Source: an uncultured bacterium (GTDB lineage: Bacteria > Patescibacteriota > Microgenomatia > Levybacterales > UBA12049). From it: DNA of 64,000 bases. The position numbers and the translations under genes were made by a program. Of this stretch, positions 1 to 64,000 are shown in pieces. The stretch's first letter is position 1. Every line of letters begins with the position of its first letter. The stretch is taken from NCBI GenBank assembly GCA_963826535.1, contig CAWGXL010000010.1, positions 426,814 through 490,813 on the forward strand, read 5' to 3'. The notes under the pieces were generated by a model. It saw nothing but the letters and a program-made list of their open reading frames with translations. It did no database searches and was not told where the DNA came from.

Positions 1-247
1 ATAAGCGAATATTCCAATAAAAAAGCTTCTTGATCAGGTGCGGCTAACTGTTGAAAAAAAACAAAAACAGTCAAAAAAATAAATAATAATGTAATAAATG
101 GAAATCTCCGCGCTCGTATCGAATCCGAAATAGGGAACATAAATTAAATAATAAGCTTATTATACACATCAATTATCAAAATAGAGAAAGAAAACGATGA
201 GAAAGACCAATAATCCCTTGACATACTAATACACATCCAGTATTCTA

Positions 248-420
248 TATATATTCTTTCGGGGAATTGTGTAAATCAAAATCGGTAGTAAATCCCGATC
301 TAATCGGGAAAACTCTACAAGTCGCCTAGGCGACAGGAACTGGTGAAAATCCGGTAGCGACCGTATAGTCGGGAGGTACGCTTAGCGTACTATTCCCCAG
401 CTCAGCTGGGGATGAAAGAA
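248..420 (+). promoter_or_regulatory. FMN riboswitch (RFN element) aptamer candidate
   Basis: Conserved RFN-like blocks in order: CUUUCGGGG (256-264), CGGUAGUAAA (283-292) followed by hairpin CCCGAUCUAAUCGGG (294-308), hairpin GUCGCCUAGGCGAC (321-334), AACUGGUGAAAAUCCGG (338-354), GCGACCGUAUAGUCGGGAGG (357-376). Closing helix GGGGAAU (261-267) / AUUCCCC (392-398). Sits upstream of an ECF transporter next to riboflavin kinase. Confidence 0.6.
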
Positions 421-521
421 AGAATTAAATTATCTAATTTTTAAACCCTCAAATTAACTCAAAATTATATTGGGTTTAAATTAGAAATTGATCAATCAGG
501 TCAATTAGAAAAATTTATTGC

Positions 522-541
522 ACCCCGAAAGGGGTTTTTTT
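522..541 (+). terminator. Intrinsic terminator / SD-sequestering hairpin in riboswitch expression platform
   Basis: ACCCCgaaaGGGGU hairpin with GNRA loop followed by T8. The start codon at 542 follows the T-run directly. The AAAGGGG Shine-Dalgarno lies inside the 3' arm. Confidence 0.5.
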
Positions 542-1114
542 ATGAGTAAAACTAAATTAAAAACTCGTGAAATTGCAATAATAGCAGGTCTCGCTGCAGT
601 TTCAGCAGTAGTACAACTTATTCACATCGGATATCAATCACCTCAATGGGGGATGTGGATAGATATTGTAGGTGTAACTTGGGTAATCGGATTTTTACTA
701 TTCGGTTTACGAACTTCAGTCATAATTTCAATAGTCGGAGCAATTGTTATTACTCTATTTGCGCCTGAAACATGGCTAGGTGCAAGCATGAAATGGCTGG
801 CAAGTTTACCTATATTAATATTACTTGGAATATGGCTTATTAAAAAGAAAAAACCATTAAACCATTATAATTCACCTAAATACCTGATTATTCCTGTCTT
901 GCTTGGTATACTTATTCGATGCCTTATAATAATCCCGGTAAATTATTATTATGCGATTCCTATTTGGACAGGAATGAGTCCGGAAGTAGCTATGTCCACA
1001 ATTCCATGGTATATTATCGCTTTATTTAATATCATCCAAAGCATAATTGATGTCGCAATTGCCTGGATTCTGGTTTATAAATTCCGCCTAAATCGTTATG
1101 CAACTCACCCATAA
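542..1114 (+). CDS. ECF transporter substrate-specific (S) component, RibU-like riboflavin transporter candidate
   Basis: About 190 aa polytopic membrane protein with start MSKTKLK. First gene of an S-A-T ECF operon behind an FMN-riboswitch-like leader. The ORF-track start at 518 lies inside the terminator hairpin. Confidence 0.55.
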   Translation: MSKTKLKTREIAIIAGLAAVSAVVQLIHIGYQSPQWGMWIDIVGVTWVIGFLLFGLRTSVIISIVGAIVITLFAPETWLGASMKWLASLPILILLGIWLIKKKKPLNHYNSPKYLIIPVLLGILIRCLIIIPVNYYYAIPIWTGMSPEVAMSTIPWYIIALFNIIQSIIDVAIAWILVYKFRLNRYATHP

Positions 1115-1138
1115 AACTAAAACGTCCACCGGGCATTT

Positions 1139-1885
1139 ATGAAACAGGGGATATCCATTGAAAATGTATCTTTAAGCTACAATAAAAAATCGAATCAGTT
1201 GGAAAATATAAATCTCAATATTTCCAAAGGCACTTTTTTCGGTATTTCAGGCGTAAACGGATCAGGAAAAACGTCTTTTACACAACTTTTAAACGGCCTT
1301 ATTCCTCACGAGATTCACGGTAAACTAAAAGGGAATGTATACATTGATGGAATCAACACACGACATCACTCTGTAGCATTCTTCGCCAAAAAAATAGGCA
1401 TGCTTTTCCAAAATCCCGATTTTATGTTATTTAATCTAACGGTCTCAGAAGAAATTGCATTTGGTATAAAAAATCTTAAATTAACAAATCAATCTGAACG
1501 GATAATAAAAAGTCTTAATTGGGTTGGACTGGGCGGTTACGAAAAGCGCGATCCACAGACTTTATCGCTAGGAGAAAAACAAAAAGTTGCCCTTGCTAGC
1601 ATTTTAGCATTAGATACAGAATATATCGTACTCGATGAGCCAATTGCCATGCTGGATTACGCCGGTGCACTAAATCTATACAATCTATTACGAAATATTA
1701 ATTATAATAAAGGTATTACAATAATAGTAGTTGAACATGACACCGATTTCTTATTAGAATTTGCAAATGAAGTAGCAATTATTGACAAAGGGAAAATTAT
1801 GCTACATGGACCAACTAAGTCCGTATTTTCGAACAAATCAAAATTAAAAAAAATTGGTATAAAAATCCCGCAAATAATTAAATGA
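1139..1885 (+). CDS. ecfA: ECF transporter ATPase (EcfA/CbiO family ABC ATPase)
   Basis: Walker A GVNGSGKTS, ABC signature LSLGEKQKVALA, Walker B IVLDEP, H-loop VVEHD. Confidence 0.8.
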   Translation: MKQGISIENVSLSYNKKSNQLENINLNISKGTFFGISGVNGSGKTSFTQLLNGLIPHEIHGKLKGNVYIDGINTRHHSVAFFAKKIGMLFQNPDFMLFNLTVSEEIAFGIKNLKLTNQSERIIKSLNWVGLGGYEKRDPQTLSLGEKQKVALASILALDTEYIVLDEPIAMLDYAGALNLYNLLRNINYNKGITIIVVEHDTDFLLEFANEVAIIDKGKIMLHGPTKSVFSNKSKLKKIGIKIPQIIK

Positions 1886-2448
1886 AAAGAGCAATAACAA
1901 TTTTAAAAATTGGGTCTCTACTCATATTTAATTCCATTATATTTTTATACCATAACTATATTGTCCTACTAATATTATTTTTATTTTTTATAATATTTAT
2001 CGCTCTCATGAAAAAACCAATTTATCAAAGGTTGAACACAATTTTCCCTATTTTTTTATTGTGTATTTTATTCCAGGTTATTTTTAACTCTTCCATTTCA
2101 TTAAATGAAAGAGCGATACTTGGTTTTATCTTCGGACTTAGACTCACTTTAATTAGTCTGTCAGTATTCTTATTTCTCTCTATAACCTCCTTATTCGAAC
2201 TTACACAATTATTTTATTTCCTTCCACGTACTTGGTTGCTATTACTGATTATGACCTGGTATTTTATTCCGGGAATCATATCAGAAAGTGAAAAAATTAA
2301 ACAAATACAAAAATCACGCGGTCTTAATATACAAAGCTGGAACCCCTTTAAAAGTCTTGCTTCGCTAATTATTCCATTATTACATAGAGTTTTTCAGCGT
2401 TCGCAAACACTTTCACTCACATTATTATCCCGAGGATATGAAGAATAA
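1882..2448 (+). CDS. ecfT: ECF transporter transmembrane (T) component (EcfT/CbiQ-like)
   Basis: Hydrophobic 188 aa protein. ATGA start/stop overlap with ecfA gives translational coupling. Position matches the T component. Confidence 0.55.
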   Translation: MKRAITILKIGSLLIFNSIIFLYHNYIVLLILFLFFIIFIALMKKPIYQRLNTIFPIFLLCILFQVIFNSSISLNERAILGFIFGLRLTLISLSVFLFLSITSLFELTQLFYFLPRTWLLLLIMTWYFIPGIISESEKIKQIQKSRGLNIQSWNPFKSLASLIIPLLHRVFQRSQTLSLTLLSRGYEE

Positions 2449-2450
2449 AT

Positions 2451-2828
2451 TTACCACCCAATATTACGAAAATATTCCAATGCTACTTGCATATCTTTAT
2501 TCATCCGTTCAATCAACGCTTTCTCTGAATCAAAATCAAACTCTTCATTACCTCGAATCTTCTTCAAAAATTTAACGCTAACCCATTCCCCATAAATATC
2601 GCGGTTAAAATCAAAGATATATGTCTCAAACAAAATATCCGTTTCACCAAATGTTCGAGCCGCTCCCACAAAACTAACTGATTTAAATTTTCGCCCTTCA
2701 AATCTTGTCACAGAAACATAAATTCCCTCAGGAAATTGTTTATGTAAACGTAAATTAATCGTTGGAAACCCAAGAGATTTCCCCCTCTTTTTCCCTTGCA
2801 ACACCTTACCTCTAATCAAATAAAACAT
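2451..2828 (-). CDS. Riboflavin kinase (monofunctional RibF C-terminal-type domain)
   Basis: GKKRGKSLGFPTINL motif typical of flavokinase. 125 aa. Confidence 0.75.
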   Translation of the reverse strand: MFYLIRGKVLQGKKRGKSLGFPTINLRLHKQFPEGIYVSVTRFEGRKFKSVSFVGAARTFGETDILFETYIFDFNRDIYGEWVSVKFLKKIRGNEEFDFDSEKALIERMNKDMQVALEYFRNIGW

Positions 2829-2883
2829 AATATTTATGATATTTGATCTCTTAACTTTTAACTTTGAACTTTGAACTATTCTG

Positions 2884-2956
2884 TACCCCTGGAGGGAGTC
2901 GAACCCCCAACCGACTCGTTAGAACCGAGCTGCTCTATCCATTGAGCTACAGGGGC
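2884..2956 (-). tRNA. tRNA-Arg (anticodon TCT)
   Basis: Reverse complement folds as GCCCCTG/TA/GCTC-AATGGATA-GAGC/A/GCTCG-GTTCTAA-CGAGT/.../GGGGG-TTCGACT-CCCTC/CAGGGGT+A. Anticodon loop UUCUAAC. Confidence 0.8.
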
Positions 2957-3132
2957 ATATCACTCATGCAGACTTCCCTTCCAACTCCGTTTCCCCTGAG
3001 TTAATCGGAGTATACTTTAGGAACATCTTCAAATTACGCGCGTAAACCTAAACCCTCAAACATTCTAACAAACCGATATGCGCAATTCAACCAAATCCAA
3101 AATCTTGCTATAATATTTAATATTGTGCAATC

Positions 3133-5286
3133 ATGAAAAAAATTATTAATTCTTCAAATTCACAGTCCTTAAAAATTCCGAATCATATTTATATATCATT
3201 TTCTATAAGTATTTTTTTAAGCTCTTTTTTACTTTTCCAGGTGCAGCCTATTATAAGCAAGTATATTTTACCCTGGTTTGGCGGATCTTCTGCTGTTTGG
3301 ATTACCGCAATACTATTTTTCCAAACACTTCTCCTCCTCGGCTATTTATATGTATTTTTGATCTCACGGTTACAATTAAAAAAACAAATAATTATTCACA
3401 TCTCTTTATTAGTTTTAATTACCTTTAATGTCTTATCGAATTTAAATAGCTCTCAAATACCCATCCTGCCAAATATAAAATCAGGATTGGGTAACAATTT
3501 TGCACCGCAATTTCAAGTACTATGGATACTTTTCATAGGTACGGGGCTCACTTACTTTATTCTGTCTACAACAAGTATACTTCTGCAAAAATGGTTCGGT
3601 GTCACTTATTATGGCAAGTCACCATATATTTTTTATTCTTTGTCTAATATCGCATCCCTTTTAGCTTTAATCAGTTACCCATTCCTTGTTGAGCCGTTCT
3701 TTCAACTAAAAACACAAGGTTTAACATGGTCCATAGGATTCTTAATATATAGCATATTTCTACTTGTCTGTTGTCTTCAAACATTTTCCACAACTTTAAA
3801 ATTAAAACAGAATTTAAGCAAAACTAAAAATAACCTTAAGGTAGTAAACAATATAAGCCGAAAAAAACTTTTTTTATGGATTTTGTTACCGGCCATTTCC
3901 TCCCTAATGCTTATGGCTACTACCAATTTACTAACTCAGTCAATCGCACCCATCCCATTCCTTTGGCTTTTGCCTTTGAGCATATATCTAATCTCGTTTA
4001 TTATCTGCTTCAGTGGAAAGAAATGGTATTTACGCAATCTATATGCATATATATCTCTTGTTACCGGTTTTTTATCTCTTGCGTTCATGTTTGGCAATAT
4101 CCCTTCTCTTCTGACCGGCCTGATCTTTTATAGCTTGATCCTTTTAAGCGCTTGCATGATCTGTCACGGAGAGCTGTATGCTCTCAGACCCGCGTCCATT
4201 CATTTAGATTTATATTATCTATTTATTGCCCTCGGGAGTGTCATAAGCGGAATACTGGTCGGTATAATTGCTCCATTGTTTTTCAAGGGAATTTGGGAAA
4301 CATATATAGGATTTTATCTTACATTTTTACTTACCGTTTGGGTATTAATCCATTATAAAGATTCAATTTTTTATAGGCACCTGCATTTTTTTGCCTATTC
4401 AGATAAGGAAGCATATATCTTTGCACTAATAGCCTACCCGCTCACTCTCATTGCAACTCCCTTGATGATGAATCTACTATCAGGAAGTAATCCAATCACA
4501 CAAAAAGTATGGAGAAATTTCTATGGTGTCCTAAGTGTAAAACACAAAAACGGCAATAATTTGACAACTCTCAATCACGGCAATATCATACATGGTGCCC
4601 AATTCACTGGAAATCTACAATTCGAACCGACAACATATTACGGTAAAAGAAGTGGTGTCGGGCTTGCCATTCTAAATCATCCAAAATACAGGAAAAGAAT
4701 TCACATTGGAATTATCGGACTGGGTACAGGAACTCTGGCCGCTTATGGGAAAAAAGGGGATTCGCTTTCATTTTATGAAATAAATCCTCAAGTTGTTGAA
4801 ATAGCCAAAAGCCAGTTTACATATCTAAAAAATTCTCCTTCAAAAATAAATATTGTATTGGGCGATGGTCGATTGTCATTAGAAAAAGAAGTGCAGGAAA
4901 ATAAAGAAAAATATGATTTACTGATTGTGGATGCTTTTAGTGATGATGCAATACCATTACATTTGCTGACAAATGAAGCTCTATCAGTCTATCTGAAACG
5001 ACTGAGCCGCCCCGACGGCATAATCGCATTTCATATCTCTAATCAGTATATAGATCTAAAACCGGTACTGGTCCAATTAGCAATAAAATACCATTTACAA
5101 CATGCTTTTATTAATTCTCCTGCTTCGAATATAAATATGGCATCGGAGTGGGCATTATTGACATACAATAAAAAAATCCTTGAAATTCCAGCAATAGCCA
5201 ACTATAAATATCCCGAAAATAAAAAATACAAAGAAATAAGTTTGTGGACAGACAATTACAGTAACCTCTTCCAAGTATTAAAATAA
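3133..5286 (+). CDS. Fusion protein: N-terminal polytopic membrane domain plus C-terminal spermidine synthase-like (aminopropyltransferase/SAM MTase fold) domain
   Basis: At least 12 predicted TM segments, then GIIGLGTGTLAAYG ... LIVDAFSDD, which is the spermidine-synthase family glycine-rich and acidic motif pair. Confidence 0.55.
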   Translation: MKKIINSSNSQSLKIPNHIYISFSISIFLSSFLLFQVQPIISKYILPWFGGSSAVWITAILFFQTLLLLGYLYVFLISRLQLKKQIIIHISLLVLITFNVLSNLNSSQIPILPNIKSGLGNNFAPQFQVLWILFIGTGLTYFILSTTSILLQKWFGVTYYGKSPYIFYSLSNIASLLALISYPFLVEPFFQLKTQGLTWSIGFLIYSIFLLVCCLQTFSTTLKLKQNLSKTKNNLKVVNNISRKKLFLWILLPAISSLMLMATTNLLTQSIAPIPFLWLLPLSIYLISFIICFSGKKWYLRNLYAYISLVTGFLSLAFMFGNIPSLLTGLIFYSLILLSACMICHGELYALRPASIHLDLYYLFIALGSVISGILVGIIAPLFFKGIWETYIGFYLTFLLTVWVLIHYKDSIFYRHLHFFAYSDKEAYIFALIAYPLTLIATPLMMNLLSGSNPITQKVWRNFYGVLSVKHKNGNNLTTLNHGNIIHGAQFTGNLQFEPTTYYGKRSGVGLAILNHPKYRKRIHIGIIGLGTGTLAAYGKKGDSLSFYEINPQVVEIAKSQFTYLKNSPSKINIVLGDGRLSLEKEVQENKEKYDLLIVDAFSDDAIPLHLLTNEALSVYLKRLSRPDGIIAFHISNQYIDLKPVLVQLAIKYHLQHAFINSPASNINMASEWALLTYNKKILEIPAIANYKYPENKKYKEISLWTDNYSNLFQVLK

Positions 5287-5329
5287 AGATAAGTACTTCT
5301 TCGAAGTCTGACGTTGATAATAAATTTTA

Positions 5330-5359
5330 TTGACAAACTTAATATTACTCCAGTATAGT
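5330..5359 (+). promoter_or_regulatory. Sigma70-like promoter
   Basis: TTGACA (5330-5335), 18-nt spacer, TATAGT (5354-5359). Lies 8 nt upstream of the ATG at 5367. Confidence 0.4.
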
Positions 5360-5366
5360 AATAAAG

Positions 5367-6359
5367 ATGATCCATCGTATTTTCAGATATTTACTAAAAA
5401 ACCAAGTACTATTTGCATTATTTATAGTCATTGCAGGATGGGTCTTATTACAAATTCGAGACATACTTCTTTCTGTTTTTCTCTCCTATATTATCGTGTC
5501 TGCTATATTACCCTCAGTAAAATTTTTACGGAGAAAAGGCGTCCCCAAACTACTGGCTGTGGTTATACCTTACTTTACAATGCTAGTTGCAATTTTTCTC
5601 CTCATACTACCATTAATTCCATTCATAATTTCTCAATTGCAGTCCTTAATACATAGATTTCCTCTCTATTTCAAACAAGCAAGCATCACACTCGGCCTCT
5701 CATTTGATTCTATCCAAATTCAATCTTATCTAACTAACGAATTAAACAATATTAGTAGAAATGCATTTACGTTAACCACGCAAGTCTTCGGCGGTCTATT
5801 CTCAATTATGATGATTTTAATAGTTAGTTTCTATTTACTACTATATTATGATGAATTTAAAAAATTTTTAGCAAACCTTTTCCCACATGATAATCGTATA
5901 TATGTACTTTCGACTATCGATAAAGTAAACCAAAAACTCGGAGCATGGCTTCGCGGTCAGGTTATACTTTGCTTGTTTATTGGATTATTATCCTGGATTT
6001 CTTTGACCGCCCTAGGAATCCCAAATGCATTACCGCTTGCCTTGCTTTCCGGTATTTTGGAAATAGTTCCAACCCTGGGACCAATTCTTTCAGCTATTCC
6101 GGCAGTTATAGTTGCTCTAACTATTTCGCCAACTTTAGGAATAACTGTCATTATCGTCTATATCCTCCTTCAACTCATTGAAAATAATTTCTTGGTACCC
6201 AAAGTTATGGAAAGAGCCGTAGGACTAAATCCTATCGTCGTGATTTTAGGAGTCCTGATCGGGGCTAATCTTATTGGTATTTCAGGTGCATTACTAGCTA
6301 TTCCATTGATCACATTCATACTCGTAATCATCAAAAGTCTAGAACAAAAACAACCATAA
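5367..6359 (+). CDS. AI-2E family (UPF0118, PerM/TqsA-like) transporter
   Basis: Eight TM helices. Conserved LLSGILEIVPTLGPILSAIPAVIVAL segment typical of AI-2E family. Confidence 0.7.
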   Translation: MIHRIFRYLLKNQVLFALFIVIAGWVLLQIRDILLSVFLSYIIVSAILPSVKFLRRKGVPKLLAVVIPYFTMLVAIFLLILPLIPFIISQLQSLIHRFPLYFKQASITLGLSFDSIQIQSYLTNELNNISRNAFTLTTQVFGGLFSIMMILIVSFYLLLYYDEFKKFLANLFPHDNRIYVLSTIDKVNQKLGAWLRGQVILCLFIGLLSWISLTALGIPNALPLALLSGILEIVPTLGPILSAIPAVIVALTISPTLGITVIIVYILLQLIENNFLVPKVMERAVGLNPIVVILGVLIGANLIGISGALLAIPLITFILVIIKSLEQKQP

Positions 6360-6371
6360 GTACTCAAATTA

Positions 6372-6977
6372 TCAACTTCTTTTATGAGCAGTTAAAAGAG
6401 TCCATGGGAACGGATTCTTTATCCCTGTAACATAAAAGTATTGACCGGCAAGTACATTAATCCCACTACGAGACCAATGTTGAATATGCTCAATATCATT
6501 TCCCCAACGGGAAATATTTTTCCCACGCAAAAAATTTGCCAACATAAACCAAGGCTCAAAAGGCACTGATATAATGCAATTACTTTTTGTAACTCGTTCA
6601 AGTTCTGCAAGCGCTTTTTCCGGATGATCTATGTGTTCCAGCACTTCATTACAAATAACCAGATCAAATGAATTAGCTTTAAATGGAATGTCATAAATTG
6701 TGGCTTGTTGCAATTTCAGTTCAGGATGCAACCCTCGGCCAATCTGAATTGCATTCTCCAAAAAATCAATTCCTACCAGTTTTCGTCCTATTCCAACCTT
6801 ACGAAACCTCTCAAGTGTAAATCCTTCACCACAACCCACATCCAGAATTGACTGTGGATTCAACCGCTTTACCTCACCCAATAAAGTATTGAAAAAATTA
6901 TTAATTAGATACCTCTGTACAGGATTTTTAGTGGTATGTTTAATATAGTTATCGGTTACGAGCATACATCCAATCAT
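6372..6977 (-). CDS. Class I SAM-dependent methyltransferase
   Basis: Motif I ILDVGCGEGF, acidic residue after beta-2 (GIDFLE), motif IV-like LVICNEVLEH. Confidence 0.75.
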   Translation of the reverse strand: MIGCMLVTDNYIKHTTKNPVQRYLINNFFNTLLGEVKRLNPQSILDVGCGEGFTLERFRKVGIGRKLVGIDFLENAIQIGRGLHPELKLQQATIYDIPFKANSFDLVICNEVLEHIDHPEKALAELERVTKSNCIISVPFEPWFMLANFLRGKNISRWGNDIEHIQHWSRSGINVLAGQYFYVTGIKNPFPWTLLTAHKRS

Positions 6978-7033
6978 TTTACAAAAAATTCGATAAAATT
7001 AATAGGGTAATAATTTGTTAGAATAAAACTGTT

Positions 7034-8956
7034 ATGTTTGCTGCGTTGATTTTTACAATTTTTCCAACCATTCTTTTTTATCTCTTTTTCAATAAAATTA
7101 TAAAAAGCATTTTTCTAAAACTTTCCTTTTCTTGGTTTTGTGGTCAATTTATTATGGCAATTATAACTTTTCTGGTTGCAATAGTCATTTCGCATTTTAC
7201 ATCGAATATATTAGTAAAAGCTGAATTAATAACTCTTATTGCATTGACTATAATTTTACTTTTATTCAGCAAACGAGTTTTAAGTATAAATGAAAATATC
7301 AAATTAAATAAAACATTTTTATATAAAATTATCATTCTACTTTTTGTTTTCTCATTTTCTTACTTCTTTTACACACCACACTTGAAAATAAACAATGGAA
7401 TAATTTACACCAGTTATGCATATTGGGACTTCCAATGGCACGCGCCTTTAATTCAAAATTTCGTCTATGGTGACAATTTTCCTCCTCAAAATGAATCTTT
7501 TGCTGGAATGCCTCAAACATATCATTTTTTTTGGGGATTTCTTGTTTCTATTTATAATTCAATTGGCTTAGATCTGGTATATGCAATAAATTACTTCAGC
7601 ATTATCAGCCTCTTCTTCTTATTATTAGCTATTATTGGTTTATCTGAAGAATTATTGAAATCATTTACAGCCGGAATTCTGGCTGTACTCTTAAGTTTAA
7701 CCTCATCAAGCCTTCGTTTTATACATCATATATTATATTCCCAAAACGAAAATCTTATACATTCAATAAACAACATATTAACCAATTCTCTTCATCCATT
7801 CTTTTTTTCTTTTGTGCCTGGTAATCCATATGGATATAACGGAACAATATTTAACATGTTCTATTTTTTAGCAGAAAGGCAAATGGTTTTCGCAATAATA
7901 TTTTTATTATTCTCCGTCTGGGTAATTTATAAAAGAAGAAAAATATCATATAAATATCTCATAATAATTGGAGCTCTAATGGGTACATTTTTCTTGTGGC
8001 ATTTATATATTACAATCATGGCGCTTTGCGCAATTTTCTTTACTTTAGTAATAGATAAGGATAAAAAGAGAACATTTGTTTTATTTTCAACCTTTAGTAT
8101 TGTGTTTATCTTACACATTTTATACTTCAATGGCATCACCGACTCTATTTGGTTTCATCCGGATATAAAAACTTTTCCCAGATTCAATTTCAATTTTCCG
8201 ACAATGCCACATGAATACCCTTTAACAATTGCTAATACTTTAAATTATTATCTTTATGCTTACGGTTTTAAAATTATATTTCTAATATTTGGATTAATTT
8301 ACCTTTGGAAAAAAAATAAAAAAATTTTGTTTATTACGGCATCTTTGCTAATACCTACTTTTATCTTGGTTAATACTGTTCAACTATCGCCTTTATCTAT
8401 TTATGATAACCACAAATGGTTAAGACCTATGAATGTGATAGTTGATATAATTGCCGGTTTCGCACTTTTACGAATTTTTTTGTATAAAAAGAATGCTTTA
8501 TTTATCTCGACCGGAATATTCTCACTAATTCTCCTTACAACCTCAGGCTTTATAGAATTACCACCTTTTTTCAATTCAAATCAATACAATACATACGTTC
8601 AATCTCAATCACCCCTAATACACGCAATAAGAAAAGAAACTAATCCTGGGGACATTTTTTTAGCATATTCAAATAAAGAAATTCAAATAGCAGGTAGAAA
8701 AGTTTTTTTAGGTGACTATGCCGGACAAAACCTGGGACTGAGAAAAGATTTAAGAAAAAAGATAATTAAAAATATCTATACATCTGATAGTTTGGAAAAT
8801 TTTTGTTTTCTAACTCATAAACATAATATAGATTATGTTGAAGTTGATACCAGCCAATTAGACCAGGAAAAGGCTATAATATTTAAAGCCTTAGATGGAG
8901 AAAATAAACTACGATCTTATATCAATACCTCACAAACTTGCAGAACATCAAAGTAG
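7034..8956 (+). CDS. Large polytopic membrane protein, possible ArnT/PMT-like glycosyltransferase
   Basis: 640 aa with many TM helices and a C-terminal soluble region. No diagnostic motif recognised. Confidence 0.35.
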   Translation: MFAALIFTIFPTILFYLFFNKIIKSIFLKLSFSWFCGQFIMAIITFLVAIVISHFTSNILVKAELITLIALTIILLLFSKRVLSINENIKLNKTFLYKIIILLFVFSFSYFFYTPHLKINNGIIYTSYAYWDFQWHAPLIQNFVYGDNFPPQNESFAGMPQTYHFFWGFLVSIYNSIGLDLVYAINYFSIISLFFLLLAIIGLSEELLKSFTAGILAVLLSLTSSSLRFIHHILYSQNENLIHSINNILTNSLHPFFFSFVPGNPYGYNGTIFNMFYFLAERQMVFAIIFLLFSVWVIYKRRKISYKYLIIIGALMGTFFLWHLYITIMALCAIFFTLVIDKDKKRTFVLFSTFSIVFILHILYFNGITDSIWFHPDIKTFPRFNFNFPTMPHEYPLTIANTLNYYLYAYGFKIIFLIFGLIYLWKKNKKILFITASLLIPTFILVNTVQLSPLSIYDNHKWLRPMNVIVDIIAGFALLRIFLYKKNALFISTGIFSLILLTTSGFIELPPFFNSNQYNTYVQSQSPLIHAIRKETNPGDIFLAYSNKEIQIAGRKVFLGDYAGQNLGLRKDLRKKIIKNIYTSDSLENFCFLTHKHNIDYVEVDTSQLDQEKAIIFKALDGENKLRSYINTSQTCRTSK

Positions 8957-8992
8957 TTTTTTGTTCTAAGTTCATTGTCCTGGGTTCAAAGT

Positions 8993-9010
8993 GCCCGCTA
9001 TACGGGCTTG
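8993..9010. terminator. Hairpin GCCCGcuauaCGGGC between a + gene and the minus-strand tRNA-Phe
   Basis: 5-bp GC stem, 5-nt loop, weak U-tract (UUGUG). Confidence 0.3.
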
Positions 9011-9084
9011 TGCCAAGGACGTGAGTTCGAACACGTATATCATGTTCTTCAGACATGCGCCATGACCACCTAGGCTACCTTGGC
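9011..9084 (-). tRNA. tRNA-Phe (anticodon GAA)
   Basis: Reverse complement: GCCAAGG/TA/GCC-...GG...-GGC/G/CATGT-CTGAAGA-ACATG/ATAT/ACGTG-TTCGAAC(T)-CACGT/CCTTGGC+A. Anticodon stem-loop is perfect. The T-loop appears to have 8 nt, which is atypical. Confidence 0.65.
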
Positions 9085-9198
9085 ATATACACTGATTTAA
9101 ATGTGATAATCAATCACTTTATATCAGTTTGAATTGTAACAAATTACTCATAATTTGACAATAAAACGTATTTATAGTAAAATCTCAACAATTAACCA

Positions 9199-9221
9199 AC
9201 GGGGTTGGTTTTTTATTTTTT
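9199..9221 (+). terminator. Hairpin plus T-tract directly abutting the start codon at 9222 (leader attenuator candidate)
   Basis: CCAACgggGUUGG followed by UUUUUUAUUUUUU then ATG. Upstream TTGACA (9159) - 17 nt - TAAAAT gives a promoter-like pair. Confidence 0.3.
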
Positions 9222-9845
9222 ATGATATTCGCAATCATGCCTATTTTGGCATCAGCGATTTTAATATCATCCCCAGCTCCCTCAAATTCTCTTCAAACTT
9301 CCGTTCTTGCTTCTTCTTCCTTTCTATACACGCCGGCAGAACCCGGAAATAAGGTCGTGGCTAAAATGGTTAATGAAAGCTCTATGTTAACTTTAAAAAC
9401 TCCTAAACCGGAAAAATCTGAAAAAATTGAAAATCAGCCTAAAAAACAATACATCCCCCCGGTTCAAACCGGGATAGTTATAAATAGCCCCCCACAATCA
9501 TCCTATGATGAAGTATACAAGGCCGCAGGGGCATTATATGGCGTTCCATGGCAAGTTCTATATGGTCTGCATATGACGGAAACAGGAGGCCGTAATGGTC
9601 CAATTAGCAGCGGGTACGGTACAGGCGCACAGGGACCGATGCAATTCATGCCTGGCACTTGGAGAGCTTATGGAGTTGATGGTGATGGAGATGGCCAATC
9701 TGATATAAATAACGCAGTTGATGCTATTCATGGCGCAGCTAATTATCTAGCAAAGCATGGCACATTAGAAGCAGGATTGCGTGCTTATGGTGGAAATTAC
9801 GCAGGAACTTTATCTCTTGCTCAGGCAAAAGGATTCACCCTCTAA
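9222..9845 (+). CDS. Lytic transglycosylase (SLT domain) with N-terminal membrane/linker region
   Basis: C-terminal GVPWQVLYGLHMTETGG ... GAQGPMQFMPGTWRAYG ... AVDAIHGAANYL matches the SLT/GEWL fold, including the catalytic Glu context (ETGG). Start may be internal. Confidence 0.65.
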   Translation: MIFAIMPILASAILISSPAPSNSLQTSVLASSSFLYTPAEPGNKVVAKMVNESSMLTLKTPKPEKSEKIENQPKKQYIPPVQTGIVINSPPQSSYDEVYKAAGALYGVPWQVLYGLHMTETGGRNGPISSGYGTGAQGPMQFMPGTWRAYGVDGDGDGQSDINNAVDAIHGAANYLAKHGTLEAGLRAYGGNYAGTLSLAQAKGFTL

Positions 9846-9848
9846 TTC

Positions 9849-10577
9849 TTATACCTTTGGCGTTTTACCATAAACCGTTACCAAAGTTCCCGGATTCTCG
9901 GCAGTCGGATAGCTAACATTTCCCGCATTAGGATTCGCCCAGTAAAAAACTTTTTCCGCATCGGCTATACGCATATTTACGCACCCGTGACTCATGGGTT
10001 GACCAAAATTGTCATGCCAATACGCTCCATGAATAGAAAACCCCCTGGATTTAGCTATTTTGCTGTTATGGTAGAACATAGTATAAGGAACATTTGGTAA
10101 ATTATAATAGCCTGCACCTGAACCCCCGGACATACGAGTATATCGAAGCCATACCCAAATCCTAAAATCTCCAGTTGGGGTTGGATACCATTTACCTGTT
10201 GAAACCGGCATATCCATTACTTTATTATTACCTTCAAATGCATATAGGCGTTGATTAGTAAGGTCTACATATATATGTTTATAGTCGCCCGCCTGATCTG
10301 CTAGTACATCGACCTGCTTACTCAGCGCCAACTTTGACTTGTCAGGTAAAGTAGGGGATTTAACTGTTTTTCCCATAAAGACGCCTTGTTCTTCTGATTC
10401 TTTAGCTCCGGAAAGATCACTTATACAGCTAATTGAGTTAGCGCAGGGGGCTTGCTGTTTAGTAGACAAGAATACCATTCCCGTAACAAGTAATAATACA
10501 GTCACAATTCCAAGACTAAGAACTAAAGATGAATCGAGCTTCTTTGATCTAGTTGTATGCGCTTTTTTCCTCATCAT
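9849..10577 (-). CDS. L,D-transpeptidase (YkuD domain)
   Basis: Signal/TM N-terminus. Catalytic motif HGAYWHDNFGQPMSHGCVNM (His ... SHGC[IV]R/N-M). Confidence 0.8.
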   Translation of the reverse strand: MMRKKAHTTRSKKLDSSLVLSLGIVTVLLLVTGMVFLSTKQQAPCANSISCISDLSGAKESEEQGVFMGKTVKSPTLPDKSKLALSKQVDVLADQAGDYKHIYVDLTNQRLYAFEGNNKVMDMPVSTGKWYPTPTGDFRIWVWLRYTRMSGGSGAGYYNLPNVPYTMFYHNSKIAKSRGFSIHGAYWHDNFGQPMSHGCVNMRIADAEKVFYWANPNAGNVSYPTAENPGTLVTVYGKTPKV

Positions 10578-10617
10578 TTATAGATTAGACGAACTTTAAT
10601 TAAAAGTAAAGTAAGAG

Positions 10618-10646
10618 TTGCAAAAAGTCTTATAGTATTGTATAAT
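10618..10646 (+). promoter_or_regulatory. Near-consensus sigma70 promoter
   Basis: TTGCAA (10618-10623), 17-nt spacer, TATAAT (10641-10646). Lies 23 nt before the ATG at 10670. Confidence 0.5.
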
Positions 10647-10669
10647 CAACCTCTGTAACGTAATTATAT

Positions 10670-11326
10670 ATGTATATAAGAAAATTAATTAGATCTATTG
10701 TAATATTTGTTATTATTTCTGTTTGTATTTTTCAAATTCCAACCATGCAGTTTTTTTCTGCGGAAAAGCCTCTGCTTGCAGAACATACAATATCACTAAA
10801 TAGCCGCTATGGTAATATTAGTGTTAATAATGTTTTTAAAAATAATATTCTTTTAACTCTAGCCTATATGTCTGGGACGGTGAACAACAAATCTGATATT
10901 AACTGGCAGGAAATTGATAAGCCATTCCATTATAATTATGTGCTTCAACCCGGTGAAGTTTTCGCATTTCATGATGATATTCTCCCTTCTTATAAGGATA
11001 AACGCGTTAGTACTACGAATGCAAATTTTGGTGCAAACGAAGGTTTCTTATCAGATGGTCTTTTGTACGGAGACGGAGTTTGTCATTTAGCGTCTCTAAT
11101 CAGTTGGGCTGCAAAAGACGCGGGATTATCAGTTTTAGCACCAATCAAACATGATTTCGCAAACATTCCTGAAATACCTAGAGAGCATGGAGTATCAATA
11201 TATTCTGCACCGGGTCAAACAGGAATTAATCAGGGGCAAAATTTATATATAGAAAACACACTTGGAACTCCCGTTATATTCTCGTTCGACTACAATAATG
11301 GTTTTTTAAACCTTGCTATTTATTGA
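10670..11326 (+). CDS. VanW-like protein (putative)
   Basis: N-terminal TM, then GDGVCHLASLISWAAKDAG resembling the VanW GGVCQ[VL]S[ST]TL motif. Confidence 0.4.
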   Translation: MYIRKLIRSIVIFVIISVCIFQIPTMQFFSAEKPLLAEHTISLNSRYGNISVNNVFKNNILLTLAYMSGTVNNKSDINWQEIDKPFHYNYVLQPGEVFAFHDDILPSYKDKRVSTTNANFGANEGFLSDGLLYGDGVCHLASLISWAAKDAGLSVLAPIKHDFANIPEIPREHGVSIYSAPGQTGINQGQNLYIENTLGTPVIFSFDYNNGFLNLAIY

Positions 11327-12124
11327 TGAAAAAACAAACTTTTCAATCACATGCGCAACCCCATCGTCATTTACGCTTGGAGCAATATAATCTGCAATCT
11401 TCTTAAGCCCTGGTACTGCATTGCCCACCGCAACACGCAATCCACATGCTTTGAAAAGCGGAAAATCATTATATCCATCTCCCACACCAATAATATCAGC
11501 CTTTGTTACTTTAATTAGCTCCGCGTATTTTAACGCGGCATATTTTTTAGTGGCTTGAGAATGAGTAATATGCAAAGCAACACACCCCTGATGATAAGCG
11601 ACCACCTTAGTTAATGCCAAACTATGGTAATGCGATAAATTACGAATTATCATATCCGCTCTTTTTTCCTGTATTCGGGGAATAAAAAAACTAATAGGTT
11701 TTCTTAAATTTAGGTTTTGTGTATAGATTTGTTCGCGGTTGTTATCAACTATCCATACTTTACTGGTAAGTTGATTAACAATACTGGTTATATTTTTTAA
11801 GTCTTTTTGAAGAATTTGTCTTTCCCAAAGAATTTTCCGGGAAACAGGATTTACAATTTGTGCTCCGCCATTTATAATGCAGGGTCCTTTTAGGCCTAGT
11901 TCCTTAAACAAAAACGTCACTCTGTCTAACGCCCTACCGCTCGCTATTCCAATTTTTACATTCTTTTTAGCATTTATAATTGAATCATATACTCTTTTGC
12001 TGATTCTTCCGTTATATTTATTTGTAACTAGTGTTCCATCTATATCACATAGCATTGCTTTATACTTGTGTTTATATTTTTTCCCCATTAATTCTATTTT
12101 AGACATATCTAGTTGGAATTGCAA
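11306..12124 (-). CDS. HAD-IIB (Cof-type) hydrolase / sugar phosphatase
   Basis: Motif I CDIDGTL, motif III/IV GVGDGYNDFPLFKACGLRVAVGNA. Confidence 0.8.
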   Translation of the reverse strand: MQFQLDMSKIELMGKKYKHKYKAMLCDIDGTLVTNKYNGRISKRVYDSIINAKKNVKIGIASGRALDRVTFLFKELGLKGPCIINGGAQIVNPVSRKILWERQILQKDLKNITSIVNQLTSKVWIVDNNREQIYTQNLNLRKPISFFIPRIQEKRADMIIRNLSHYHSLALTKVVAYHQGCVALHITHSQATKKYAALKYAELIKVTKADIIGVGDGYNDFPLFKACGLRVAVGNAVPGLKKIADYIAPSVNDDGVAHVIEKFVFSSINSKV

Positions 12125-12212
12125 GTCAGCAGCAAAAATACTACTTTCTTATCCTTATTCTAGTTTAGATTGTCTTAGTGAAGAAAAGCAAGGGGTAGAA
12201 ATTACTATATTT

Positions 12213-12476
12213 TTATTTGCTTTTTACTCTCTCCGCAGTAATGGTACACTCGGTTACCAAAGCCGCTATTGCCCCAACTGCCGCAAGCATTGGTGCTATA
12301 ACAGCCCCTATGACACCAATTGTCAACGGTAATTCTACAAGCACTTTATCTTCTTTGTCTTTAATTATAATACGCCTAACATTTCCTTCCTTTATAAGGT
12401 CTTTTACCTTTCCGAGTAAATGTTTTCCATTCACTTTAAAACTTTCTTCACTTTTTTTCTTTTTATTTTCTGGCAT
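12213..12476 (-). CDS. DUF4342-like small protein
   Basis: 87 aa. The KVNGKHLLGKVKDLIKEGNVRRIIIKDKEDKVLVELPL pattern followed by a hydrophobic tail matches the DUF4342 family as recalled. Confidence 0.45.
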   Translation of the reverse strand: MPENKKKKSEESFKVNGKHLLGKVKDLIKEGNVRRIIIKDKEDKVLVELPLTIGVIGAVIAPMLAAVGAIAALVTECTITAERVKSK

Positions 12477-12637
12477 ATTCCTCCTTTCTTTGACTTTTAT
12501 ATTATTTATAGTATACCATGTTCACGCAACTTATCTTGAGGTAAGAAGTGGTTTTTGCTATACTGCAATTTAAGCGGGCAACGTTCATGTTGCTCGGAAG
12601 TGAATTAACAGTTTGAATTATAATCAAACTGAACGTT

Positions 12638-12711
12638 GCGGGCGTAGTTCACCGGTAGAACGCCTCCTTGCCAAGGAGGAGGTAGTGGGTTCGATCCCCA
12701 TCGCCCGCTCC
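12638..12711 (+). tRNA. tRNA-Gly (anticodon GCC)
   Basis: GCGGGCG/TA/GTTC-ACCGGTA-GAAC/G/CCTCC-TTGCCAA-GGAGG/AGGTA/GTGGG-TTCGATC-CCCAT/CGCCCGC+T. Confidence 0.85.
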
Positions 12712-12774
12712 CAAGTCAAACTCGGTTAGAGTTTGAGGAGGACCAAGTCAGACTTGGCTTTCATCATTTTATAT

Positions 12775-13572
12775 TTACGCAACCCCAATCTTCCAAAGAA
12801 TATCAAAGTAAGACTTCATAGCCTTCTTAATATTACTATCCTCAAAAACAATATGTATACTTGGTACTGCGCTGAAAATGCTAATAACAATATGATTTTG
12901 CCAAACTTGTATCTGCAGTGGAGAAGAATCCGCCGTTTCGATATATTTATATTTTCTCTTTAGCTCTTGTGGCTGATTTGCAAAAAATACTCTATTATTA
13001 TACTCAACCTGACCTCGAAATGCGGTGAAACACGTTAGCAACAATCTAATTTTTTTTTCAAGCCGTACTTTCTCAAATAGTGAAAGTTTACCTGATTCTA
13101 CCATAGCCTCGCGCCATGCTTGAGGATGAACACTTATTACAAATATGTCTTGTCCTGCAGGCTGCATTTTTATAAGCCTTATCTGCAATAGACCATAAGC
13201 GTGATTACCCATAAAGACGTTTACTTTTGGTTGCTGAGATTCTGCAGCGACCTCAAGAAGCGGCTTGAGGAGAAAATCAAATTTTTCTCTTTTTGCTTCT
13301 AATATCTCTTGGAGTTTGGATATTGGTACTGCCTGAATTTTTTTATTTCGGCCTAAACGACTCAAGTGAACAGTCCCTTTTCGCTCCATTTTCTTAATTT
13401 CCCGCTGAATTGTCTCTCGGTGAATACCTGTTTCCTTGCGTAGTCTTTCCACGCCAGTTACCCCTATTCGTAAAAGCGCAAGATAAATAGCTGCTTGGCC
13501 TCTATTATCAAACAATTCACCGGTTTGATTGAGACTGTCTATCAACTCATCCATGAAAATATTATAACACAT
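12775..13572 (-). CDS. TrmB-family winged-helix transcriptional regulator (paralog 1)
   Basis: N-terminal HTH: AAIYLALLRIGVTGVERLRKETGIHRETIQREIKKMERKG. C-terminal domain ends ...YFDILWKIG, like the other two paralogs. Likely true start is MDELIDS at 13554. Confidence 0.6.
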   Translation of the reverse strand: MCYNIFMDELIDSLNQTGELFDNRGQAAIYLALLRIGVTGVERLRKETGIHRETIQREIKKMERKGTVHLSRLGRNKKIQAVPISKLQEILEAKREKFDFLLKPLLEVAAESQQPKVNVFMGNHAYGLLQIRLIKMQPAGQDIFVISVHPQAWREAMVESGKLSLFEKVRLEKKIRLLLTCFTAFRGQVEYNNRVFFANQPQELKRKYKYIETADSSPLQIQVWQNHIVISIFSAVPSIHIVFEDSNIKKAMKSYFDILWKIGVA

Positions 13573-13600
13573 TTGTGTGTCATAAACAGTATTTATCTTT

Positions 13601-14542
13601 ATGAATGAAGAGCTTATACTAAATGCCTCTATGACCTTTCTTGAAAAATTCGAAATTCTGAAAAAATCAATCCCAGTCCCGGCTGTTACAATTGGTCCAT
13701 ATACTGTTGATTGTGAATACGTCGAATATCTTTATAGGAGCAAAAATTGCTATTTCATACTTGATGGATTCTATCTAGAAGATTGTTTATATATAAGATA
13801 CGGAGCATTTTCTAAAATACTGGTCGACTGCGGTTCTGTGTTCGAATCGGAGAAATGTTATGAAAGTATTGATTCCAATAAGTGTTATAGTTGTACATAT
13901 GTTATGGACTGCTACGGAAGTACAGATTGCCACTTTTCAGCATTATTAAACGCTTGCACTAACTGTTTCGGCTGCGTCGGACTTAGTCATAAAAAATTTT
14001 GTATACTTAACAAACAATATACCAAAGAAGAATATTTAAAAGAGGTTGAGAGACTAAAAAAAGAGAATCCTGAAAAGCTACTCGCCCAAATGTTAGATTT
14101 AAAGCAGCAAATACCTCATCCCGCAAACCGGCAATCCAATACCCAAAATTCTCCATACGGTAACTATATATATGATTCAAAAAACTGTTATTGGTGTTTT
14201 AATACATTACATAGTGAGAATTCCGGTTACACTTATTATCACTCTAGAGCAGTAAACTGTTGGGACATGTATCGCGGAGGCGGAAATCCTGAAACCAACG
14301 CCCAGACTGAGCGGTGCTATGAGAATACTGATTCAACCTGCAATTACGAATGTGCATTTGTAGCATTTAGTGATAATTGCTCAAATTGTTATTATAGCTA
14401 TAGACTTGTAAACTGCACAGACTGCTTCGGGTGTGTCGGGTTAAACAATAAAAAGTATTGCATTTTGAACAATCAACTGACAAAGGAGCAATACGAAAAA
14501 ACCGTGCTAGAATTCAAAAAAGAATTGGGCTGGATGGTTTAG
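13601..14542 (+). CDS. Cysteine-rich tandem-repeat protein (novel; 25 Cys in 313 aa)
   Basis: Two ~135 aa internal repeats, each ending C[TV][ND]CFGCVGL[SN][HN]KK[FY]CILN[KN]Q[YL]TKE[EQ]Y. A [DN]C[YFHW] ladder recurs every 9-11 residues. No signal peptide. Confidence 0.6.
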   Translation: MNEELILNASMTFLEKFEILKKSIPVPAVTIGPYTVDCEYVEYLYRSKNCYFILDGFYLEDCLYIRYGAFSKILVDCGSVFESEKCYESIDSNKCYSCTYVMDCYGSTDCHFSALLNACTNCFGCVGLSHKKFCILNKQYTKEEYLKEVERLKKENPEKLLAQMLDLKQQIPHPANRQSNTQNSPYGNYIYDSKNCYWCFNTLHSENSGYTYYHSRAVNCWDMYRGGGNPETNAQTERCYENTDSTCNYECAFVAFSDNCSNCYYSYRLVNCTDCFGCVGLNNKKYCILNNQLTKEQYEKTVLEFKKELGWMV

Positions 14543-14547
14543 CAGTA

Positions 14548-15288
14548 TTATATCGGAACCGCCTTTTGCCAATATTTATCAAAAATCCGCTGGAAATGTT
14601 GATTAATCCCTCTATGTACGAAGCGCACTCCGAACTGTTTTGACCTGTCTTTCGGATCATACATCATCACATAAGAAATATTCTCATCATATAAGACTAA
14701 ATGCCAGTCAAAAGATTTGGCAAATCGAATAACAGCACCAATATGCTTATAACTCAAAAGCGCATTATGATTTTCTTTAGTATGTTCCAGAGCTATAATC
14801 TTTAGATCCACACCTCGTTTTACTGCTTGCAAATTTGCATATAGGTACTCATTCGGAACTCCGATAGATAATACTGAATAAATATATTTAATATTTTGTT
14901 TTGTTTTACCTAGATCCGGTATATTTTGCCTAATCAAGTCGTCTCTTCCTTGTACAAACGAAATATTAAATATTTTGTCATCTTGGAGCTCATTTGTAAC
15001 AGCCCGAAACTCCAGATCAGAAAACAGATTGTGGAACCAACTCCTGGCTTGCATAGCATAATTTTCACCGGCCTCACTAATTTGCTTTGCCCGATAGGTA
15101 ACAGGATAGGTATCCTGCTGATCAATTAAGCTAAGTCTAAGTAAATGTTCAACCAATGGATATACTTGCTGTGATTTAATATCAAGCTCCTCTCCAATCG
15201 ATTTTGCGTTTAGTTCACGCTTTTCAAGTAACAATTTATACACAGCATGTGCCTGCTTTGATAATCCCATAGCAAACTGATTTTTCAT
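14548..15288 (-). CDS. TrmB-family transcriptional regulator (paralog 2)
   Basis: HTH: AHAVYKLLLEKRELNAKSIGEELDIKSQQVYPLVEHLLRLSLI. C-terminus ends ...IFDKYWQKA. Confidence 0.6.
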   Translation of the reverse strand: MKNQFAMGLSKQAHAVYKLLLEKRELNAKSIGEELDIKSQQVYPLVEHLLRLSLIDQQDTYPVTYRAKQISEAGENYAMQARSWFHNLFSDLEFRAVTNELQDDKIFNISFVQGRDDLIRQNIPDLGKTKQNIKYIYSVLSIGVPNEYLYANLQAVKRGVDLKIIALEHTKENHNALLSYKHIGAVIRFAKSFDWHLVLYDENISYVMMYDPKDRSKQFGVRFVHRGINQHFQRIFDKYWQKAVPI

Positions 15289-15430
15289 AACCTAATGTAT
15301 TTTAATAAAATTTTCTTAAAATATCAACTTGAGTTAAAATTAAATGAAATATATGCACCTAATAATAAGTTATGAAAAAATTTCTATTTGCAATAAACAC
15401 TAATTAAAGTTCTTCTCAGATGAGTTTTAT

Positions 15431-15826
15431 ATGCCATTAAACAAACCAAAAAATATCAAAAATGCTTCAATGGATGTTCGCGTCACCAAAGACGCGATCG
15501 GGGCAGAACTTATCGATCCCAAGGAAACCAAGGGAAGATTGAGTTGTTCAAAGATCCGTATCCAACCAAACAAAGGTTTTAAAAGACACATCCACCCCTC
15601 GGATCATTTACTTATCATTCTCGTTGGCTCTGGATTTCTGACCTACTGGGAAAAAGGCACAAAATTTCGCATGGATTTTAGGTCCGGAGATATATTTTCC
15701 GTGCCCCGGGAACTTCACCATGCTGTGACTGCTGGGTTAAGTGGGGTTACTCTGCTTGCCATCGGCACCCCAGGCACGAACGCTTCACGACCCAGAAAGA
15801 ATGACATTTGTCTAACAAATACGTAA
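15431..15826 (+). CDS. Cupin domain protein
   Basis: HIHPSDHLLIILVGSGFLTYWEKG ... GDIFSVPRELHHA. The two-His cupin motifs G(X)5HXH and PXG(X)2H are present. Confidence 0.55.
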   Translation: MPLNKPKNIKNASMDVRVTKDAIGAELIDPKETKGRLSCSKIRIQPNKGFKRHIHPSDHLLIILVGSGFLTYWEKGTKFRMDFRSGDIFSVPRELHHAVTAGLSGVTLLAIGTPGTNASRPRKNDICLTNT

Positions 15827-16563
15827 ATCTTATGGAAATGGAAAATCAAACATCTTTACTGAAAAGTTTAGAATTTGACACAAACCCAAACATTTATCCT
15901 CCCAAACCTGCAAGTTTTCTTTTGGCTGAAACCGCGTTAAAAGTAGTTAAACCAGGAAACTATGTGCTAGATGCCTGCACCGGCAGCGGAGTGGTCGGGT
16001 TATCAATCATTAAATTTGTTCCGGAGGTTAAAGTATTCACATCAGACATCAACCCAGATGCTATTACTACTACAAAACGCAATGCATATAAAAACAGAGT
16101 TAAAGTCACAGTTCTTGTTGCTGATCTTTACAACCCATTTAAAGACGGTATGTTTGATGTTATCACCGTTCACCCGCCTGCAATTCCTTATCCGCCACAT
16201 AAAAACTGGGGCATGACACCTGGAATGCGTATAGCCACAAATGGGGGACACGACGGATCGCATTTGGTATCTCGCTCAATCATTGAAGCAAAGCGTTGTT
16301 TGAAAAAGAAGGGAATACTACTCCTGCTTCTTCCGCATTGGTCAAATGTTAAGAATGCAATGTCTTTGCTTCACGATAACTACGCCGAAGTCGTTGAGCT
16401 TGATAGTCGAAGAGTAAATTTTTTTCCAATCACAGAGGGTTCACCTGACAAGGATGTCGTGAGATATACTCGTAACCTGGCAGAACAAGGAGTTATCGAA
16501 CTTGACTTTATAGAAGGTAAACCAGTCTCAAAGGTTTCCGTTATTCAAGCGATAAAAAGATGA
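15808..16563 (+). CDS. SAM-dependent methyltransferase, HemK/RsmC-like with variant NPP[YF]-type motif (HPPAIPY)
   Basis: Motif I VLDACTGSGVVGL, acidic VADLYNPF, motif IV-like DVITVHPPAIPYP. Confidence 0.55.
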   Translation: MSNKYVNLMEMENQTSLLKSLEFDTNPNIYPPKPASFLLAETALKVVKPGNYVLDACTGSGVVGLSIIKFVPEVKVFTSDINPDAITTTKRNAYKNRVKVTVLVADLYNPFKDGMFDVITVHPPAIPYPPHKNWGMTPGMRIATNGGHDGSHLVSRSIIEAKRCLKKKGILLLLLPHWSNVKNAMSLLHDNYAEVVELDSRRVNFFPITEGSPDKDVVRYTRNLAEQGVIELDFIEGKPVSKVSVIQAIKR

Positions 16564-16640
16564 TAATTGCAAAAATTAAGCAACCAATTTCCACACCAGT
16601 AAATCCTCAATCAAACCCAACCCTAATTTCTAGACCTGAA

Positions 16641-16681
16641 ACAAAAAATCTTGCATTCTCTTCGGAAAGAAGTAAAACAGT
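16641..16681 (+). repeat. 41-nt direct repeat copy A (ACAAAAAATCTTGCATTCTCTTCGGAAAGAAGTAAAACAGT)
   Basis: About 88% identical to copy B at 17537-17577. Together they flank ORF 16785-17486. Confidence 0.6.
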
Positions 16682-16784
16682 CTTAATCTGATGAATATAT
16701 CAAGTTTTATGCTTAAGCATCACTTAAGCCTTGACCATACTAATATAGTAATGTATAATATCCTATAATTATTATTGAGCTTAA

Positions 16785-17486
16785 TTGTATATGCCTGTTG
16801 AAAGACAAATATTAACCTTAGACCAAGTAACTAAAGCAGAAAATAGAATTGGCATTAGCCATCCTATTCTTACACAAATCGACAACTATCTTCCCGAAAT
16901 TACTCGCTTCCAGCAAGGTTATCCTCCAACCGATAGTAAACTACAACAAAGATATATTTCAGAGAATTTTGGATTCTTTGCTGATGTTATTACAGAAGTA
17001 GGACCATTTACTCTTAAACCACATGAACTTATCTCAATTTGGTCCCGTACCAAAGAAGTATTTTCAACATATCAAAGATATGCATTAGCAGGCATTGTGT
17101 CTAGCGCATATGCTGTTCAAGAAGCTGAAAATCAGGAATGGAAAAAGTTCCCCCGCTATTATCTTGAAACGGGTGAAATACCAGATGTTGTAAAAAAAGA
17201 CAAAAGTGGTTTATTGCATGTTCAAAATAGATTAAAACTAATAGATGAAAGCTTAAATGATTTAAGCTCCTATGTCCATGGTACTAGAGAACCAATAATA
17301 ACCTATACCCTTAATTTAGCCAGAAGAGAACGCGAAGGTGATTTAGAAGCTAAACGAGAACTAGAAGTTTTGTTAGCACGCCAACAAAATTATCAAAATC
17401 CAACCATAACAGAGATCCACGAAAATTTTGGGAATGGTTTTACGCCGTTATTTTTTCCAATTGGTAAAGCTTTAAGTGCTTTATAA
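16785..17486 (+). CDS. Hypothetical protein
   Basis: 233 aa ORF with no recognisable motif. Flanked by the 41-nt direct repeats. Confidence 0.4.
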   Translation: MYMPVERQILTLDQVTKAENRIGISHPILTQIDNYLPEITRFQQGYPPTDSKLQQRYISENFGFFADVITEVGPFTLKPHELISIWSRTKEVFSTYQRYALAGIVSSAYAVQEAENQEWKKFPRYYLETGEIPDVVKKDKSGLLHVQNRLKLIDESLNDLSSYVHGTREPIITYTLNLARREREGDLEAKRELEVLLARQQNYQNPTITEIHENFGNGFTPLFFPIGKALSAL

Positions 17487-17536
17487 AACCAGTTTCAAAC
17501 TAAATTCCGCAACCAACAACATTTTCTAAAATTGCA

Positions 17537-17577
17537 ACAAAAAATCTGGCATTCTCTCCGGGAGGAAGTAAAATAGT
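17537..17577 (+). repeat. 41-nt direct repeat copy B (ACAAAAAATCTGGCATTCTCTCCGGGAGGAAGTAAAATAGT)
   Basis: Matches 16641-16681 at 36/41 positions. Abuts the stop of minus-strand gene 17577-18827. Confidence 0.6.
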
Positions 17578-18827
17578 TATCTCCTTACAAATAAAATCGC
17601 ATTGGGTATATTTCTCCCCGGTCCTGCTTTGTATCCGCCATGCCAGAGAGCAGTTGACCCGCCGCTGTCCAGATTAAGCGCATTTTCAAGCCCAAGTGCC
17701 TTCAGCGCATATGCAACTTCGGCCACTGTCGCGTTATACACGACTCCAATATATACCGTACTCCCTTTATTCCCAACAAAACTCCGTGCCCCTTTACTTC
17801 CTTGCTTAGGATCACTGCCGCCGCCAAAAGCTATATTCCCGCCGGAGAGAAGAAGCGGCTGATTAGCAATAACTCCATCCACACCCGCATCACGACCCCA
17901 ACCTGATGACTGCCCGATAAACCTGGCAAATCCTGAACCAAATACTGCAACCGGCACAACGCTGTAGACATTATTATCCGAATTAAAGTAATGCTTGTTT
18001 TTATTCATAACAAGCGTATCAAAGGAATTGGTTTTCCCCACGCAACTGGGATATGAAGCCGGACAAAAATAAGAACCATTTATCCCCGCAAACGCACCAT
18101 TTCTACCTACATAGTCGCCAAGCGAGAGTACCGGACAATTATCACGGCAATCAGAGTCAGATGCCGTATCAACAATCACCCGCGTTGAACCCAAGTCAGC
18201 CGCAACAATACTCACAGTAAAAGCACCAATCTCAGTATTTACAGATTGATAACTAAACCCACCACTCGGTGCAGTATTGCTCGATGCAGCAGGCCCATTA
18301 GGAGCTGCTGCAACCTTAGCAGCCGCAGCTGCAGCAGCAGCCGCTGCTAGATCATCACTGATTTTTTTAATTTGTCCGTTCAAGACAGTTAATTTACTCT
18401 CCGCAGACGCATATTTTAAATCGCTTAAATCCTTTACTATATTTATGTAATCTTCGTCTAATTTATCTGTCTTTTGTTTCTGTACTTTCAGATCCTGAAT
18501 ACCCTCGAACGCTGTGATTAGAGAAGTATAAGATTTGTGGGTATTGTCGATATCTTTTTTCAGTTGCTGGTTAATTTTATACTGATCTTGATTTTTAAGA
18601 TCCACCAATGCTTTTATGCTTGATAATAAATTGAGATTTAACTTCTCTTTCTCTACGCCAAGTTTCTTATTTTCTACGTTTTGTTTTTGTATCTGATTAT
18701 TAGCTTTATTGGATTGAGACAAAAAGTAAACTGTAGAAATTGTGGTTGAGAGGGCATAGAGACCTAAAACAATAAAAATAATTTTACCCCGCGTAAACTG
18801 ATGCGCAATCTTATTCTTGTAGGACAT
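17577..18827 (-). CDS. Membrane-anchored phosphodiester glycosidase family (NAGPA/DUF2233-like) protein
   Basis: N-terminal TM, coiled-coil, poly-Ala/Pro linker (AAAAAAAAKVAAAPNGPAASS). C-terminal domain has NLDSGGSTALW and GINGSYF motifs typical of the phosphodiester glycosidase family. Confidence 0.5.
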   Translation of the reverse strand: MSYKNKIAHQFTRGKIIFIVLGLYALSTTISTVYFLSQSNKANNQIQKQNVENKKLGVEKEKLNLNLLSSIKALVDLKNQDQYKINQQLKKDIDNTHKSYTSLITAFEGIQDLKVQKQKTDKLDEDYINIVKDLSDLKYASAESKLTVLNGQIKKISDDLAAAAAAAAAAKVAAAPNGPAASSNTAPSGGFSYQSVNTEIGAFTVSIVAADLGSTRVIVDTASDSDCRDNCPVLSLGDYVGRNGAFAGINGSYFCPASYPSCVGKTNSFDTLVMNKNKHYFNSDNNVYSVVPVAVFGSGFARFIGQSSGWGRDAGVDGVIANQPLLLSGGNIAFGGGSDPKQGSKGARSFVGNKGSTVYIGVVYNATVAEVAYALKALGLENALNLDSGGSTALWHGGYKAGPGRNIPNAILFVRR

Positions 18828-18888
18828 AAAATTATTTTAGCAACTTTTTTACCCGGATGTAAATACTATTGACAAAAAGAGCATTATT

Positions 18889-19209
18889 GTGTACATTTAT
18901 AACATGACACAAGTGATCCCGGTTACCGAGGCAAGAAAAAATTTATTGAAGCTCGTTGATGAAGTCGACAAGAAATACACACGCATTGATCTGACCAAAA
19001 ACGGCCGGGTTAAAGCAACCATAGTCTCTCCTGATTATATTGATTCACTAGAAGAAACACTTTATACGCTTGAACACTCTATGAAAGATATTCGCCGTGC
19101 AGAAAAAGAAATTGCGAAAGGAAATTTTGTAACCCTTGAAGAGTTAAAAAAAGATCTTGCCATTCGAACAGCAAAAGAAAAGACGAAAGAAAAGAAACAT
19201 GTCCGCTAA
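18889..19209 (+). CDS. Type II antitoxin, Phd/YefM family
   Basis: N-terminus MTQVIPVTEARKNLLKLVDEV...RIDLTKNGRVKATIV fits the Phd/YefM fold. Overlaps the downstream toxin by 11 nt. Confidence 0.7.
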   Translation: MYIYNMTQVIPVTEARKNLLKLVDEVDKKYTRIDLTKNGRVKATIVSPDYIDSLEETLYTLEHSMKDIRRAEKEIAKGNFVTLEELKKDLAIRTAKEKTKEKKHVR

Positions 19210-19456
19210 ATCACTCATTATCGAAAGGCCAGCAAAGAAAAAACTCAAGAAATTTACCCACGAAATCCACATGAGAATTATTACTGCCTTCGTTGAGATT
19301 CAAAATAATCCCTTAATAGGAGAAAAATTGCGTGGCGAACTTCAAGGATATTATAAACTTCGTTTAGGGGACTATAGAATTGTTTATTCCTTCGACTCAA
19401 AACAAAGCAAAGTTAGTGTAGTAAAAATCGAACACAGACAAGGTATTTATAAATAA
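19199..19456 (+). CDS. Type II toxin, RelE/ParE family
   Basis: 85 aa. C-terminal LRLGDYRIVYSFDSKQSKVSVVKIEHRQGIYK matches RelE/ParE (GDYRIIY...V.V..I.HR). Start MSAKSLII at 19199. Confidence 0.7.
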   Translation: MSAKSLIIERPAKKKLKKFTHEIHMRIITAFVEIQNNPLIGEKLRGELQGYYKLRLGDYRIVYSFDSKQSKVSVVKIEHRQGIYK

Positions 19457-19466
19457 TATTTTTTCT

Positions 19467-20255
19467 TCATTTTATATCGTCCCAGATATTTTTAAACACC
19501 TCACGCAGATTATGAGCAAGAGTAGCATCTCTGATTTCTAGAAGATAAAAAGGGTGTTCTCGTGTATTTATCATTATCACATAGTTCCCGATAATCCATG
19601 TGGTTGCTGTAAATTGGCTCGCCTTGCTCCAGAACTTAATTTCCCGCCTTGTATATATATCTTTAAGCGCCTGCTCGGTCTGAGATGTATTGCTCAATAA
19701 TTTTACTGTCAGACCAAAATGTTCATGTTCCCAAAGCCATTCAAGCCATTTTTTATAATGCTCAACAAGTGTGTGATCCTGAAAACCCCAATTTATACCA
19801 TCAGTTTTCATTGCGTCTTTATACCAATTTTTCGAACGGGTATACAAATACTCCTCCAGTTGATTTTCTTCGATAAATCGGATTCGTGGTACCGAAAATT
19901 TTTCTGTTTTGAATAGTTGCGAGAGATCTGCAACAGTCTGGTTTATTAATCCTTCTTTTTTACCCAATGCAACCTTTTCTTTTTCTATAAGATTACCAAG
20001 CTCCATTGGCGGCAATGCAACTAAAGAAATTTTTTTACCGGCAAGATCTTCTGCAATAACCCCCTTAGCAACAAGGCTTTTAGCAATCGCGTACACAGTC
20101 ACTCTCTTAATATTGGTTATTGTGGCAAGCTCAACAGGTGTAGCTCGACCAAGACCAAGTAATGCTTTATAGACCTCAATCTCTTTTTGCTTGAATCCAA
20201 GCCTTATTAGATTTAAATAAAGATTTTCCATAATTTTATTATACATTGTTGTCAA
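19467..20255 (-). CDS. TrmB-family transcriptional regulator (paralog 3)
   Basis: HTH: EIEVYKALLGLGRATPVELATITNIKRVTVYAIAKSLVAKGVI. C-terminus ends ...VFKNIWDDI. Divergent from the ABC transporter operon. Confidence 0.65.
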   Translation of the reverse strand: MTTMYNKIMENLYLNLIRLGFKQKEIEVYKALLGLGRATPVELATITNIKRVTVYAIAKSLVAKGVIAEDLAGKKISLVALPPMELGNLIEKEKVALGKKEGLINQTVADLSQLFKTEKFSVPRIRFIEENQLEEYLYTRSKNWYKDAMKTDGINWGFQDHTLVEHYKKWLEWLWEHEHFGLTVKLLSNTSQTEQALKDIYTRREIKFWSKASQFTATTWIIGNYVIMINTREHPFYLLEIRDATLAHNLREVFKNIWDDIK

Positions 20256-20283
20256 AATATTGTCAACATATGTCGGACAAATC

Positions 20284-20312
20284 TTGACATAGTAAACTTT
20301 TTTAGCTACAAT
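20284..20312 (+). promoter_or_regulatory. Consensus-like sigma70 promoter of ABC transporter operon, with adjacent TGTCAA/TTGACA repeats
   Basis: TTGACA (20284-20289), 17-nt spacer, TACAAT (20307-20312). Upstream are GTTGTCAAaatatTGTCAAC repeats, a candidate operator. Confidence 0.5.
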
Positions 20313-20318
20313 CTCACA

Positions 20319-21179
20319 ATGAAAAACTCAATAATCATTTTACTAGTAGCTATATTATCACTAGCGGTCTCGTTTATTGGAACTAGAATTTTTTTAACAA
20401 ACACAGATCAAAACCAAGACCTTTTAGCTAAAGTTTTGGACCGTGGAGAAATTCGAGCCGGGTATATCGTCTATCCTCCATCATTTATTAAAGACCCGGC
20501 TACAGGAAAGATGTCAGGTATTACTTACGATGCTATAGAAAAAGCGGGTAGAAATCTTGAACTTAAAATAAATTGGGTAGAGGAAACAGGTTGGGGAACC
20601 ATGATTGAAGGCTTAAATACCGAAAGATATGACATTGTTGTGAGTGGAATATGGCCGAACTCTGTACGAGGAAAAAATGCTGACTTTACAATCCCTTTAT
20701 ATTACAGTGCAGTTGGCATTTATACACGTACCAATGATGATCGTTTCTACGAATTAAGTAAAATAAATAATAAAGATGTAACTATCGCTACAATTGACGG
20801 CGAAATGTCATCTTTTATCACTAAAGCAACATTTCCGAAGGCTAAGACTCTTTCCTTGACACAGGATGCACAGATTTCCCAATTGTTGCTTAATATAAAA
20901 ACCGGAAAAGCTGATGTGACTTTTGTTGAAACAGCAATAGCCCAAGAATTTCTAGCAAACAATCCTGACTCGATAAAAAATATTGTACCAAACAACCCAA
21001 TACGATCCTTCGGTAACTCTATTCTTGTACCGAAAAATCAGGAGGGTTTCAAATCAATGATGAATACTGCTCTCGAAGAATTATTTAACAGCGGGTACAT
21101 AGATGAATTACTAAAGAAATACGAAAAATATCCCGACTCATTATATCCGGTAGCGAAGCCATATGCCACTCCCATCTAG
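20319..21179 (+). CDS. ABC transporter substrate-binding protein, polar amino acid family (paralog 1)
   Basis: N-terminal signal anchor plus family-3 SBP fold. About 75% identical to paralog 2. Confidence 0.7.
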   Translation: MKNSIIILLVAILSLAVSFIGTRIFLTNTDQNQDLLAKVLDRGEIRAGYIVYPPSFIKDPATGKMSGITYDAIEKAGRNLELKINWVEETGWGTMIEGLNTERYDIVVSGIWPNSVRGKNADFTIPLYYSAVGIYTRTNDDRFYELSKINNKDVTIATIDGEMSSFITKATFPKAKTLSLTQDAQISQLLLNIKTGKADVTFVETAIAQEFLANNPDSIKNIVPNNPIRSFGNSILVPKNQEGFKSMMNTALEELFNSGYIDELLKKYEKYPDSLYPVAKPYATPI

Positions 21180-21206
21180 CTCACTATGATATAATCCATT
21201 AAGTCT

Positions 21207-22067
21207 ATGAACACTACAAAAACAATTCTACTTGTAATCGTAGTGGCGCTAATTACATCTTTAATCGGAGTCAAGATTTTTTCCGACAACACAAGCAAAA
21301 AGGAAGACCTTTTAGCCAAAGTTTTGGCAAAAGGTGAAATTCGTGCTGCATATTTCATATATTCGCCGACATTTATTAAAGATCCCAATACTGGAAAATT
21401 CTCTGGCATTTTCCATGACGCTCTCGAAGAAGCTGGGGGGAACCTCAACTTAAAAATTAATTGGGTTGAAGAAGTCGGCTATGGCGAGATGCTCGAAGGT
21501 CTGAATGCCGGGCGATACGATATTATTGGGAGTAATGTATGGCCTAACTCAACACGTGGGAAAAATGCGGACTTCACTATTCCATTATATTACAGCGGGG
21601 TTGGTATTTATACCCGTACTGGTGATGACCGTTTCTCTGACTTAAGTAGTATAAATAATAAGGAAGTTACAATCTCTACAATTGACGGCGAGATGTCCTC
21701 CTTCATTGCCAAGACAACTTTTCCGAATGCCAAAACGCTCTCACTACCACAAAATACACAGTTTTCACAAATATTGCTCAATATAAAAACTGGTAAAGCA
21801 GACTTAACTTTTGTGGATGAAGCAATAGCCCAAGAATTTTTAGCTAACAACCCGGACTCAGTGCAAAATATTGTGCCAGGTAATCCAATCAGGTACTTTG
21901 GCAACACTATAGTTGTACCGAAAAATCAGGAAGGGTTCAAATCAATGATTAACACTGCTCTGGAAGAGTTGTTAAACAATGGATATATAGATGAATTAAT
22001 AAAGAAATACGAAAAACATCCCGGCTCGTTATATCCGGTAGCAAAACCGTATACTCCGCCTAATTAA
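21207..22067 (+). CDS. ABC transporter substrate-binding protein, polar amino acid family (paralog 2)
   Basis: Tandem duplicate of 20319-21179. Same length (286 aa). Confidence 0.7.
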   Translation: MNTTKTILLVIVVALITSLIGVKIFSDNTSKKEDLLAKVLAKGEIRAAYFIYSPTFIKDPNTGKFSGIFHDALEEAGGNLNLKINWVEEVGYGEMLEGLNAGRYDIIGSNVWPNSTRGKNADFTIPLYYSGVGIYTRTGDDRFSDLSSINNKEVTISTIDGEMSSFIAKTTFPNAKTLSLPQNTQFSQILLNIKTGKADLTFVDEAIAQEFLANNPDSVQNIVPGNPIRYFGNTIVVPKNQEGFKSMINTALEELLNNGYIDELIKKYEKHPGSLYPVAKPYTPPN

Positions 22068-22074
22068 TTCATAT

Positions 22075-22935
22075 ATGAATATAAAAACTATTTTACTCGT
22101 TGTTATAGTTGCTATTATTGCTTCTTTTGTGACGTCCAAAATTTTATCGGATAAAACATATAATTCGAACAACATGCTGGATACAGTTTTAGAAAAAGGA
22201 AAAATCCGAGCTGCATATTTAGTCTATCCGCCGTATTTTATTAAAGACACTAAGACCGGGAAATTTTCAGGCATATTTTACGATATAACAGAGTTATTAG
22301 GTAAAAAACTTGATCTAAAAGTAGAATGGACTGAAGAGGTTGGCTTTGCGGATATATTTACAGGTCTTGACAGTGGACGCTATGATGTTTTTGCAGGAGG
22401 ACTCTGGCCCGGCGCAACTCGCGCAAAAGCCGGATATTTCTCAACTCCCGTTTTTTACAGTCTAATAAAAGCCTGGGGAAGAGCCGATGATCATAGGTTT
22501 GACAACAATCTCGCGGCTATTAATTCTCCAAACGTTCATATTTCCACTATAGACGGAGCAATGGAGGATATTATTGCCAAAGCAGATTTTGAAAAAGCAC
22601 AAAGAGAATCATTGCCCCAACTAAGTCCATTTACACAAAATTTTCTAAATATTACCTCTGGCAAGGCAGACGTTACATTTGCAGAACCTTCTTCTGTTCA
22701 CTTCTTTTTGAAAAACAATCCAGGCACACTGAGAGAAATCGCTCCGAACCAGCCATTACGTATATTTGGAAACAGCCTAGTCTTAAAAAGGGGGGAAGAT
22801 GAATTTAAGCAGGTGATTGACGCAGCCATCGATGAAGCCGTCTTTAGCGGAGAGATAGATAAGATTTTAAAAAAATATGAATCTTCTCCGGATGAATTCC
22901 CCAGACCCGCACTTCCTTATGCCCAGACTAATTAA
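22075..22935 (+). CDS. ABC transporter substrate-binding protein, polar amino acid family (paralog 3, divergent)
   Basis: Same length and architecture. About 40% identity to paralogs 1 and 2. Confidence 0.65.
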   Translation: MNIKTILLVVIVAIIASFVTSKILSDKTYNSNNMLDTVLEKGKIRAAYLVYPPYFIKDTKTGKFSGIFYDITELLGKKLDLKVEWTEEVGFADIFTGLDSGRYDVFAGGLWPGATRAKAGYFSTPVFYSLIKAWGRADDHRFDNNLAAINSPNVHISTIDGAMEDIIAKADFEKAQRESLPQLSPFTQNFLNITSGKADVTFAEPSSVHFFLKNNPGTLREIAPNQPLRIFGNSLVLKRGEDEFKQVIDAAIDEAVFSGEIDKILKKYESSPDEFPRPALPYAQTN

Positions 22936-22938
22936 CGC

Positions 22939-23604
22939 ATGAACGTAATAGATATCATAATTAATTTTAGAGAAGCTCTTGTCGCTGGACTTCTTGTCAC
23001 TTTAGGATTATGCCTTATTGTTTGGCTATCAGGCATGATATTTGGCGTGCTCTTTGGTTGGCTTGCTCACCGTAAACAAGAAAATGTCGGATACGCTTTA
23101 AAAATTTCGTCATTTCTTTTAGCAAGTATTCCTCTTCTGGTTTTATTATTTTGGCTTCACTACCCACTCCAAGAATTGTTAGGAGTTGTAATTATTCCAT
23201 TCATCACAGCGGCAGTAGCTCTTTCACTTCTAAATATCGTTAGTGTTGCCCAAATAGTAAGAGACGTGCTTGCTGAATTTCCGGAGGAATACAGAATAGC
23301 AGGAAAAGTTTGCGGACTTTCAGAAAAAGAAATTTTTGCCAAAATAGAATTCCCGATTATCTTTCGTCAAATCATTCCTCAATTTCTGACCCTGCAAGTG
23401 AACATGCTCCAAATGACTTTATTTGCAAGTCTTATTTCTGTTGAAGAAATCTTCCGCGTTGCCCAAAGAATAAATTCAATGATTTACAAACCTGTCGAGA
23501 TTTATACAGCGCTCGCGATCTTTTTCATTGGTATCTGTCTGCCCCTAAATATTCTTGCCTACTGGCTGAAAAACAAATACACGAGAAATTTATCTGAAAA
23601 ATAA
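22939..23604 (+). CDS. ABC transporter permease (polar amino acid, HisM/GlnP-like)
   Basis: Five or six TM helices. EAA-like loop ...SVEEIFRVAQRINS. Confidence 0.7.
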   Translation: MNVIDIIINFREALVAGLLVTLGLCLIVWLSGMIFGVLFGWLAHRKQENVGYALKISSFLLASIPLLVLLFWLHYPLQELLGVVIIPFITAAVALSLLNIVSVAQIVRDVLAEFPEEYRIAGKVCGLSEKEIFAKIEFPIIFRQIIPQFLTLQVNMLQMTLFASLISVEEIFRVAQRINSMIYKPVEIYTALAIFFIGICLPLNILAYWLKNKYTRNLSEK

Positions 23605-23605
23605 T

Positions 23606-24325
23606 ATGCTACAAGCAACTAACATTACAAAATCAATAAATGGCAGAAGTATACTAAAAGACGTTTCACTTTCGCTGAAAAGCGGAGAAATAGTTTCCAT
23701 AATCGGCCCCAGCGGAGCAGGAAAAACTAGTTTACTTCGGGCAATCTCATTGATTGATCTGCCAAACTCCGGCTCTTTGACTATTGGAAAAGAAATCTAT
23801 CAATTCCCCATAATTCAAAGTGAATTGCTGAGATTGCCATACCCTGATTTAACAGTTGTATTCCAACAACTCTTTATCTGGCCGCATTTAACAATCAGAC
23901 AAAATCTCACCCTTCCGCTGAGAGAAAATATTGACCAAAAACACTTTAAAGAAATGACTGCATTGTTCCAAATGAATTCGTTTTTAGATAGGTATCCGAA
24001 CGAAGTATCTCTAGGCCAACGCCAAAGAGCCGCACTCGTACGCGCTTTATTACTAAAACCAAAATATCTCCTGCTCGATGAGGTAACCTCTGCTTTAGAT
24101 ATAGAACAATCACATCTTATCCTAAGTCACCTCAAGCATATTGCCGAAAAGGGTGTTGGTATAATGTTTGTGAGCCACGCACTGCATTACGTCAGCAAAA
24201 TCAGCGATAAGGTTATCTTTCTCGATAATGGATTAGTTTCAGAAGAAGGAAAAAACGACATTTTGACTAAACCAAAAACAGAGCGGCTGAGAAAATTTAT
24301 TAAAGTTTCCCAACAAATTTTTTAA
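23606..24325 (+). CDS. ABC transporter ATP-binding protein
   Basis: Walker A GPSGAGKTS, signature LSLGQRQRAALVRAL, Walker B LLLDEVTSALD, H-loop FVSHA. Confidence 0.85.
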   Translation: MLQATNITKSINGRSILKDVSLSLKSGEIVSIIGPSGAGKTSLLRAISLIDLPNSGSLTIGKEIYQFPIIQSELLRLPYPDLTVVFQQLFIWPHLTIRQNLTLPLRENIDQKHFKEMTALFQMNSFLDRYPNEVSLGQRQRAALVRALLLKPKYLLLDEVTSALDIEQSHLILSHLKHIAEKGVGIMFVSHALHYVSKISDKVIFLDNGLVSEEGKNDILTKPKTERLRKFIKVSQQIF

Positions 24326-24401
24326 CTCATTCATCCACCTACATGCAAATCTCAAATAAATCTTGTATAATTATACATTAGGGACTTGTGCCTTATAAAT
24401 T

Positions 24402-25616
24402 ATGAAATCACGCAAAGTTCTTTTCTTAGAAGCATCAGGCGGCGGCGGCCACATTAGTATCACCACCTCAATTATTCAATCTCTCAAAAAAGAAAATCCA
24501 AATATTGAAACTGTACGCGTTGATGTAATGCCATCTTTGGCCCACAAACTCTACCAACTTGCCAGCCGACAATTTGTCAATGCCTTTCTTCTTCTTTATA
24601 AAGCCACCGACAACCAACAAAGCGAACGTTTCACTTCAAGACTAAACCACGTAGTAAGTAGGGAAAAACTAACAAAGGCGATCGAAGAAGCAAAACCTGA
24701 CCTGATATTTAGTAATTATTCATTAGCAATTGGTGAAATCCCAAAAATTCTTGAAGAAATAAACAAGCCTATACCTTTTATAGTTTTTGTTCCTGATCCA
24801 TTTACAGTCCATAACATTTATCTTTCCAAAAAAACCGATATGACTCTTGTATCAACCCTTACAGCATACCTTGCTGCTTTACACAAGGGCATTTCTCCGG
24901 AGCGTTTGGATATTACGGGACACCCTGTTCGCGAAGAATTCATTAAAAAGCCTTCAAATATAAAAGCCTTCAGACGGCAGCTTGGACTCGACCCTGATGC
25001 CTTTACAATTTTCTTCGGAGGATCAGGCCATGGTGCGGAAAAAACTCTGGAAATTTTGATTTATCTGGGTGCGAAACCAAGTGGAAATCTAATCAAGCGT
25101 CTTATTCGTTCTGCTAATCTTGATTATAAAACATATTATAAATTATTTTTTAAATTCGTAAAGCGTAAAAATAGAAATATGCCGCCTTTCCAGGCAATAT
25201 GTGTTTGTGGTGACAATATTGAATTAAAAAAAAATTTAGAAATGCTAGAATTTCCACCCTATATTAAACCGGTAATCTATTTACATTCAGATAATATAGC
25301 CTCACTAGTTCACGCTTCTGATTTGGTCTGTGGGAAAGCAGGCCCCAATATCATACTTGAGTCAGTTATGGCTGGCATTCCATTTCTAGCAACCTACCAT
25401 ATCAAGGGACAAGAAGATGGTAATATTAATTTTATAAAGTCAACTCAACTGGGATTTGTAGAAGAAAATCCGCAAAATACCGCTGTCCTAATCGAAACTA
25501 TTTTAAAAAACAAAAAACTCTTAAGTTACACAAATCCAGGAATTTCCTATGTGTTACAAGAACACAAAAATGCTGCAACAAAAATAGCGAATCATATAAT
25601 AAAATATCTTAATTAA
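24402..25616 (+). CDS. Glycosyltransferase, MGDG synthase/UgtP-like (GT28 family)
   Basis: N-terminal EASGGGGHISITTSI (G-loop of diacylglycerol glycosyltransferases). C-terminal GT-B domain. Confidence 0.5.
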   Translation: MKSRKVLFLEASGGGGHISITTSIIQSLKKENPNIETVRVDVMPSLAHKLYQLASRQFVNAFLLLYKATDNQQSERFTSRLNHVVSREKLTKAIEEAKPDLIFSNYSLAIGEIPKILEEINKPIPFIVFVPDPFTVHNIYLSKKTDMTLVSTLTAYLAALHKGISPERLDITGHPVREEFIKKPSNIKAFRRQLGLDPDAFTIFFGGSGHGAEKTLEILIYLGAKPSGNLIKRLIRSANLDYKTYYKLFFKFVKRKNRNMPPFQAICVCGDNIELKKNLEMLEFPPYIKPVIYLHSDNIASLVHASDLVCGKAGPNIILESVMAGIPFLATYHIKGQEDGNINFIKSTQLGFVEENPQNTAVLIETILKNKKLLSYTNPGISYVLQEHKNAATKIANHIIKYLN

Positions 25617-25635
25617 AAATAGAATTTATCAAACA

Positions 25636-26070
25636 ATGAAAACAGTAAACGTTGTCGCGCAGACAAAAAACCTGTCGCTAGATTCAGCTTGGAAATTAAT
25701 CACAGAAATTGAAAAATATCCTCAAAGAGTAAAATATGTCAAAAAAGTAAAAGTGTATGGCGCGGGAGTTGGATCGCAGTGGGAAGACCTCACAACTATC
25801 CTTTGGATCCCGCTTACAATGCGGCACACCATTACATCATTTAAAAAAAATGAGGAGTACGGCTTTACTATACCACTTAGCTTTGGGGGGGTAATGAAGC
25901 AAAATTATATAATCTCTAAGGAAAAACGGGATGCTGTAACAATAAAAGGATCAATAACATATGACTTGGGAAATAAATTTCTCAACAACACAATAGGCTC
26001 TATACTAAACCGCCGACTAAAAAAAATGCTTTTATCATCCATTCGAAATATAGACGGAGAAGTATTATAA
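25636..26070 (+). CDS. SRPBCC (START/polyketide-cyclase-like) domain protein
   Basis: 144 aa. N-terminal pattern ...SLDSAWKLITEIEKYPQRVKYVKKVKV matches the family. Confidence 0.4.
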   Translation: MKTVNVVAQTKNLSLDSAWKLITEIEKYPQRVKYVKKVKVYGAGVGSQWEDLTTILWIPLTMRHTITSFKKNEEYGFTIPLSFGGVMKQNYIISKEKRDAVTIKGSITYDLGNKFLNNTIGSILNRRLKKMLLSSIRNIDGEVL

Positions 26071-26079
26071 TATAAATAC

Positions 26080-27339
26080 ATGAGAATACTATTTGCAACA
26101 GATCAATACTTACCAACTCCCGGTGGGATCTCTATCGTAACGCAAAGAATTTCAGTTGCTCTTGCAAAAAAAGGACATACAGTTGCCGTTATCGCGCCTT
26201 CAAATTCATGGAAATTCAAAAAAGAACTACAAGATAAAGTCGTTATCTTTAGAATTAGTTCATTGCTTGTGCATAAGTTAAAACAACTCCGCTACTCACC
26301 AACATTTCTGTACAAAAATAAAATAAAAAATATCATCAATAATTTCAAACCTGATATCATCCATCTGGAAACACCTAATACTATTGCTAGCGAAACTCTC
26401 CATGTAGCCAAAAAACTAAACATCCCTGTTATTGCCACGTGTCATATTATGCCGGAAAATATTTCAGGCACTCTACCATTCTTACCATCCAAAATTGGGA
26501 AAATGATCGGCAATCTTTATATGAAACAGATAATTAAACTGTTTAACAAAGTAGATTTTGTAACCGCACCCACTCTTATAGGTACTGCAATTTTACAAGC
26601 TAACAACATTAATCGGCCCACACTCGCGCTGTCTAACGGAATTGATCTCCTACAATTTCAATCTCCTTCAAAAGAAGCCCAAACTAACCTTCGCAAAAAA
26701 TATAAACTACCTTCTATTCCTATAATTTTATATATAGGCAGACTGGATAAAGAAAAGAAAGTTGATATTCTTATTGAATCTCTACAATACCTAAAAAAAT
26801 CACAACCATTTTATCTTATACTCGAAGGGAAAGGTCAACAAAAAGAGAACCTGGAAGAACAAGTTCGAAAATTAGGATTACAAAATAATGTCTCCTTCAT
26901 CGGGTATGTAGACGAACATGAGTTACCTATTTTATATGCGATTTCCACAGTGTTTGTAATGCCAAGCACTGCCGAATTGCAAAGCTTGGTGACAATGGAA
27001 GCAATGGCACTTGGCCTTCCGGTCATAGGCGCGCTGGCAGGTGCCTTACCCTACCTTATCAAAAATGATAAAAATGGTTTCCTCTTCGAACCGGATAATC
27101 CTGTAGATTTAGCCCAAAAACTGCAGCTAGTTTTGGAAAACCCCCAATTACAAAAAAACATGTCTGCAGAAAGCCTATCAATAATTAAAGAACACGACAT
27201 TAATAATATTATTGTAAAAATGGAAGCGCTCTACGCAAAAATAATCAAAGATCATTTCAAATCATCTACTATATCAGTAGAAGCAAGCTCACCTGCAATT
27301 ACAAATGAGAGTACGCCAACACTGCTTGACAGAGCGTAA
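26080..27339 (+). CDS. Glycosyltransferase family 4 (GT-B, retaining)
   Basis: C-terminal EX7E region: FVMPSTAELQSLVTMEAMALGLPVIG ... GFLFEP. Confidence 0.85.
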   Translation: MRILFATDQYLPTPGGISIVTQRISVALAKKGHTVAVIAPSNSWKFKKELQDKVVIFRISSLLVHKLKQLRYSPTFLYKNKIKNIINNFKPDIIHLETPNTIASETLHVAKKLNIPVIATCHIMPENISGTLPFLPSKIGKMIGNLYMKQIIKLFNKVDFVTAPTLIGTAILQANNINRPTLALSNGIDLLQFQSPSKEAQTNLRKKYKLPSIPIILYIGRLDKEKKVDILIESLQYLKKSQPFYLILEGKGQQKENLEEQVRKLGLQNNVSFIGYVDEHELPILYAISTVFVMPSTAELQSLVTMEAMALGLPVIGALAGALPYLIKNDKNGFLFEPDNPVDLAQKLQLVLENPQLQKNMSAESLSIIKEHDINNIIVKMEALYAKIIKDHFKSSTISVEASSPAITNESTPTLLDRA

Positions 27340-27384
27340 TCTCTTTGATAATATCAAACGCATACCTGCCCCTTACTCCACTTT

Positions 27385-28119
27385 ATGAAGAACATACTAA
27401 GACGATTAAAACTAGCAGGCATTTTATCTACCTCCCAAGAAAAATCAGAAAATCCAACTATCTCCTCATTTAATTCAATTCCGCAAGCTGGCATTGAAAC
27501 AAAAAATGACAATTTTACAGCAACATCCAGATCGTTCAATAGAAAAATTAAAAAATTTATCAAAAATTCCGCGTTTATTCCATTCGCAATAATATTATTG
27601 CTAGTTATTTTAATTGGATATTATTCAATAAAAACCCTTACTAATACTCAACCATCTTCCACCCTTGGCATAGATGATCAGCGTATAGAGATACAAAAAC
27701 CAAAAAGCCAACAGCAACTAAATAGACAATTCTTATTCCCGCTAAAAGGCACTGATGGCAAAGAAGTTAGTAAATTAAAATTTAGCTTACAAAACTCCGA
27801 ACTCCGTGATGAAATTATAATTAAAGGACAAAAAGCGACGGCTGTACAGGGAAGAACTTTTCTTATTCTAAATTTAAAAATTACGAATGATTATAACAAG
27901 GCTATTCAAATAAATGCCAGAGACTACCTTCGTCTGCAGGTAAATAATTCATCTGAAAAATTAGCCCCTGACATCCACAATGATCCGGTAGAAATACAGG
28001 CAATCTCGACCAAATATACCCGCCTCGGCTTTCCTATCAATGATATTGATAAAAATTTACTTTTACAGGTTGGAGAGATAACATCAGGTAAGGAATACAT
28101 AAAGTTAGATCTAAAATAA
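27385..28119 (+). CDS. Membrane-anchored hypothetical protein (DUF4352-like)
   Basis: N-terminal TM. Beta-rich C-terminus QGRTFLILNLKITN...YLRLQV resembles DUF4352. Confidence 0.35.
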   Translation: MKNILRRLKLAGILSTSQEKSENPTISSFNSIPQAGIETKNDNFTATSRSFNRKIKKFIKNSAFIPFAIILLLVILIGYYSIKTLTNTQPSSTLGIDDQRIEIQKPKSQQQLNRQFLFPLKGTDGKEVSKLKFSLQNSELRDEIIIKGQKATAVQGRTFLILNLKITNDYNKAIQINARDYLRLQVNNSSEKLAPDIHNDPVEIQAISTKYTRLGFPINDIDKNLLLQVGEITSGKEYIKLDLK

Positions 28120-28125
28120 ATTTCA

Positions 28126-28302
28126 ATGAAAGATTATTCATCCAAACAAATAAGCCAACAATTAATTGAAGAAATAGCTGAAGCGTTAAAAAATATTCGC
28201 GGATGGGGAAGTGTAGAAATCTTCGTACAGGATTTTAAAGTTGTACAAATTGTAGAAAGAAATATCAAAAAAACTCACATTCATGCATCCAATAAAAACT
28301 AA
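28126..28302 (+). CDS. DUF2292 (YezD-like) small protein
   Basis: 58 aa ORF MKDYSSKQISQQLIEEIAEALKNIRGWGSVEIFVQDFKVVQIVERNIKK. The GSVEI.VQD.KVVQI core is the family signature. Not in the ORF track because it is under 60 aa. Confidence 0.55.
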   Translation: MKDYSSKQISQQLIEEIAEALKNIRGWGSVEIFVQDFKVVQIVERNIKKTHIHASNKN

Positions 28303-28322
28303 TTTTCTTACAATTTACTGTC

Positions 28323-28350
28323 TTGACAAACCATCAACATTTCGTATATA
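28323..28350 (+). promoter_or_regulatory. Sigma70-like promoter
   Basis: TTGACA (28323-28328), 16-nt spacer, TATATA (28345-28350). Confidence 0.4.
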
Positions 28351-28436
28351 TTATTATAGTTCTTATATTTTTCTAAAAATTCTTAAAAAATATTAGAAAA
28401 TTGACAAAATAAATTACTATTGCTGACCGCAAACGG

Positions 28437-28486
28437 AGGCATCTTTTAATGAGTTTACTCAAGCTCATTAAAAGATGCCTTTTTTG
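28437..28486 (+). terminator. Strong rho-independent terminator
   Basis: Perfect 17-bp inverted repeat AGGCATCTTTTAATGAG/CTCATTAAAAGATGCCT, 10-nt loop, followed by T6. Confidence 0.7.
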
Positions 28487-28720
28487 GTAATTGTAATTTG
28501 TATTACAGAATTAATTAATAATAATGCCTAATATAAAGGACATGAAGATGGATTTGTTAAAAATATTTCTACAATCTCATCAAAAAACGGGGGCTTTTCA
28601 AGCTAACACAGATTAGCTTGAGAAGTATCCGTTTTTTTTGGGGTAAACAGCCAGAAAACGGAGAAGGAAGTGCCTCGATTTAATCGGGGATCTCGGTCAA
28701 GAAAGGAGGTGAATTATATA

Positions 28721-29950
28721 ATGACATTTAAAAAACGATTTACAACAGCCATTGCAACCGGAGCAGTCTTACTCAATGCATTGGCGCCAGTAGCTCTAGC
28801 AGAAGAAATTCATGTTACTGGCAACGGCGCGTTCTCAAATAGCACTGTCAATTTATCAAGTGATAATGCAACAGTAGTTAATCAATCGAACAACGCCAAT
28901 GTTACCAACAACGTTTCATCAAATGCATCAACCGGCGGAAATTCAGCCAGCTTCAACACTGGAGGAGATTCTAGAATAGTTACCGGAGATGCAACCACCA
29001 ACGTAGACATTTCTACAGCAGTCAACCTTAATAAAGCTGTGTTGGAAGACTGTGGAAACTGCGAAGGCGGTGATCTTAATGTTAACGTCACAGGTAATGG
29101 TGCGTATTCAGAGAACGATGTTAACGTAACAAAAGATAATTTAGTTAGCGTGTCACAAGAAAATGATGCGGACATCGACAATTATGTAGATGCCAAAGCC
29201 AACACTGGTAAAAACGATTCAAGTTTTAATACCGGTGGCGACAGTATCATTGTGACCGGAGACGCAGAAACCAATGTCACAGTCGACAATAAAGCAAATG
29301 CAAATTTAGCTAGTATCGGCGGCGGCACTGGAACTTCAAACGGTTCTTGGGTCAATGTAACCGGCAACGGTGCATTTAGTGACAACGACGTAGATCTTAA
29401 TTTAGGATCAGCAGTTGTGCTGGATCAGTACAATAATGCAGACATCCATAATTATATCAACGCAAAAGCAAACACAGGTAAAAACGACGCAGCGTTCAAC
29501 ACCGGCGGAGAGACAGTATTAGTCACCGGCGATGCTACAACAAATGTTGAAGTTGACAATCTTGTTAATTTCAATAAAGCAAGCGTTGGCTGTGATTGCA
29601 TCCTTGGAGAATTAGGAGTAAAAATTGCAGGTAACGGTGCCTACTCAGAAAATGATGTAGATGCCGACACCTTCAACGAACTCTTTACCTTCCAGGATAA
29701 TTATGCTGATCTTTACAACGATGTTTACGGCAATGCAAAAACCGGACACAACGACGTAAGCTTTAGCACAGGTGACGTTAATGGCGACCCACTCATCTCA
29801 ACAGGTGACGCGTGGTCTGGTACATCAGTATCAAATGCAGGAAACGTCAACTGGTTCAGTGATGGCAACAGCCTTCACCTTCCAGGGGATTGGGAAGTTA
29901 ATGCTCATTGGGATCTAGAAGATCTTTTGAGCTTTCTCCATCTAGGATAA
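28721..29950 (+). CDS. Secreted N/S/T/G-rich repeat protein 1 (four ~90 aa repeats)
   Basis: RBS AAGGAGGTG. Signal peptide MTFKKRFTTAIATGAVLLNALAPVALA. Repeats VTGNGA[FY]S.ND...NTGG[DE]..[IV]VTGDA.TNV. Confidence 0.75.
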   Translation: MTFKKRFTTAIATGAVLLNALAPVALAEEIHVTGNGAFSNSTVNLSSDNATVVNQSNNANVTNNVSSNASTGGNSASFNTGGDSRIVTGDATTNVDISTAVNLNKAVLEDCGNCEGGDLNVNVTGNGAYSENDVNVTKDNLVSVSQENDADIDNYVDAKANTGKNDSSFNTGGDSIIVTGDAETNVTVDNKANANLASIGGGTGTSNGSWVNVTGNGAFSDNDVDLNLGSAVVLDQYNNADIHNYINAKANTGKNDAAFNTGGETVLVTGDATTNVEVDNLVNFNKASVGCDCILGELGVKIAGNGAYSENDVDADTFNELFTFQDNYADLYNDVYGNAKTGHNDVSFSTGDVNGDPLISTGDAWSGTSVSNAGNVNWFSDGNSLHLPGDWEVNAHWDLEDLLSFLHLG

Positions 29951-30081
29951 TCTTTGAACGGTAGCGGTGTCTGTCTAGCACTTCAGATAGACACCCTACC
30001 AATCAAGATAAATTTAACAAATGTCATTGCGAGAAGCAAAACGACGAAGCAATCTATATAAATAAATAATTAACAAAAACT

Positions 30082-32430
30082 ATGAAAAATTTAAACAAAA
30101 TATTAAGAAAAACTTTTACACTATTTTTAATATCAATACTTCTTTTGTACTCTACGGTACCAGCTTTAGTTATTGCGGAAGAACCAGTACCACCCACCGC
30201 TCCTGAGGCACCTGTTGTAAATGAAACTCCACCTGAAAATCCTGCACCACCCGAAATACCTCAAGCCCCGTCACAAACGGCAAGTAATGATTCTCCAAAT
30301 GATCAATCTAGTCCTTCGGAAACCACCGATACAAATAATTCTGACAATGAACAAAATACAGTACAAAGCCAGGAAGACAAAGATCGTGAAGCAAAAAAGA
30401 AAGCCGCAGGAGAAGCATTTATCGCCAACTATCATAACTCGACACCGGGCAGCACAAATCCCGGCACAGGCACTTCGTCTAATGGGAATGTTGGCGATAC
30501 CACGCTCGCAACAGGAAATGCAACCAATAATGGCTCAAGTGTAACAACAGGCAACAACAATCTTCAATCTGGAAATCAATCAGCAGGTTCGGCAACAGTT
30601 GGCTCAAACAGTCATGAAGGAGCATCTATATCTAATAGCGGCAACGGAGCGGGCTCTGACAATTCCGGGACATCATCTTCTATTGTAAACAATGATACCA
30701 ACCAAAACAACGGCGCCCAAGTTAGTAACATCAACAACCAATCTTCAACCACAGGTACGAACCAATCATCTTTTAACAATGGCAACACCATCCTAAATAG
30801 CGGGGATTCCAACACCTCGGGAACAGCAATCACCGCAGTAAATACGAATGCTGACGGTGTGATGGTATCCGAATTCAACATTGCAGATGACCACAAAGGA
30901 GACATTGTATTAACTGCTGACGCATATCTTGCCAATTGCATTTCCGGTTGCGTCCACCCTGCATGGGTCAGTAATATCGGAAATGGCGCGAATTCCTCAA
31001 ATACAGCCAATGCAAATTCTACGTCTAATAGCTCAACTTTCCAAAACAACGATGCTTCTATTGGGAATAATTTGACTCTTGCCGCCAACTCCGGTAACAA
31101 CGATTCAAGCTACAATACAGGTGGTAATACTACTATAAATACAGGTGATGCAAACATTTCCGCCAACTCATTAACCTTTGCTAATAATAATATAGCCGGT
31201 AATGTCGTATATGGTGTAGTCAACATCTACGGCACACTGGAAGGGGATATAATCTTACCCGAGTATACAGTCGCTAACCCGAGCGCCGCCTTGACATCAA
31301 GTAATTCCGGGAATGGCGCCAATTCATCAAATGCAACTAATATCGCAACTGAGAATAACAACAATACATTCCAAAATAACGACGCGACTATCACCAATGA
31401 TCTACTAATAAACGCTGAAACAGGCAATAACGATTCGAGTACGAATACAGATGGCACTACCACAATTAAAACCGGACAAACTAATGTTGATGCCAATGTA
31501 CTCAATGTCGTCAATTCCAATATAAATGGAGGCACAGTTTGGTTAGTACTTATAAACGAAGCAGGTAAGTGGTTTGGACAATTACTCGGACAACCGGAAG
31601 GACAAAACTACGCCGGATCCGACGGCACCAAATTCGAGCTAAGTCCCGAAGGACAAATTACAGCTAGCCACGATTCGGGTAACACGAACGTTGCTAGCAA
31701 TAATGCCAATGGCGCAGGCTCTGAAAATAATACATCAGTTTCGACTACCAACAATAATACAACAAGTCAAAACAACGATGCCAATATTAACAATTCACTC
31801 AATCTTTCGGCCAATACAGGCGGTAATTCGACAGACTACAACACAGGCGGTAATAATATAGTCAATACAGGTGACGCAAATATAATAGCTAATATGGTTA
31901 ACTTCGTAAACAATAATATTGTAGGTAATGGAAAGCTGGTAGTTACTGTAGTAAATGTTTTCGGTAGCTGGCTAGGTGACTTTGTCGCCCCCGGCCAACA
32001 AAAACGGGAAAAACCAAACCAGTTAGCACAAAATACGAATACTGCTACTAACAATGCTGAATCAACACCAAACAACAATACAACAAAAGTTATACCCACT
32101 CCCTCAGTAACTCAAACAAACAATGGGCAAGTTGCCGGCATCTCCCAATCTGTTCAAAAATCAATAACTTCAGACTTCAAACCAAATAGTGTAAACGGAA
32201 CTAAACAAATTACTTATGTAGATGGGTACAAGGATGCCAAAACAAAAGTAGCAGGTTCCAACACCAATAAATTACTGGCAGATGCATCTTTCAAATATAA
32301 TTCATCAGATAAAACAAAAGCTATTACTATTAATTTAGCCTGGCTCCTGGTTTTAGCCCCAATAATAATTCTTATTATTGCAGGAAGATATATAATCTGG
32401 AGTAAATTTATAACCAAGCTACGTTCATGA
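30082..32430 (+). CDS. Secreted/membrane-anchored N/S/T/G-rich repeat protein 2 (Pro-rich N-region, ~4 repeats, C-terminal TM)
   Basis: Signal peptide, then PPTAPEAPVVNETPPENPAPPEIP. Repeats GNGA.SSN...QNNDA.I.N.L...NTGGN..[IV]NTGDAN. C-terminal hydrophobic anchor LAWLLVLAPIIILIIAG. Confidence 0.75.
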   Translation: MKNLNKILRKTFTLFLISILLLYSTVPALVIAEEPVPPTAPEAPVVNETPPENPAPPEIPQAPSQTASNDSPNDQSSPSETTDTNNSDNEQNTVQSQEDKDREAKKKAAGEAFIANYHNSTPGSTNPGTGTSSNGNVGDTTLATGNATNNGSSVTTGNNNLQSGNQSAGSATVGSNSHEGASISNSGNGAGSDNSGTSSSIVNNDTNQNNGAQVSNINNQSSTTGTNQSSFNNGNTILNSGDSNTSGTAITAVNTNADGVMVSEFNIADDHKGDIVLTADAYLANCISGCVHPAWVSNIGNGANSSNTANANSTSNSSTFQNNDASIGNNLTLAANSGNNDSSYNTGGNTTINTGDANISANSLTFANNNIAGNVVYGVVNIYGTLEGDIILPEYTVANPSAALTSSNSGNGANSSNATNIATENNNNTFQNNDATITNDLLINAETGNNDSSTNTDGTTTIKTGQTNVDANVLNVVNSNINGGTVWLVLINEAGKWFGQLLGQPEGQNYAGSDGTKFELSPEGQITASHDSGNTNVASNNANGAGSENNTSVSTTNNNTTSQNNDANINNSLNLSANTGGNSTDYNTGGNNIVNTGDANIIANMVNFVNNNIVGNGKLVVTVVNVFGSWLGDFVAPGQQKREKPNQLAQNTNTATNNAESTPNNNTTKVIPTPSVTQTNNGQVAGISQSVQKSITSDFKPNSVNGTKQITYVDGYKDAKTKVAGSNTNKLLADASFKYNSSDKTKAITINLAWLLVLAPIIILIIAGRYIIWSKFITKLRS

Positions 32431-32467
32431 AACTGAATGTAGCAAGCCACGTTCATAAACTGAACGT
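32417..32467 (+). repeat. Tandem palindromic units (ACGTTCA ... TGAAYGT) x2
   Basis: agctACGTTCATgaaacTGAATGT then agccACGTTCATaaacTGAACGT. Overlaps the TGA stop of the upstream gene. Related arms GCAACGTTCA/TGAACGTTGC occur at 12578-12640. Confidence 0.5.
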
Positions 32468-32593
32468 AAAAATAAACTAATCTGACCCACTTTAACAACC
32501 TGCCCACCATTAGCTGGGCCGAGTTTACCCTGTAATATACATTACTGAGTAAGATGGATAAACAATATATAAGTAAATAGAGAGACAATCTTC

Positions 32594-33772
32594 ATGAATA
32601 AAAATACAATTATTATAAATAAAATAAAAGTAAAAATATTCCTGATAATAAGCTTTATTTTGTTGACTCTGGTTGCAGCACCAATTGCAGGTGCCGAAGT
32701 GATTACAGTAACTGAAAACGGAGCTAATTCTTCAAGCGAGATAACTACCGAACAAAACAATCAATCAAACACTCAACAATCAAATAATTCAAATATTAAC
32801 AATACAGTTACTTCTACAACCGAAACTGGCAACAACAGTGCTGACAACAACACGAATGGTGATACAATTATTAATACCGGAACAGCGTCTCAAACAACCA
32901 GTATTACAAATGAAGTAAATAAATCAGCCGTAGATCAAACTTGTTGCTCAAATCTAACATCCACATCGATTAATATTTCCGGTAATAGTACAGATTCACA
33001 AAATAATGCAACTAATGTATCCTCGTCTCAAACCATTATCAATGTAATACAAAACGCTACAATAATTAACAATATCAAAGAAACTGCAAGTACCGGCAAC
33101 AATTCTGCTAATAACAACACAGGCAATGTGACTATACATACTGGTGATATAAAATCAACAAATAATATAATTAATTCGGTTAATTCAGCAAGAGTTTCCG
33201 TGCCAAATAATCACCATGAAAATTCAAGTATAAAAATATCTAATAACGGTCATGAATCTGAAAATAGCGTGGTGATCGAAGATAACAAAAGCACAAAAAT
33301 ATTAACTAACAATTCAGTCAATATCAAAAATGATATCAATTCAATTTTTAAGACTGGAAATAATACTGCCGAAGGAAATATAGGCACAATTGATATAAGA
33401 ACCGGCGATATAAAAGCCAAAACAGTCATCCAGAACGATCTAAATATTAACAAAGTAGATCTAATATGCTGCAATCCAAAACAGGTGAAAGAAAAACCGG
33501 TTACCGAAAAACCACAACCGCAACCTCAACCCACACCAAATATCCCTCCAACCCAGCCTACCCCGAATAATCCAACGATTTCTCCACCGTCAGGCCCATC
33601 AAATCCCACAACACAAATTGGACAAGTAGCAGGAGTTGCCTTGAGCTCCCTTCCCACAACCGGCAATAACTGGTTATTCTTTTCATTACTTGGAAATATT
33701 ATAATGCTATTTTTAGGTGCCTATTTAAGACTGCGATCCGGTAATTCACCTGGCTTTGCATTCACTTCCTAA
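32594..33772 (+). CDS. LPXTG cell-wall-anchored repeat protein 3
   Basis: Signal peptide. Same repeat family with CC pairs. Pro/Thr-rich stalk PQPQPTPNIPPTQPTPNNP. Sorting signal LPTTG, then hydrophobic segment, then RLRSG. Confidence 0.75.
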   Translation: MNKNTIIINKIKVKIFLIISFILLTLVAAPIAGAEVITVTENGANSSSEITTEQNNQSNTQQSNNSNINNTVTSTTETGNNSADNNTNGDTIINTGTASQTTSITNEVNKSAVDQTCCSNLTSTSINISGNSTDSQNNATNVSSSQTIINVIQNATIINNIKETASTGNNSANNNTGNVTIHTGDIKSTNNIINSVNSARVSVPNNHHENSSIKISNNGHESENSVVIEDNKSTKILTNNSVNIKNDINSIFKTGNNTAEGNIGTIDIRTGDIKAKTVIQNDLNINKVDLICCNPKQVKEKPVTEKPQPQPQPTPNIPPTQPTPNNPTISPPSGPSNPTTQIGQVAGVALSSLPTTGNNWLFFSLLGNIIMLFLGAYLRLRSGNSPGFAFTS

Positions 33773-33779
33773 TTGCCCG

Positions 33780-33803
33780 GCGGACGCGATGTCCGCTTTT
33801 TTT
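33780..33803 (+). terminator. Rho-independent terminator
   Basis: GCGGACgcgatGTCCGC followed by T7. Confidence 0.7.
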
Positions 33804-33867
33804 ATGCCTTTTCAAATAATAATGATACAATTTGATATAATAGTACCACATTTATTTTAAAAATTAT

Positions 33868-34431
33868 TTGACTATGCACAAAAGAATAAATTTTCATCTA
33901 GGTAATCTTTTACTTATTTTATCCATTATCGGTTTCGTATATACACTTTACCCACTCATACAAATCTACTTTTTCCCACCAGCACTCAAGCAAATCCAAT
34001 TGCAAAAAGGTACATTTTTAACTATTCCCAAAATCGCGGCTCAATCGTCAATTATTGAAAATGTAAATCCTCGAAACGAAACTGAATATAATCAAGCTCT
34101 AAAAAAGGGTATTGCTCATGCACATGGTTCATCTCTACCAGGCAAAAACGGCACAATATTCCTTTTCGCACATTCCTCAGGATCACCTTGGGAAATCACA
34201 AGACAAAACACTATATTTCTAAGACTCGATGAATTACAAAAACACGATGCTATAGATATAACAAAGGATGGAAAAAAATTTGAGTATATTGTTCGCGAAA
34301 AAAAAGAAGTCTGGCCAAATGAAGTAAATTATCTCTTGCAAACAAGCAGAAACCAACTAATTCTGCAAACCTGCGTCCCCATCGGCACTTCCCTAAAACG
34401 CCTCCTAATCTTCGCCGAACCGGTATTTTAG
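33868..34431 (+). CDS. Sortase (transpeptidase) 1
   Basis: N-terminal TM. His in IFLFAHSSGS. Catalytic TLXTC-type motif LILQTCVP. Conserved Arg downstream. Confidence 0.7.
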   Translation: MTMHKRINFHLGNLLLILSIIGFVYTLYPLIQIYFFPPALKQIQLQKGTFLTIPKIAAQSSIIENVNPRNETEYNQALKKGIAHAHGSSLPGKNGTIFLFAHSSGSPWEITRQNTIFLRLDELQKHDAIDITKDGKKFEYIVREKKEVWPNEVNYLLQTSRNQLILQTCVPIGTSLKRLLIFAEPVF

Positions 34432-34451
34432 CTGATCACCAATTATCCAAC

Positions 34452-34832
34452 TTATGATGACTTTCTGTGATGCTCAACAAATGCTTCCATTCCTGCTAAT
34501 GTAGAACGTGCAATTTGTTTCCAATTATGACGCTTCGGTAAAGAATATATAGCGCCTTCCTGTGTAACAAACTGTTTTTCAAGATCTGCTTTACGATCTA
34601 GTTTTTGTTCAATCAATTTTGGGTTCTTATTTGCTCGTATAGTAACTTTTTGAATTTTTTCTCCCGTTTCTCCAAAAACTAACTTTTCTTCGATCACTTT
34701 TCTACCCCTCACCCATCTTACTGTAGGTTCAAGAAATATACCATATTGTCCCTCTTCAACTTTAAGCTTCAATTGTGCAGAACTATTAAATTTTCTAACG
34801 TATCTCTCCCCTTCATATTTAAGATAACTCAT
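34452..34832 (-). CDS. Hypothetical protein
   Basis: 126 aa basic protein. No motif recognised. Confidence 0.35.
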   Translation of the reverse strand: MSYLKYEGERYVRKFNSSAQLKLKVEEGQYGIFLEPTVRWVRGRKVIEEKLVFGETGEKIQKVTIRANKNPKLIEQKLDRKADLEKQFVTQEGAIYSLPKRHNWKQIARSTLAGMEAFVEHHRKSS

Positions 34833-34852
34833 TAGCTTACTATATACATTAT

Positions 34853-36373
34853 TTAATCTGATTTATCAAGTATTCGCACAAATATTCCAGCTCGATTATC
34901 TTCATAAGTCTTCTTCCACTTTCCGGACTCAACTAGCTCCTCCATTCTCTTATAGATCGGCTTACTTGGCGACATATACACAACGGAATAAGTCGATTTA
35001 TCAATATCAGCCACATTCTGCTCGTATTTATAATATTCCACAAATCCGCTATACTCATCTTTCTCCCACAAATGCATCCTGCCATCAATACTTGGCTTTA
35101 TATCCGGATAATTCCAGATCAACCACCCACCCCAACCATAAAGTGACAACAAATTTTCAGTTAGTTTATGTCGGCTTAAATACTCGGCAGATGGAGGAGA
35201 GCACATTGTATTATTACTATTACAATAAACCTCCCATGTAACCGACTTATAAGTACTCAATGGCCATTTTAGAAAAATGACAACAGAAATACTTAAAAAA
35301 ATTAAAACTAGCGAAAAATATAATCTATTACGCCTCGAGGATGGCGCCAAAAAGACTGCGAGCTGGACCAATATTGGAATAATTAAATAATACGCTGTCC
35401 ATGCATATCTGCGGACCTCAAAAGACAATACAAATAAAATAAACGCCGCACCCATAATTGGCAATGAGTCTTTTAACCTACCGTTAAAGTATATAAAAAT
35501 AATGCTAAAAACAACCAAAATACCAATAACAACTTGTGTCCACCAAAGCTGGGATAGAAGAGTAAAAGGTAGATACTCTGCAACATTTTGTAATAGGGGA
35601 TTGCCCAAATGTAGCAATGCGTCAAGATGTACTCCCGCTCCAAACGGATTAACAAAAGTAGCTGCAAAACTTAAAAAGAAAATGCAAATAAGATGTACCG
35701 CTTCTTTAGATACGATTTTCTTTGCCTTTTTATTTACAAAAAAATTTCTAATAATTGTAATCCCCATCCACGCCCCCAATATAGCTAATCCCAACAAAAA
35801 CTGTTCGTGAATATTTGCCCATAAAAGAAAGAGGACAGGAAGCCAATAAAGAACTTTAGAATTCTGTGTCCCGCCTGCCCCGTCGAATGACTTGGGGTCG
35901 TATGACTGGGATGGCTTGTAACGGCTTAAAACTAAACACATAAGGCCCGTCATCAAAAGGCTTATTTGCTGTCCACGCAAAGACACGGAGTTTATGGGAC
36001 TTTCAAGATATACAAACAAAGGAAAAAGTAATGCCTTGTCTACCAATTGAAATTTTGCAGCCTTCGCGAAAAAATAAAATGTTAAAGTAACGATTGCGGC
36101 TGCAGCAAGTGTTAGTCCAAAAAACCCACCGCTGCGAAATGCTGCATAAGTGATAACATCCGTACCCCACTGTCCATTCGCCCACTTAAAATCGGGCATC
36201 GTCGTGGAAAATATATTATCCCGCAAGATCTGACCATGTTGGAAAAAATACTCTCCGTATTTTAAATGCCATCCCAAATCAGGATCAGTAGGGATATACA
36301 ATGAAGCTATAAAAACAAAAGCAAAAGGCAAAATCCCAACAACCTTTTCGAAATAATTCCAAAAACTCCTCAT
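34853..36373 (-). CDS. Polytopic membrane protein with C-terminal soluble domain (possible glycosyltransferase/DUF)
   Basis: 506 aa, more than 10 TM helices. No diagnostic motif. Confidence 0.35.
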   Translation of the reverse strand: MRSFWNYFEKVVGILPFAFVFIASLYIPTDPDLGWHLKYGEYFFQHGQILRDNIFSTTMPDFKWANGQWGTDVITYAAFRSGGFFGLTLAAAAIVTLTFYFFAKAAKFQLVDKALLFPLFVYLESPINSVSLRGQQISLLMTGLMCLVLSRYKPSQSYDPKSFDGAGGTQNSKVLYWLPVLFLLWANIHEQFLLGLAILGAWMGITIIRNFFVNKKAKKIVSKEAVHLICIFFLSFAATFVNPFGAGVHLDALLHLGNPLLQNVAEYLPFTLLSQLWWTQVVIGILVVFSIIFIYFNGRLKDSLPIMGAAFILFVLSFEVRRYAWTAYYLIIPILVQLAVFLAPSSRRNRLYFSLVLIFLSISVVIFLKWPLSTYKSVTWEVYCNSNNTMCSPPSAEYLSRHKLTENLLSLYGWGGWLIWNYPDIKPSIDGRMHLWEKDEYSGFVEYYKYEQNVADIDKSTYSVVYMSPSKPIYKRMEELVESGKWKKTYEDNRAGIFVRILDKSD

Positions 36374-36524
36374 ATTTCAAGCCACAGTATACCACTTTTA
36401 TAAGAAATCCTAAATCCAAATATCAAAATTTATAAATTCAAAACTTTTTGCATTTTGAACATTTGAGATTTGATATTATTTGGAATTTGGTGCTTTGAAT
36501 TTGTAATTTATTTTATTAAGGGGT

Positions 36525-37037
36525 TTACTTATTGCTCTTCTTAACAAGCCTCGCCGTACTCACGATCTCCATAATCTGACCATTTCTCGCCTCAATCTGC
36601 GTAGCACCAGTCTGCTCATGGTAATCCTGCAGTAAATCCGATAGTGTCTTCATCTGTTCATTAAGGTCAAACCTCAAATCTTTCACCTTTTGTGCCACCG
36701 TTGCCACCGATGGCTGTTTGGTTATCTCCTGCTTTACTGAATTTCTATTCTTTGATACTTTTTTCAATTCTTCGCTCTTCTCTCTATATATCGGACTATT
36801 ATTAAAAGAATCCTCAAACATCTCCCGCGCCTTCTTAATCTCATCCTTCAACTTATCAGTACTTTCAATATGATTTTTTATCAACTCCTCAAGACTAAGT
36901 TGTGCCGCAGCCTGATCCGCACCTGAATCAACAACATTTGCTGTTGCATCCTCTGTAATTTCACCTTCAATCACCTCTGACTCAAGTCCTTCCTCTTCCA
37001 GTTTTTTATCATCCATAACACTGTCCACTATACACAA
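36525..37037 (-). CDS. Acidic coiled-coil hypothetical protein
   Basis: 170 aa, E/K-rich with heptad-like periodicity. Confidence 0.35.
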   Translation of the reverse strand: MCIVDSVMDDKKLEEEGLESEVIEGEITEDATANVVDSGADQAAAQLSLEELIKNHIESTDKLKDEIKKAREMFEDSFNNSPIYREKSEELKKVSKNRNSVKQEITKQPSVATVAQKVKDLRFDLNEQMKTLSDLLQDYHEQTGATQIEARNGQIMEIVSTARLVKKSNK

Positions 37038-37102
37038 AACCCATCAAAAAAATCAAGTACTAAATCTTGATTCCTTCTCTCATGTTATATACAATCATAT
37101 TC

Positions 37103-37744
37103 ATGACCAAAGAACAAAAAGTCAAAGAAATTATTAACCGTCTTTCCAAAGTTTACCCCCACCCCCGCACCGCACTCAATCATGCTAACCCTCTACAATT
37201 ACTCGTTGCAACCATCCTTTCAGCTCAAGCAACTGACAAACTGGTAAATCTAATAACTCCGCAATTATTCCAAAAATACGAATCAGCCCAAGCATTTGCT
37301 ATTGCGGATGTAAAAGAATTAGACTCTTACATCAACAAAGTCAATTTTCACAACAACAAAGCCAAAAACATCCAAGCTGCCTGTAAAATTATTGCTGAAA
37401 AATACAAAGGGAAAGTACCCGATACAATGGAAGAACTAGACGCCCTCCCCGGAGTCGCCCGCAAAACAGCCAATGTTGTCCTGGGAAATGCATTCAACAA
37501 AGCCGAAGGAATTGTAGTTGACACACACGTCATGCGTCTATCGCAGAAATTAGGTCTTACAGAATCCAATGATCCGGTAAAGATCGAGCTGGATTTGATG
37601 AAAATTGTTCCCAAAGAAAAGTGGATCGACTTCTCCCATCTATTAATAAATTTCGGAAGAGAATATTGTCCCGCAAGACGGCACAAATGCGACAATTGCC
37701 CCCTAGGAAATTTATGTCCAGACACCAAAATACTTAATACTTAA
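37103..37744 (+). CDS. nth: Endonuclease III (HhH-GPD DNA glycosylase with 4Fe-4S loop)
   Basis: LLVATILSAQATD, HhH-GPD LPGVARKTANVVL, catalytic-region VVDTHV, cluster CPARRHKCDNCPLGNLC (C-X6-C-X2-C-X5-C). Confidence 0.9.
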   Translation: MTKEQKVKEIINRLSKVYPHPRTALNHANPLQLLVATILSAQATDKLVNLITPQLFQKYESAQAFAIADVKELDSYINKVNFHNNKAKNIQAACKIIAEKYKGKVPDTMEELDALPGVARKTANVVLGNAFNKAEGIVVDTHVMRLSQKLGLTESNDPVKIELDLMKIVPKEKWIDFSHLLINFGREYCPARRHKCDNCPLGNLCPDTKILNT

Positions 37745-37800
37745 TACTTAATACTTAATACTTAATACTTAATACTTAATACTTAATACTTAATACTTAA
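37731..37800 (+). repeat. Heptanucleotide tandem repeat (TACTTAA)x10
   Basis: Perfect 10-copy array. Supplies the last codons and stop of nth. Lies between convergent nth and typA. Confidence 0.9.
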
Positions 37801-39614
37801 ATTATGCCCTGCGACTTCTTCCTTTTCTCTTCCGCCTCATCCAGTATCAACTTCCGTATCCTCACATTCTTCGGTGTCACTTCCACCAACTCATCATCAG
37901 CTACATACTCCAACGCGTCATCCAACTCCATTACTCTTGGAGTATTAAAATGCTCGATCCCTCCATCACCCTTTGATCGCATATTCGAAAGCTGTTTCAT
38001 CTTACATACGTTGATCCTTAGATCATCACTCCGTGAATTCTGACCCACAACCTGCCCTTTATACACCTGCACCGCCGGCCCGATAAACAACGAACCTCTA
38101 TCCTGAATATTAACAAGCCCGTATAGACTCGTCACCCCGGTCTCATGTGCCACTAAAGATCCATGTTCACGTTTAAGCGGCTCTCCGCTGTCTTCATCAT
38201 ATTTTAAAAATGACGTGCTGATAATCCCGGTTCCTCTAGTATCTGTGATAAACTCGCTCCTATAACCGAAAAGACTACTTGTCGGCATAATAAATTGAAA
38301 AAAGGATATTCCTTTCTCATCAGTTGTCATATCCTCAAGCACTGCTTTCCGTGCACCTAACTTTTGCATCACAACTCCCGAGAAATTTTCCGGTACCTCT
38401 ATAAACACACGTTCAAAAGGCGCCAGCTTCTTTCCATTTACCACTTTTGTAATTACCTGCGGCCGCGACACCTGAAATTCATATCCTTCCCGACGCATTC
38501 GTTCAATAAAAATTGCCAAATGCAGCTCTCCGCGCCCCGACACCAGCCAATTTCCATCAGGCTGATCCGCAACCCGCAATGCCATATCCGTCTCAAGTTC
38601 TTTATACAATCTTTCCCGTATTTGCCTGGAAGTCTTAAACTCACCCTCTTTACCTGCAAAAGGAGAATTATTCACATTAAACGTCATCTTCACAGTCGGC
38701 TCCTCAATTGCCAACACAGGCAAGGCGATAGGTGTTATTGGATCGGCGATAGTTGCACCGATTGCAATATCCGGTATCCCTGCAATGGCAACAATATCCC
38801 CGGTTTGTACCTCGGCCACGTCACCTCTATTCAGTCCCACAAAAGTCATCAAACTGGACAATCTATATTTCTTCACCTCGCCTGTACGGGAAATATAAGC
38901 AACCTCTGAATTCTGCTTCATACTACCATTATATATACGTCCAACCCCGATCCTACCTTTGAAATTATCATAACTCAAAGAAGTCACCATCATTTGCAAT
39001 GGTTGGTCCTGAACACCGGTCGGAGCTGGTATATGAGCCAGTATTTCATCAAAAATCGGAGATATATCATTCATCTTAGTCAAATCCTGTTCAAGTCCTG
39101 CCCTACCTTCCTTCCCGCTGGCATAAATGATCGGAAAATCAGCTGTATTATCATCCGCTCCGAGCTCCAGAAATAAATCCAGTGTTTTATCCAGCACTTG
39201 ATTAATTCTCGCGTCACTCCTGTCAATTTTATTAACCACAACTATTATTTTTAATTTTTGCTCAAGTGCCTTTTTCAAAACAAATCGGGTTTGCGGCATT
39301 GGTCCCTCTTTTGCATCAATAAGCAGTAAAGCTCCGTCAGCCATTGTCAAAACCCGCTCGACCTCACCACCGAAATCCGCATGCCCCGGCGTATCAATAA
39401 TATTTATCTTGGTTCCATTCCACACCACTGACGCATTCTTTGAAAAAATCGTAATCCCGCGTTCTTTTTCCAACTCATTACTATCCATTATGAGTTCCTG
39501 TTCCACCAACTCTTTATTCAAATACGTCTTAGATTGGCGCAAAAGAGCATCAACCAGAGTAGTCTTCCCATGATCAACATGGGCAATAATAGCAACATTC
39601 CTTATATTTATCAT
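37797..39614 (-). CDS. typA: Translational GTPase TypA/BipA
   Basis: Start MINIRNVAIIAHVDHGKTTLVDALL (G1). DTPGHADF (G3). NKID (G4). EF-G-like domains. About 605 aa. Confidence 0.9.
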   Translation of the reverse strand: MINIRNVAIIAHVDHGKTTLVDALLRQSKTYLNKELVEQELIMDSNELEKERGITIFSKNASVVWNGTKINIIDTPGHADFGGEVERVLTMADGALLLIDAKEGPMPQTRFVLKKALEQKLKIIVVVNKIDRSDARINQVLDKTLDLFLELGADDNTADFPIIYASGKEGRAGLEQDLTKMNDISPIFDEILAHIPAPTGVQDQPLQMMVTSLSYDNFKGRIGVGRIYNGSMKQNSEVAYISRTGEVKKYRLSSLMTFVGLNRGDVAEVQTGDIVAIAGIPDIAIGATIADPITPIALPVLAIEEPTVKMTFNVNNSPFAGKEGEFKTSRQIRERLYKELETDMALRVADQPDGNWLVSGRGELHLAIFIERMRREGYEFQVSRPQVITKVVNGKKLAPFERVFIEVPENFSGVVMQKLGARKAVLEDMTTDEKGISFFQFIMPTSSLFGYRSEFITDTRGTGIISTSFLKYDEDSGEPLKREHGSLVAHETGVTSLYGLVNIQDRGSLFIGPAVQVYKGQVVGQNSRSDDLRINVCKMKQLSNMRSKGDGGIEHFNTPRVMELDDALEYVADDELVEVTPKNVRIRKLILDEAEEKRKKSQGII

Positions 39615-39681
39615 AATTAAAATAAAAAACCGCTCTCGCGGTCTATTTATATTACCATTTCTACCACAAATTAGCAACTAT

Positions 39682-39912
39682 TTACTTCTCTTCACCTTCT
39701 ACAACTGCATGATACTCGCTAATAAGAAAAAGGAAAATCAAAACGCCTACAACAAGAGGTAAAAAAAGAGAGACTATTATGAAAAATAATACCGGAAAAT
39801 GAAGAACCGGGGTATTATGCTTATCCGTAATCACAATTCTTCGGGCATGTCCGCCCTTCACAATCTGTGTCAGTTTTTTAGATACTTTCTCTCCATGCTT
39901 CTGCCAGGTCAT
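39682..39912 (-). CDS. Small membrane hypothetical protein
   Basis: 76 aa with a single TM. Weak. Confidence 0.25.
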   Translation of the reverse strand: MTWQKHGEKVSKKLTQIVKGGHARRIVITDKHNTPVLHFPVLFFIIVSLFLPLVVGVLIFLFLISEYHAVVEGEEK

Positions 39913-39966
39913 ACGTCAAGTATAGCACAGCTTTCAGTAAATGCCTAGACAAAACCATCTCACGTA

Positions 39967-40320
39967 ATGCATAATAAAAACCAATATATGCCGGGAAAAA
40001 AACAAACCTCACCTTTTGGAAAATATTTCGTCTATTTAGACCAAATTGACACATCGGTAAAACACTCGGAAGAGTTCGGCTCTATTCTAATTTTAAGCTT
40101 AGTTGAGGAAGTAGGGGAGATGGCCCGCGCTTATCTCGCCAAACACGGCCGCAAACCAACAAATCTTACAGCTCAAAAAGACGAGACTTATAGACAGGAA
40201 TTAGGCGACATTTTAGTTGCTATACTTCGCTTCGCCCGCGTAAAAAATATCAACCTAGATAAACGCATTATGTATTCGCTGAAAAAAATCGAACACCGGA
40301 TAAAAGAACCGAAAGCATAA
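39967..40320 (+). CDS. MazG-like nucleotide pyrophosphohydrolase domain protein
   Basis: LVEEVGEMARA ... ELGDILVAILRFA matches the EExxE...D MazG motif pattern. Confidence 0.5.
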   Translation: MHNKNQYMPGKKQTSPFGKYFVYLDQIDTSVKHSEEFGSILILSLVEEVGEMARAYLAKHGRKPTNLTAQKDETYRQELGDILVAILRFARVKNINLDKRIMYSLKKIEHRIKEPKA

Positions 40321-40369
40321 TGTCATTGCGATCCCGATTTAATCGGGAGAAGCAATCTTTATAAATAAT

Positions 40370-40657
40370 ATGACCAAATACAAAAAAGCATTTAAAGAAA
40401 TGCTTGAATACAATCAAAAACTCTTCGATGATTTCATAATAATTCACAATAATTTTGAGAAAAACTCAATAAATTGGCAGGACAAATTTAATGAGGAAGG
40501 CACAAAAGTACTGCGTGTAATTAGAAGATATGAAAACAACCTCTGTTCTCGCTCGGAAAATACCGGCTTTGGTAAATTCTCGACCAATCTCTCAGACAAA
40601 TTTTGGGAAGAAGTTAGAATTACTTTGCCTCTTATTGACCGTGTAAAAATTATCTAA
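40370..40657 (+). CDS. Hypothetical protein
   Basis: 95 aa ORF behind the shared leader motif. Confidence 0.35.
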   Translation: MTKYKKAFKEMLEYNQKLFDDFIIIHNNFEKNSINWQDKFNEEGTKVLRVIRRYENNLCSRSENTGFGKFSTNLSDKFWEEVRITLPLIDRVKII

Positions 40658-40745
40658 AATATTATTCCCTATCCTATTAGGGGCTGACGACCGAAGGAAG
40701 GAGCCCGCTTGCTTGACAAGGGCGGGGAGGATTAGGGTGAGGTTT
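40658..40745. other. GC-rich structured intergenic element (candidate small RNA / bidirectional terminator)
   Basis: CCCUAUCCUAUUAGGGG ... GGAGCCCGCUUGCUUGACAAGGGCGGGGAGGAUUAGGGUGAGG. Inverted segments CCCUAUCCU/AGGAUUAGGG and GCCCGC/GGGCGGG sit in an otherwise AT-rich context. Confidence 0.3.
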
Positions 40746-41028
40746 AATTTGTATCCTTTTGCTTGAAAACTTTCTTTGCTTTTCGTAGTCCCGCCTTTAA
40801 AATTGACATTCCCACTTTAGCAGCCGTCTCTTCAGGATGCTGAATTGCGTTTTCTACAATCTTTATTTTCTCAGTAACCTGTCTGCGTATATCCAAAACC
40901 TGTCTGACAATATAATAAATCCCAATCCCTATTCCCACAAGAAGAACAATATTGAGAACCATATAAATAATCCCGAGTATATAAAAAGTAGACTCCAACT
41001 GTGTCATAGTAACAATATTATTATACAA
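40744..41028 (-). CDS. Small membrane hypothetical protein
   Basis: 94 aa, one TM helix. Confidence 0.35.
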   Translation of the reverse strand: MYNNIVTMTQLESTFYILGIIYMVLNIVLLVGIGIGIYYIVRQVLDIRRQVTEKIKIVENAIQHPEETAAKVGMSILKAGLRKAKKVFKQKDTN

Positions 41029-41122
41029 TTTTTATCAACAAAAATCCACAATTTCACGTATTATTCAAAATCTGCTAAAATAGTAGGTGTACTCAGGCTA
41101 AATTACTCAGCTCTTTATTCAT

Positions 41123-41893
41123 ATGGTGGAAATGTACGACAAACCAAAACACGTAGAAGATACTTTTAATGAAGGTAATCTTTCCGAGTATCTATTAAAA
41201 GCCCAAAAGGCTGAATTTATTGAACTCAAAAAAACAATTCCAGAACTTTACAAGAAAAATAAACATGCTCTATCAGTTTTAGATATAGGCATCGGAGATG
41301 CAAGAATTTTAAAACACCTTGTTGGAACAGAAGAAACCTGGGACGTAATCGAACATTATGACGGAATAGACATTGCACAGACCTGCGTCGATATTTCTAA
41401 AAATGTTATCAAGGAATTAAAAATCGAGAACAAAGCAAGTATTCAATTACTTGATGCCGTGAACCTTAAAACTCTCAACCAAAAATATGATCTGATTATT
41501 TCCACCTGGTTTACTGCAGGAAACTTCTATCCGTTCGCTTTTGATTTCAAAAAATTCCAGCAAGGATACGACATGTCCACAAATGATAAATTTACCACAA
41601 TCTTCAAACAAGCTTATGAGATGCTAAGCCCGAATGGAGAAATAATCATCGGTTCAATGTATATCGACAATGAAGCAACAAGAAAAAAACAAGAAGATTC
41701 CTACCGGCATTTTGGCTGGACGGTAATAACCGATGACAGAGATTGTTTTACTGCAACAAAAGGTGGTTGGTGGTCTCAAAGATTTACAAAACAAAGAGTT
41801 TATGATTATTTGGCTTTTGTTCCGAAAAAAAAGATTTCTTTTACTCCACTAGACACTTATGATTATGCTATGATGGTAAGAATAAAAAAATAA
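41123..41893 (+). CDS. Class I SAM-dependent methyltransferase
   Basis: Motif I VLDIGIGDARIL. Acidic DGIDIAQ. Motif IV LIISTWF. Confidence 0.55.
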   Translation: MVEMYDKPKHVEDTFNEGNLSEYLLKAQKAEFIELKKTIPELYKKNKHALSVLDIGIGDARILKHLVGTEETWDVIEHYDGIDIAQTCVDISKNVIKELKIENKASIQLLDAVNLKTLNQKYDLIISTWFTAGNFYPFAFDFKKFQQGYDMSTNDKFTTIFKQAYEMLSPNGEIIIGSMYIDNEATRKKQEDSYRHFGWTVITDDRDCFTATKGGWWSQRFTKQRVYDYLAFVPKKKISFTPLDTYDYAMMVRIKK

Positions 41894-41927
41894 ATGTCGG
41901 CTCTTAAAACCAGGAATTAAACCCCTC

Positions 41928-42455
41928 TCAACTTCCACAATTTTCACTCTTATTCTCAGCTTTCAAAATATGATCCTTCTTTACAGAGTTTTTCAAATAT
42001 TTAGCAGTATTCTCATGTTTACCAATCAACAGAATAAGACTGTCATACGGCCGTATCGGAAAACTCAAGATATCATTTACTTTTTTACCATTAATATAAG
42101 CAACAATTGGTTTTGATGTAACAATTGTAAACTTTATATTCTTAAATAAATCTCCCCAGACTGCATTGCTTCTATGCACATGCACAACGTCGCCAACAAA
42201 ATCATGCAGATGTGCTTTTTCCATCTGATCATCTTCTACCACATTCCCGTCATCTGTCGTGCACGGCTCCACTTTCATATACTTTAGATCCGAAAAATCC
42301 TGAGCCTTTCCATCAACATAAACCCGAAACCCTGCATGATTATGAACTTGCTCTACTTTGTAAAAATTTACATAATAAAAATATCCGGCAACTCCAAAGC
42401 CAGCCAAAATCAAAAGCAACAATAAAATTTTCTTCATAATTGACGTTCTTCCCAT
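41928..42455 (-). CDS. Membrane-anchored hypothetical protein
   Basis: N-terminal TM. His-rich segment HLHDFVGDVVHVHRSN. Confidence 0.35.
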   Translation of the reverse strand: MGRTSIMKKILLLLLILAGFGVAGYFYYVNFYKVEQVHNHAGFRVYVDGKAQDFSDLKYMKVEPCTTDDGNVVEDDQMEKAHLHDFVGDVVHVHRSNAVWGDLFKNIKFTIVTSKPIVAYINGKKVNDILSFPIRPYDSLILLIGKHENTAKYLKNSVKKDHILKAENKSENCGS

Positions 42456-42709
42456 TCTCTTACCGAATTTTACACATTATATTATATTAAAGATATAAAT
42501 TATAGTCAGTAATTTATATGCTAATTTATAAATTTCTAAAAAATCATTCGCCCCCGATGGGATATTATAAACCACCCTAGGTAGTTATATTGAACCAATT
42601 TACTAAAAATATACCACATAATTAATTTTGGGGATATTTTAGTGTGCAAATAGCTAAGTTAACAATCGATATGAAGATATATATTCTATTAATGAGGTGT
42701 ATTTAAGTA

Positions 42710-42961
42710 TCAAACGCTAGCTTTATTAGCATTAGCTATTCTTGCATCACTTCGTTTTTTATCTATCACGTTTTTATCTTTTTGAATTTGCATTCGCTTA
42801 TCGGCTTCTTTATCCTTTTTTTCCTGACATACTTTATTTGAACACCGATAAATTGAAGTAGTCTGAGAAAAAACTGAACCCGATACATGTTCCGTCACAC
42901 GGCTAACAAGTATAAGTTTGGAATTACACTGGAAACAAATAGTACTATTCTTATGGCTCAT
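42710..42961 (-). CDS. Small zinc-ribbon-like protein
   Basis: CFQCNSK ... CSNKVCQ (C-X2-C ... C-X4-C) with a basic C-terminal tail. Confidence 0.3.
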   Translation of the reverse strand: MSHKNSTICFQCNSKLILVSRVTEHVSGSVFSQTTSIYRCSNKVCQEKKDKEADKRMQIQKDKNVIDKKRSDARIANANKASV

Positions 42962-43137
42962 TATACCTATATTATACCACACTTGAAATATTTTTTATAG
43001 ACCTGTATAATATAAAAACAATATACTTCTTTTGATAACTGAATAGATTATCAAGAACTACTTACCAAAAATAGTTTTTGTAGTGTTTCATAAACAGATT
43101 GTCAGAAAGAGTGAACAAGAAGGAGGTGACAAGCTAA

Positions 43138-43509
43138 ATGGCAAAAAAACTATTTGTTGGAGGACTTTCCTGGGATACAACAGACTCAACATTAAATGAA
43201 TTCTTCACCAAAGTAGGAAAAGTGATATCTGCCAATGTTATTACAGACAGATACACAGGAAAATCCAAGGGTTTTGGATTTGTAGAAATGACAACTGAAG
43301 AAGAAGCGGAAAAAGCAAAACAAGAACTAAACGGACAAACCCTTGATGGTCGTTCAATAACAATTAGCGACGCTCGTCCACAGCAACCAAGAGAAAATTT
43401 TTCAGGCGGTTTTGGTGGTGGTGGGGGAAGACGCGATGACAACAGAGGAGGCGGCCGAAACGACCGTCGTGATAGAGACAATCGCAGAGGCGGAGGAGGA
43501 CGTTACTAA
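43138..43509 (+). CDS. RRM-type glycine-rich RNA-binding protein
   Basis: RNP2 LFVGGL, RNP1 KGFGFVEM, C-terminal RGG/GGR tail. Strong SD AAGGAGGTG. Confidence 0.9.
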   Translation: MAKKLFVGGLSWDTTDSTLNEFFTKVGKVISANVITDRYTGKSKGFGFVEMTTEEEAEKAKQELNGQTLDGRSITISDARPQQPRENFSGGFGGGGGRRDDNRGGGRNDRRDRDNRRGGGGRY

Positions 43510-43945
43510 AAACTCTTCAAACTTAGTTTGTTGACGCTACAATTTTCCGTAATTGGGAAAGTGTTATGAAGTCTGAATTATCACAGTTTGCTACTGATTT
43601 TATCGACGAACTAAAACAAGTACTTATTTATACTAGCGTCCTTAATAATGCTTTTTAAATATTACTTCTTCAAAAGCCAATTTTCAAAAAAACCTCATGA
43701 GCCTTAGCAACGTCTTCATTTATAAAATACTAATAATGGATAAGCTTGAAAGGCCTTCTATTTGTTGTTGATTTTACTACTCCTCGCTCTTGTCTGCATA
43801 GTTTAACTTTCAAATCTATTGTAAATCCTATATAGAACTTTTTATCTTTTAAACTTAGAAGGTTATAAATGTAAAGTCTCTATATTAAATCGTCAAACGA
43901 TTCTCTTATTTATATTATATAAATGAAAGCCAAGTCCGACTCGGG

Positions 43946-44016
43946 AGCGGGTGAAGAGAATCGAACTCTCGTAACATGCTTGGAAAGCACGTGTTCTGCC
44001 ATTGAACTACACCCGC
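43946..44016 (-). tRNA. tRNA-Gly (anticodon TCC)
   Basis: Reverse complement: GCGGGTG/TA/GTTC-AATGGCA-GAAC/A/CGTGC-TTTCCAA-GCATG/TTAC/GAGAG-TTCGATT-CTCTT/CACCCGC+T. Confidence 0.8.
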
Positions 44017-44110
44017 GTAAGCCTTTCAATTATAACACAATTGTAATACACCTCCTTGAATTTTCACTAGATATAAGTATAATGAAATAGAATTCTGCCC
44101 GGCAGAACGT

Positions 44111-45229
44111 ATGAGAAGGTTTAAAATAAAAAACAGACAAAAGAGAAAATACACAAGAAAAAACCAAATACAAAGCCCTTTCTATCTCTATAAATCATTT
44201 GCCTTAAACTTAATCCCCATCTTTCTTATAGTTGCTGCCGCTTTTAGCATGTTTTTACTGATCCAAAACAACTCACTATTAAAACAACAGCCAAATTTTC
44301 ACATATCTACTCCAAGCACACCAAATATATCGTTTCCGAATTTGATTAACTACACCCAAAGTATTCAAAATACCTCAATTCATATTGTTAATAAAACATT
44401 TTATTCAGCTACTCAAACTACAAATAATTTCTATAGTACTTTCACAAAGATACTGCAATTTCTTGATTTCCGGCCCATAATATCGAAAGTAATAAATATT
44501 GCATTTCAGGTTTTAACTGAAACAGGAAAAATAATAATTTTTGTCACCCGTCAAATAGGAATTGCTACCAAAACGACTATTAATAGCTTAATATATTTTG
44601 CAAATGCCATAATATCTGTATTTGAAAATATGTTTTCAAACCTCGTTACAATTACTATGAAAGCTATAATTACAACAACTATTTCAATTAATAATACAGT
44701 TATTAATTTTGTAAATTCAATAATTGTTTTATTAACCCAAATAACTCAAGTATTTACAAACATTCTTACCTCAATTTACAAATTACTACCTCCAATTATA
44801 CAAGCAATAAGAAATATAATAATGAATTTTCTTGTTACATTTATAAATACAACAAATATTTTAATAACCAAAACCATAAACATATTATCAAACATTCTAT
44901 CCTCAATTTACAACTTTATACCTCCAATGATCCGTACTATTAATACTTTAATTATGAATATTCTCGCAACGATTGCTAACAGCCTTCAATTAATAGATAG
45001 CAAAATAACTCAACTCCTAAACCAGTTAATAAATGTAGTTAAGTCACCATTTATCGAATTCAACAAAGAAATGCAACCCTTTATGCAATTCATAAACAAA
45101 TGTGCTCAAATTCTGAATCTATCCGCCCGCAGTCATTTTACAAATAGCGATACCATATTTAAATTTTTTTCCTCTCATTCAAAAAATCCAGTGAGCCTAA
45201 CTCCACAAATTAACTCTGGAATATTTTAA
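44111..45229 (+). CDS. Hypothetical membrane-anchored protein with internal ~40 aa repeats
   Basis: Repeats of type N[IL]L[ST]SIY[KN][LF][LI]PP[IM]I[QR][AT]I[RN][NT][IL]IMN. Confidence 0.4.
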   Translation: MRRFKIKNRQKRKYTRKNQIQSPFYLYKSFALNLIPIFLIVAAAFSMFLLIQNNSLLKQQPNFHISTPSTPNISFPNLINYTQSIQNTSIHIVNKTFYSATQTTNNFYSTFTKILQFLDFRPIISKVINIAFQVLTETGKIIIFVTRQIGIATKTTINSLIYFANAIISVFENMFSNLVTITMKAIITTTISINNTVINFVNSIIVLLTQITQVFTNILTSIYKLLPPIIQAIRNIIMNFLVTFINTTNILITKTINILSNILSSIYNFIPPMIRTINTLIMNILATIANSLQLIDSKITQLLNQLINVVKSPFIEFNKEMQPFMQFINKCAQILNLSARSHFTNSDTIFKFFSSHSKNPVSLTPQINSGIF

Positions 45230-45251
45230 AATAAAGTGTATAATATTACAG

Positions 45252-45578
45252 ATGACAAAAAATAACGATTTGGTGGAAAGAAAAAAACTGGCCGTTCGAA
45301 TTAAGCTAGCAAGAGAAAGCAGTCATATTTCTCAAAGAGAATTGGGTGAAAGTATAGGCGTTTCAGACAAATCCATTTCCTCTTATGAAAAGGCAAGAAG
45401 CATGCCGCCTATTGAAAAATTAAAAAAAATAGCCTCAAAAACCAATAAACCCATTTTATTTTTCACCGAAGAAAAGACAATAAAGATAGACATTGTAAGC
45501 AAATTAAATGTTATTGACAAAGAACTTCGGGAAATTCGTGATATTTTAAGTAAACTACAGAAAGAAAAAGTAATTTAG
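45252..45578 (+). CDS. XRE-family HTH transcriptional regulator
   Basis: ISQRELGESIGVSDKSISSYEKARSMP helix-turn-helix. Confidence 0.75.
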   Translation: MTKNNDLVERKKLAVRIKLARESSHISQRELGESIGVSDKSISSYEKARSMPPIEKLKKIASKTNKPILFFTEEKTIKIDIVSKLNVIDKELREIRDILSKLQKEKVI

Positions 45579-45712
45579 AATCCATTACCTACAACCACCA
45601 CTGTTGAATAAAGTTCGCTTTTTAAGTAGAATATCCATACAACAAAGTCTTATAGCTGAAAGCAAATAGCTTAACTCGAAATTTCTGAAAGCTGACAGCC
45701 ATTATCTAAATT

Positions 45713-45795
45713 GCCGCGGTGGTGGAATGGCAGACACAAGGGCCTTAAGAGCCCTCGTCCGCAAGGGCGTGAGCGTTCGACTCGCTCCCGCGGCA
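45713..45795 (+). tRNA. tRNA-Leu (anticodon TAA), type II with long variable arm
   Basis: GCCGCGG/TG/GTG-...-CAC/A/AGGGC-CTTAAGA-GCCCT/CGTCC-GCAA-GGGCG/T/GAGCG-TTCGACT-CGCTC/CCGCGGC+A. Confidence 0.8.
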
Positions 45796-45952
45796 CTGAT
45801 ATTCGCTTACTTCAGCTTCTGGCATTAAGCCAGTTCACTGAAGAGCGCTACATCAGTGCATGCACTTTTAAAACAGAAATACGAATATCAATCCTGTTGG
45901 AGTGCTCTTCAGCGAAGTTTACGAGCTGAAGTAAACGGATAACAGGGCACAT

Positions 45953-46207
45953 ATGTTTTATATTTACATTTTAAAAAGTAAGAAGGATAATAATCTCTAT
46001 ACGGGTTTTTCTGGTAATTTAAAAAAGAGATTACAAGAACACCATAACGGAAATGTAGATTCAACAAAAAATAGAAGACCGTTAGTGCTAATATATTATG
46101 AAGCATATCTAGAAAAAACAAACGCATTATTAAGAGAGAAATTCTTAAAAACAACAAAAGGCAAATTACAGTTAAGAAAACAAATTTTATTAGATAGCGG
46201 GGAATAG
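45953..46207 (+). CDS. GIY-YIG nuclease family small protein
   Basis: YIYILKSKKDNNLYTGFSGNLKKRLQEHHNG...RRPLVLIYYE is the URI/GIY-YIG core. The last ~10 nt overlap tRNA-Pro. Confidence 0.8.
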   Translation: MFYIYILKSKKDNNLYTGFSGNLKKRLQEHHNGNVDSTKNRRPLVLIYYEAYLEKTNALLREKFLKTTKGKLQLRKQILLDSGE

Positions 46208-46271
46208 CTCAGTTGGCTAGAGCGCGCGGTTTGGGACCGTGAGGCCGGAGGTTCAAGTCCTCTTTCCCCGA
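46198..46271 (+). tRNA. tRNA-Pro (anticodon TGG)
   Basis: CGGGGAA/TA/GCTC-AGTTGGCTA-GAGC/G/CGCGG-TTTGGGA-CCGTG/AGGCC/GGAGG-TTCAAGT-CCTCT/TTCCCCG+A. Confidence 0.8.
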
Positions 46272-46470
46272 CACTGATTAGACTGAGGCAATACTTGCTT
46301 CACTAGGAATAATATCTTATCTTCATTTAAAATAACCTATAGCATTGCAAGTACAAAATAAAAATGCTATAATCAATCTCACAAGGACAATTTATCTGCT
46401 TTCTGCCTCTAAAAGAAGAAGCTTAATGATTTTTCGAAGCTAATTTTCAATTTTCCTTCAAGACTATCTT

Positions 46471-47265
46471 ATGAAAAAACTTATAATCGATAACTATATT
46501 TTCTTCCTTTTGCCCTTTTTCGCAGCGTATTTTGCCGCATTGTATTTAGTACTTAGTTTGCAATTTTTTTACGGTGATGCGCTATCAAGGTCTTTCCACG
46601 CTTACGCGGTCTTTTTTGCCAATGAACCTAAATTTGCGAATATAGGATTTGTTTGGCCACCGTTTCCAACGCTTTTAGCTTTGCCCTTGACACTGATTAA
46701 GCCACTTAATCTATTTGGTTTTTCAGGAAATTTATTAAGTGCTGTTTTCCTGGGCATTACAAGTTTGTTTCTTAATAAGATTTTTATGTTTTTTAATATC
46801 TCTCTTTTTACGAGAATTGCATTAATGCTCCTTTTTATTTTTAACCCAATGATGCTTTTTTATGGAGCAAATGGAATGTCTGAAATGATCGGTATTTGTT
46901 TTTTAGTAGCAACTTTATTTTATTTCCTATCATATCTCAAATCCGGGGGTATCGGATATCTTATTGCTACGAGCCTCGCGACCTCACTTGCGGTAATGAC
47001 TAGGTATGAGATGGCCGCGCTTATACCGGTAATTATTTTGCTATTAGTCGTAATTAGGATAAACAGGTCCAAGTGGGAGGGTAAAAATAAAAAAAGCTTG
47101 ATCGAGCGGGATTTGTTGCTTTATGGAGCCCCGATTGCATTTACCCTGGCTTTATGGGTATTTGCGAATTGGGCTATTATGCACAACCCGTTTTACTTCA
47201 TGACAAGTGTCTATTCTAATGTTTCCCAAGCTGGTATTCTTCTAGAAAATTCGGAGTACTATTGA
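46471..47265 (+). CDS. Polytopic membrane protein (N-terminal part of possibly split gene)
   Basis: 264 aa, about 8 TM helices. Confidence 0.35.
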   Translation: MKKLIIDNYIFFLLPFFAAYFAALYLVLSLQFFYGDALSRSFHAYAVFFANEPKFANIGFVWPPFPTLLALPLTLIKPLNLFGFSGNLLSAVFLGITSLFLNKIFMFFNISLFTRIALMLLFIFNPMMLFYGANGMSEMIGICFLVATLFYFLSYLKSGGIGYLIATSLATSLAVMTRYEMAALIPVIILLLVVIRINRSKWEGKNKKSLIERDLLLYGAPIAFTLALWVFANWAIMHNPFYFMTSVYSNVSQAGILLENSEYY

Positions 47266-47343
47266 AGAATCCATAATAATATTACTTCATCCATATTATA
47301 TGTAGGACATCGAGTTGTAATTCTTTTTCCAGCGTTTATTATT

Positions 47344-48042
47344 TTGTTGGCAGTAGTATTGACGAAAGTTTTAAGAAAACATAATTGGATCCTTACTTCT
47401 GCAATACTTGCTTTACCGTTTTCAATTTTATTTTTTCATGTATTTTTACTATATAATGGGCAATCCTATGGATGGTTACGATTTTTTATTTACATCATCC
47501 CCGCTTCGTATATCTTGAGCGCTCTTATCATTTCGTACTATATGAAAAGTAGATATTATAAAATTATTGTCGGTCTTGTTTTAACACTTAATCTTTTTTC
47601 TTCTTATAGTACTTATCTTTCGATGTCTGATCCAAGATTTGGAGTGGAGGAATACAGGCTTGTTAATGCCATAACTACACAAAACCAGGAGTTGTTGGAT
47701 CATGACTCATACGTCGAGGACTTAACGATTGCAGACTATTTAACAAATAATATAACTACAGGCAAAGTCATAGTTGATGATTTTACTGGTTTCCCAATTA
47801 TTTATTTGAGCGGCAAACCTGAATTATTTATCGAAACAATAGATAAGGATTTTGAGCAAACACTTAAAAATGTTACTAACGATAAGCGTGTTCATTATAT
47901 CCTTGTCCCCAAACCAGAAGGAACAAGAACTTTAGATGCAATAAATAGAATGTATCCAACCATGTTTGATAACGGCGCGAACATTGCGGATCTTGTTATG
48001 GATTTTGGAAAGTGGAGATTATATAAAAAAATAAATACATAA
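47344..48042 (+). CDS. Membrane protein with C-terminal soluble domain (possible continuation of 46471-47265)
   Basis: Three or four TM helices then a globular region. The 78-nt gap from the upstream ORF is in a different frame. Confidence 0.3.
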   Translation: MLAVVLTKVLRKHNWILTSAILALPFSILFFHVFLLYNGQSYGWLRFFIYIIPASYILSALIISYYMKSRYYKIIVGLVLTLNLFSSYSTYLSMSDPRFGVEEYRLVNAITTQNQELLDHDSYVEDLTIADYLTNNITTGKVIVDDFTGFPIIYLSGKPELFIETIDKDFEQTLKNVTNDKRVHYILVPKPEGTRTLDAINRMYPTMFDNGANIADLVMDFGKWRLYKKINT

Positions 48043-48233
48043 GTGTAATTATTTAATGTTAAGGCACTTCTGATCCGCCTTGTGGTTCCATATCATCGTT
48101 TTATCGAATCAAACTATAATTTGTAGTATCAAGGGTATTTCTTCAAACTTTGTACTATCCATATGTTTTATAATAGAATTTACTAGTGGAGCTAAAAGTT
48201 TAAGACTAATCGCTTCCATTCGGCCTACATTCT

Positions 48234-49163
48234 ATGATCGTTAATTTATTTATTTTCGCCATCTCCCTTTTTCTCGTCATAAAAGGCGCGACAATAGCTT
48301 CAAAATATGCAGCTCGACTGGCAGAAAGTTTCAAATTGCCCAAGTATACAGTCGGCTTTATCGTTATCGCGGTCATCTCAATACTACCCGAGACGTTTAT
48401 TGCAATCAACTCCGCACTTGCGGGTGTGCCATCCTTCGGTCTCGGCATGTTGTTCGGCTCCAACATTGCGGACTTGACCCTCGTTTTCGCGATCATTGTA
48501 ATGTTTGCAGGCAGAGGGATAAAAATACAAAGCAAGGTTTTGAAAAATAACCAGGCCTATCCACTTTGGCTACTTTTGCCGATTGCTTTAGGACTTGACG
48601 GCCATTATTCCCGAGTTGACGCAGTGATATTAATAATCATCGGTGCTGTATTTTATTACCTGGCCTTCAAAAATAGCGTTGTCAGCACGACATCCTCAAA
48701 CCATAGCAACAACCGCCTCAAAAACATAAGTCTATTGCTTATTGGCATGGTCATTTTGTTAACAGGTTCTCATTTCACAGTTACGTCCGCATCATCCCTG
48801 GCTAAAGCATTGCAAGTGAGTCCGATCTTGATCGGTATGCTTATTGTAGGCTTAGGCACAACCATGCCTGAACTATTCTTTTCACTCAAATCGGTAAAAA
48901 AACAAGACGATGCACTGGCAGTAGGGGACATACTTGGAACAGTACTCGCTGACGCCACCATAGTAGTCGGAGTCATAGCTCTGATCAGTCCATTCTACTT
49001 TCCCCAAAAAATTATTTATATCACTGGTTTGTTCATGCTAGGTGCATCAATTATTCTGTTACAATTCATGCGTTCAGACCGAACGCTGACCAAAACTGAA
49101 GCTTATTTACTCTTCCTTTATTGGCTTATTTTCGTTCTGGTAGAATTAGTAGCAAATCAATAA
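48234..49163 (+). CDS. Ca2+/Na+ antiporter (CaCA family, YrbG-like)
   Basis: Two alpha-repeats GSNIADLTLVFAII and GTTMPELFFSL with 5+5 TM topology. Confidence 0.75.
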   Translation: MIVNLFIFAISLFLVIKGATIASKYAARLAESFKLPKYTVGFIVIAVISILPETFIAINSALAGVPSFGLGMLFGSNIADLTLVFAIIVMFAGRGIKIQSKVLKNNQAYPLWLLLPIALGLDGHYSRVDAVILIIIGAVFYYLAFKNSVVSTTSSNHSNNRLKNISLLLIGMVILLTGSHFTVTSASSLAKALQVSPILIGMLIVGLGTTMPELFFSLKSVKKQDDALAVGDILGTVLADATIVVGVIALISPFYFPQKIIYITGLFMLGASIILLQFMRSDRTLTKTEAYLLFLYWLIFVLVELVANQ

Positions 49164-49180
49164 TCAACAGTATTAAATCT

Positions 49181-50140
49181 CTATCCCCCCGTATATTCCG
49201 GAGGTTCGATGCCCAAACTACTTAATGAATAATCCAGAAGCTCTTTCATCTCCTTCCTCCTGCTCTCGCTATTCAAAATAATCCCTATAATTCTATGTCC
49301 TCCATAGTCCAAATATGTCACCAGACAAAATCCTGCTTCAGGCGTATATCCGGTCTTTACCCCTTTCACCCCCGGATACGTTGTAAGCAAATTAGTTTCG
49401 TTAAAAAGGCCATATCCTTTGTGACCTGAAGTCGCCAGAACATCATAGCTCGGACTGGAGACAATTTTTTCAAACAGTGGAAAATTTTCAATCGCGTACC
49501 GTGTAATAACCAACAAATCATAAGCTGTGGTATATTGCTCCCCATCTCCCTGCAAGCCTGAGGGATTACTGAATCGAGTATCTTTAAGCCCCAGAGCAAG
49601 TGCTTTGTCATTCATTGCCTTTATAAAACCCTCGCGACTGCCGTCTATATAGTTTCTGGCCAAAACCTCTGCCGCATCGTTACCTGATGGCAGCAATAGA
49701 CCATACAACAATTCCTCTCTGGACAATATTTCACCCGTTCCAAGCCCCATTATGTTTTCTCCGACCAAATCTACCCCCAAAACCTCGTAGTTGGCCTCTT
49801 TGCCTTTTTCAAGAGCGATAATTGCTGTCATAACTTTACTCAAAGACGCCATAGGTCTCCGAATTCTTGGATTTTTCTCAAAGAGCACCTTTTCTGTACT
49901 CAAGTCATAAACCAAAACGGAGTCGGCAGTAATCTCCGGCATACTATTTTCGCTGCCATAAGCCTCTGTCCAGAAAGGCAACCAAAGATCAAGCAAGGTT
50001 ACCTGTTTATTTTTCTCAAGAGTCAAAAAATCAGGCAGCGGGGAAATCAATGAAGCGTCATCTCGCAATCGCAATTCAAAAAACCAAAACAAACCTGTAA
50101 AGATAACCGACAGAACCACAATAGATAAAAAATGCTTCAT
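49181..50140 (-). CDS. D-alanyl-D-alanine carboxypeptidase (PBP5/DacA-type serine peptidase)
   Basis: SXXK ASLSKVMT, SXN LLPSGNDAA, KTG GVKTGYTPEAG. N-terminal signal anchor. Confidence 0.85.
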   Translation of the reverse strand: MKHFLSIVVLSVIFTGLFWFFELRLRDDASLISPLPDFLTLEKNKQVTLLDLWLPFWTEAYGSENSMPEITADSVLVYDLSTEKVLFEKNPRIRRPMASLSKVMTAIIALEKGKEANYEVLGVDLVGENIMGLGTGEILSREELLYGLLLPSGNDAAEVLARNYIDGSREGFIKAMNDKALALGLKDTRFSNPSGLQGDGEQYTTAYDLLVITRYAIENFPLFEKIVSSPSYDVLATSGHKGYGLFNETNLLTTYPGVKGVKTGYTPEAGFCLVTYLDYGGHRIIGIILNSESRRKEMKELLDYSLSSLGIEPPEYTGG

Positions 50141-50307
50141 AATTGAATATCTTGAGGAATAGCTTCTATCCTAGTAGATTTTACCGACTTTTACAAGAGT
50201 TTAAATAATCTGATCTATTTAGATATTATTCGACATAATTGACAAAACCTCATCAATAATCTATTCTAAATAGAGTAATAACTACACAAGAAAGGGGGTG
50301 AGTAAAA

Positions 50308-50892
50308 ATGTTAATAAAATTAATCTTAAGTCTTATTATAATAGTCGGAGTCGGCGCAGCAGCATTCTCGGCAACTAGTGCGCTTTTATCCGATACTGCT
50401 ATATTGGCAGCTAATACTTTTAGTACAGGCACTTTTGATTTGCAAATTTCTAAAAGTACTTCCAGTAATCCTACTACATTCGCATCAGATTCAATTACCG
50501 GTTTTACTGATACTTTTCTACCGGGACAAAGCAAATCAAAAACATTTTGGTTAAAAAATAACAGCACGGATATAGATTTCGCGACAGCAGCGCAATCATC
50601 CAGTATTAGTGGGGAAATTAGCCCAGGTAGTGTAACAGTTGCATTTACACCTGTTAGCAACGATGACACTTCCGTTGTAGGAACAGCAACATCACACACA
50701 TTAACTGAATGGGGATCAGTATCTGCTTTAGACAGCAATATTGGTCATGGCGGAAAACAAAGATATAGGATGGAAGTTACACTTGATCCAAGCGTAACAA
50801 CAACTGGCTCTATTAACTTTGATTTCGTCTTTACGGGCACAGAAGTCGTACCTGCACCAACGGTTACGCCTACTGTGACACCAACACCGTAA
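50308..50892 (+). CDS. SipW-cognate (TasA/camelysin-like) secreted fibre protein candidate
   Basis: SD AAAGGGGGTGA. N-terminal LIIIVGVGAAAFSATSALLSDTAILAANTFSTGTFDL matches the SipW-cognate signal region (A.FSDTE..NTF.AGT.DL). Thr/Pro-rich C-terminus. Confidence 0.6.
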   Translation: MLIKLILSLIIIVGVGAAAFSATSALLSDTAILAANTFSTGTFDLQISKSTSSNPTTFASDSITGFTDTFLPGQSKSKTFWLKNNSTDIDFATAAQSSSISGEISPGSVTVAFTPVSNDDTSVVGTATSHTLTEWGSVSALDSNIGHGGKQRYRMEVTLDPSVTTTGSINFDFVFTGTEVVPAPTVTPTVTPTP

Positions 50893-50986
50893 TAGGATGG
50901 GTTTAAATAGTGCAAAACTCAACCTTTATATGGTCAAGAATTCACCCCCTCTCTCGCAAAAAACGGGAGAGGGGAAGACTAAAAAA

Positions 50987-51958
50987 ATGAAAAATGTAAT
51001 TAAAAATTTTGTGATTATTTTCGTTTTACTTATTGGTTTTACTTTATTTGTGTTATCTAACCAGACACTCGGATGGAGAGCCTTTATTGTTACCTCCGCC
51101 TCAATGGAACCCGCTGTCGGTACCGGGTCCTTAGTAGTAACACAATACAAACATCCTAATACATTATCTAAAAACGACATTATTACCTTTATCCCTCCAA
51201 TAAAGACACACGCATTTATCACCCATCGTATTAGTAAAGTATCTCAAAATAAAAGTCTAACGACTTTCAAAACAAAAGGTGATAATAACAAAAACGAAGA
51301 CAAATGGACGCTCGCAGGCGGGGGAGTAGTTGGAAAAGTCACCTACATAATTCCATATCTTGGATTTTTTATGTCCTTTGTCCAAAGCAAAATAGGCATC
51401 CTCCTTTTCATCCTCCTTCCGGCTGTATACATCATTATTGATGAAATATTTAATATTGCAAAAACCATCAAGCACCACAAAAAGAAAATAATCCCGGCAA
51501 ATGAAATATCAACTACTGCATTATTAATTTTTTTAAGCTCCATATTTTTCCCGCTTCAACCGGCCTACGCGCTCCTGTCTGACTCTGCAGGTCTGACCAA
51601 TAATACTTTTACAGTAAATTCTATTACCCCAACCGTTACACCTTTCGAATTCCCTAGCTGTAAGGATCCGCACGGAACGATTATCTCATCATACAAGACA
51701 GGAAGGCACGAAATTATCGGTGTGGGGTTGCTTATTGGTAGCGATACTGTATATCAGTTAACTGAAGGTTCCAAAGAAAAAGTACTGCAGTGCTTCTGTC
51801 CTGAATCAGGACCAGGTATTCAAACAAATTGGATTAAGACAACAGAAATAGAAAGGTTTAAATTTGACGGATGGCCGCATTCTATCACCTCCGGCCTTAG
51901 TTGGAATCTAGACGACAACCCGTATGTAGCACAAAATATTGAATATACTTGCAATTAA
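50987..51958 (+). CDS. Signal peptidase I, SipW/archaeal type, fused to a C-terminal SipW-cognate-like domain
   Basis: VTSASMEPAVGTGS (catalytic Ser box SxSMEP). Conserved His region ITHRISKV. After a second TM: PLQPAYALLSDSAGLTNNTFTVNSI, a cognate-signal-like motif, then ~150 aa Cys-containing domain. Confidence 0.65.
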   Translation: MKNVIKNFVIIFVLLIGFTLFVLSNQTLGWRAFIVTSASMEPAVGTGSLVVTQYKHPNTLSKNDIITFIPPIKTHAFITHRISKVSQNKSLTTFKTKGDNNKNEDKWTLAGGGVVGKVTYIIPYLGFFMSFVQSKIGILLFILLPAVYIIIDEIFNIAKTIKHHKKKIIPANEISTTALLIFLSSIFFPLQPAYALLSDSAGLTNNTFTVNSITPTVTPFEFPSCKDPHGTIISSYKTGRHEIIGVGLLIGSDTVYQLTEGSKEKVLQCFCPESGPGIQTNWIKTTEIERFKFDGWPHSITSGLSWNLDDNPYVAQNIEYTCN

Positions 51959-51965
51959 GCGGAAA

Positions 51966-52523
51966 CTATTCTTTTACAGCCAATGTTGCATCACTCTTAT
52001 AGACTGCGACTGCGACCATTCTTTGCGAATCCAAAAACCCTGTGCAAGTATACAAAGTTATCCTTTTATCCTTTGAGGGAGCCAAAATACTCGACTGTGT
52101 ATAAGGAACAACTGAGGTATATTGAACAATAAACTTTTTTCTTGTTTTATCTTCATACTCTACATCAATATCCATATCCGGCCGGATATTGACCAATGGT
52201 CCGAACAAGCTCGCCCAATCATGGGCATAAATTATGCTGTTACCTGTATTTCCGGGAATTGGTGAAGAAAGTAGATAGGATGCACCTTTAGTTGTAGTTT
52301 GCCACTCACTTTTGACAACTTTAGCCGGAAAGATAGGTAGATCAATACCCAAATCCCGAATAGTAATCCTAACCGGCGGATTAACCACCGCTTCTTCCTT
52401 ATAATTTCCAACATAATTCTTAAAAGCCAACCTATTCGGGTTATTCCGCTCCCATATTAGAAAAACTGCAGCAATAAAACAGACAATTCCAAAAAAAAGC
52501 AATAAATATGCAATCCTTTTCAT
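51966..52523 (-). CDS. Sortase (transpeptidase) 2
   Basis: N-terminal TM. His in SIIYAHDWAS. Catalytic TLXTC: RITLYTCTG. Confidence 0.7.
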   Translation of the reverse strand: MKRIAYLLLFFGIVCFIAAVFLIWERNNPNRLAFKNYVGNYKEEAVVNPPVRITIRDLGIDLPIFPAKVVKSEWQTTTKGASYLLSSPIPGNTGNSIIYAHDWASLFGPLVNIRPDMDIDVEYEDKTRKKFIVQYTSVVPYTQSSILAPSKDKRITLYTCTGFLDSQRMVAVAVYKSDATLAVKE

Positions 52524-52561
52524 AATTACTATATTAATAATATCGAGTTGAGTTTCAAATT

Positions 52562-53269
52562 TTACGACTTGCTTAATTTCTTTAAAACAAGCCCGGAGAT
52601 AAGGGAGATTGCTCCTGCAATAATGACCGAATAGATAAATGCTGCGTTTCCTGTGCTTGCAAGTGATTCATGCGCACCCCCAACTTGACCGGTAACAAGT
52701 GCTGGTGTTGCAGTTGGACCCGGCCCTGGTGTGCTTGTAGGCCCTGGTGTAGGCGTGCTAGTAGGCCCTGTAGTCGCTGTAGGGGTCGGTGTAGGCGTCA
52801 CAACCACTTCTCCGCAGTCTTTCACTGTATACACTTTAGCATCCATTGCGTATGCGTAATAAGGTTTTTCCTCAAGATAACGATTTCCTCGTATTAGATC
52901 TGTTTGCACCCTACATGAATTACTGTCACCTTCAAGAGAAATCGTTTCAGTTTTACCCGACGCTACTTTTACGGTTTTATGAGTAATGTATACCTGGCTA
53001 TCAATAAAACTAGGTGAATTTTCTTCTTGAGGAGCCTCATACTTTACCAATGTTGCGTCGTATTCACAAGCTTTGTTCTTTGAAAAGTTAGTAACTGTAG
53101 CATTATTTTTATCCAACAGCTGCCCTTGCAAATCTACATCTATATCACCATCACATACCTCGGTTGTTTGATTTTCCTCTGTAGTAGCAAGTACAACAGA
53201 AGCAGACAAGGTCAAACAAGTAGTGACCAAAATGAGCGGTAGAGTAATATTAAGTAAAATAGTTTTCAT
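52562..53269 (-). CDS. LAXTG-type cell-wall-anchored Thr/Pro-rich surface protein
   Basis: Signal peptide. TPTPTPTATTGPTSTPTPGPTSTPGPGPTATP stalk. Sorting signal LASTG, then hydrophobic segment, then KKLSKS. Confidence 0.7.
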   Translation of the reverse strand: MKTILLNITLPLILVTTCLTLSASVVLATTEENQTTEVCDGDIDVDLQGQLLDKNNATVTNFSKNKACEYDATLVKYEAPQEENSPSFIDSQVYITHKTVKVASGKTETISLEGDSNSCRVQTDLIRGNRYLEEKPYYAYAMDAKVYTVKDCGEVVVTPTPTPTATTGPTSTPTPGPTSTPGPGPTATPALVTGQVGGAHESLASTGNAAFIYSVIIAGAISLISGLVLKKLSKS

Positions 53270-53346
53270 AGAAAAAGACCTATATTAAATGTAAAGAGGA
53301 TTATAGCATACCAAAATAGGTATGTCAATAGTATATACTATATACC

Positions 53347-53691
53347 TTAAAGTTCCTGTAGAATTACTATAGCGTCACCTAAATTATCGTAATATTCAAC
53401 TTTAAGAATGTGCACGCCCTCGGTAAGTGTGACTGTTGGTGTATATGTTGTAATATCATGGTCAGTCCAATCATCTACGAGTAATTGGTCATCAACCCAA
53501 AATCGAACACCGTCATTTGATTGAAGGCTAAAAGAATAGTCACCAGCCGCGAATTGTTTCTCCTTAATCCATCGGGCTGAAAACTGATCTACATTTACTA
53601 ATGGATCCGGCGAGCCTGCACCCCAATTAAAATTAATTTGTGCGTCCTGACGAGTCAGAACTGGAGCGCCCGTCAATGCGATATTATTGAA
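53347..53691 (-). CDS. PA14 domain protein, C-terminal fragment truncated at the compositional junction
   Basis: NIALTGAPVLTRQDAQINFNWGAGSPDP...DQFSARW...GDYSFSLQSNDGVRFWVDDQLLVDDW is a canonical PA14 fold. The apparent N-terminus MLEPGLLHF is antisense of the fumC start region, so the true 5' end is missing. Confidence 0.6.
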   Translation of the reverse strand, partial: FNNIALTGAPVLTRQDAQINFNWGAGSPDPLVNVDQFSARWIKEKQFAAGDYSFSLQSNDGVRFWVDDQLLVDDWTDHDITTYTPTVTLTEGVHILKVEYYDNLGDAIVILQEL

Positions 53692-55114
53692 ATGCAGCAA
53701 ACCAGGCTCGAGCACGACTCGCTCGGGCCGGTGCCGGTCCCGCGGACCGGCTGTGGGGCGCGCAGACCGAGCGGTCGCGCACCCATTTCGCGATCGGCGA
53801 CCCCGACGTCTACCGGTGGCCGCGCGGCGGTGATTCGCGCGTTCGGCTGGTCAAGGCCGCCGCCGCCGATGCGAACCTGCAGCTCGGGGTGATCGACGCC
53901 GACGTCGCCGCGCTCATCGCGCAGGCGTCGCTGGAAGTGGCCGCCGGCGAGTGGGACGCGAGTTCCCGCTCGGCGTGTTCCAGACCGGCTCGGGCACGCA
54001 CACGCAACATGAACGCCAACGAGGTGATCGCCAACCGCGCCAATCAGCTCGCGCGGCGGCGCGCTCGGCAGCGTATCGGCCCGTGCACCCCAACGACCAC
54101 GTGAACCGCGGGCAGTCGTCGAACGACGTGTTCCCGGCCGTCATGCACCTGGCGACGCTCGAGGCGCTCGAACGGCTCGAGCCGGCGGTCGCCGCGCTGC
54201 GCGGCCGCGCTCGTGCGAGTCACGCCGCGCGCTGGCACGACCTGCCGATGCTGGGCCGCACGCACCTGCAGGACGCCACGCCGATCATGCTCGGCGACGT
54301 CGTGGCCAGCTGGACGGCGCAGATCGATCAGCGCCTGGACGCGGCTGGCGCAGGCGCGGCGCGGGCTGCACGCGCTGCCGCTCGGCGGCACTGCCGTCGG
54401 CACAGGGCTCAACGCGCCATCGCGACTTCGGGCGCGCTGGCGATCGCCGCCTGGCCGACGCGACCGGCTATCCGCTGCGCCAGGCACCGAACCTGCCCGC
54501 GGCCCTCGCCGCGCACGACGCCATGGCGACGGTGAGCGCCGCGCTGCGGGCCTGGCCGGGGCGCTCTTCAAGATGGCCAACGACATCCGGCTTACGCGTT
54601 CGGGGCCGCGCGCGGGCCTGGGCGAGCTGCGGCTGCCGGCCAACGAGCCGGGCTCGTCGATCATGCCGGGCAAGGTGAACCCCAGCCAGTGCGAGGCGCT
54701 GACGATGGTGGCGGTGCACGTCTTCGGCTGCGACGCCGCCGTGGCGTGGGCCAACGCCCAGGGTCCGCTGCAGCTGAACGTCTACAAGCCCGTGATCCTC
54801 CACAACGTGCTCGAACCGGCGCGGCTGCTGCGCGACGCGTGACGTGGCGTTCACACGCTACTGCGCTCGACGGGCTCGAGCCGGGCCGGCGCGCATCGAG
54901 GCGCATCTGCAGGCCTCGCTGATGCTCGTGACCGCGCTCGTGCCGCACATCGGCTACGACCGCGCCGCGAAGTCGCGCTGGCGCCCATCGCGAAGGACGC
55001 GCGCTGCGGGAGGCGGCGGTGGACTCGGGCGTGGTGAGCGCGGACAACTTCGACGGGTGGGTGCGCCCGGCGGAGATGGCGCGTCCCCATGGCCCGAAAG
55101 TGGCCGGGGACTAG
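53692..55114 (+). pseudogene. fumC: Fumarate hydratase class II (fumC-like), reading frame broken by at least 4 frameshifts
   Basis: [85 protein letters not shown] and LVTALVPHIGYDRAAK are found across frames 1, 0, 2, 0, 1. Confidence 0.7.
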
Positions 55115-55136
55115 CTCTGCAGTGATTTCCGGCGGC

Positions 55137-55430
55137 CTACTGGCCAGTGTAGGACATCATCCCCAGACCGATCAGCCAGGCGGCCAGCCAGATCTGGGCC
55201 ACGGCAACGAAGAAGTCCTTGCGCGTCTGGCGCACCGGATCGTCTTCGTGCGTGTCGTGGTGCGTGTCGTGTGACATCAGTGGTTCCCCCAGGGCGAGTG
55301 ACGTGTCGCTTATGAGCACAGGGTGTGCCAATTCAGAACGCGCGAAAAACTGGGATTTCGGCGTGTATTGTCTCCCCCAGTGGGAACTTGTCGTAATACC
55401 CCCGTGAAACGGGCACCTCACTTCTTCCAT
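55137..55430 (-). CDS. Small His-rich membrane hypothetical protein
   Basis: MSHDTHHDTHEDDPVRQTRKDFFVAVAQIWLAAWLIGLGMMSY; one TM. Weak. Confidence 0.25.
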   Translation of the reverse strand: MEEVRCPFHGGITTSSHWGRQYTPKSQFFARSELAHPVLISDTSLALGEPLMSHDTHHDTHEDDPVRQTRKDFFVAVAQIWLAAWLIGLGMMSYTGQ

Positions 55431-55794
55431 GTGGCCTGGATGGGCTGGCGTTAATGGAACAGCTGTAGCCCGGGAGCCAATCGTCCGCCTGGGGGTTCAT
55501 GACGTCCGCCGGTCGCCGGTCGTTCGCGCTGCTGTGGTGCGCCTTCTTCGTGAACCTGACGGTCGCGTCGCCGCCTGGTCAGGGTCCAGGCCTAGGCAGT
55601 GCCGCACCGGGATCGCCAGGGCGGAGAGCGCGTCGAGACTTTGCGGCCCCCTCTTCCAGGCGCGCTCAACGGCGCGGCCGCCGTGAGCGTCGTCGACTGA
55701 CAGCGGCTCGGCCTCTTGACAGATATCTGTTACAGATATATCTGTCACGGCTACGTCATGGAGTCCCGCACGCCTACGTCTTCTTCCCGTCCTG

Positions 55795-56253
55795 TTGCTT
55801 GCCGTTCCACTCCTGAGCCTTGCGGATGCGGGCGCTCAGGCCAAACCCGACTTCAGTGGCGAGTGGGTATTGAATCGCGCCGCCAGTCCCCTGCAAGGCG
55901 AATCGGCGGCCGTAGAGAGCAGCGTGATTCGCATCGACCATCGCGACCCCGCGTTCACGTTCAAGCGCACGTTCGTGGTCAAAGGCCAATCGTTGGACGC
56001 CTGGGTATGTGATTCAGACGGACGGCCGGGAAGTGACGTCGAGTGCTCGGGGGCCTGTCGTGCGCGATCGCGAATGGAATGGCAGGGCGCGACGTTGTTG
56101 CTCAGCGCATTCATCACCGGCCCGCGCGGCGAGGTGAGCAACATCGTGCGCTACGAACTGCTGGACGGCGGGCGGGTGCTGCGGGCGGTCGAAGAACCTC
56201 GGTGGTGCCGCTCCGGGTCCACCACAACGTCTCGATCTACGAACGGAAAGTGA
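55795..56253 (+). CDS. Secreted hypothetical protein (PDFSGEW N-terminal motif); start uncertain, possible upstream frameshift
   Basis: Signal-like LLPVLLLAVPLLSLADAGAQA then KPDFSGEWVLNR. A candidate ATG at 55755 is out of frame. Confidence 0.35.
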   Translation: MLAVPLLSLADAGAQAKPDFSGEWVLNRAASPLQGESAAVESSVIRIDHRDPAFTFKRTFVVKGQSLDAWVCDSDGRPGSDVECSGACRARSRMEWQGATLLLSAFITGPRGEVSNIVRYELLDGGRVLRAVEEPRWCRSGSTTTSRSTNGK

Positions 56254-56570
56254 CGGCGCTGACTCCGGCGGTCTTTCACGTCCTGTTGGCCCTGGTCGTC
56301 CGGGGATCGGCACGGCTACGGCATCATGCAGGACATCGCGGAGCATACCGGCGGCGAGCTGAAAATGGGCAGCCGAGCACATTATACTGGCACGATCCAG
56401 CGACTGATGGACCAGGGGCTCGTTCGCGAAGTGGAAATCGCCGCGGCCGCAGACGGCTCCGCGACGAACGGGCGCCGGCACTACCGGCTGACTGCCTGCC
56501 GGGCGGCAGGCGCTGCAAGCCGAGGTGCAGCGGCTGGAGCACCTGGTCAACGTGGCCCGCGGCGTAAGCC
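56250..56570 (+). pseudogene. PadR-family transcriptional regulator, 2 frameshifts
   Basis: VFHVLLALVVRG..YGIMQDIAEHTGGELKMG...GTIQRLMDQGLVREVE...GRRHYRLTA...AEVQRLEHLVN is split between two frames. Confidence 0.55.
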
Positions 56571-57314
56571 GCGTGTCAGGTGCGAAGGCCTGACTGTCGA
56601 CTCCGCTGCCGCTCAGCGTGCGCCTCTATTGCGGTCTTCTGCGGCTTTACCCGGCCGAGTTCCGGCGGTCGTTTATGCCGCCGATATCGGCCTGCCAATG
56701 TCATCGACGGATATGGCGCGGCGCGTCACGCGTCAGGAACAGTGCGTTCGCGATTTCTCTTACTGCGCGGCAACTGCTGACCTCCCGATAACACTATGCC
56801 AGGGAAGCGCTTGCCGGCAATCGGGACCGCAATGGGCGTGGCCTTCACGATTGCGGCGGCCGCAGCTGCTCTGGGGCGGCACGGTCTGGATGCTGGCGCT
56901 GGAATGGCCGGATGGGCCGGCGCGATCGTTTACTCTATCTGCAAGTTGGCGGTGTTCTCTTGGAATACTGGGCCGTCGCAGCCTGCGTGGGCGTCGTGCT
57001 GGGTCAACCGCCGCGCGCCGATCCGCCTGAATCTGGAGCAGATGAGTTAAGAGGGCCTCACTGGCACGCGGATTGAAGCCTCAGCGGTGGAGGACTATCC
57101 AATGGAGCCAACCCCACCGCACGCGACGCCGAGGCCAGAACGAGATCCCATCGACGTCGATCCGGATCTTGCGACTGCCAGGAACGACCAGACCGATCAG
57201 GACGTGGACACGGCGGGAACCGAGGCCGATGAGCCGGCCGTGGGCTCGGCGCTCGACCGTGGCGTCGAACGAAACGAGCGTCGCCGACCGGAGCCGGATC
57301 GCCCGTAACCCTGT

Positions 57315-57851
57315 ATGAGGTCGGAGGAAATCATGAAGAACGAGCTGGCCGAGTTTTACGCGCTGATCGAGGAGCTCGACACCGCGATGATGACGACACG
57401 TCAGCGTGACGGCCATCTGCGATCGCGGGCGATGGCGAATCAGAAGCCCGCTGAGGGTGCCGACCTGTGGTTCGTGACGCTGGAGCAGAGTCCCAAACTG
57501 GCCGACCTGGCCTGGGACCCGCACGTCAACTTGTCCTATTATCGCGACCGGAACCGCGAATGGGTTTCTGTCTCTGGTACCGCCGAGATCTCGCGGGACC
57601 GCGACAAGATTCGTGAACTGTACGCGACCGATTGGCGGATCTGGTTCCCCCAGGAGGGTGACCCCAGGCACGGGACCGCCGACGATCCCCGCATGGTCCT
57701 GATAGGCGTCACGGTGCATGCCGCCGAGTATCTGAAAGCAGATGCGGCCGCCCGTCGTCCTGTTCGAGGTAGTCAAAGGCTGGCTGACCGGCGCCATACG
57801 GAGCTCGGCACGATGCACCATCTCGTCGAGCCCCGGCGGCGCGAAGCGTAG
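57315..57851 (+). pseudogene. General stress protein 26 / PNPOx-like FMN-binding family protein, C-terminal frameshift
   Basis: MKNELAEFYALIEELDTAMMTTRQRDGHLRSRAMA...LWFVTLEQSPKLADLAWDPHVNLSYYRDRNREWVSVSGTAEISRDRDKIRELY. The C-terminal VVLFEVVKGWLTG continues in another frame. Confidence 0.55.
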
Positions 57852-57877
57852 CCCCGCGCGCAACGCGCCTCGACCTG

Positions 57878-59307
57878 TCAGGCGGCCTGGTAGTAGTCCT
57901 CGGCGAGCGATGACACGAGGCGCGCCGCCGGCACCTCCGGCGGCGCCGCGATCACCGGGGCGTCCACCACGGCTCTGAGCGCATCGAAGCACGCCGGGTC
58001 CAGCGCCGTGCCGACCTCGCGGCCCATGATGTCGAGCACGCGCTCGACCGGCAGGCCGGCGCGATACGGCCGCGAGCTGCGCAGCGCGTCGAAAATGTCG
58101 GCGACGCACAAGACGCGCGAGCTGGTCGACAGCGCCGATTCGGACACGCCGCGGTGATATCCCTTGCCGTCCAGACGCTCGTGGTGTGACGAGGCGGACA
58201 GGGCGAATGGCTGGAAGCACGGCACGCGGGTCAGGATCTCGTGCGTGAACCGCGGGTGCTTGCGCATGGCCGCGAATTCCGGGTCGGTCAGCTTGCCGGG
58301 CTTGTCCAGGATCAGGTTCGACACTCCCAGCTTGCCCAGATCGTGGAGCAGCGCCGACGCGGCGCAGCTCGCGCAGGGCGACCCGCCCGTAGCCAAGCCG
58401 CTCGCCGATCGCCACCGCGGTGGCGGCCACGCCGCTCGAATGCTGATACGTCCACGGCGACTTCGCGTCGATCACCCTGGCGAAGGCCTCGGCCACACGG
58501 TCGATGTCGGCCTCGCCCGCCACGATCACGCGATCGGCCGGCTCCACGGCGCGCAGCGTGTCAGCGTGGTCCGTGCCGCCCAGCCGGCGCCAGAACCCGA
58601 ATCCGACTCCATCGACAGCCAGCGCGTCCACGAGGTCGGGATCGAACCACGTGCCGCGCCGCGCCTCGCGCCATGTCGTAGGCGGTCGTGACCCCGTAGG
58701 TGGTGAAGAAGACCTCGACGGTCTGCGCCAGGCCCAGCACGCGCGCCAGCACCGGAATCTCGTCGCGCTTCAACGAGTACGGCTGGCCGTGCCCGTCCCA
58801 GTGCTCGTCGAGCGCCCGGATCGCCGCCGCGGTGGCATCCTCCAACCGAAGCAGCCTCGCGATGTCGGCGCCTCGCTCGCAGCGCGTCCGCACCACCTCG
58901 CGCGGCTCCTTCCGGCCCGTGCGCAAGGATGGCCAGGAGGCGCCAGACGCGCTTGAGCACAGGCTGGCCAGGCGCCGCATTGCGCGCGACGAGCCGGAAC
59001 GCCTCGAGGGCGTGCGCCCAGTTGATGTGCTTGATCGCGTTCTTGACGTCGTGATCGTTGGCGCCGAAGAGCGCCGCGAACCGGGCGGCGTTGCTGGAGC
59101 AGCCCAGGTCCTTCATCAGCAGCGCGTAGAAGAGCGCGGAGCGATCGGCGTACGGGAGGTTGATCTCCTGCGCCAGCCGCATCCCGATCAGGCAGCTGCG
59201 AACCGCATGGCCGGGCCGCTGGCCTTCGGTGAGGTCGAGGGCGTACGACAGTCCGGACAGCACCTCGGACAGACGCATGCCGCCGGTCGCCGGCACATCG
59301 TGGTTCA
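57878..59307 (-). pseudogene. HD-GYP domain phosphodiesterase (c-di-GMP), frameshifted
   Basis: N-terminus MNHDVPATGGMRLSEVLSGLSYALDLTEGQ. HD-GYP core LLHDLGKLGV...HHERLDGKGYHRG...VADIFDALRSSRPYR. Spread over 3 frames. Confidence 0.6.
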
Positions 59308-59379
59308 TCGATACAGTTGTCGGTGCCGGTGAGGCGCCTCTGCACCAAGGCGCGGTGTGCAGTTCTGGGCGGCGCCGCG

Positions 59380-60078
59380 TCAAAGAACGGTCAGGGCACC
59401 GAGGAGCAGGCGGTTCTTCGGCGTGATGTCCCGGGGAATGGTCTGCGTCCAGACGCGATAGCCCAGCGCCTCGAGCCGCGTGGCGCGGCCGACGTCGATC
59501 GCCAGCGCCGGGTCCAGCCAGCCGGTCAGATGCACGCCGTCGAGAGAGCTGTCGTCGTGACAGCACGGCAGCACGGCCACGCGTGCACGAGCGGCGCTGG
59601 CGAGGGACAACACCTCGTCGGTCAATGAGCCGCACGCGTGGCACGAGACCACGAGGTCGCCCGGCATGACCGCGGCCTCCTGCAGTCGTCCCGGAACGAA
59701 GGTCACGCGGCCGGTCAGGCGGGGCCACTCGCGGGCCAGGGCGTCTTGCAGCTTGGCAGCCGACGGAGGCACGACGTCGTCCACGACGATCGCCGACTCC
59801 GACGAGTCGTCCAGCAACAAGAGCGTCTGGGCCAGGAGCCCGTGGCCGCCTGCCAGATCCACGACGCGGCCGCCTCGGAACAAGCGCCTCACGCGCCGGG
59901 CCATCTCCCAGCTTTCGAACAGCTCCTTGCGCGGCAGGCAGCCAGCGGCACACACCGCCCGCCCCAACCGATCGAACAGCGACTCGCTGGGGAAGCGACC
60001 CAGATCGTGCGCCGTCAGCCTGTTGCCCGAGGCCCGATTGAACGAATGCAGTCCGGCTGCAGTTTGTGACTTGTGCAT
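59380..60078 (-). CDS. Rnl2-family methyltransferase, SAM-dependent (intact)
   Basis: Glycine-rich VVDLAGGHGLLAQ. Paired CHACGSLTD...VLPCCHDD cysteine motifs. Confidence 0.5.
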   Translation of the reverse strand: MHKSQTAAGLHSFNRASGNRLTAHDLGRFPSESLFDRLGRAVCAAGCLPRKELFESWEMARRVRRLFRGGRVVDLAGGHGLLAQTLLLLDDSSESAIVVDDVVPPSAAKLQDALAREWPRLTGRVTFVPGRLQEAAVMPGDLVVSCHACGSLTDEVLSLASAARARVAVLPCCHDDSSLDGVHLTGWLDPALAIDVGRATRLEALGYRVWTQTIPRDITPKNRLLLGALTVL

Positions 60079-60102
60079 TGTGAATTGTGAATTGCCTTCC
60101 CC

Positions 60103-60912
60103 TCACCTCTTCACCGATAGTCCGTACACCTCTATCCGGCCCACGTTCACGAACCCACCCCACCCGTGGCCGCTGCCCGGCAGCAGATCGGCGAACCCGA
60201 TCTCATCGACGCGGCTCAGGTCCGGCACCACCCAGGCCTGACCGCGCGTCACGACCCGCGTGATGTCGAGCGGCAGCCACCGCACGTTGGCGATCGCGAA
60301 CTCGGACTCCACGAAGAGCCCCGAGTTGGCGGACTGTCCCCCGTCGGCGTGGTCGCCCACCAGCCACGTGCCGTCCGCAAGCTTCACCACGGGCCGCACG
60401 ACGTGAAAGCCCGACGTGCGCGTGACCCAGCGGACGCGCGCCGCGCCGGTCAGGTTCACGAAGCTCTCGCGGTGGCGCAGCGTCGCGGCCACCGGCGACT
60501 GGCACACGCCGGTCCACAGATTCGGCGGATCGGACGGCTGGCCCGCCACCACCTTCGCCGGCGGCGGGTTCTGGTTGTATCCAGCCAGCTGGATGCACGA
60601 CGGCCCGTCCCAGTCCACCGGTATCGACCCGGTCGGCGGGTTCTTCAGGTAGGCGGGGACGTTCTTCGCGTTCGGATCGTAGAGCCGCAGCTCGAGTTGG
60701 GGATTGGTCACCGCGGCGGCCGTCACGCCGGCCTCCGGGCGGAATCCAGTCGAGGCGTCGAACGGGCGCGACTGTCGCCACGGCTCGCGGAAGAACAGCG
60801 GCGGCCCCGGCGACGGCTCGAGAAACTTCGGTGCGGGCGCCTGCCCCTGCACCATCCCGCCGATCACCGCCACGAACGACGACGCAATCAGAAGGCACCG
60901 CATTTTCGTCAT
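60103..60912 (-). CDS. Secreted hypothetical protein
   Basis: Signal peptide MTKMRCLLIASSFVAVIGGMVQG. 270 aa. Confidence 0.4.
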   Translation of the reverse strand: MTKMRCLLIASSFVAVIGGMVQGQAPAPKFLEPSPGPPLFFREPWRQSRPFDASTGFRPEAGVTAAAVTNPQLELRLYDPNAKNVPAYLKNPPTGSIPVDWDGPSCIQLAGYNQNPPPAKVVAGQPSDPPNLWTGVCQSPVAATLRHRESFVNLTGAARVRWVTRTSGFHVVRPVVKLADGTWLVGDHADGGQSANSGLFVESEFAIANVRWLPLDITRVVTRGQAWVVPDLSRVDEIGFADLLPGSGHGWGGFVNVGRIEVYGLSVKR

Positions 60913-60935
60913 GGCGTGCAGCATATACTGCCGCG

Positions 60936-61739
60936 ATGCGACTCGCGCTCGCGGCACTCCTCGTGTCCAGCCTGGCCGCCGGCGTGTCGGCACAGTGGCT
61001 TCGCTATCCGTCAGCCGGCGTGCCCAAAGGACCAGACGGCAAGCCCAACATGGCGGCTCCGGCGCCGCGCACCGCCAGCGGTCAACCCGACTTCTCGGGC
61101 GTGTGGCTGGTGGACGGATTCGGGCCGCCAGGCGGTGAGGGCACGGGGCCCACGCCCAGGACCGTTTTCTTCGACGTCGCGCACGGCCTCGGCGGCCAGC
61201 GCCCGCCGTATCTGCCCTGGGCGGCCAAGCTGCGAGACGACCGGCGGGAACAGGAGGCCAAGGACAACCCGGACGCGCGCTGCCTGCCGATTGGCCCGCT
61301 GCAGATGCTGGCGCACCCGCTGCCGAAGAAGATCATCCAGGTGCCCGGCCTGCTGCTGATCCTGCACGAGCGGAACATGGAGTTCCGGCAGATCTTCCTC
61401 GATGGCCGTCCGCTGCCGGCCGACCAGCAACCCTCGTGGTATGGCTACTCGACGGCGCGGTGGGAGAAAGACACGCTGGTGGTCGAAACGTCGGGGCTTC
61501 GTGACGGCCTGTGGGCCGACTTCTACGGCAGCCCGCTGACCGACGCAGCGCGGATGACCGAGCGCTTCCGCCGCCCGAACTTCGGCACGCTGCTCGTGCA
61601 GGTGACCATCGACGATCCCAAGGCGTACTCGAAGCCGTGGACCGTCGACGTCAACCAGCACTACGGCATCGACACGGATCTCCTGGAGTACGCGTGTCTC
61701 GAGAATGAAAAAGACGTGCCTAGGCTCGTAGGGAAATAG
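60936..61739 (+). CDS. Secreted hypothetical protein (PDFSGVW motif; distant paralog of 55795-56253)
   Basis: Signal peptide MRLALAALLVSSLAAGVSA then QPDFSGVWLVDG. Divergent from 60103-60912 with a 23-nt spacer. Confidence 0.45.
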   Translation: MRLALAALLVSSLAAGVSAQWLRYPSAGVPKGPDGKPNMAAPAPRTASGQPDFSGVWLVDGFGPPGGEGTGPTPRTVFFDVAHGLGGQRPPYLPWAAKLRDDRREQEAKDNPDARCLPIGPLQMLAHPLPKKIIQVPGLLLILHERNMEFRQIFLDGRPLPADQQPSWYGYSTARWEKDTLVVETSGLRDGLWADFYGSPLTDAARMTERFRRPNFGTLLVQVTIDDPKAYSKPWTVDVNQHYGIDTDLLEYACLENEKDVPRLVGK

Positions 61740-61791
61740 CCGAGGCTCAGTTCCGCGTTCTTGGCAGGCCGAAGACCGGAGACTGAAGACT

Positions 61792-63548
61792 TCACATCCG
61801 CTCGAACCGCTTCTCGAGCTCGTGGCGCGTCAGCCGCAGCATCACTGGCCGGCCGTGCGGGCACACGGTCGAATAGGCGGTGCGGCGCACGCCGTCCAGG
61901 ATGTGCAGCATCTTCTCGTGGGTCAGCGGGTAGTTGGCCTTCACCGCGGCGTGGCAGGCCATCGTCGCGGCGATGCGCTTCACGGCGTCCACCACCGCGC
62001 GGCCGCGGTCCAGCTGTTCCAGGTCCTCGGCCAGCTCGCGCAGCGCGGCGCGGCTCTCCTCGCGGCTCAGGAGCGCCGGGCAGGCGGAGACGCGCACCGC
62101 GTCGGCGCCGAAGTCCTCGACCTCGAAGCCCAGGCGCGCCAGGTCCTCGGCGTGCGCCAGCAGCGCCTGGTGGCCCTCAGGCGCGACCTCCACGAGCATC
62201 GGTTCCAGCAGCCGCTGGCTTTCCAGCGCGCCTGACGTCAGCCGCTCGGTAATCCGCTCGAACAGCATCCGCTCGTGCGCCACGTGCTGGTCGATGATGG
62301 CGATGCCCTCTTCGTCCACGGCCACGATGAAGGTGTCGCGGAACTGGCCCAGCGGCATCAGCGTGCCGGGTGGGCCGGAGGCACTCGCAGCGCCGTCGCC
62401 CGCGCCGATACCGGCCGCCCCCTCGACGTGCTCCCGGAGCAGGACTGGAGGCGTCCAGCGGCTCGGAAAGACCGTCGGGTAGGGTGTCGGCAGGGTCATC
62501 GGCAGCGCCAACGGCGCGCCGTGCGGCCGCATCGGACATCGCCCCCGCGATGGTCAGCCCCGGCACCGGCGCGGCGCTCAAGGCATCGGCCACGGCCATG
62601 CGCACGCTGCTGTGGACGAACGACTGGTCCCGGAACCGCACCTCGGCCTTCGTGGGGTGCACGTTCACATCCACCGCAGTCGAGCGGCATCTCGATGAAG
62701 AGGTGCACCTCGGGGCTGCGCTCCTTGATCGAGGCCGCGCTGTAGGCATCGCCGATGGCATGCGCGATCGTCTTGTCGCGCACCATGCGGCGGTTGACGA
62801 ACACGTGCTGCGGGCCTCGCGGCACCGTGGACGCCAGCGCGGCCACCATGCCGTAGATCGCCGTGCCGCCGGTGCGGCGCTCCACCGGCACGAGATCGGT
62901 GCGGTGGCCGTAGACCTGGAACAGGCGGTCGCCCAGCGTCGCGGCCGGCGGGTATTCGAGACGGCGGCGTCCCGGCGCGACCAGCGCGAATCCGACGTCC
63001 ACGTAGCAGAGCGCCATCTGCGTCACGACGCGCGTGACCTGGGCCATCTCGGCCGCGTCCGACTTCAGGAACTTGCGCCGGGCCGGCAGGTTGTAGAAGA
63101 GGTCGCGCACCTCGACCGAGGTGCCCACGGGAGCGCCGGCGTCGCGAACCGAAGCCGGTGCGCCTCCGTCCACAGTGACCTCGACGCCGCCGGTGGCGTC
63201 GCGCGGCCGCGTGCGCAGCACGAAGTGCGACACGGAGGCGACGGCCGGAAGCGCCTCGCCGCGAAAACCCAGCGTGGCGATGCGGCCGAGGTCGTCCGAC
63301 GTCCGGATCTTGCTGGTGGCGTGGCGCTCCACGGCCAGCCGCGCGTCGTCGGGGTCCATGCCTTCCCCGTCGTCCTCGACGCGGATCAGGCGCTTGCCGC
63401 CCTGCTCCACGGTGATCACGATGCGCCGCGCGCCGGCATCGACGGCGTTCTCCACCAGCTCCTTGATGACCGACGCCGGCCGCTCCACCACTTCGCCGGC
63501 GGCAATCTGATCGGCCAGGTCCGCCGGGAGACGGACGATCTTCCCCAT
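61792..63548 (-). pseudogene. mutL: DNA mismatch repair protein MutL, about 2 frameshifts
   Basis: N-terminus MGKIVRLPADLADQIAAGEVVERPASVIKELVENAVDAGA (GHKL ATPase). Mid VDVNVHPTKAEVRF lies in another frame. C-terminus GQFRDTFIVAVDEEGIAIIDQHVAHERMLFE. Confidence 0.7.
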
Positions 63549-63551
63549 TCG

Positions 63552-64000
63552 CTACAGCCAGCGATTTCGCTTGAACACGGCCAGCATGCCGATCGACAGC
63601 GCCGCCATCAAGCCGGCCACCCACCAGAACTGCACCTCGAGGGCGCCAGGAAAGTGCGGCAGCGGCACGTTCATCCCCCACATGCCCGTCAGCACGGTCA
63701 GCGGCAGGAAGATCGTGGACATCACCGTCAGGACCTTCATCACCTGGTTCAACCGGTTCGACACGGCGGCCAGGTGCACCTCCAGGATCCCCGTCACGCG
63801 GTCCTGGAACAGCAGCGTCTCTTCGGTCACGCGCACCACGTGGTCGTAGACGTCGCGGAACCGGTAGGACATCTCGTCGGAGATCGCCGGGAACTCGCGC
63901 CGGGCCAGCCGGCCGATCACGTCGCGCTGCGGAATCAGGACGCGGCGCGCCGTCGCTCAGCTCGTGCCGCAGCTCGATGACGCGCCGGACCATGGCGTCG
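63552..64000 (-). CDS. corA: CorA-family Mg2+/Co2+ transporter, C-terminal part (N-terminal region frameshifted/runs off window)
   Basis: YRFRDVYDHVVRV, GMNVPLP (GMN motif) and two C-terminal TM helices. Confidence 0.6.

Follow-up and report, generated by a model that had tools for sequence, protein, structure and literature searches.

A predicted TasA-like fiber subunit and a SipW-type peptidase fused to its own putative substrate are encoded convergently to a sortase-LASTG operon in a CPR bacterium

In Bacillus subtilis, the tapA-sipW-tasA operon encodes a dedicated SipW-type (Ser/His) signal peptidase beside a TasA-superfamily subunit and a second motif-bearing substrate with a different body, TapA. 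TapA and AbpB were proposed as strand-donating minor components, and TasA homologues are known from Patescibacteria (PMC9245690). In Clostridium perfringens, srtB adjoins sipW-bsaA-bsaB-bsaC in opposite orientation, and an LPXTG-bearing BsaB homologue is present in most strains; BsaA itself forms isopeptide bonds (PMC7395162, PMC11580942). In neighborhood surveys, LPXTG proteins, a signal peptidase, and sortases often accompanied BsaA/TasA and bacterial AbpX loci (PMC11580942; bioRxiv 10.64898/2026.01.04.697558). Since published TasA/SipW loci already include examples with a sortase and LPXTG proteins at their flanks, this combination is not new, contrary to a preliminary description of the DNA analyzed here. 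Pam pili (bioRxiv 10.64898/2026.03.03.709456), known from CPR bacteria of the Saccharimonadia and Microgenomatia, resemble such fibers in being extracellular filaments that assemble by donor-strand exchange. They differ from the locus described below by their two-domain pilins and membrane-anchored chaperones, and the Pam paper mentions no SipW-type peptidase, TasA, or sortase in the pam operon; they are a different system.

The window (i.e., the whole stretch of 64,000 nucleotides analyzed) includes a low-GC part of 53.7 kb from a CPR/Patescibacteria-type bacterium. All five ORFs and sequence motifs of the preliminary description were found where it had placed them. The ORF list shows genes for a TasA-like protein and a SipW-type peptidase on the plus strand and for a sortase, its substrate, and a PA14-domain protein on the minus strand. 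Since two strands are involved, the genes do not constitute a single operon. The region consists of two convergent surface-protein operons arranged tail to tail, rather than of "one compact unit" as previously described. Between the stop of the PA14 gene (53347) and the start of the substrate gene (53269) lies a sigma-70 promoter of the substrate-sortase operon with 12/12 consensus matches (TTGACA-17-TATAAT with TG; 53300..53328, minus strand). A promoter-like site upstream of the TasA-like gene (TTGACA-17-TATTCT; 50239..50267, plus strand) had 10/12 matches, a call which represents a consensus match only, the regional count of such sites being not above that in shuffled sequences. The upstream neighbor of the TasA-like gene on the opposite strand encodes a D-Ala-D-Ala carboxypeptidase (Peptidase_S11; 49181..50140, minus strand; PF00768, 159 bits), as it does in the related loci L002, L004, L087, and L089, which indicates conserved gene order.

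The first gene of the plus-strand operon (50308..50892; ribosome-binding site AAAGGGGGTGAG) encodes a TasA-like fiber subunit of 194 aa that contains AAAFSATSALLSDTAILAANTFSTGTFDL. Behind a signal peptide with predicted cleavage between SATSA and LLSD, it has the N-terminal motif LLSDTAILAANTFSTGTFDL and a jelly-roll body; its tail is TP-rich. The protein had been called SipW-cognate, with the SipW-cognate models named as the check. Taken alone, it gave no match to either PF12389 or TIGR04088 at E≤1, and at the level of the single sequence the earlier claim fails. Its family, in contrast, does reach these models: 11 of the 24 members, which keep the motifs ALLSD..N.FSTGTVDL and FDFVFTGTQ, match PF12389, and 2 match TIGR04088. 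Moreover, the AF2 model of the 194-aa protein (pLDDT, 87) resembles TasA, AbpA, and other fiber subunits. At the level of family and predicted fold, the protein thus belongs to the TasA superfamily. The cleavage/strand motif is comparable to that of B. subtilis (LLSD...NTFSTGTFDL in the window, AFND...ATFASGTLDL in TasA). However, the window subunit is much shorter than its B. subtilis counterpart and misses both models on its own, its gene precedes that of the peptidase, and a sortase operon lies alongside.

The second gene (50987-51958, plus strand) encodes a SipW-type signal peptidase of 323 aa containing SASMEP. Alternative starts lie upstream at 50897 and 50930; 50987 is favored by the ribosome-binding site GGAGAGGGG and the match to homologues. 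The catalytic part, an archaeal/ER-type signal peptidase I (50987..51517), consists of TM1, a domain with Ser39/His80/Asp99/Asp105, TM2, and the basic loop KTIKHHKKK. It passed TIGR02228 (archaeal-type SPase I) with 95.6 bits (cutoff, 51.85), and the columns of S39, H80, D99, and D105 were invariant across 39 homologues, in agreement with its initial assignment as a SipW/archaeal-type enzyme. In contrast to B. subtilis SipW, it remained below the cutoff of the Bacillus SipW equivalog model (104.5 versus 190 bits).

Behind the catalytic part, the reading frame continues into what appears to be a second substrate. By sequence and hydropathy, positions 51518..51643 (plus strand) encode a putative internal second signal peptide (h-region TTALLIFLSSIFF, c-region PLQPAYA), a second cleavage site with a copy of the N-terminal motif (LLSDSAGLTNNTFTVNS), and a TP linker, bringing the hydrophobic segments of the fusion to three in all. 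The motif is kept in most of ∼45 close homologues with the C-terminal region present, drawn from independent assemblies, and D199 and N206 are nearly invariant in the homologue alignment. In a survey of 87 sources, a strict motif found the element fused to the peptidase in at least 13 loci, ∼8 further loci had variant motifs, and in 8 it was split off as an overlapping downstream gene. In L025, L048, and L061, it is the N terminus of a gene of its own, which has a 4-bp overlap with the stop of the peptidase gene; the stand-alone L025 form passed TIGR04088 (20.1 bits; cutoff, 19). The fused cargo of the window, as a single sequence, was below TIGR04088 and PF12389. Judging from these data, the peptidase-substrate fusion is real and conserved. 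In the AF2 monomer, the motif region of the cargo was disordered (pLDDT below 50), while the adjoining domain was modeled with confidence; this is what a strand in need of a partner should look like. Subunit and cargo motifs also showed weak within-genome co-variation (mean of 8.0 versus 7.3 identities of 16; permutation P of ∼0.02; n = 9). A second motif-bearing substrate with a different body is reminiscent of TapA, but here it is translationally fused to the peptidase, which is not reported for C. perfringens. AbpA/AbpB and AbpX loci likewise feature a proposed minor component supplying the first strand (PMC9245690; 10.64898/2026.01.04.697558), and frequent links of bacterial AbpX loci to SPase I, LPXTG-anchor proteins, and sortases have been reported (10.64898/2026.01.04.697558). 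However, the AbpA operon has no dedicated peptidase, and the SPase I of AbpX loci is described as having ten TM helices, the fused partner reported being a DUF5305 accessory subunit instead of a substrate.

The C-terminal end of the fusion is a Cys-rich cargo module (51644..51955, plus strand; FPSC...QCFCPE.G.GIQTNW...WNLD..Y.A.N.EY.C), with relatives in 307 representative clusters at E≤1e-3. A sorting signal was present in 112 of the best 148 relatives, being [LFM]AxTG in 92 and LPxTG in 12. In the window and L089, the module is attached to the peptidase; in L002/L003, L004, L006, and L087, it is found on an LA[ST]TG sortase substrate. From this distribution, we infer that the module is exchanged between peptidase fusions and the LAxTG proteins handled by the neighboring sortase. 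In L088, the same position is occupied by another sortase subfamily and a GNGA-repeat LPATG substrate, beside a peptidase with GNGA-repeat-like cargo.

On the minus strand, positions 51966..52523 encode a small membrane-anchored sortase of 185 aa with His101, Cys160 (in TLYTCTG), and Arg168. Its identification as a sortase was confirmed by PF04203 (58.7 bits; cutoff, 26.6), and the catalytic H, C, and R were invariant in the sortase alignment. The designation "class-E-like," on the other hand, had to be abandoned: the class E model gave 18 bits (cutoff, 160), the best class model was class F with 35 bits (cutoff, 166), and none of ten CPR sortases tested reached any NCBIfam class model. Solved sortases were only weakly similar (best E, 1e-4). 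The low class E score, together with the absence of the long beta6/beta7 insertion from the alignment, speaks against class E identity, and the sequence relationships place the enzyme in an unclassified CPR subfamily linked to LAxTG substrates. With class E sortases of Actinobacteria (SrtE1; PMC5148588), it has in common the LAxTG substrate motif and a Tyr (in GASY) that precedes the catalytic His by 18 residues. This Tyr is present in 5/6 LAxTG-linked CPR sortases (window, L002, L004, L006, and L089; Phe in L087) and is replaced, mostly by His, in the LPxTG-linked subfamily. Unlike class E enzymes, the window sortase also has no cytoplasmic N-terminal extension. The Tyr may correspond to SrtE1 Tyr229, and the resemblance probably reflects convergent specificity.

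The substrate gene (52562..53269, minus strand) encodes a Thr/Pro-rich protein of 235 aa. Its ordinary signal peptide is followed by a Cys-containing N-terminal domain and a TP-rich linker; the sorting signal at 52565-52663 (minus strand), identified by motif and hydropathy, is composed of LASTG, a hydrophobic TM stretch, and KKLSKS. The protein matched no Pfam or NCBIfam family and gave no jelly-roll match; in L089, a homologous domain with LAGTG adjoins the sortase. Within the low-GC part of the window, the three-part signal was found in only two ORFs, each adjoining a sortase gene. As originally suggested, LAxTG is a distinct signal: the proteins on which this sortase subfamily acts keep it (as LASTG, LATTG, and LAGTG), and it prevails among the signal-bearing module relatives described above. 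The sortase substrates, including the LASTG protein, lack the TasA-type N-terminal motif and have ordinary signal peptides, and the TasA-like proteins of every locus checked lack a sorting signal. The fiber is thus not indicated to be covalently anchored, and its proposed attachment to the wall was not supported. C. perfringens is alike in that a TasA-family fiber operon with SipW lies beside an oppositely oriented sortase gene, with an LPXTG-type protein nearby and no sorting signal on the major subunit. However, the LPXTG protein there is a TasA-family paralogue (the BsaB homologue), whereas here the LAxTG signal is found on unrelated modules.

The PA14 domain of the adjacent ORF (53347-53715, minus strand) is genuine (PF07691, 60.3 bits; cutoff, 24), but the gene is a C-terminal fragment (53347..53705). 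At ∼53,700, the GC content steps from ∼0.4 to 0.75, with unrelated 70%-GC DNA beyond. The PA14 gene is therefore without its 5' part, and its "GTG start" is an artifact. It also lies beyond the 12/12 promoter of the substrate gene and is missing from this position in L002, L004, L087, L088, and L089, which have other genes instead. The PA14 gene was thus rejected as a member of a conserved unit and is an incomplete bystander.

The core of the arrangement, a TasA-type subunit with a SipW-type peptidase and, next to them, a sortase with an LAxTG substrate, is present as first described, and co-occurrence across genomes bore it out. A convergent sortase lies beside the peptidase or module in 7/11 distinct family loci and is missing from 4/11 (L001, L005, L008, and L090). 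In other lineages (L009, L020, L025, and L061), the order is sortase, TasA-like gene, peptidase, all on the same strand. Among 80 wider SipW-like loci, the density of sortases was 2.4 per 100 kb at distances of up to 3 kb from the peptidase and 0.6 per 100 kb at 3 to 10 kb, an enrichment based on 7 versus 2 events. These data suggest that the adjacency recurs beyond what shared ancestry alone predicts.

How closely the two operons are coupled can be judged from evidence pointing in both directions. Two independent surface modules could simply lie side by side, their recurrence being due to gene order passed on by descent and to a general tendency of envelope genes to cluster in small CPR genomes. 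The convergent orientation, the separate promoter of the substrate gene, the sortase-free family loci, and the partition of sorting signals and TasA-type motifs between the two sets of proteins would all fit, as would the near ubiquity of sortases in Microgenomates (PMC6744442) and the finding that deletion of srtB in C. perfringens left BsaA polymers unchanged (PMC7395162). Yet inherited order does not readily account for adjacency in different gene orders in distant lineages, for the ∼4-fold higher sortase density within 3 kb, or for one Cys-rich module alternating between peptidase fusion and sortase substrate; in L088, even the replacement sortase and its GNGA-repeat substrate lie next to GNGA-like cargo. 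We therefore regard complete independence as rather unlikely. Very improbable, at the other extreme, is the initially proposed model of a class E sortase anchoring a TasA-type fiber to the wall via the LASTG protein, with PA14 as adhesin. The genes are adjacent, the LAxTG signal does exist and is peculiar to this sortase subfamily, the PA14 domain is truly of the carbohydrate-binding type, and the LPXTG-bearing BsaB homologue (PMC11580942) offers a precedent. Against this stand the failed class assignment of the sortase and its relatives, the missing beta6/beta7 insertion, a PA14 gene cut at a junction beyond the promoter and missing from all relatives' loci, TasA-like proteins without sorting signals, and a LASTG protein with neither TasA-type motif nor jelly-roll match.

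A different question is whether the C-terminal extension of the peptidase is released. It might stay uncleaved and tethered by the third membrane segment, as a strand-donating fiber anchor or an extracellular accessory domain. The motif begins right behind this hydrophobic segment, the widespread fusion suggests a gain from keeping both parts together, SPase I fused to accessory proteins is known (DUF5305; 10.64898/2026.01.04.697558), and C. perfringens BsaA oligomers were reported to be membrane rather than wall anchored (PMC11580942). Tethering nevertheless seems unlikely to us: the junction resembles the cleavage site of the subunit, with small residues at −1/−3 (PAYA/LLSD versus ATSA/LLSD), the element occurs in other lineages as an ordinary secreted protein on its own, with an N-terminal signal peptide, and the highly variable cargo modules fit display better than an enzyme accessory role.

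We favor, with a probability of roughly 0.6, a fiber subunit with a dedicated, substrate-bearing peptidase, beside a LASTG/sortase operon linked to it evolutionarily and probably functionally. In operon 1, the subunit would be exported by Sec, cleaved between SATSA and LLSD, and polymerized by donor-strand exchange via its new N-terminal strand, by homology with TasA and AbpA. In the fusion, catalytic domain, TM2, basic loop, third hydrophobic segment, AxA-type c-region (PAYA/LLSD junction), motif, TP linker, and Cys-rich module follow each other in this order, and the peptidase most likely frees its own C-terminal cargo. The freed cargo, which has no jelly-roll body, would be a TapA/AbpB-like minor subunit able to donate a strand but not to accept one, and may therefore nucleate or cap the fiber, placing the Cys-rich module at one end. 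In operon 2, driven by its own promoter, the sortase presumably joins the LASTG protein to the cell wall by standard sortase chemistry. We base the evolutionary, and probably functional, link between the two operons on their recurrent pairing and on the exchange of the Cys-rich module between fusion and LAxTG substrate. Relative to known TasA/SipW-sortase loci, what is new here is a peptidase fused to a second, putative substrate of its own.

All five open reading frames of the region, and the motifs quoted for them in the preliminary description, were present in the window. The genes for the TasA-like subunit (194 aa; 50308-50892) and the SipW-type peptidase (323 aa; 50987-51958) are on the plus strand, and those for the sortase (51966-52523), the 235-aa LASTG protein (52562-53269) and a PA14 protein (53347-53705) are on the minus strand. 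The stop codons of the convergent peptidase and sortase genes are 7 bp apart, and a search for an intrinsic terminator between these genes found none. Since the strands converge and a perfect TTGACA-17-TATAAT promoter lies between the PA14 stop and the start of the LASTG-protein gene, the region was read as two operons plus a truncated neighbor. The PA14 fragment is a solid domain match to PF07691 (60.3 bits; cutoff, 24). A junction at ~53,700 cuts its reading frame, so that the C-terminal ~120 residues alone are present, and because of this truncation and the intervening promoter the earlier inclusion of PA14 in the unit was not borne out. Window positions 1 to ~53,700 have 32 to 45% GC and the look of a CPR/Patescibacteria genome, and the remainder, to 64,000, has about 70% GC. 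At 53,690-53,720, GC steps from about 40 to about 75% over ~50 bases. Here a low-GC CPR-like contig meets unrelated DNA of high GC, as the result of either a contig boundary or a chimeric assembly. All five proteins of the region were singletons in the protein collection; relatives of the subunit came from assemblies labeled Patescibacteria group bacterium or from unlabeled metagenome bins.

Upstream of the TasA-like gene, sometimes with one gene intervening, a Peptidase_S11 (D-Ala-D-Ala carboxypeptidase) gene was seen on the opposite strand (window 49181-50140; in the related, mostly metagenomic loci L002 5912-6880, L004 5982-6947, L087 3084-4058 and L089 1144-2094). Thr/Pro-rich linkers occur in the subunit tail (50850-50890), in the peptidase extension (51620-51643) and in the LASTG protein (52680-52790), and genes for PMT/GT-C-like membrane glycosyltransferases are close by (window 46471-47265; L002 11703-14900; L090 9034-12099); these linkers may be O-glycosylated.

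The subunit had been described as carrying a SipW-cognate N-terminal pattern, but on its own it failed the corresponding models, with no match at E<=1 to PF12389 (Peptidase_M73) or to TIGR04088, a 34-position signal model with a cutoff of 19 bits; the substrate fused to the peptidase, described below and here termed the cargo, did not match TIGR04088 either. An exact look-up of the subunit sequence gave no record and supplied no native contig. The subunit belongs to a tight family (n = 24) that shares two conserved motifs, ALLSD..L..NTFSTGTVDL and, at the C terminus, FDFVFTGTQ. PF12389 was matched at E<=1 by 11 of these 24 close relatives (best, 1.1e-9), and the link of the subunit to PF12389 is therefore transitive only. 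Two of the 24 passed TIGR04088; the family has LLSD at the place where this model expects an aromatic residue (FSD/FTD). The model was also passed by the TasA-like proteins of loci L048 (29.8 bits) and L061 (23.0 bits), and TIGR04088-passing proteins of other CPR lineages could be aligned motif for motif with the subunit family (ATFALFTDTATSEDNTFASGNADL versus ATSALLSDTAILAANTFSTGTFDL). The AF2 model of the subunit was confident (pLDDT 87) and has the jelly-roll fold of TasA-superfamily fiber subunits, with moderate comparison scores. A sequence profile of the family retrieved no TasA structure from the PDB, just a chance xylanase match, which leaves the comparison of folds as the sole link. 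We take the subunit to be a divergent TasA-superfamily protein, which presumably polymerizes by donor-strand exchange. Patescibacterial TasA homologues have been noted before, from the distribution of PF12389 (PMC9245690). A scan of genomes with the FDFVFTGTQ pattern from the subunit alignment proved too narrow (2 loci); for co-occurrence we turned to 80 metagenome loci together with 9 exact-protein look-ups.

The peptidase gene directly follows the subunit gene, 94 nt downstream, and a TasA-like gene was immediately upstream of the peptidase gene in 44 of 60 evaluable metagenome loci. The protein passed TIGR02228 (archaeal/ER-type SPase I, S26B; 95.6 bits, cutoff 51.85) and failed NF046067, the equivalog model of Bacillus SipW (104.5 bits; cutoff, 190); judged by these scores, it is SipW-like and not a SipW orthologue. 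S39 (in SMEP), H80, D99 and D105 were invariant across 39 homologues, with His replacing the bacterial Lys. In the C-terminal part of the protein, the catalytic domain and a second membrane segment are followed by a basic loop of sequence KTIKHHKKK. Next come a third hydrophobic segment and PLQPAYA|LLSDSAGLTNNTFTVNS; this stretch constitutes a complete signal peptide and carries the cleavage and N-terminal motif of the subunit a second time. Behind this motif, the cargo has a TP linker that leads into a Cys-rich module of 100 residues (51644-51955). Most of ~45 close peptidase homologues from many independent assemblies carry the fused element, and the fusion is for this reason not an assembly artifact. 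Asp199 and Asn206 of the peptidase are nearly invariant, and the module behind them varies: we found the Cys-rich module, GNGAGS-type repeats, an LTY.H...GTCS domain, lamin-tail-like domains and low-complexity tails.

Among 87 sources (86 fetched loci and the window), at least 13 loci had the fused form by the strict motif, and ~8 further loci had it with variant motifs. Fusions are common, present in roughly one in five of the sampled SipW-like loci. Fused peptidases were recorded in the window and in L002, L004, L005, L008, L015, L017, L024, L038, L049, L050, L059, L069 and L087 to L090; the peptidase of L006 (176 aa) is without the extension. In 8 of the 87 sources the same element is the N terminus encoded by a separate gene. 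In L025, L048 and L061 this gene and the peptidase stop have a 4-bp overlap, and in L025 its product passed TIGR04088 (20.1 bits). Since the element occurs elsewhere as a separate gene downstream of the peptidase, the fusion is a gene fusion that joins sipW to a downstream second substrate. The fused substrate has the N-terminal motif and no jelly-roll body. It thereby resembles TapA and AbpB, which have been proposed as strand-donating minor components (PMC9245690). Cargo and subunit motifs shared 8.0 of 16 identities within genomes and 7.3 between genomes (p ~0.02, n = 9), which hints only weakly at co-evolution. Elsewhere, in other lineages, a lamin-tail-like domain closes the cargo or minor protein (GHSLERDPDG.D...DF.....PTPG, judged by eye; L005 3201-4160, L059 9950-11263, L061 10507-11211), and behind it comes another secreted protein, whose GGxGxD repeats are Ca-binding-like.

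The Cys-rich module is ~100 aa long (FPSC...QCFCPE.G.GIQTNW...WNL) and was found in 307 representative clusters. Word-indexed homologue search with the isolated module yielded 1 match, and an exhaustive search of representatives was used instead. In most family members a signal peptide precedes the module, which a linker connects to an LAxTG anchor; a sorting signal was present in 112 of the top 148 relatives ([LFM]AxTG in 92, LPxTG in 12), and some representatives (P0087, P0088, P0115) have two to three tandem copies. Its predicted model was confident, but no solved structure was related to it. Besides the window copy, the module was mapped at L002 10104-10646, L004 11379-11924 and L087 9060-9701. 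The Asn/Thr-rich GNGA repeats (GNGA.S.N.V...TGGN.A..NTGG...TGDA) correspond to no Pfam family and occur free, LPxTG-anchored and as cargo of SipW-type peptidases, often between peptidase and sortase (L004 10454-10780; L087 7120-8421; L088 6847-7488 and 8522-9661). In the window, repeats of this type lie within 28670-33772, in locus A, its second sortase locus.

The sortase passed PF04203 (58.7 bits; cutoff, 26.6), and its H101, C160 (TLYTC) and R168 were invariant in the sortase alignment (A4). It had been called class E-like. Class E sortases have a long β6/β7 loop insertion, and a Tyr in their β3/β4 loop has been proposed to select Ala at P3 (PMC5148588). With 18.1 bits, the sortase fell far below the cutoff of the class E model NF033747 (160), its best-scoring class was F (35.1 bits; cutoff, 166), and the closest solved sortases were class A and C types at E values of 1e-4 or weaker. 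The long insertion is absent: judged from sequence only, ~16 residues separate a β6-like strand from TLYTC, as in class A. Class E was rejected on the score, the weak matches to solved sortases and the missing insertion, and no NCBIfam class fits; nine related CPR sortases likewise failed every class model, with a best-scoring class that differed among them. The other part of the claim, the LAxTG signal, stood. The LASTG protein ends in LASTG-NAAFIYSVIIAGAISLISGLVL-KKLSKS, a full pentapeptide with hydrophobic segment and basic tail, and substrates of this kind adjoin this sortase subfamily in six loci: LASTG in the window, L002/L003, L004 and L087, LATTG in L006 (frameshifted) and LAGTG in L089. 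The N-terminal domain of the LASTG protein belongs to no Pfam or NCBIfam family, and one homologue was seen, in L089. In L006, a stop or frameshift breaks the gene for the Cys-rich LATTG substrate (2880-3428, minus strand), a neighbor of the sortase gene; the break reflects either a pseudogene or an error in the assembly.

The low-GC part contains one other reading frame with a sorting signal, the LPTTG protein of locus A, which is also sortase adjacent. The sortase subfamily of locus A (33868-34431) adjoins LPTTG, LPATG and LPKTG substrates and is marked in A4 by GIAH and by 9 inserted residues behind the His; the subfamily of 51966-52523 has GASY before the catalytic His and LAxTG neighbors. 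The GASY Tyr, 18 residues before that His, was present in five of six LAxTG-linked sortases (window, L002, L004, L006 and L089; Phe in L087), and the same position in the LPxTG-linked subfamily is mostly His. This Tyr echoes the class E residue proposed to select Ala (SrtE1 Tyr229; PMC5148588), by sequence position alone. By genomic pairing, the two sortase subfamilies of one genome seem to read LAxTG and LPxTG separately.

The association of TasA-type and SipW-type genes with a sortase and an LAxTG substrate proved real. In 7 of 11 distinct loci of the window's peptidase family, a sortase gene lies convergently downstream of the peptidase within 3 kb (present in the window, L002/L003, L004, L006, L087, L088 and L089; lacking in L001, L005, L008 and L090). 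Among 80 more distant SipW-like loci, 7 had a sortase within 3 kb, a density of 2.4 per 100 kb of flank versus 0.6 at 3 to 10 kb, and four of these seven have the order sortase, TasA-like gene, peptidase on one strand. Direct anchoring of a TasA-like paralogue via LPXTG, as in most C. perfringens strains, was rejected, since no TasA-like protein in any locus examined had a sorting signal. Two further points count against a mechanical link: the sortase substrates are without the TasA-type N-terminal motif, and in C. perfringens deletion of the neighboring srtB left BsaA polymers unchanged (PMC7395162). The peptidase carries the Cys-rich module in the window and L089, two loci whose sortase substrates have a different domain, homologous between them. 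In L002/L003, L004, L006 and L087, the Cys-rich module is itself the LAxTG substrate, and the reported peptidase cargo (L002/L003, L004 and L087) is GNGAGS repeats. L088 has a locus A-type sortase with a GNGA-repeat LPATG substrate at the same position. This apparent exchange of modules between peptidase fusion and sortase substrate is the strongest link between the operons.

The combination of genes had been thought undescribed, which was incorrect: a neighborhood survey found genes of the BsaA/TasA family often together with LPxTG proteins, signal peptidase and sortase, and in most C. perfringens strains the BsaB homologue itself carries LPXTG (PMC11580942); a frequent linkage with sortases and LPXTG-anchor proteins is also described for bacterial AbpX loci (10.64898/2026.01.04.697558). 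The preliminary description was thus mostly correct in what it observed; of its interpretation, the association and the LAxTG signal hold, and the class E label, the role of PA14 and the novelty do not. The Pam pili of CPR bacteria are a donor-strand system too, but, unlike the window locus, have a different architecture without a peptidase, and were rejected as an explanation. Our literature search found no published description of a SipW-type peptidase-substrate fusion, the nearest case being the accessory protein DUF5305, which is in some cases fused to SPase I. Nor did the literature searched describe a CPR version of the system with such a fusion, the LAxTG-anchored Cys-rich module family, or two unclassified sortase subfamilies apparently paired with LAxTG and LPxTG.

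We tentatively propose that the peptidase, fused to its own second substrate, is a built-in fiber primer and that both operons form one module-display system, a reading to which we give a probability of about 0.3. Synthesis of a peptidase molecule would each time bring with it a single strand-donating minor subunit, which the peptidase itself would release beside the export site. The cargo strand LLSDSAGLTNNTFTV would fill the groove of a subunit as the subunit's own strand does, and the released minor subunit would seed or cap the TasA-like fiber, bearing a swappable surface module (Cys-rich module, GNGA repeat, lamin-tail-like domain or others). Since the cargo module in this lineage would be the one normally fixed to the wall by the neighboring LAxTG sortase, the convergent operons could be one system that places a module on the wall or on the fiber.

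CPR/Patescibacteria presumably live attached to other cells; apart from type IV pili and the Pam pili, which were described recently, little is known of how they attach. Our analysis indicates that CPR bacteria also carry TasA-type fibers. The locus adds a peptidase apparently carrying its own fiber-priming substrate and a large family of Cys-rich surface modules, and its interest would rest on the peptidase fusion and the module swap. Should the fusion not work as proposed, the region would be an ordinary envelope-gene cluster. If it does, it would provide a simple coupling of fiber initiation to the export site, together with natural orthogonal sortase/signal pairs outside Actinobacteria.

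What the first reader, a model, noticed from the sequence alone, without database searches (positions are those of the whole stretch)
50987..51958. SipW-type signal peptidase fused in-frame to a domain carrying its own cognate-like cleavage motif
After the SPase domain (about 190 aa) comes a second hydrophobic segment (TTALLIFLSSIFF), then PLQPAYA|LLSDSAGLTNNTFTVNSI. This mirrors the SipW-cognate signal of the upstream gene (SALLSDTAILAANTFSTGTF). It is followed by a ~150-aa Cys-containing domain. No internal ATG start exists, so this is a true fusion and not two genes. An enzyme fused to a substrate-like module suggests autoprocessing that releases a second fibre subunit or tip protein.
Basis: seen in the sequence. 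Interest (0 to 1): 0.6.

Follow-up and report, generated by a model that had tools for sequence, protein, structure and literature searches.

The report
Signal peptidase fused to its substrate
A pilus-type signal peptidase in an ultrasmall (CPR/Patescibacteria) bacterium is genuinely fused to a copy of its own substrate's signal peptide, cleavage site and fibre-joining strand, followed by a surface domain. This looks like a built-in way to make one fibre starter or tip protein per enzyme molecule.

Summary
ORF 50987-51958 encodes an ER/archaeal-type (SipW-like) signal peptidase. After its second membrane helix come a basic loop, a third short hydrophobic segment, a [T/S]-x-A cleavage site, the strand LLSDSAGLTNNTFTV, a Pro/Thr linker and a 104-aa four-cysteine domain.

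The fusion is not an indel artefact. 44 of the 48 closest homologues, from independent assemblies, keep the same junction while the cargo behind it varies. More distant Patescibacteria show the same layout.

The internal segment is homologous to the N-terminus of the adjacent TasA/camelysin-like fibre protein (hhalign 96.7%, E 3.6e-10). It co-varies with that protein lineage by lineage (permutation p<5e-5). The two motifs use different synonymous codons.

The cysteine domain is usually found on small sortase-anchored surface proteins.

Best reading: a polyprotein in which the peptidase domain cuts, in cis or trans, at AYA|LLSD. This releases a TapA-like initiator or tip subunit that plugs its new N-terminal strand into the TasA-like fibre. 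Neither cleavage nor fibre incorporation is shown; both are inferred.

I found no description of substrate-fused SipW in the searchable literature. I rate it a new variant of a known kind.

The parts
49181..50140 (-). D-Ala-D-Ala carboxypeptidase (Peptidase_S11), a conserved neighbour of the locus
   Evidence: PF00768 E 1.8e-46. The same gene sits at the same position in L003 and L004.
50308..50892 (+). TasA/camelysin-like fibre subunit, 194 aa. Signal peptide aa 1-25 (50308-50382), predicted cut TSA|LL, donor-type strand LLSDTAILAANTFST (50383-50427).
   Evidence: 11 of 24 family members hit PF12389 Peptidase_M73, best E 1.1e-9. AF2 model pLDDT 87.5, a beta-sandwich. Best Foldseek PDB hits are the archaeal bundling pilus AbpA 7ueg (E 3.8e-4), self-complemented FimA, and the TasA fibre 8aur (TMq 0.41).
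50946..50974 (+). Intergenic GC-rich hairpin. Its 3' arm, GGGAGAGGGG, is the only Shine-Dalgarno-like run ahead of ATG 50987.
   Evidence: -22.3 kcal/mol, z -4.6, 0 of 200 shuffles fold as well. Equally strong hairpins of unrelated sequence sit at the same position in six related loci.
50987..51958 (+). The fusion gene as a whole: SipW-type peptidase, then internal signal, then donor-like strand, then Cys domain (323 aa plus stop)
51005..51055 (+). TM1 (aa 7-23), the N-terminal anchor of the peptidase
   Evidence: Hydropathy 2.98
51095..51301 (+). Catalytic core. Ser39 lies in SASMEP (51101-51103), His80 in THR (51224-51226), Asp99 in KGDNN (51281-51283), and Asp105 at 51299-51301.
   Evidence: All four residues are invariant in 39 homologues. 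The domain aligns to human SEC11C/SEC11A, E 4.4e-6. TIGR02228 is above cutoff.
51395..51451 (+). TM2 (aa 137-155), the normal C-terminal helix of SipW-type peptidases
   Evidence: Unfused relatives stop shortly after this helix.
51461..51508 (+). Basic cytoplasmic loop KTIKHHKKKIIPANE, equivalent to the n-region of the internal signal
   Evidence: Mean net charge of the 18 residues ending at the last charged residue before the hydrophobic segment is +2.4 over 38 homologues
51509..51571 (+). Internal signal peptide. The h-region is STTALLIFLSSIFF (51509-51550) and the c-region is PLQPAYA (51551-51571). The predicted cut lies between 51571 and 51572.
   Evidence: Median h+c length is 22 aa. Position -3 is T, S or A and position -1 is A, S, G or T in 38 of 38 homologues. 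Pro lies within -9..-1 in 25 of 38. The segment aligns with the h/c region of the TasA-like signal.
51572..51616 (+). Donor-strand-like segment LLSDSAGLTNNTFTV, the new N-terminus after the predicted cut
   Evidence: 9 of 15 residues are identical to the neighbour's LLSDTAILAANTFST, encoded with different synonymous codons. Co-varies with the cognate gene. pLDDT about 60 and unstructured in the monomer model.
51617..51643 (+). Pro/Thr linker NSITPTVTP
   Evidence: Sequence. The linker varies in length among homologues.
51644..51955 (+). Four-cysteine globular cargo domain, 104 aa
   Evidence: AF2 pLDDT about 97. A profile finds 339 clusters (E up to 0.001). Most are about 200-aa proteins of the form signal peptide, domain, LAxTG anchor. 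38% identical to the sortase-side protein of L004, E 2e-25. No Pfam hit and no PDB fold match.
51966..52523 (-). Sortase
   Evidence: PF04203 E 6.3e-16. Conserved at this position in L001, L003, L004 and L009.
52562..53269 (-). Sortase substrate: signal peptide, Cys-containing domain, Pro/Thr linker, LASTG, TM, KKLSKS
   Evidence: Sequence. 41% identical to the L003 counterpart, E 6e-45.

Best explanation
The gene encodes a polyprotein.

The N-terminal 170 aa form an active ER/archaeal-type signal peptidase of the SipW kind, with the catalytic domain outside the cell and TM1 and TM2 in the membrane. After TM2 the chain returns to the cytoplasm as a Lys/His-rich loop. It then re-crosses the membrane through a short hydrophobic segment that is, in effect, a SipW-type signal peptide placed inside the protein.

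This exports the C-terminal 128 aa. The peptidase domain, of the same molecule or of a neighbour, then cuts at AYA|LLSD. The signal peptide stays attached to the enzyme as a third helix.

The released cargo starts with a strand that copies the donor strand of the adjacent TasA-like fibre subunit, followed by a linker and a complete four-cysteine surface domain. The cargo has a strand to give but no TasA-type groove to receive one. It would therefore act like Bacillus TapA: it supplies the first strand to a TasA-like subunit and ends up as the initiator or tip of the fibre, displaying a probable adhesion domain.

Fusion fixes production at one initiator per peptidase. The hairpin upstream keeps both scarce relative to the major subunit.

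Shown: the architecture, its conservation, homology and co-variation of the internal segment with the cognate substrate, and the domain's kinship with sortase-displayed proteins.
Inferred: export topology, cleavage, who cleaves, and fibre incorporation.
For: 1. The peptidase is intact. TIGR02228 scores 95.6 bits against a cutoff of 51.85. Ser39, His80, Asp99 and Asp105 are invariant. It aligns with SEC11.

2. The junction is conserved. 44 of 48 close homologues carry the basic loop, TM3, [T/S]-x-[A/S/G] and LLSD..N.F. In the 38 homologues a stricter pattern could score, position -3 is T 31, S 6, A 1 and position -1 is A 29, S 6, G 2, T 1. Median h+c length is 22 aa, against 21 in the 10 TasA-like signals the same pattern could score, all T-x-A.

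3. The cargo behind the motif is interchangeable. I saw the Cys domain, a CGGN..NGAGS repeat module, an Ig-like LGTCS module, charged tails, RTX repeats, and in L016 and L031 a whole TasA-like domain. The constant part is therefore the signal, cut site and strand.

4. Homology to the cognate substrate's N-terminus: E 7.9e-4 as the only secondary hit in the window; hhalign 96.7%, E 3.6e-10.

5. Co-variation over 21 loci. The first 15 residues after the cut match the same-locus TasA-like protein at 7.2 of 15 positions, against 5.2 for non-cognate pairs (p<5e-5). Distant lineages alone give p=3e-4, for example LFSDTVNVSGIT with LFSDTVVVSGIT, and FFSD..NNL with YFSD..NNL.

6. Four of the five identical residues A-L-L-S-D use different codons in the two genes. 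Selection on the peptide maintains the likeness, not recent duplication.

7. The strand is disordered and the domain is confidently folded on its own: pLDDT about 60 against about 97. Four near-invariant cysteines fit an extracytoplasmic location.

8. Precedent in Bacillus:
- TasA residues 28-38 are the donor strand, and TapA's N-terminus resembles it and is modelled to complement TasA (PMC9674648).
- TapA acts by strand complementation and cannot take part beyond initiation because its fold is complete.
- tapA and sipW have overlapping stop and start codons, and both proteins are scarce (PMC10151520).

9. TasA homologues are known in Patescibacteria (PMC9245690).

10. From established knowledge: ER-type signal peptidase cuts after internal signal sequences in flavivirus and hepacivirus polyproteins. 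Cleavage after an internal TM is therefore within this enzyme class's repertoire.
Against: - No cleavage product, proteomic peptide or structure of a complex was available. Cleavage and fibre incorporation are inferences.
- The window's internal segment does not reach NCBIfam TIGR04088 (no hit at E up to 10).
- The window's own upstream protein has no Pfam hit on its own, and fold matches to AbpA and TasA are modest (TM about 0.33-0.41).
- The conserved residues after the cut could reflect peptidase recognition only, not a donor strand.
- Close relatives do without any cargo (L001, L009), so the module is not essential to the system.
- The co-variation test used hand-registered 15-mers. Three of the pairs were matched only by equal contig length.
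Confidence: 0.5

Rival explanations
1. Permanent tether. TM3 is a stable third membrane helix and is not cut. The donor-like strand and Cys domain stay attached to the peptidase. They would serve as a membrane-bound initiator, anchor or chaperone that captures freshly cleaved TasA-like subunits and ties the fibre base to the cell.
For: - TapA is described as an anchoring and assembly protein that co-localises with the membrane (PMC10151520).
- Fusion to a membrane enzyme would give anchoring for free.
- Haloarchaeal TafD-type peptidases carry extra TM helices and a second extracellular domain (PMC11821415; L030, L067, L072).
- Topology and homology evidence fit this reading equally well.
Against: - Small residues at -3 and -1 are kept in 38 of 38 homologues, with a Pro-rich c-region and a short h-region. 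A plain anchor would have no need for these.
- The strand starts only 7 residues beyond the hydrophobic segment. Uncut, it would be held against the membrane.
- A stand-alone cargo gene with an ordinary cleavable N-terminal signal exists in L018.
Confidence: 0.2
2. Released but not a fibre part. The internal signal is cut by SipW, but the cargo is simply a secreted or surface protein. The conserved residues after the cut are only the P' side of the peptidase recognition site.
For: - SipW-type substrates have distinctive P' residues. TasA's P2' Phe makes its site incompatible with LepB (PMC10269814, abstract).
- In the relatives P2' is L, F or Y in both cargo and pilin.
- Co-variation with the cognate pilin would also follow from shared dependence on one enzyme.
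- Some cargoes are mere charged tails.
Against: - Conservation and co-variation run 13-15 residues past the cut, through N-x-F. That is far beyond what a type I signal peptidase contacts.
- It matches the length of the TasA donor strand, residues 28-38 plus F39 (PMC9674648).
- TapA sets the precedent for a non-pilin protein carrying the strand.
Confidence: 0.15
3. Pseudo-substrate regulator. The internal copy of the substrate site occupies the active site in cis and keeps the peptidase inactive, or paces it, until displaced.
For: The enzyme and a substrate-like site are in one chain, close to the membrane surface.
Against: - This would not explain the large, variable, well-folded extracellular cargo domains.
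- It would not explain their kinship with displayed surface proteins.
- Unfused relatives function without the module.
Confidence: 0.05
4. Artefact. A sequencing or assembly indel, or a lost stop codon, has joined two separate genes.
For: - The window does contain a join of unrelated sequences at about 53.7 kb.
- The genome is a metagenome assembly.
Against: - The same in-frame junction occurs in dozens of independent assemblies at 45-61% identity, with a conserved loop and TM3.
- No start codon is available for a second gene.
- The same layout occurs in distant lineages.
Confidence: 0.01

Closest known systems
Bacillus subtilis tapA-sipW-tasA operon (TapA as donor-strand initiator of TasA fibres)
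   Same: - A dedicated ER-type signal peptidase sits next to a TasA/camelysin-family fibre subunit.
- A second, scarce substrate has a mature N-terminus that mimics the fibre's donor strand and a body that is a complete non-pilin domain.
- In Bacillus, tapA and sipW are already translationally coupled through overlapping stop and start codons (PMC10151520, PMC9674648).
   Different: - Here the accessory substrate is covalently fused behind the peptidase through an internal signal peptide.
- The gene order is reversed: peptidase first, cargo second.
- The cargo domain is unrelated to TapA and varies between relatives.
- The organism is a Patescibacterium.
- The peptidase is below the NCBIfam SipW equivalog cutoff (104.5 against 190).
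Archaeal bundling pili AbpA/AbpB and related donor-strand fibres (threads, tafi, AbpX)
   Same: - TasA-superfamily subunits are joined by N-terminal donor strands.
- Loci often hold a dedicated signal peptidase I and predicted tip or minor subunits.
- AbpB is proposed to give the first strand and carry distal adhesin domains (PMC9245690; 10.64898/2026.01.04.697558).
   Different: In those systems the tip or minor components are separate genes with their own N-terminal signals. No peptidase-substrate fusion is described there.
Signal peptidase I fused to DUF5305 (TafG-like) accessory domain; multi-TM TafD peptidases
   Same: A SipW/TafD-type peptidase is extended by extra membrane spans and an extracellular domain (PMC11821415; 10.64898/2026.01.04.697558).
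   Different: - Those extensions are interpreted as accessory subunits of the enzyme.
- They lack a substrate-like signal, cut site or donor strand.
- The window protein has no DUF5305 or any other Pfam hit beyond the peptidase.
Flavivirus/hepacivirus polyproteins cut by ER signal peptidase at internal signal sequences (established knowledge)
   Same: A hydrophobic segment inside a longer chain acts as a signal peptide. An ER-type Ser-His peptidase then cuts on the far side of the membrane and frees the downstream domain.
   Different: - There the enzyme is a separate host complex, whereas here enzyme and substrate are one chain.
- The setting here is bacterial.
Sortase-anchored surface proteins of Patescibacteria carrying the same four-cysteine domain
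   Same: The cargo domain is homologous: 38% identity to L004 9060-9701, in a family of 339 clusters.
   Different: - Those proteins have an ordinary N-terminal signal and a C-terminal LAxTG anchor (at least 75 of 148).
- The window's copy has neither and ends at EYTCN.

Membership tests
ER/archaeal-type signal peptidase I (TIGR02228; SipW-like) | Profile match above the curated cutoff | tested here: met
   TIGR02228 scores 95.6 bits against a cutoff of 51.85, over aa 8-154. The Pfam Peptidase_S26 match is only 16.2 bits against 22.9.
ER/archaeal-type signal peptidase I (TIGR02228; SipW-like) | Ser-His(-Asp) catalytic residues instead of the bacterial Ser-Lys dyad | tested here: met
   S39 (SM), H80 (HR), D99 (GDN) and D105 are invariant in 39 homologues. 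They align with the SGSMEP, VHRV and KGDNN motifs of human SEC11C. The spacing matches Sec11 and SipW as known from the literature (own knowledge).
ER/archaeal-type signal peptidase I (TIGR02228; SipW-like) | N-terminal and C-terminal membrane helices flanking the catalytic domain | tested here: met
   TM1 at aa 7-23 and TM2 at aa 137-155
ER/archaeal-type signal peptidase I (TIGR02228; SipW-like) | Signal peptide cleavage activity | not testable with these tools
   Needs expression and a cleavage assay
Bacillus SipW equivalog (NF046067) | Score above the equivalog cutoff | tested here: not met
   104.5 bits against a cutoff of 190. It is SipW-like, not a SipW orthologue.
SipW-dependent-type signal peptide (TIGR04088) for the internal segment aa 159-215 | Match to the TIGR04088 profile | tested here: not met
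   No hit at E up to 10 for the window's segment or for the upstream protein's N-terminus. The fused cargo of relative L016 scores 16.1 bits against a cutoff of 19, E 0.009.
SipW-dependent-type signal peptide (TIGR04088) for the internal segment aa 159-215 | Homology to the signal and mature N-terminus of a TasA-family protein encoded next to the peptidase | tested here: met
   hhalign 96.7%, E 3.6e-10. hmmsearch E 7.9e-4, unique in the window.
SipW-dependent-type signal peptide (TIGR04088) for the internal segment aa 159-215 | n-, h- and c-regions with small residues at -3 and -1 | tested here: met
   A basic loop, median h+c length of 22 aa, and positions -3/-1 small in 38 of 38 homologues
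TasA/camelysin (PF12389 Peptidase_M73) for the upstream gene 50308-50892 | Profile match | tested here: inconclusive
   The window protein itself has no Pfam hit. 11 of 24 close homologues hit PF12389 at E up to 1, best E 1.1e-9.
TasA/camelysin (PF12389 Peptidase_M73) for the upstream gene 50308-50892 | Beta-sandwich or jelly-roll fold of donor-strand fibre subunits | tested here: inconclusive
   The top Foldseek PDB hits are AbpA 7ueg (E 3.8e-4) and FimA, with the TasA fibre 8aur at rank 44. TM-scores are only 0.33-0.41.
TapA (B. subtilis) | Sequence homology of the cargo to TapA | tested here: not met
   No Pfam, NCBIfam or PDB sequence hit for aa 196-323. The likeness to TapA is functional only.
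TapA (B. subtilis) | Mature N-terminus resembling the fibre's donor strand, followed by a self-sufficient domain | tested here: met
   9 of 15 residues identical to the cognate strand. The domain folds alone at pLDDT about 97 while the strand is disordered.
TapA (B. subtilis) | Actual strand complementation of the fibre subunit | not testable with these tools
   No multimer prediction or experiment was available
SPase I-DUF5305 fusions | DUF5305 domain in the extension | tested here: not met
   No Pfam family other than Peptidase_S26 at E up to 0.1
Sortase (LPXTG/LAxTG) substrates, for the Cys domain | C-terminal sorting signal | tested here: not met
   The fusion ends at EYTCN with no LAxTG or TM. 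Most homologous domains elsewhere do carry one.

The most novel reading that the evidence does not exclude
Patescibacteria may widely use SipW-cargo polyproteins as a modular plug-and-display system. Any domain placed behind the internal signal and donor strand would be exported, cut off by the enzyme it is fused to, and loaded in a fixed 1:1 ratio as the first or tip subunit of a TasA-like fibre. The same domains can instead be displayed through sortase. Swapping domains between the two routes would retune what these episymbionts stick to, including perhaps their hosts.
Probability: 0.35. Interest if true: 0.8.

Novelty: new variant of a known kind. Interest (0 to 1): 0.62.

Why it matters
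If cleavage is confirmed, I know of no described signal peptidase that carries its own productive substrate in the same chain. It would also be a bacterial counterpart of the internal-signal processing known from viral polyproteins.

It would show how genome-reduced CPR bacteria hard-wire the stoichiometry and co-localisation that Bacillus achieves by coupling tapA to sipW.

It gives a simple, testable rule: the donor strand is copied from the neighbouring pilin. That rule can be used to find fibre tip or initiator proteins, and hence candidate adhesins, in organisms that cannot be cultured.

It also defines an unannotated four-cysteine surface-domain family of at least 339 clusters, and documents domain exchange between sortase display and fibre display.

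Tried and rejected
- A word-indexed homologue search with the Cys domain alone found only one fragment, P0062. It was uninformative and was replaced by the exhaustive profile search.
- PDB sequence searches with the upstream protein and the cargo found nothing meaningful.
- A Foldseek PDB search with the Cys-domain model found nothing at E<1.
- An exact look-up of the window's own protein on its contig found no record.
- NCBIfam TIGR04088 did not detect the window's motif.
- Recent DNA duplication of the motif was rejected, because the synonymous codons differ and no DNA repeat links the two sites.
- The indel or lost-stop artefact was rejected.
- The DUF5305-type accessory fusion was rejected.
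- Literature searches combining SipW, TasA or camelysin with CPR, Patescibacteria, fusion or TIGR04088 found no description of a substrate-fused peptidase.
Full report
**1. The observation**

ORF 50987-51958 on the + strand is continuous and encodes 323 aa.

NCBIfam places aa 8-166 in the ER/archaeal-type signal peptidase I family. TIGR02228 scores 95.6 bits against a cutoff of 51.85. The Bacillus SipW model NF046067 gives E 4.8e-30 but is below its equivalog cutoff. The domain aligns with human SEC11C and SEC11A. Ser39, His80, Asp99 and Asp105 are invariant in 39 homologues.

There are three hydrophobic segments:
- TM1: aa 7-23
- TM2: aa 137-155
- A shorter third segment: aa 175-188

After the third segment come PLQPAYA and LLSDSAGLTNNTFTV, then NSITPTVTP, then a 104-aa domain with four cysteines.

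No ATG, GTG or TTG lies in frame between aa 150 and 215, and the other frames are closed. The exceptions are that the globular domain is about 104 aa rather than 150, and the hydrophobic segment is the third, not the second.

**2. Is the resemblance to the upstream signal more than chance?**

I built a profile from the first 50 aa of the upstream protein's homologues, leaving the window's own copy out. Against all 630 stop-to-stop segments of the window it finds that gene (E 1.7e-24) and then only the fusion ORF at aa 195-210 (E 7.9e-4). The next hit is at E 0.76.

I also compared two profiles: the internal segment from 36 fusion proteins and the N-terminus from 20 upstream-type proteins. This gives 96.7% probability, E 3.6e-10, over 31 columns. 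The aligned columns run from the hydrophobic region through T-x-A and the cut site to the N-x-F-T of the mature end.

At the DNA level the two ALLSD motifs use different codons at four of the five residues, and no DNA repeat links them. The likeness is therefore kept at the protein level.

**3. Is the fusion real?**

The homologue search returned 61 proteins. The 48 closest (E below 1e-34) come from NCBI, JGI, ENA and Logan assemblies.
- 38 match a strict pattern for TM3, the cut site and the strand.
- Six more carry obvious variants: P0005, P0006, P0011, P0012, P0021 and P0047.
- Two are too short to judge: P0023 and P0037.
- Two are genuinely unfused: P0030 and P0042.

In L001 the unfused gene ends with a stop after the basic loop, and no cargo gene follows. 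The closest species-level relative, L009 (60% identity), is also unfused.

In the 38 scored fusions, position -3 is T, S or A and position -1 is A, S, G or T without exception. The median distance from the last charged residue to the cut is 22 aa, against 21 in the 10 upstream-type signals the same pattern could score. The 18 residues ending at the last charged residue before the hydrophobic segment carry a mean net charge of +2.4.

An indel or lost stop cannot explain this.

**4. What varies and what does not**

The cargo behind the conserved strand differs between homologues:
- the four-cysteine domain (window, P0002-P0006, P0012)
- a CGGN..ISGNGAGS repeat module that also occurs in free secreted proteins of the same loci (L004 7120-8421)
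- an Ig-like module with LGTCS..C.YH
- Lys/Asp/His-rich tails
- RTX repeats (P0046)

A scan of one genome per species found 529 relatives, of which the best 80 were kept. Nearly all of the best-scoring records are titled Patescibacteria lineages: Levyibacteriota, Shapiro-, Roizman- and Gottesmanbacteria, WWE3 and Saccharimonadales. Some MAG titles look unreliable.

Most of these peptidases are ordinary. At least 18 of the 80 continue in frame into TM3, a cut-like site, a camelysin-type N-terminal motif and cargo of up to 1,100 aa. In L016 and L031 the cargo is itself TasA-like. The L016 segment scores 16.1 bits on TIGR04088, against a cutoff of 19.

Haloarchaeal relatives have extensions without the motif. 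These match the multi-TM TafD type described in PMC11821415.

**5. The neighbours**

The upstream gene (50308-50892) has no Pfam hit itself. However, 11 of its 24 homologues hit PF12389 (camelysin/TasA), best E 1.1e-9.

Its AF2 model (pLDDT 87.5) is a beta-sandwich. Its best PDB matches are the archaeal bundling pilus AbpA, self-complemented FimA and, lower down, the TasA fibre. TM-scores are modest.

Synteny is conserved:

| Position | Gene | Strand |
|---|---|---|
| 1 | Peptidase_S11 | - |
| 2 | TasA-like | + |
| 3 | Peptidase, with or without cargo | + |
| 4 | Sortase | - |
| 5 | LAxTG-anchored protein | - |

**6. Co-variation**

For 21 loci I compared two 15-residue stretches: the residues after the predicted cut in the fused cargo, and the same stretch of the TasA-like protein in the same locus.

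| Set | Result |
|---|---|
| All 21 loci | Cognate pairs share 7.2 of 15 residues, non-cognate 5.2; permutation p<5e-5 |
| Distant lineages only | p=3e-4 |
| Close clade only | p=0.02 |

Examples:
- LFSDTVNVSGIT with LFSDTVVVSGIT (L017)
- FFSDTETSPANNL with YFSDLEVSSKNNL (L087)
- ALSSQV with LLSSSV (P0069 and P0041)

**7. The cargo domain**

The model of aa 196-323 has pLDDT about 97 over the Cys domain and about 60 over the first 25 residues, which stay unstructured. Foldseek finds no PDB fold match at E<1, and there is no Pfam or PDB sequence match.

An exhaustive profile search finds 339 clusters. The usual architecture is a protein of about 200 aa with an N-terminal signal, the domain, a linker and a LAxTG sortase signal. 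At least 75 of 148 match by a strict pattern.

L004 encodes such a protein beside its sortase, 38% identical, E 2e-25. L009 does too.

The domain appears to move between the two display routes. Where it is fused to the peptidase (window, L003), the sortase substrate carries a different domain.

**8. Mechanism**

The positive-inside rule places the KHHKKK loop in the cytoplasm. TM3 then runs from inside to outside, so the cut site and the four-cysteine domain lie on the same side as the catalytic domain. This topology is inferred from sequence.

In B. subtilis (PMC9674648):
- The first 11 residues of mature TasA (28-38) form the donor strand that completes the next subunit.
- TapA's N-terminus resembles that strand and is modelled to complement TasA.

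Also in B. subtilis (PMC10151520):
- TapA acts by strand complementation.
- TapA cannot take part beyond initiation because its own fold is complete.
- TapA is as scarce as SipW.
- The tapA stop codon overlaps the sipW start codon.

The window's cargo has the same logic: a strand copied from the fibre subunit plus a self-sufficient domain. Here it is welded to the peptidase.

The most economical reading is that the peptidase domain cuts at AYA|LLSD, in cis or in trans. It keeps the signal peptide as a third helix and releases a TapA-like initiator or tip subunit.

ER-type signal peptidases are known to cut after internal signal sequences in viral polyproteins (established knowledge).

**9. A conserved hairpin**

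An 11-bp hairpin at 50946-50974 (-22.3 kcal/mol, z -4.6) lies between the two genes and contains the only Shine-Dalgarno-like run. Equally strong hairpins of unrelated sequence sit at the same place in six relatives, fused or not.

This would keep the peptidase and its cargo scarce relative to the fibre subunit, as in other pilus operons. It also argues that ATG 50987 is the true start, not the database start at 50930.

**10. Rivals**

- The module may stay uncut as a membrane tether or anchor. The (-3,-1) conservation, the short h-region and the stand-alone cargo gene with a normal signal in L018 argue against this, but it is not excluded.
- The cargo may be released without joining a fibre. 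In that case the conserved stretch would be only a recognition site, yet conservation runs 13-15 residues past the cut.
- A pseudo-substrate regulator does not explain the variable folded cargoes.
- An artefact is excluded for practical purposes.

**11. Novelty**

These points are already known:
- TasA homologues occur in Patescibacteria (PMC9245690).
- Fibre loci hold dedicated signal peptidases and tip proteins.
- Some such peptidases are fused to DUF5305 accessory domains.

No paper in the searchable library describes a SipW-type peptidase fused to a substrate-like signal, strand and cargo.

I rate it a new variant of a known kind. The architecture is firmly established, and the processing step is still to be shown.

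Noticed in passing
window 53,650-53,750: GC content jumps from about 0.40-0.48 to about 0.75 within 100 bases and stays near 0.7 to the end of the window. The break falls at the 5' end of a truncated PA14-domain ORF (53347-53715, - strand; PF07691 E 2.4e-16). Two unrelated sequences seem to be joined here, either by contig concatenation or by a chimeric assembly. It lies 1.7 kb beyond the finding and does not affect it.
   Followed up: partly
window 50946-50974; also L001 about 1022-1060, L002 about 3848-3888, L003 about 2951-2998, L004 about 5939-5986, L009 about 1651-1687, L012 about 2938-2984: A strong GC-rich hairpin sits between the TasA-like gene and the peptidase gene. In the window its 3' arm is the only Shine-Dalgarno-like run. 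The position is conserved in six relatives but the sequence is not (all z at or below -4). It is probably an attenuator or a ribosome-binding-site mask that sets the ratio of fibre subunit to peptidase.
   Followed up: partly
window 51644-51955; L004 9060-9701 (-); L009 3081-3428 (-): The four-cysteine domain defines an unannotated family of at least 339 clusters (E up to 0.001). Most members are small sortase-anchored (LAxTG) proteins. Loci seem to carry it either on the peptidase or on the sortase substrate, with another domain taking the free slot.
   Followed up: partly
L006 1108-1929, L007 532-1353, L008 149-970 (protein P0056): In a more distant lineage (29% identity), a 273-aa SipW-type peptidase runs in frame into MKNSKPIV...GTVAYLTDNAAVVNTFTVGQVKL. 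That sequence is a classic camelysin-type signal and N-terminus, with its own Met. The protein sequence is identical on four contigs. It may be an independent fusion or an in-frame read-through of two genes.
   Followed up: partly
L004 7120-7677 and 7825-8421; C-termini of P0007-P0010, P0025 and others: A repeat module, (S/N)GNGA(G/F)S.N.V.V...N...V.Q.N, with no Pfam match occurs in two settings. It is peptidase-fused cargo in some proteins and makes up free secreted proteins in the same loci.
   Followed up: no
window 50930 versus 50987: The database protein for this gene (P0001, 342 aa) starts at ATG 50930 and would translate through the intergenic hairpin. Homologue N-termini and the hairpin favour ATG 50987.
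   Followed up: yes
window 46471-48042: Two adjacent ORFs (264 and 232 aa) look like the halves of one membrane glycosyltransferase of the PMT_2/ArnT type (PF13231 E 3.9e-5 for the first). L004 encodes a single 544-aa counterpart at 11067-12701. This may be a frameshift or a split gene.
   Followed up: no

Follow-up and report, generated by a model that had tools for sequence, protein, structure and literature searches.

A switch from Patescibacteria to acidobacterial DNA within a single deposited contig, very probably an assembly chimera

What does it mean when a contig changes its composition, its apparent taxonomy and the quality of its sequence at one and the same base? The window considered here, a stretch of 64,000 nucleotides, poses this question at about position 53,692, where low-GC DNA filed under the Patescibacteria gives way to high-GC DNA inside a gene. 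Such a point might be the edge of foreign DNA that was captured by the cell or a seam left by sequencing and assembly. The features on which our argument draws are collected in Table 1.

Table 1. Features of the window to the left and right of the junction (window positions; strand as +, - or. for none)
Feature	Position	Strand	Evidence and state
Patescibacteria (CPR) genome segment, as assigned by homology	1..53691	.	36.5% GC, good consensus quality
Sortase gene in the cell-surface locus that borders the join on its left	51966..52523	-	Pfam Sortase, E 6e-16, profile 1-123/125
PA14-domain gene, 3' fragment with its 5' end cut by the join	53347..53691	-	Pfam PA14
Junction	53689..53692		DNA alignment with fumC loci (three loci), PA14 translation and GC change point
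Vicinamibacterales-like (Acidobacteriota) chromosome segment, as assigned by homology	53692..64000	.	68.9% GC, consensus of poor quality, continues past the end of the window
fumC (class II fumarate hydratase)	53692..55114	+	Full length or lacking about 8 codons; 14-16 single-base frameshifts
Small gene 3' of fumC	55140..55260 (end approximate)	-	Alignment with L002 11,454-11,700 at 80-89%; 46-aa gene in L002
PadR-like regulator, split over two frames	56247..56520 (end approximate)	+	Pfam PadR, E 3e-7 (stitched peptide), also in raw frame
Pyridoxamine-5'-phosphate-oxidase-like gene	57333..57800 (end approximate)	+	Pfam Pyrid_ox_like, E 2e-30
HD-domain (HD_5 / HD-GYP type) gene, at least 3 frameshifts	57878..59308	-	Pfam HD_5, E 2e-24
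Methyltransferase-like gene, intact	59380..60078	-	Pfam Methyltransf_32, E 5e-9; single ORF
Conserved gene with no assigned function, intact	60103..60924	-	74% identical to L004 4,014-4,820
Secreted protein with no assigned function, intact	60936..61739	+	Single ORF; absent from the equivalent place in L004
mutL, 2 single-base insertions (about 62,521 and 62,678)	61792..63548	-	Pfam MutL_C, HATPase_c_3 and DNA_mis_repair on two ORFs
corA, 3' part, runs off the window, frameshift near 63,950	63552..64000	-	Pfam CorA, E 5e-32, profile 189-292/292

The compositional switch is far beyond chance or the ordinary variation within a genome. Every 1-kb bin of positions 1-53,000 has a GC fraction of 0.28-0.44 and every bin of 54,001-64,000 one of 0.64-0.74, and the mean passes from 0.365 on the left to 0.689 on the right within about 20 nt. 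On the scale of 40-nt windows, GC stands at 0.45 for 53,680-53,719 and at 0.73-0.85 from 53,700 on, and a likelihood for one change point in GC is highest when the left side ends with base 53,701 (2-lnL interval 53,691-53,711). These values agree with an earlier note on this DNA, which had described a change from roughly one third to roughly 70% GC at 53,692. The tetranucleotide comparison that the note had proposed points the same way: within the left side, 10-kb chunks are separated by canonical 4-mer distances (x10^-3) of 11-31, but from the right side they are 116-133 away, a distance 4-10 times as large. Two Acidobacteriota loci, by contrast, lie only 23-25 from the right side.

Homology places the junction more tightly than composition. 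The secure reading of the PA14 gene extends to ...FNNIALTGAPV, the F codon of which occupies 53,689-53,691, and it is with this codon that the homology on the left stops. The homology on the right begins at 53,690-53,692, and at most 2-3 nt are assignable to either side of the join. Neither an adapter or spacer nor a run of N, a repeat or a microhomology of useful length occurs at 53,689-53,692. The residues PGLLH, which continue the PA14 frame beyond 53,691, are antisense of fumC. A microhomology in which PGLL would double as the GL start of a PA14 domain while overlapping fumC was entertained and rejected, as these residues lie two positions out of register with the GLxGEYF start of PA14 domains (WLGEYFAN in P0122). 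The apparent start of the PA14 frame had already been described as antisense to the start region of fumC.

The deposited record, a contig of 494,050 bp at both NCBI and ENA, carries the sequence of both sides. Exact look-ups of four left-side proteins, of the PA14 product of the record (P0121) and of the ORF for the C-terminal part of the right-side MutL each returned a singleton on this contig, and the TypA protein of the window (P0129) likewise lies on it. With left and right proteins on one record, the join must lie inside the deposited contig and does not stem from the cutting of the window, and an origin of the join in window building was accordingly rejected. The exact 45-mer just left of the join has no match in the genome contigs or metagenome contigs searched, and exact look-ups of three left-side proteins and of P0121 that were aimed at an independent copy came back empty.

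On the left, protein homology assigns the sequence to the Patescibacteria (CPR). TypA/BipA, encoded at 37,797-39,677 on the minus strand, is 76-86% identical to its relatives, the named ones of which come from a Patescibacteria group bacterium, Candidatus Saccharimonadales and Candidatus Levyibacteriota. The segment is well formed: 88% of the left 53.7 kb lies in ORFs of at least 80 aa that do not overlap one another, 60 in number and with a median of 240 aa. Its gene content fits a CPR genome, in that many large ORFs lack a Pfam family and others encode glycosyltransferases, a sortase and a DD-carboxypeptidase. ARAGORN finds six tRNAs and Rfam five on the left side, and no rRNA was detected there. 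The sortase gene that lies in a cell-surface locus next to the join matches the Pfam profile in a single stretch, and is thus intact.

The right side tells of a different organism. The closest relative of its MutL is a protein of JGI soil type (P0128, from JGI 3300043331; 85.7% identity), and among GTDB species representatives its relatives belong to Vicinamibacterales/Acidobacteriota MAGs, the best at 68%. FumC has relatives at up to 83% identity, the named ones of which, at 65-67%, are Acidobacteriota. Gene order follows suit: corA, mutL and the next gene are collinear with L004, a Vicinamibacterales locus in which the counterpart of the conserved gene (4,014-4,820) directly follows mutL, with one extra gene in the window; the corA part is 77% identical to L004 1,548-1,949, and fumC and the small gene downstream are collinear with L002. 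The protein encoded by the extra gene (60,936-61,739) has no Pfam family, and its only match, at 39%, is in L017. This conserved housekeeping synteny with L004 and L002 argues that the right side is a piece of native chromosome of a Vicinamibacterales-like member of the Acidobacteriota and not a mobile element. On this side, Pfam was searched with X-masked peptides. The list of fumC, HD-GYP, PadR, MutL and CorA genes that had been read from the sequence was recovered by the Pfam and PDB matches, with Acidobacteriota relatives for FumC, MutL and CorA, and the separate homology search of each side, proposed as a check, returned Patescibacteria for the left and Vicinamibacterales-like Acidobacteriota for the right.

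Of the genes that meet at the join, one has lost its 5' part and the other at least its upstream region. The minus-strand ORF at 53,347-53,715 matches Pfam PA14 (E 7e-16, profile 3-126/147), and the deposited record annotates from it only a 109-aa product that begins at an internal TTG at 53,676. The best 150 PA14 relatives are proteins of 437-4,575 aa with 3-15 PA14 repeats, several of them with a terminal PA14 domain. Since these relatives are all large and several end in such a domain, the 114-aa remnant is best understood as the 3' end of a bigger gene, the 5' part of which is missing at the join, as the earlier note had recognised. A full-length version of this PA14 gene was not found; the search returned only the 109-aa product of the record and one partial protein at 52%. 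On the other side, FumC matches residues 16-463 of a solved FumC (PDB 1vdk) in pieces spread over three frames. Judged by its alignments, fumC lacks its native upstream region whichever start codon applies.

Our analysis adds that the quality of the consensus, as gauged from reading frames, changes at the same base as composition and taxonomy. At least 22 single-base frameshifts fall in the 10.3 kb of the right side. Counts for three genes come from frameshift-aware protein-to-DNA alignment: there are 14-16 events in the 1.42 kb of fumC against P0001, P0002 and P0003 (80-84% in-frame identity), two in the 1.7 kb of mutL against P0128, and none in the 1.8 kb of the left-side control, TypA, against two relatives of similar distance. 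To these may be set the HD gene, with at least three phase changes (its coding phase runs -0, -1, -2, -0), and the PadR gene and corA with at least one each. When the window is aligned as DNA with three fumC loci in a four-way comparison, none of the other three shares its fumC indels. The FumC proteins P0001-P0003 are 69-85% identical among themselves. A GC3-phase Viterbi segmentation was too coarse, in that it misses closely spaced compensating shifts and labels 54,840-57,864 as non-coding. The density of errors on the right side is uneven: a stretch at about 59.3-62.5 kb is clean, and in places there is about one indel per 100 nt. The left side contains 201 homopolymers of at least 6 nt, yet its ORFs are intact; the right side has no homopolymer of this length, and its errors are therefore not a homopolymer effect.

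Natural pseudogene decay adds substitutions along with indels. Decay of a real insert was considered for the right side and rejected, as frame-corrected FumC retains 80-84% and MutL 85.7% identity to their relatives, the catalytic motif of FumC is kept and there are no extra substitutions. The motif in question, GSSxMPxKxN of the active-site loop, is present in the window; neither an excess of substitutions nor a lost motif was found. Frameshifts that come with no added load of substitutions thus speak for consensus errors rather than for gene decay. They are best read as errors of a consensus of very low read depth, a depth that we infer from the error rate only, and their kind would resemble that of long-read or other indel-prone sequencing. 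On the other side of the argument, technical factors can by themselves leave high-GC DNA more poorly polished where depth is the same. The clean stretch at 59.3-62.5 kb needs a depth, or a polishing, that is patchy. Because one molecule has one depth, a quality that jumps where composition and taxonomy change implies two populations of molecules of very different abundance, and hence a misjoin.

Marks of integration were searched for at the one boundary that lies in the window, which ends within the high-GC part. No direct or inverted repeats involve the junction, and no tRNA lies at the boundary, the nearest being tRNA-Pro at 46,198-46,272, 7.4 kb off; Rfam yields tRNAs only. Integrase, recombinase and transposase families of Pfam are absent from the ORFs of 44,060-53,715, from the right-side genes and from all frames of 55,115-57,340. 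No integrase or transposase domain was thus seen in the nearest 7 kb or so on the left, nor in the 10.3 kb on the right. These searches bear out the earlier note, which had seen no integrase, duplicated tRNA end or repeat at the boundary. The cargo consists of core genes of the donor (fumC, mutL and corA) in their Acidobacteriota order rather than of accessory or mobile ones. Like a genomic island, the right side is a block of foreign composition with a sharp edge that disrupts a gene of the resident genome; unlike one, it shows at this boundary neither integrase, tRNA target, flanking or att repeats nor mobile cargo, but carries genes of core metabolism and repair in donor order and at a differing quality.

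The observations are best accommodated by a chimeric contig of two genomes, one of them CPR and abundant, the other Vicinamibacterales-like and rare, and we consider this very probable, the likeliest route being a chimeric long read or extension across a false overlap. Composition and oligonucleotide usage change abruptly, taxonomy switches at the same point, and the breakpoint is an arbitrary one that cuts through genes, taking the 5' part of the PA14 gene and the upstream region of fumC, with no signature of recombination. Two organisms would have been present in one sample, probably of soil. The CPR genome would have been abundant and cleanly assembled, with a consensus drawn from many reads, and the acidobacterium rare, with a consensus from one or a few reads in which indels were left. 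The two would have been connected through a chimeric long read or a wrong extension of read overlaps in a long-read or hybrid metagenome assembly, a type of sequencing and assembly that we likewise infer. The preference for an assembly chimera over a recent transfer had been voiced before, and the two phyla, the synteny, the cut genes, the missing marks of integration and the step in quality all uphold it. That earlier reading had left room for an artificial concatenation beside the chimera; its chimera part stands, and concatenation of bin contigs or in window building falls away, since the join is inside the deposited 494,050-bp contig.

A join might also have been made after assembly, if two contigs from one bin or scaffold were strung together, with no Ns between them, in the course of scaffolding, gap closing or curation by hand. 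Such a join would account for the two levels of quality, and the parts do abut as in plain concatenation: they do not overlap, and no more than 2-3 bases are common to both. Yet binning by composition and coverage would not pair a piece of 69% GC with a genome of 36% GC, scaffolders normally add Ns, of which there are none, the record is one contig of 494,050 bp, and the left 53.7 kb shows by GC bins no second join of this kind; we therefore regard such a join as very unlikely. Slimmer still is the chance that the CPR genome did in fact take in acidobacterial chromosomal DNA, 10 kb of it or more, in the very recent past, for example by illegitimate recombination that inserted DNA of a neighbouring or host cell into the PA14 gene. 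A single molecule should have one depth and one quality, and here the error rate jumps at the join. The composition is completely unameliorated. What would have been transferred is housekeeping DNA in its native gene order, and neither a gene for mobility nor an att-like repeat or a tRNA comes with it. Its fumC lacks the native upstream region, and the frameshifts, free of extra substitutions, are not those of pseudogene decay. In favour of integration, CPR bacteria spend their lives attached to other cells and in many cases encode machinery for DNA uptake; both sides lie on one deposited contig, the join is a clean one in which neither spacer nor adapter is present, and an insertion too would truncate the PA14 gene. 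Even less probable is a scenario in which a Patescibacteria cell recently captured at least 10 kb of Vicinamibacterales-like DNA, possibly that of its host, in a gene for a surface protein, and the frameshifts reflect a GC-dependent failure of polishing.

Short-read metagenome assemblers also yield chimeric contigs, and a misassembly in a short-read de Bruijn graph, via a k-mer common to both genomes, would be a further way to such a contig. The two sides share no sequence, their homologies abut within 3 nt, and single-base indels at 1% are not the error profile of Illumina reads. The absence of shared sequence at the join, taken with errors of the indel type, argues against this route, which we hold to be the least probable of all.

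A chimera by way of long reads has known counterparts. Chimeric contigs that merge phyla have been documented for metaFlye, metaMDBG and hifiasm-meta, and they show sudden shifts of GC, coverage and gene taxonomy, with unsupported indels that break ORFs (bioRxiv 10.1101/2025.04.22.649783). The present contig resembles these long-read assembly chimeras in its shift of GC and taxonomy at one point, its merging of phyla and its ORF-damaging indels (bioRxiv 10.1101/2025.04.22.649783). It differs in that those were defined by a coverage shift and the clipping of reads, whereas depth is here deduced from the change in error rate only. Chimeric long reads arise when two fragments are ligated in library preparation or when two molecules are read as one. 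The join is like them in being a blunt link between unrelated sequences, with no requirement for microhomology, at an arbitrary breakpoint within genes and with one side that apparently derives from few reads. It is unlike an unsplit read of two molecules in having no remnant of an adapter between the parts of the window, which speaks against that variant and for a ligation or an overlap error.

The feature is in all likelihood a database artefact of a known kind, and its relevance is to the quality of data rather than to biology. GUNC and CheckM are used to flag contamination or chimerism of MAGs. As in MAGs so flagged, genes of two distant lineages occur here in one record. A contaminated MAG usually has a whole foreign contig in its bin; the foreign DNA of this record is fused into the contig itself, and for this reason neither contig-level filtering nor decontamination of bins can remove it. 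The acidobacterial DNA that a public 494-kb contig filed under CPR appears to contain amounts to 10 kb or more. Read uncritically, this contig would wrongly credit a Patescibacterium with a fumarase, with MutL and CorA and with a protein of the HD-GYP type, and would seed false claims of inter-phylum transfer or of TCA-cycle enzymes in CPR. Where frameshift density and composition jump together, the coincidence serves as a proxy for a step in coverage, a check for which no reads are needed.

A minor point concerns the ATG of fumC, which the earlier note had placed exactly at the switch. An ATG does stand at 53,692, at the join, and it aligns with the start methionine of one relative (P0003, MTAMREEHD). 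The window's TRLEHDSLGPVPVP is identical in three others (P0002, P0004 and P0006), whose sequence there is MRRQPQSNEHTRLEHD, and in these the ATG at 53,692 aligns with internal AAT-GAG codons if an insertion of one base is allowed. The alignments thus suggest that this ATG may not be the true start of fumC, in which case its coincidence with the switch would be fortuitous, and the gene may possibly lack about 8 codons at its 5' end in addition to its upstream region. If it is the native start, a random break exactly on the ATG would be a coincidence of about 0.3-0.5%, a chance comparable to that of the alternative, in which the break fell within an N-terminal extension and happened to leave an ATG. 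One-base insertions of the type that the AAT-GAG alignment needs are common on the right side.

Single-base frameshifts are patchily distributed on the high-GC side of the join, with the region 53,692-59,300 standing against 59,300-62,500. In the former, fumC is interrupted about once every 95 nt and several frameshifts fall in the PadR and HD-GYP genes, whereas the four right-side genes between 59.4 and 61.7 kb have none; past 61.7 kb, they are seen again in mutL (two) and corA (one). This unevenness suggests patchy depth or patchy polishing.

The stretch 54,840-57,864 on the same side, which includes the frameshifted PadR-like gene, has a GC fraction of 0.64-0.66, low for the high-GC side, and segmentation by GC3 phase found no codon periodicity in it. 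About 2 kb of it gave no Pfam match when all frames were searched. Errors could be very densely packed here, or the sequence itself could be genuinely different.

Close to mutL, an intact gene for a secreted protein, for which no Pfam family was found, lies between mutL and its usual neighbor; in the collinear Vicinamibacterales locus L004, that neighbor directly follows mutL.

The CPR-side segment that borders the join has the appearance of a locus for cell-surface assembly, in which a sortase is combined with proteins bearing motifs read by eye (see the table). Read in the same way, the C terminus of its Pro/Thr-rich protein would be a sorting signal of the LAxTG type. The truncated PA14 fragment comes after this protein within the locus.

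Features on either side of the join
Feature	Position	Strand	Remark
TasA/camelysin-like protein	within 50,308-53,691		..SALLSDTAILAANTFSTGTFDL, motif read by eye only
Signal-peptidase-like protein (SASMEP)	within 50,308-53,691		second ALLSDSAGLTNNTF motif, read by eye only
Sortase	within 50,308-53,691		CPR side
Secreted Pro/Thr-rich protein	within 50,308-53,691		C-terminal LASTG, TM helix and KKLSKS, by eye only
tRNA-Leu(taa)	45,713-45,796		ARAGORN call
Large ORF	3,121-5,286		no Pfam family
Large ORF	7,022-8,956		no Pfam family
Large ORF	28,622-29,950		no Pfam family
Large ORF	30,070-32,430		no Pfam family
Large ORF	32,573-33,772		no Pfam family
Large ORF	34,853-36,376		no Pfam family
Secreted protein gene	60,936-61,739	+	267 aa, intact

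Farther to the left, the tRNA-Leu is absent from the Rfam matches at the gathering threshold, among which the other five tRNAs are present. Six large CPR-side ORFs (399-786 aa) lack a Pfam family at E <= 0.001; such ORFs are typical of CPR genomes.

Other public MAG records also look mislabeled or contaminated. The TypA relative P0208 is 76% identical to the CPR TypA and is named 'Candidatus Acidoferrales bacterium'; MutL loci of the Vicinamibacterales type (L009 and L048) are found in MAGs named Bifidobacteriaceae (CAYHHH010000069) and Acidimicrobiia (VFZL01000026).
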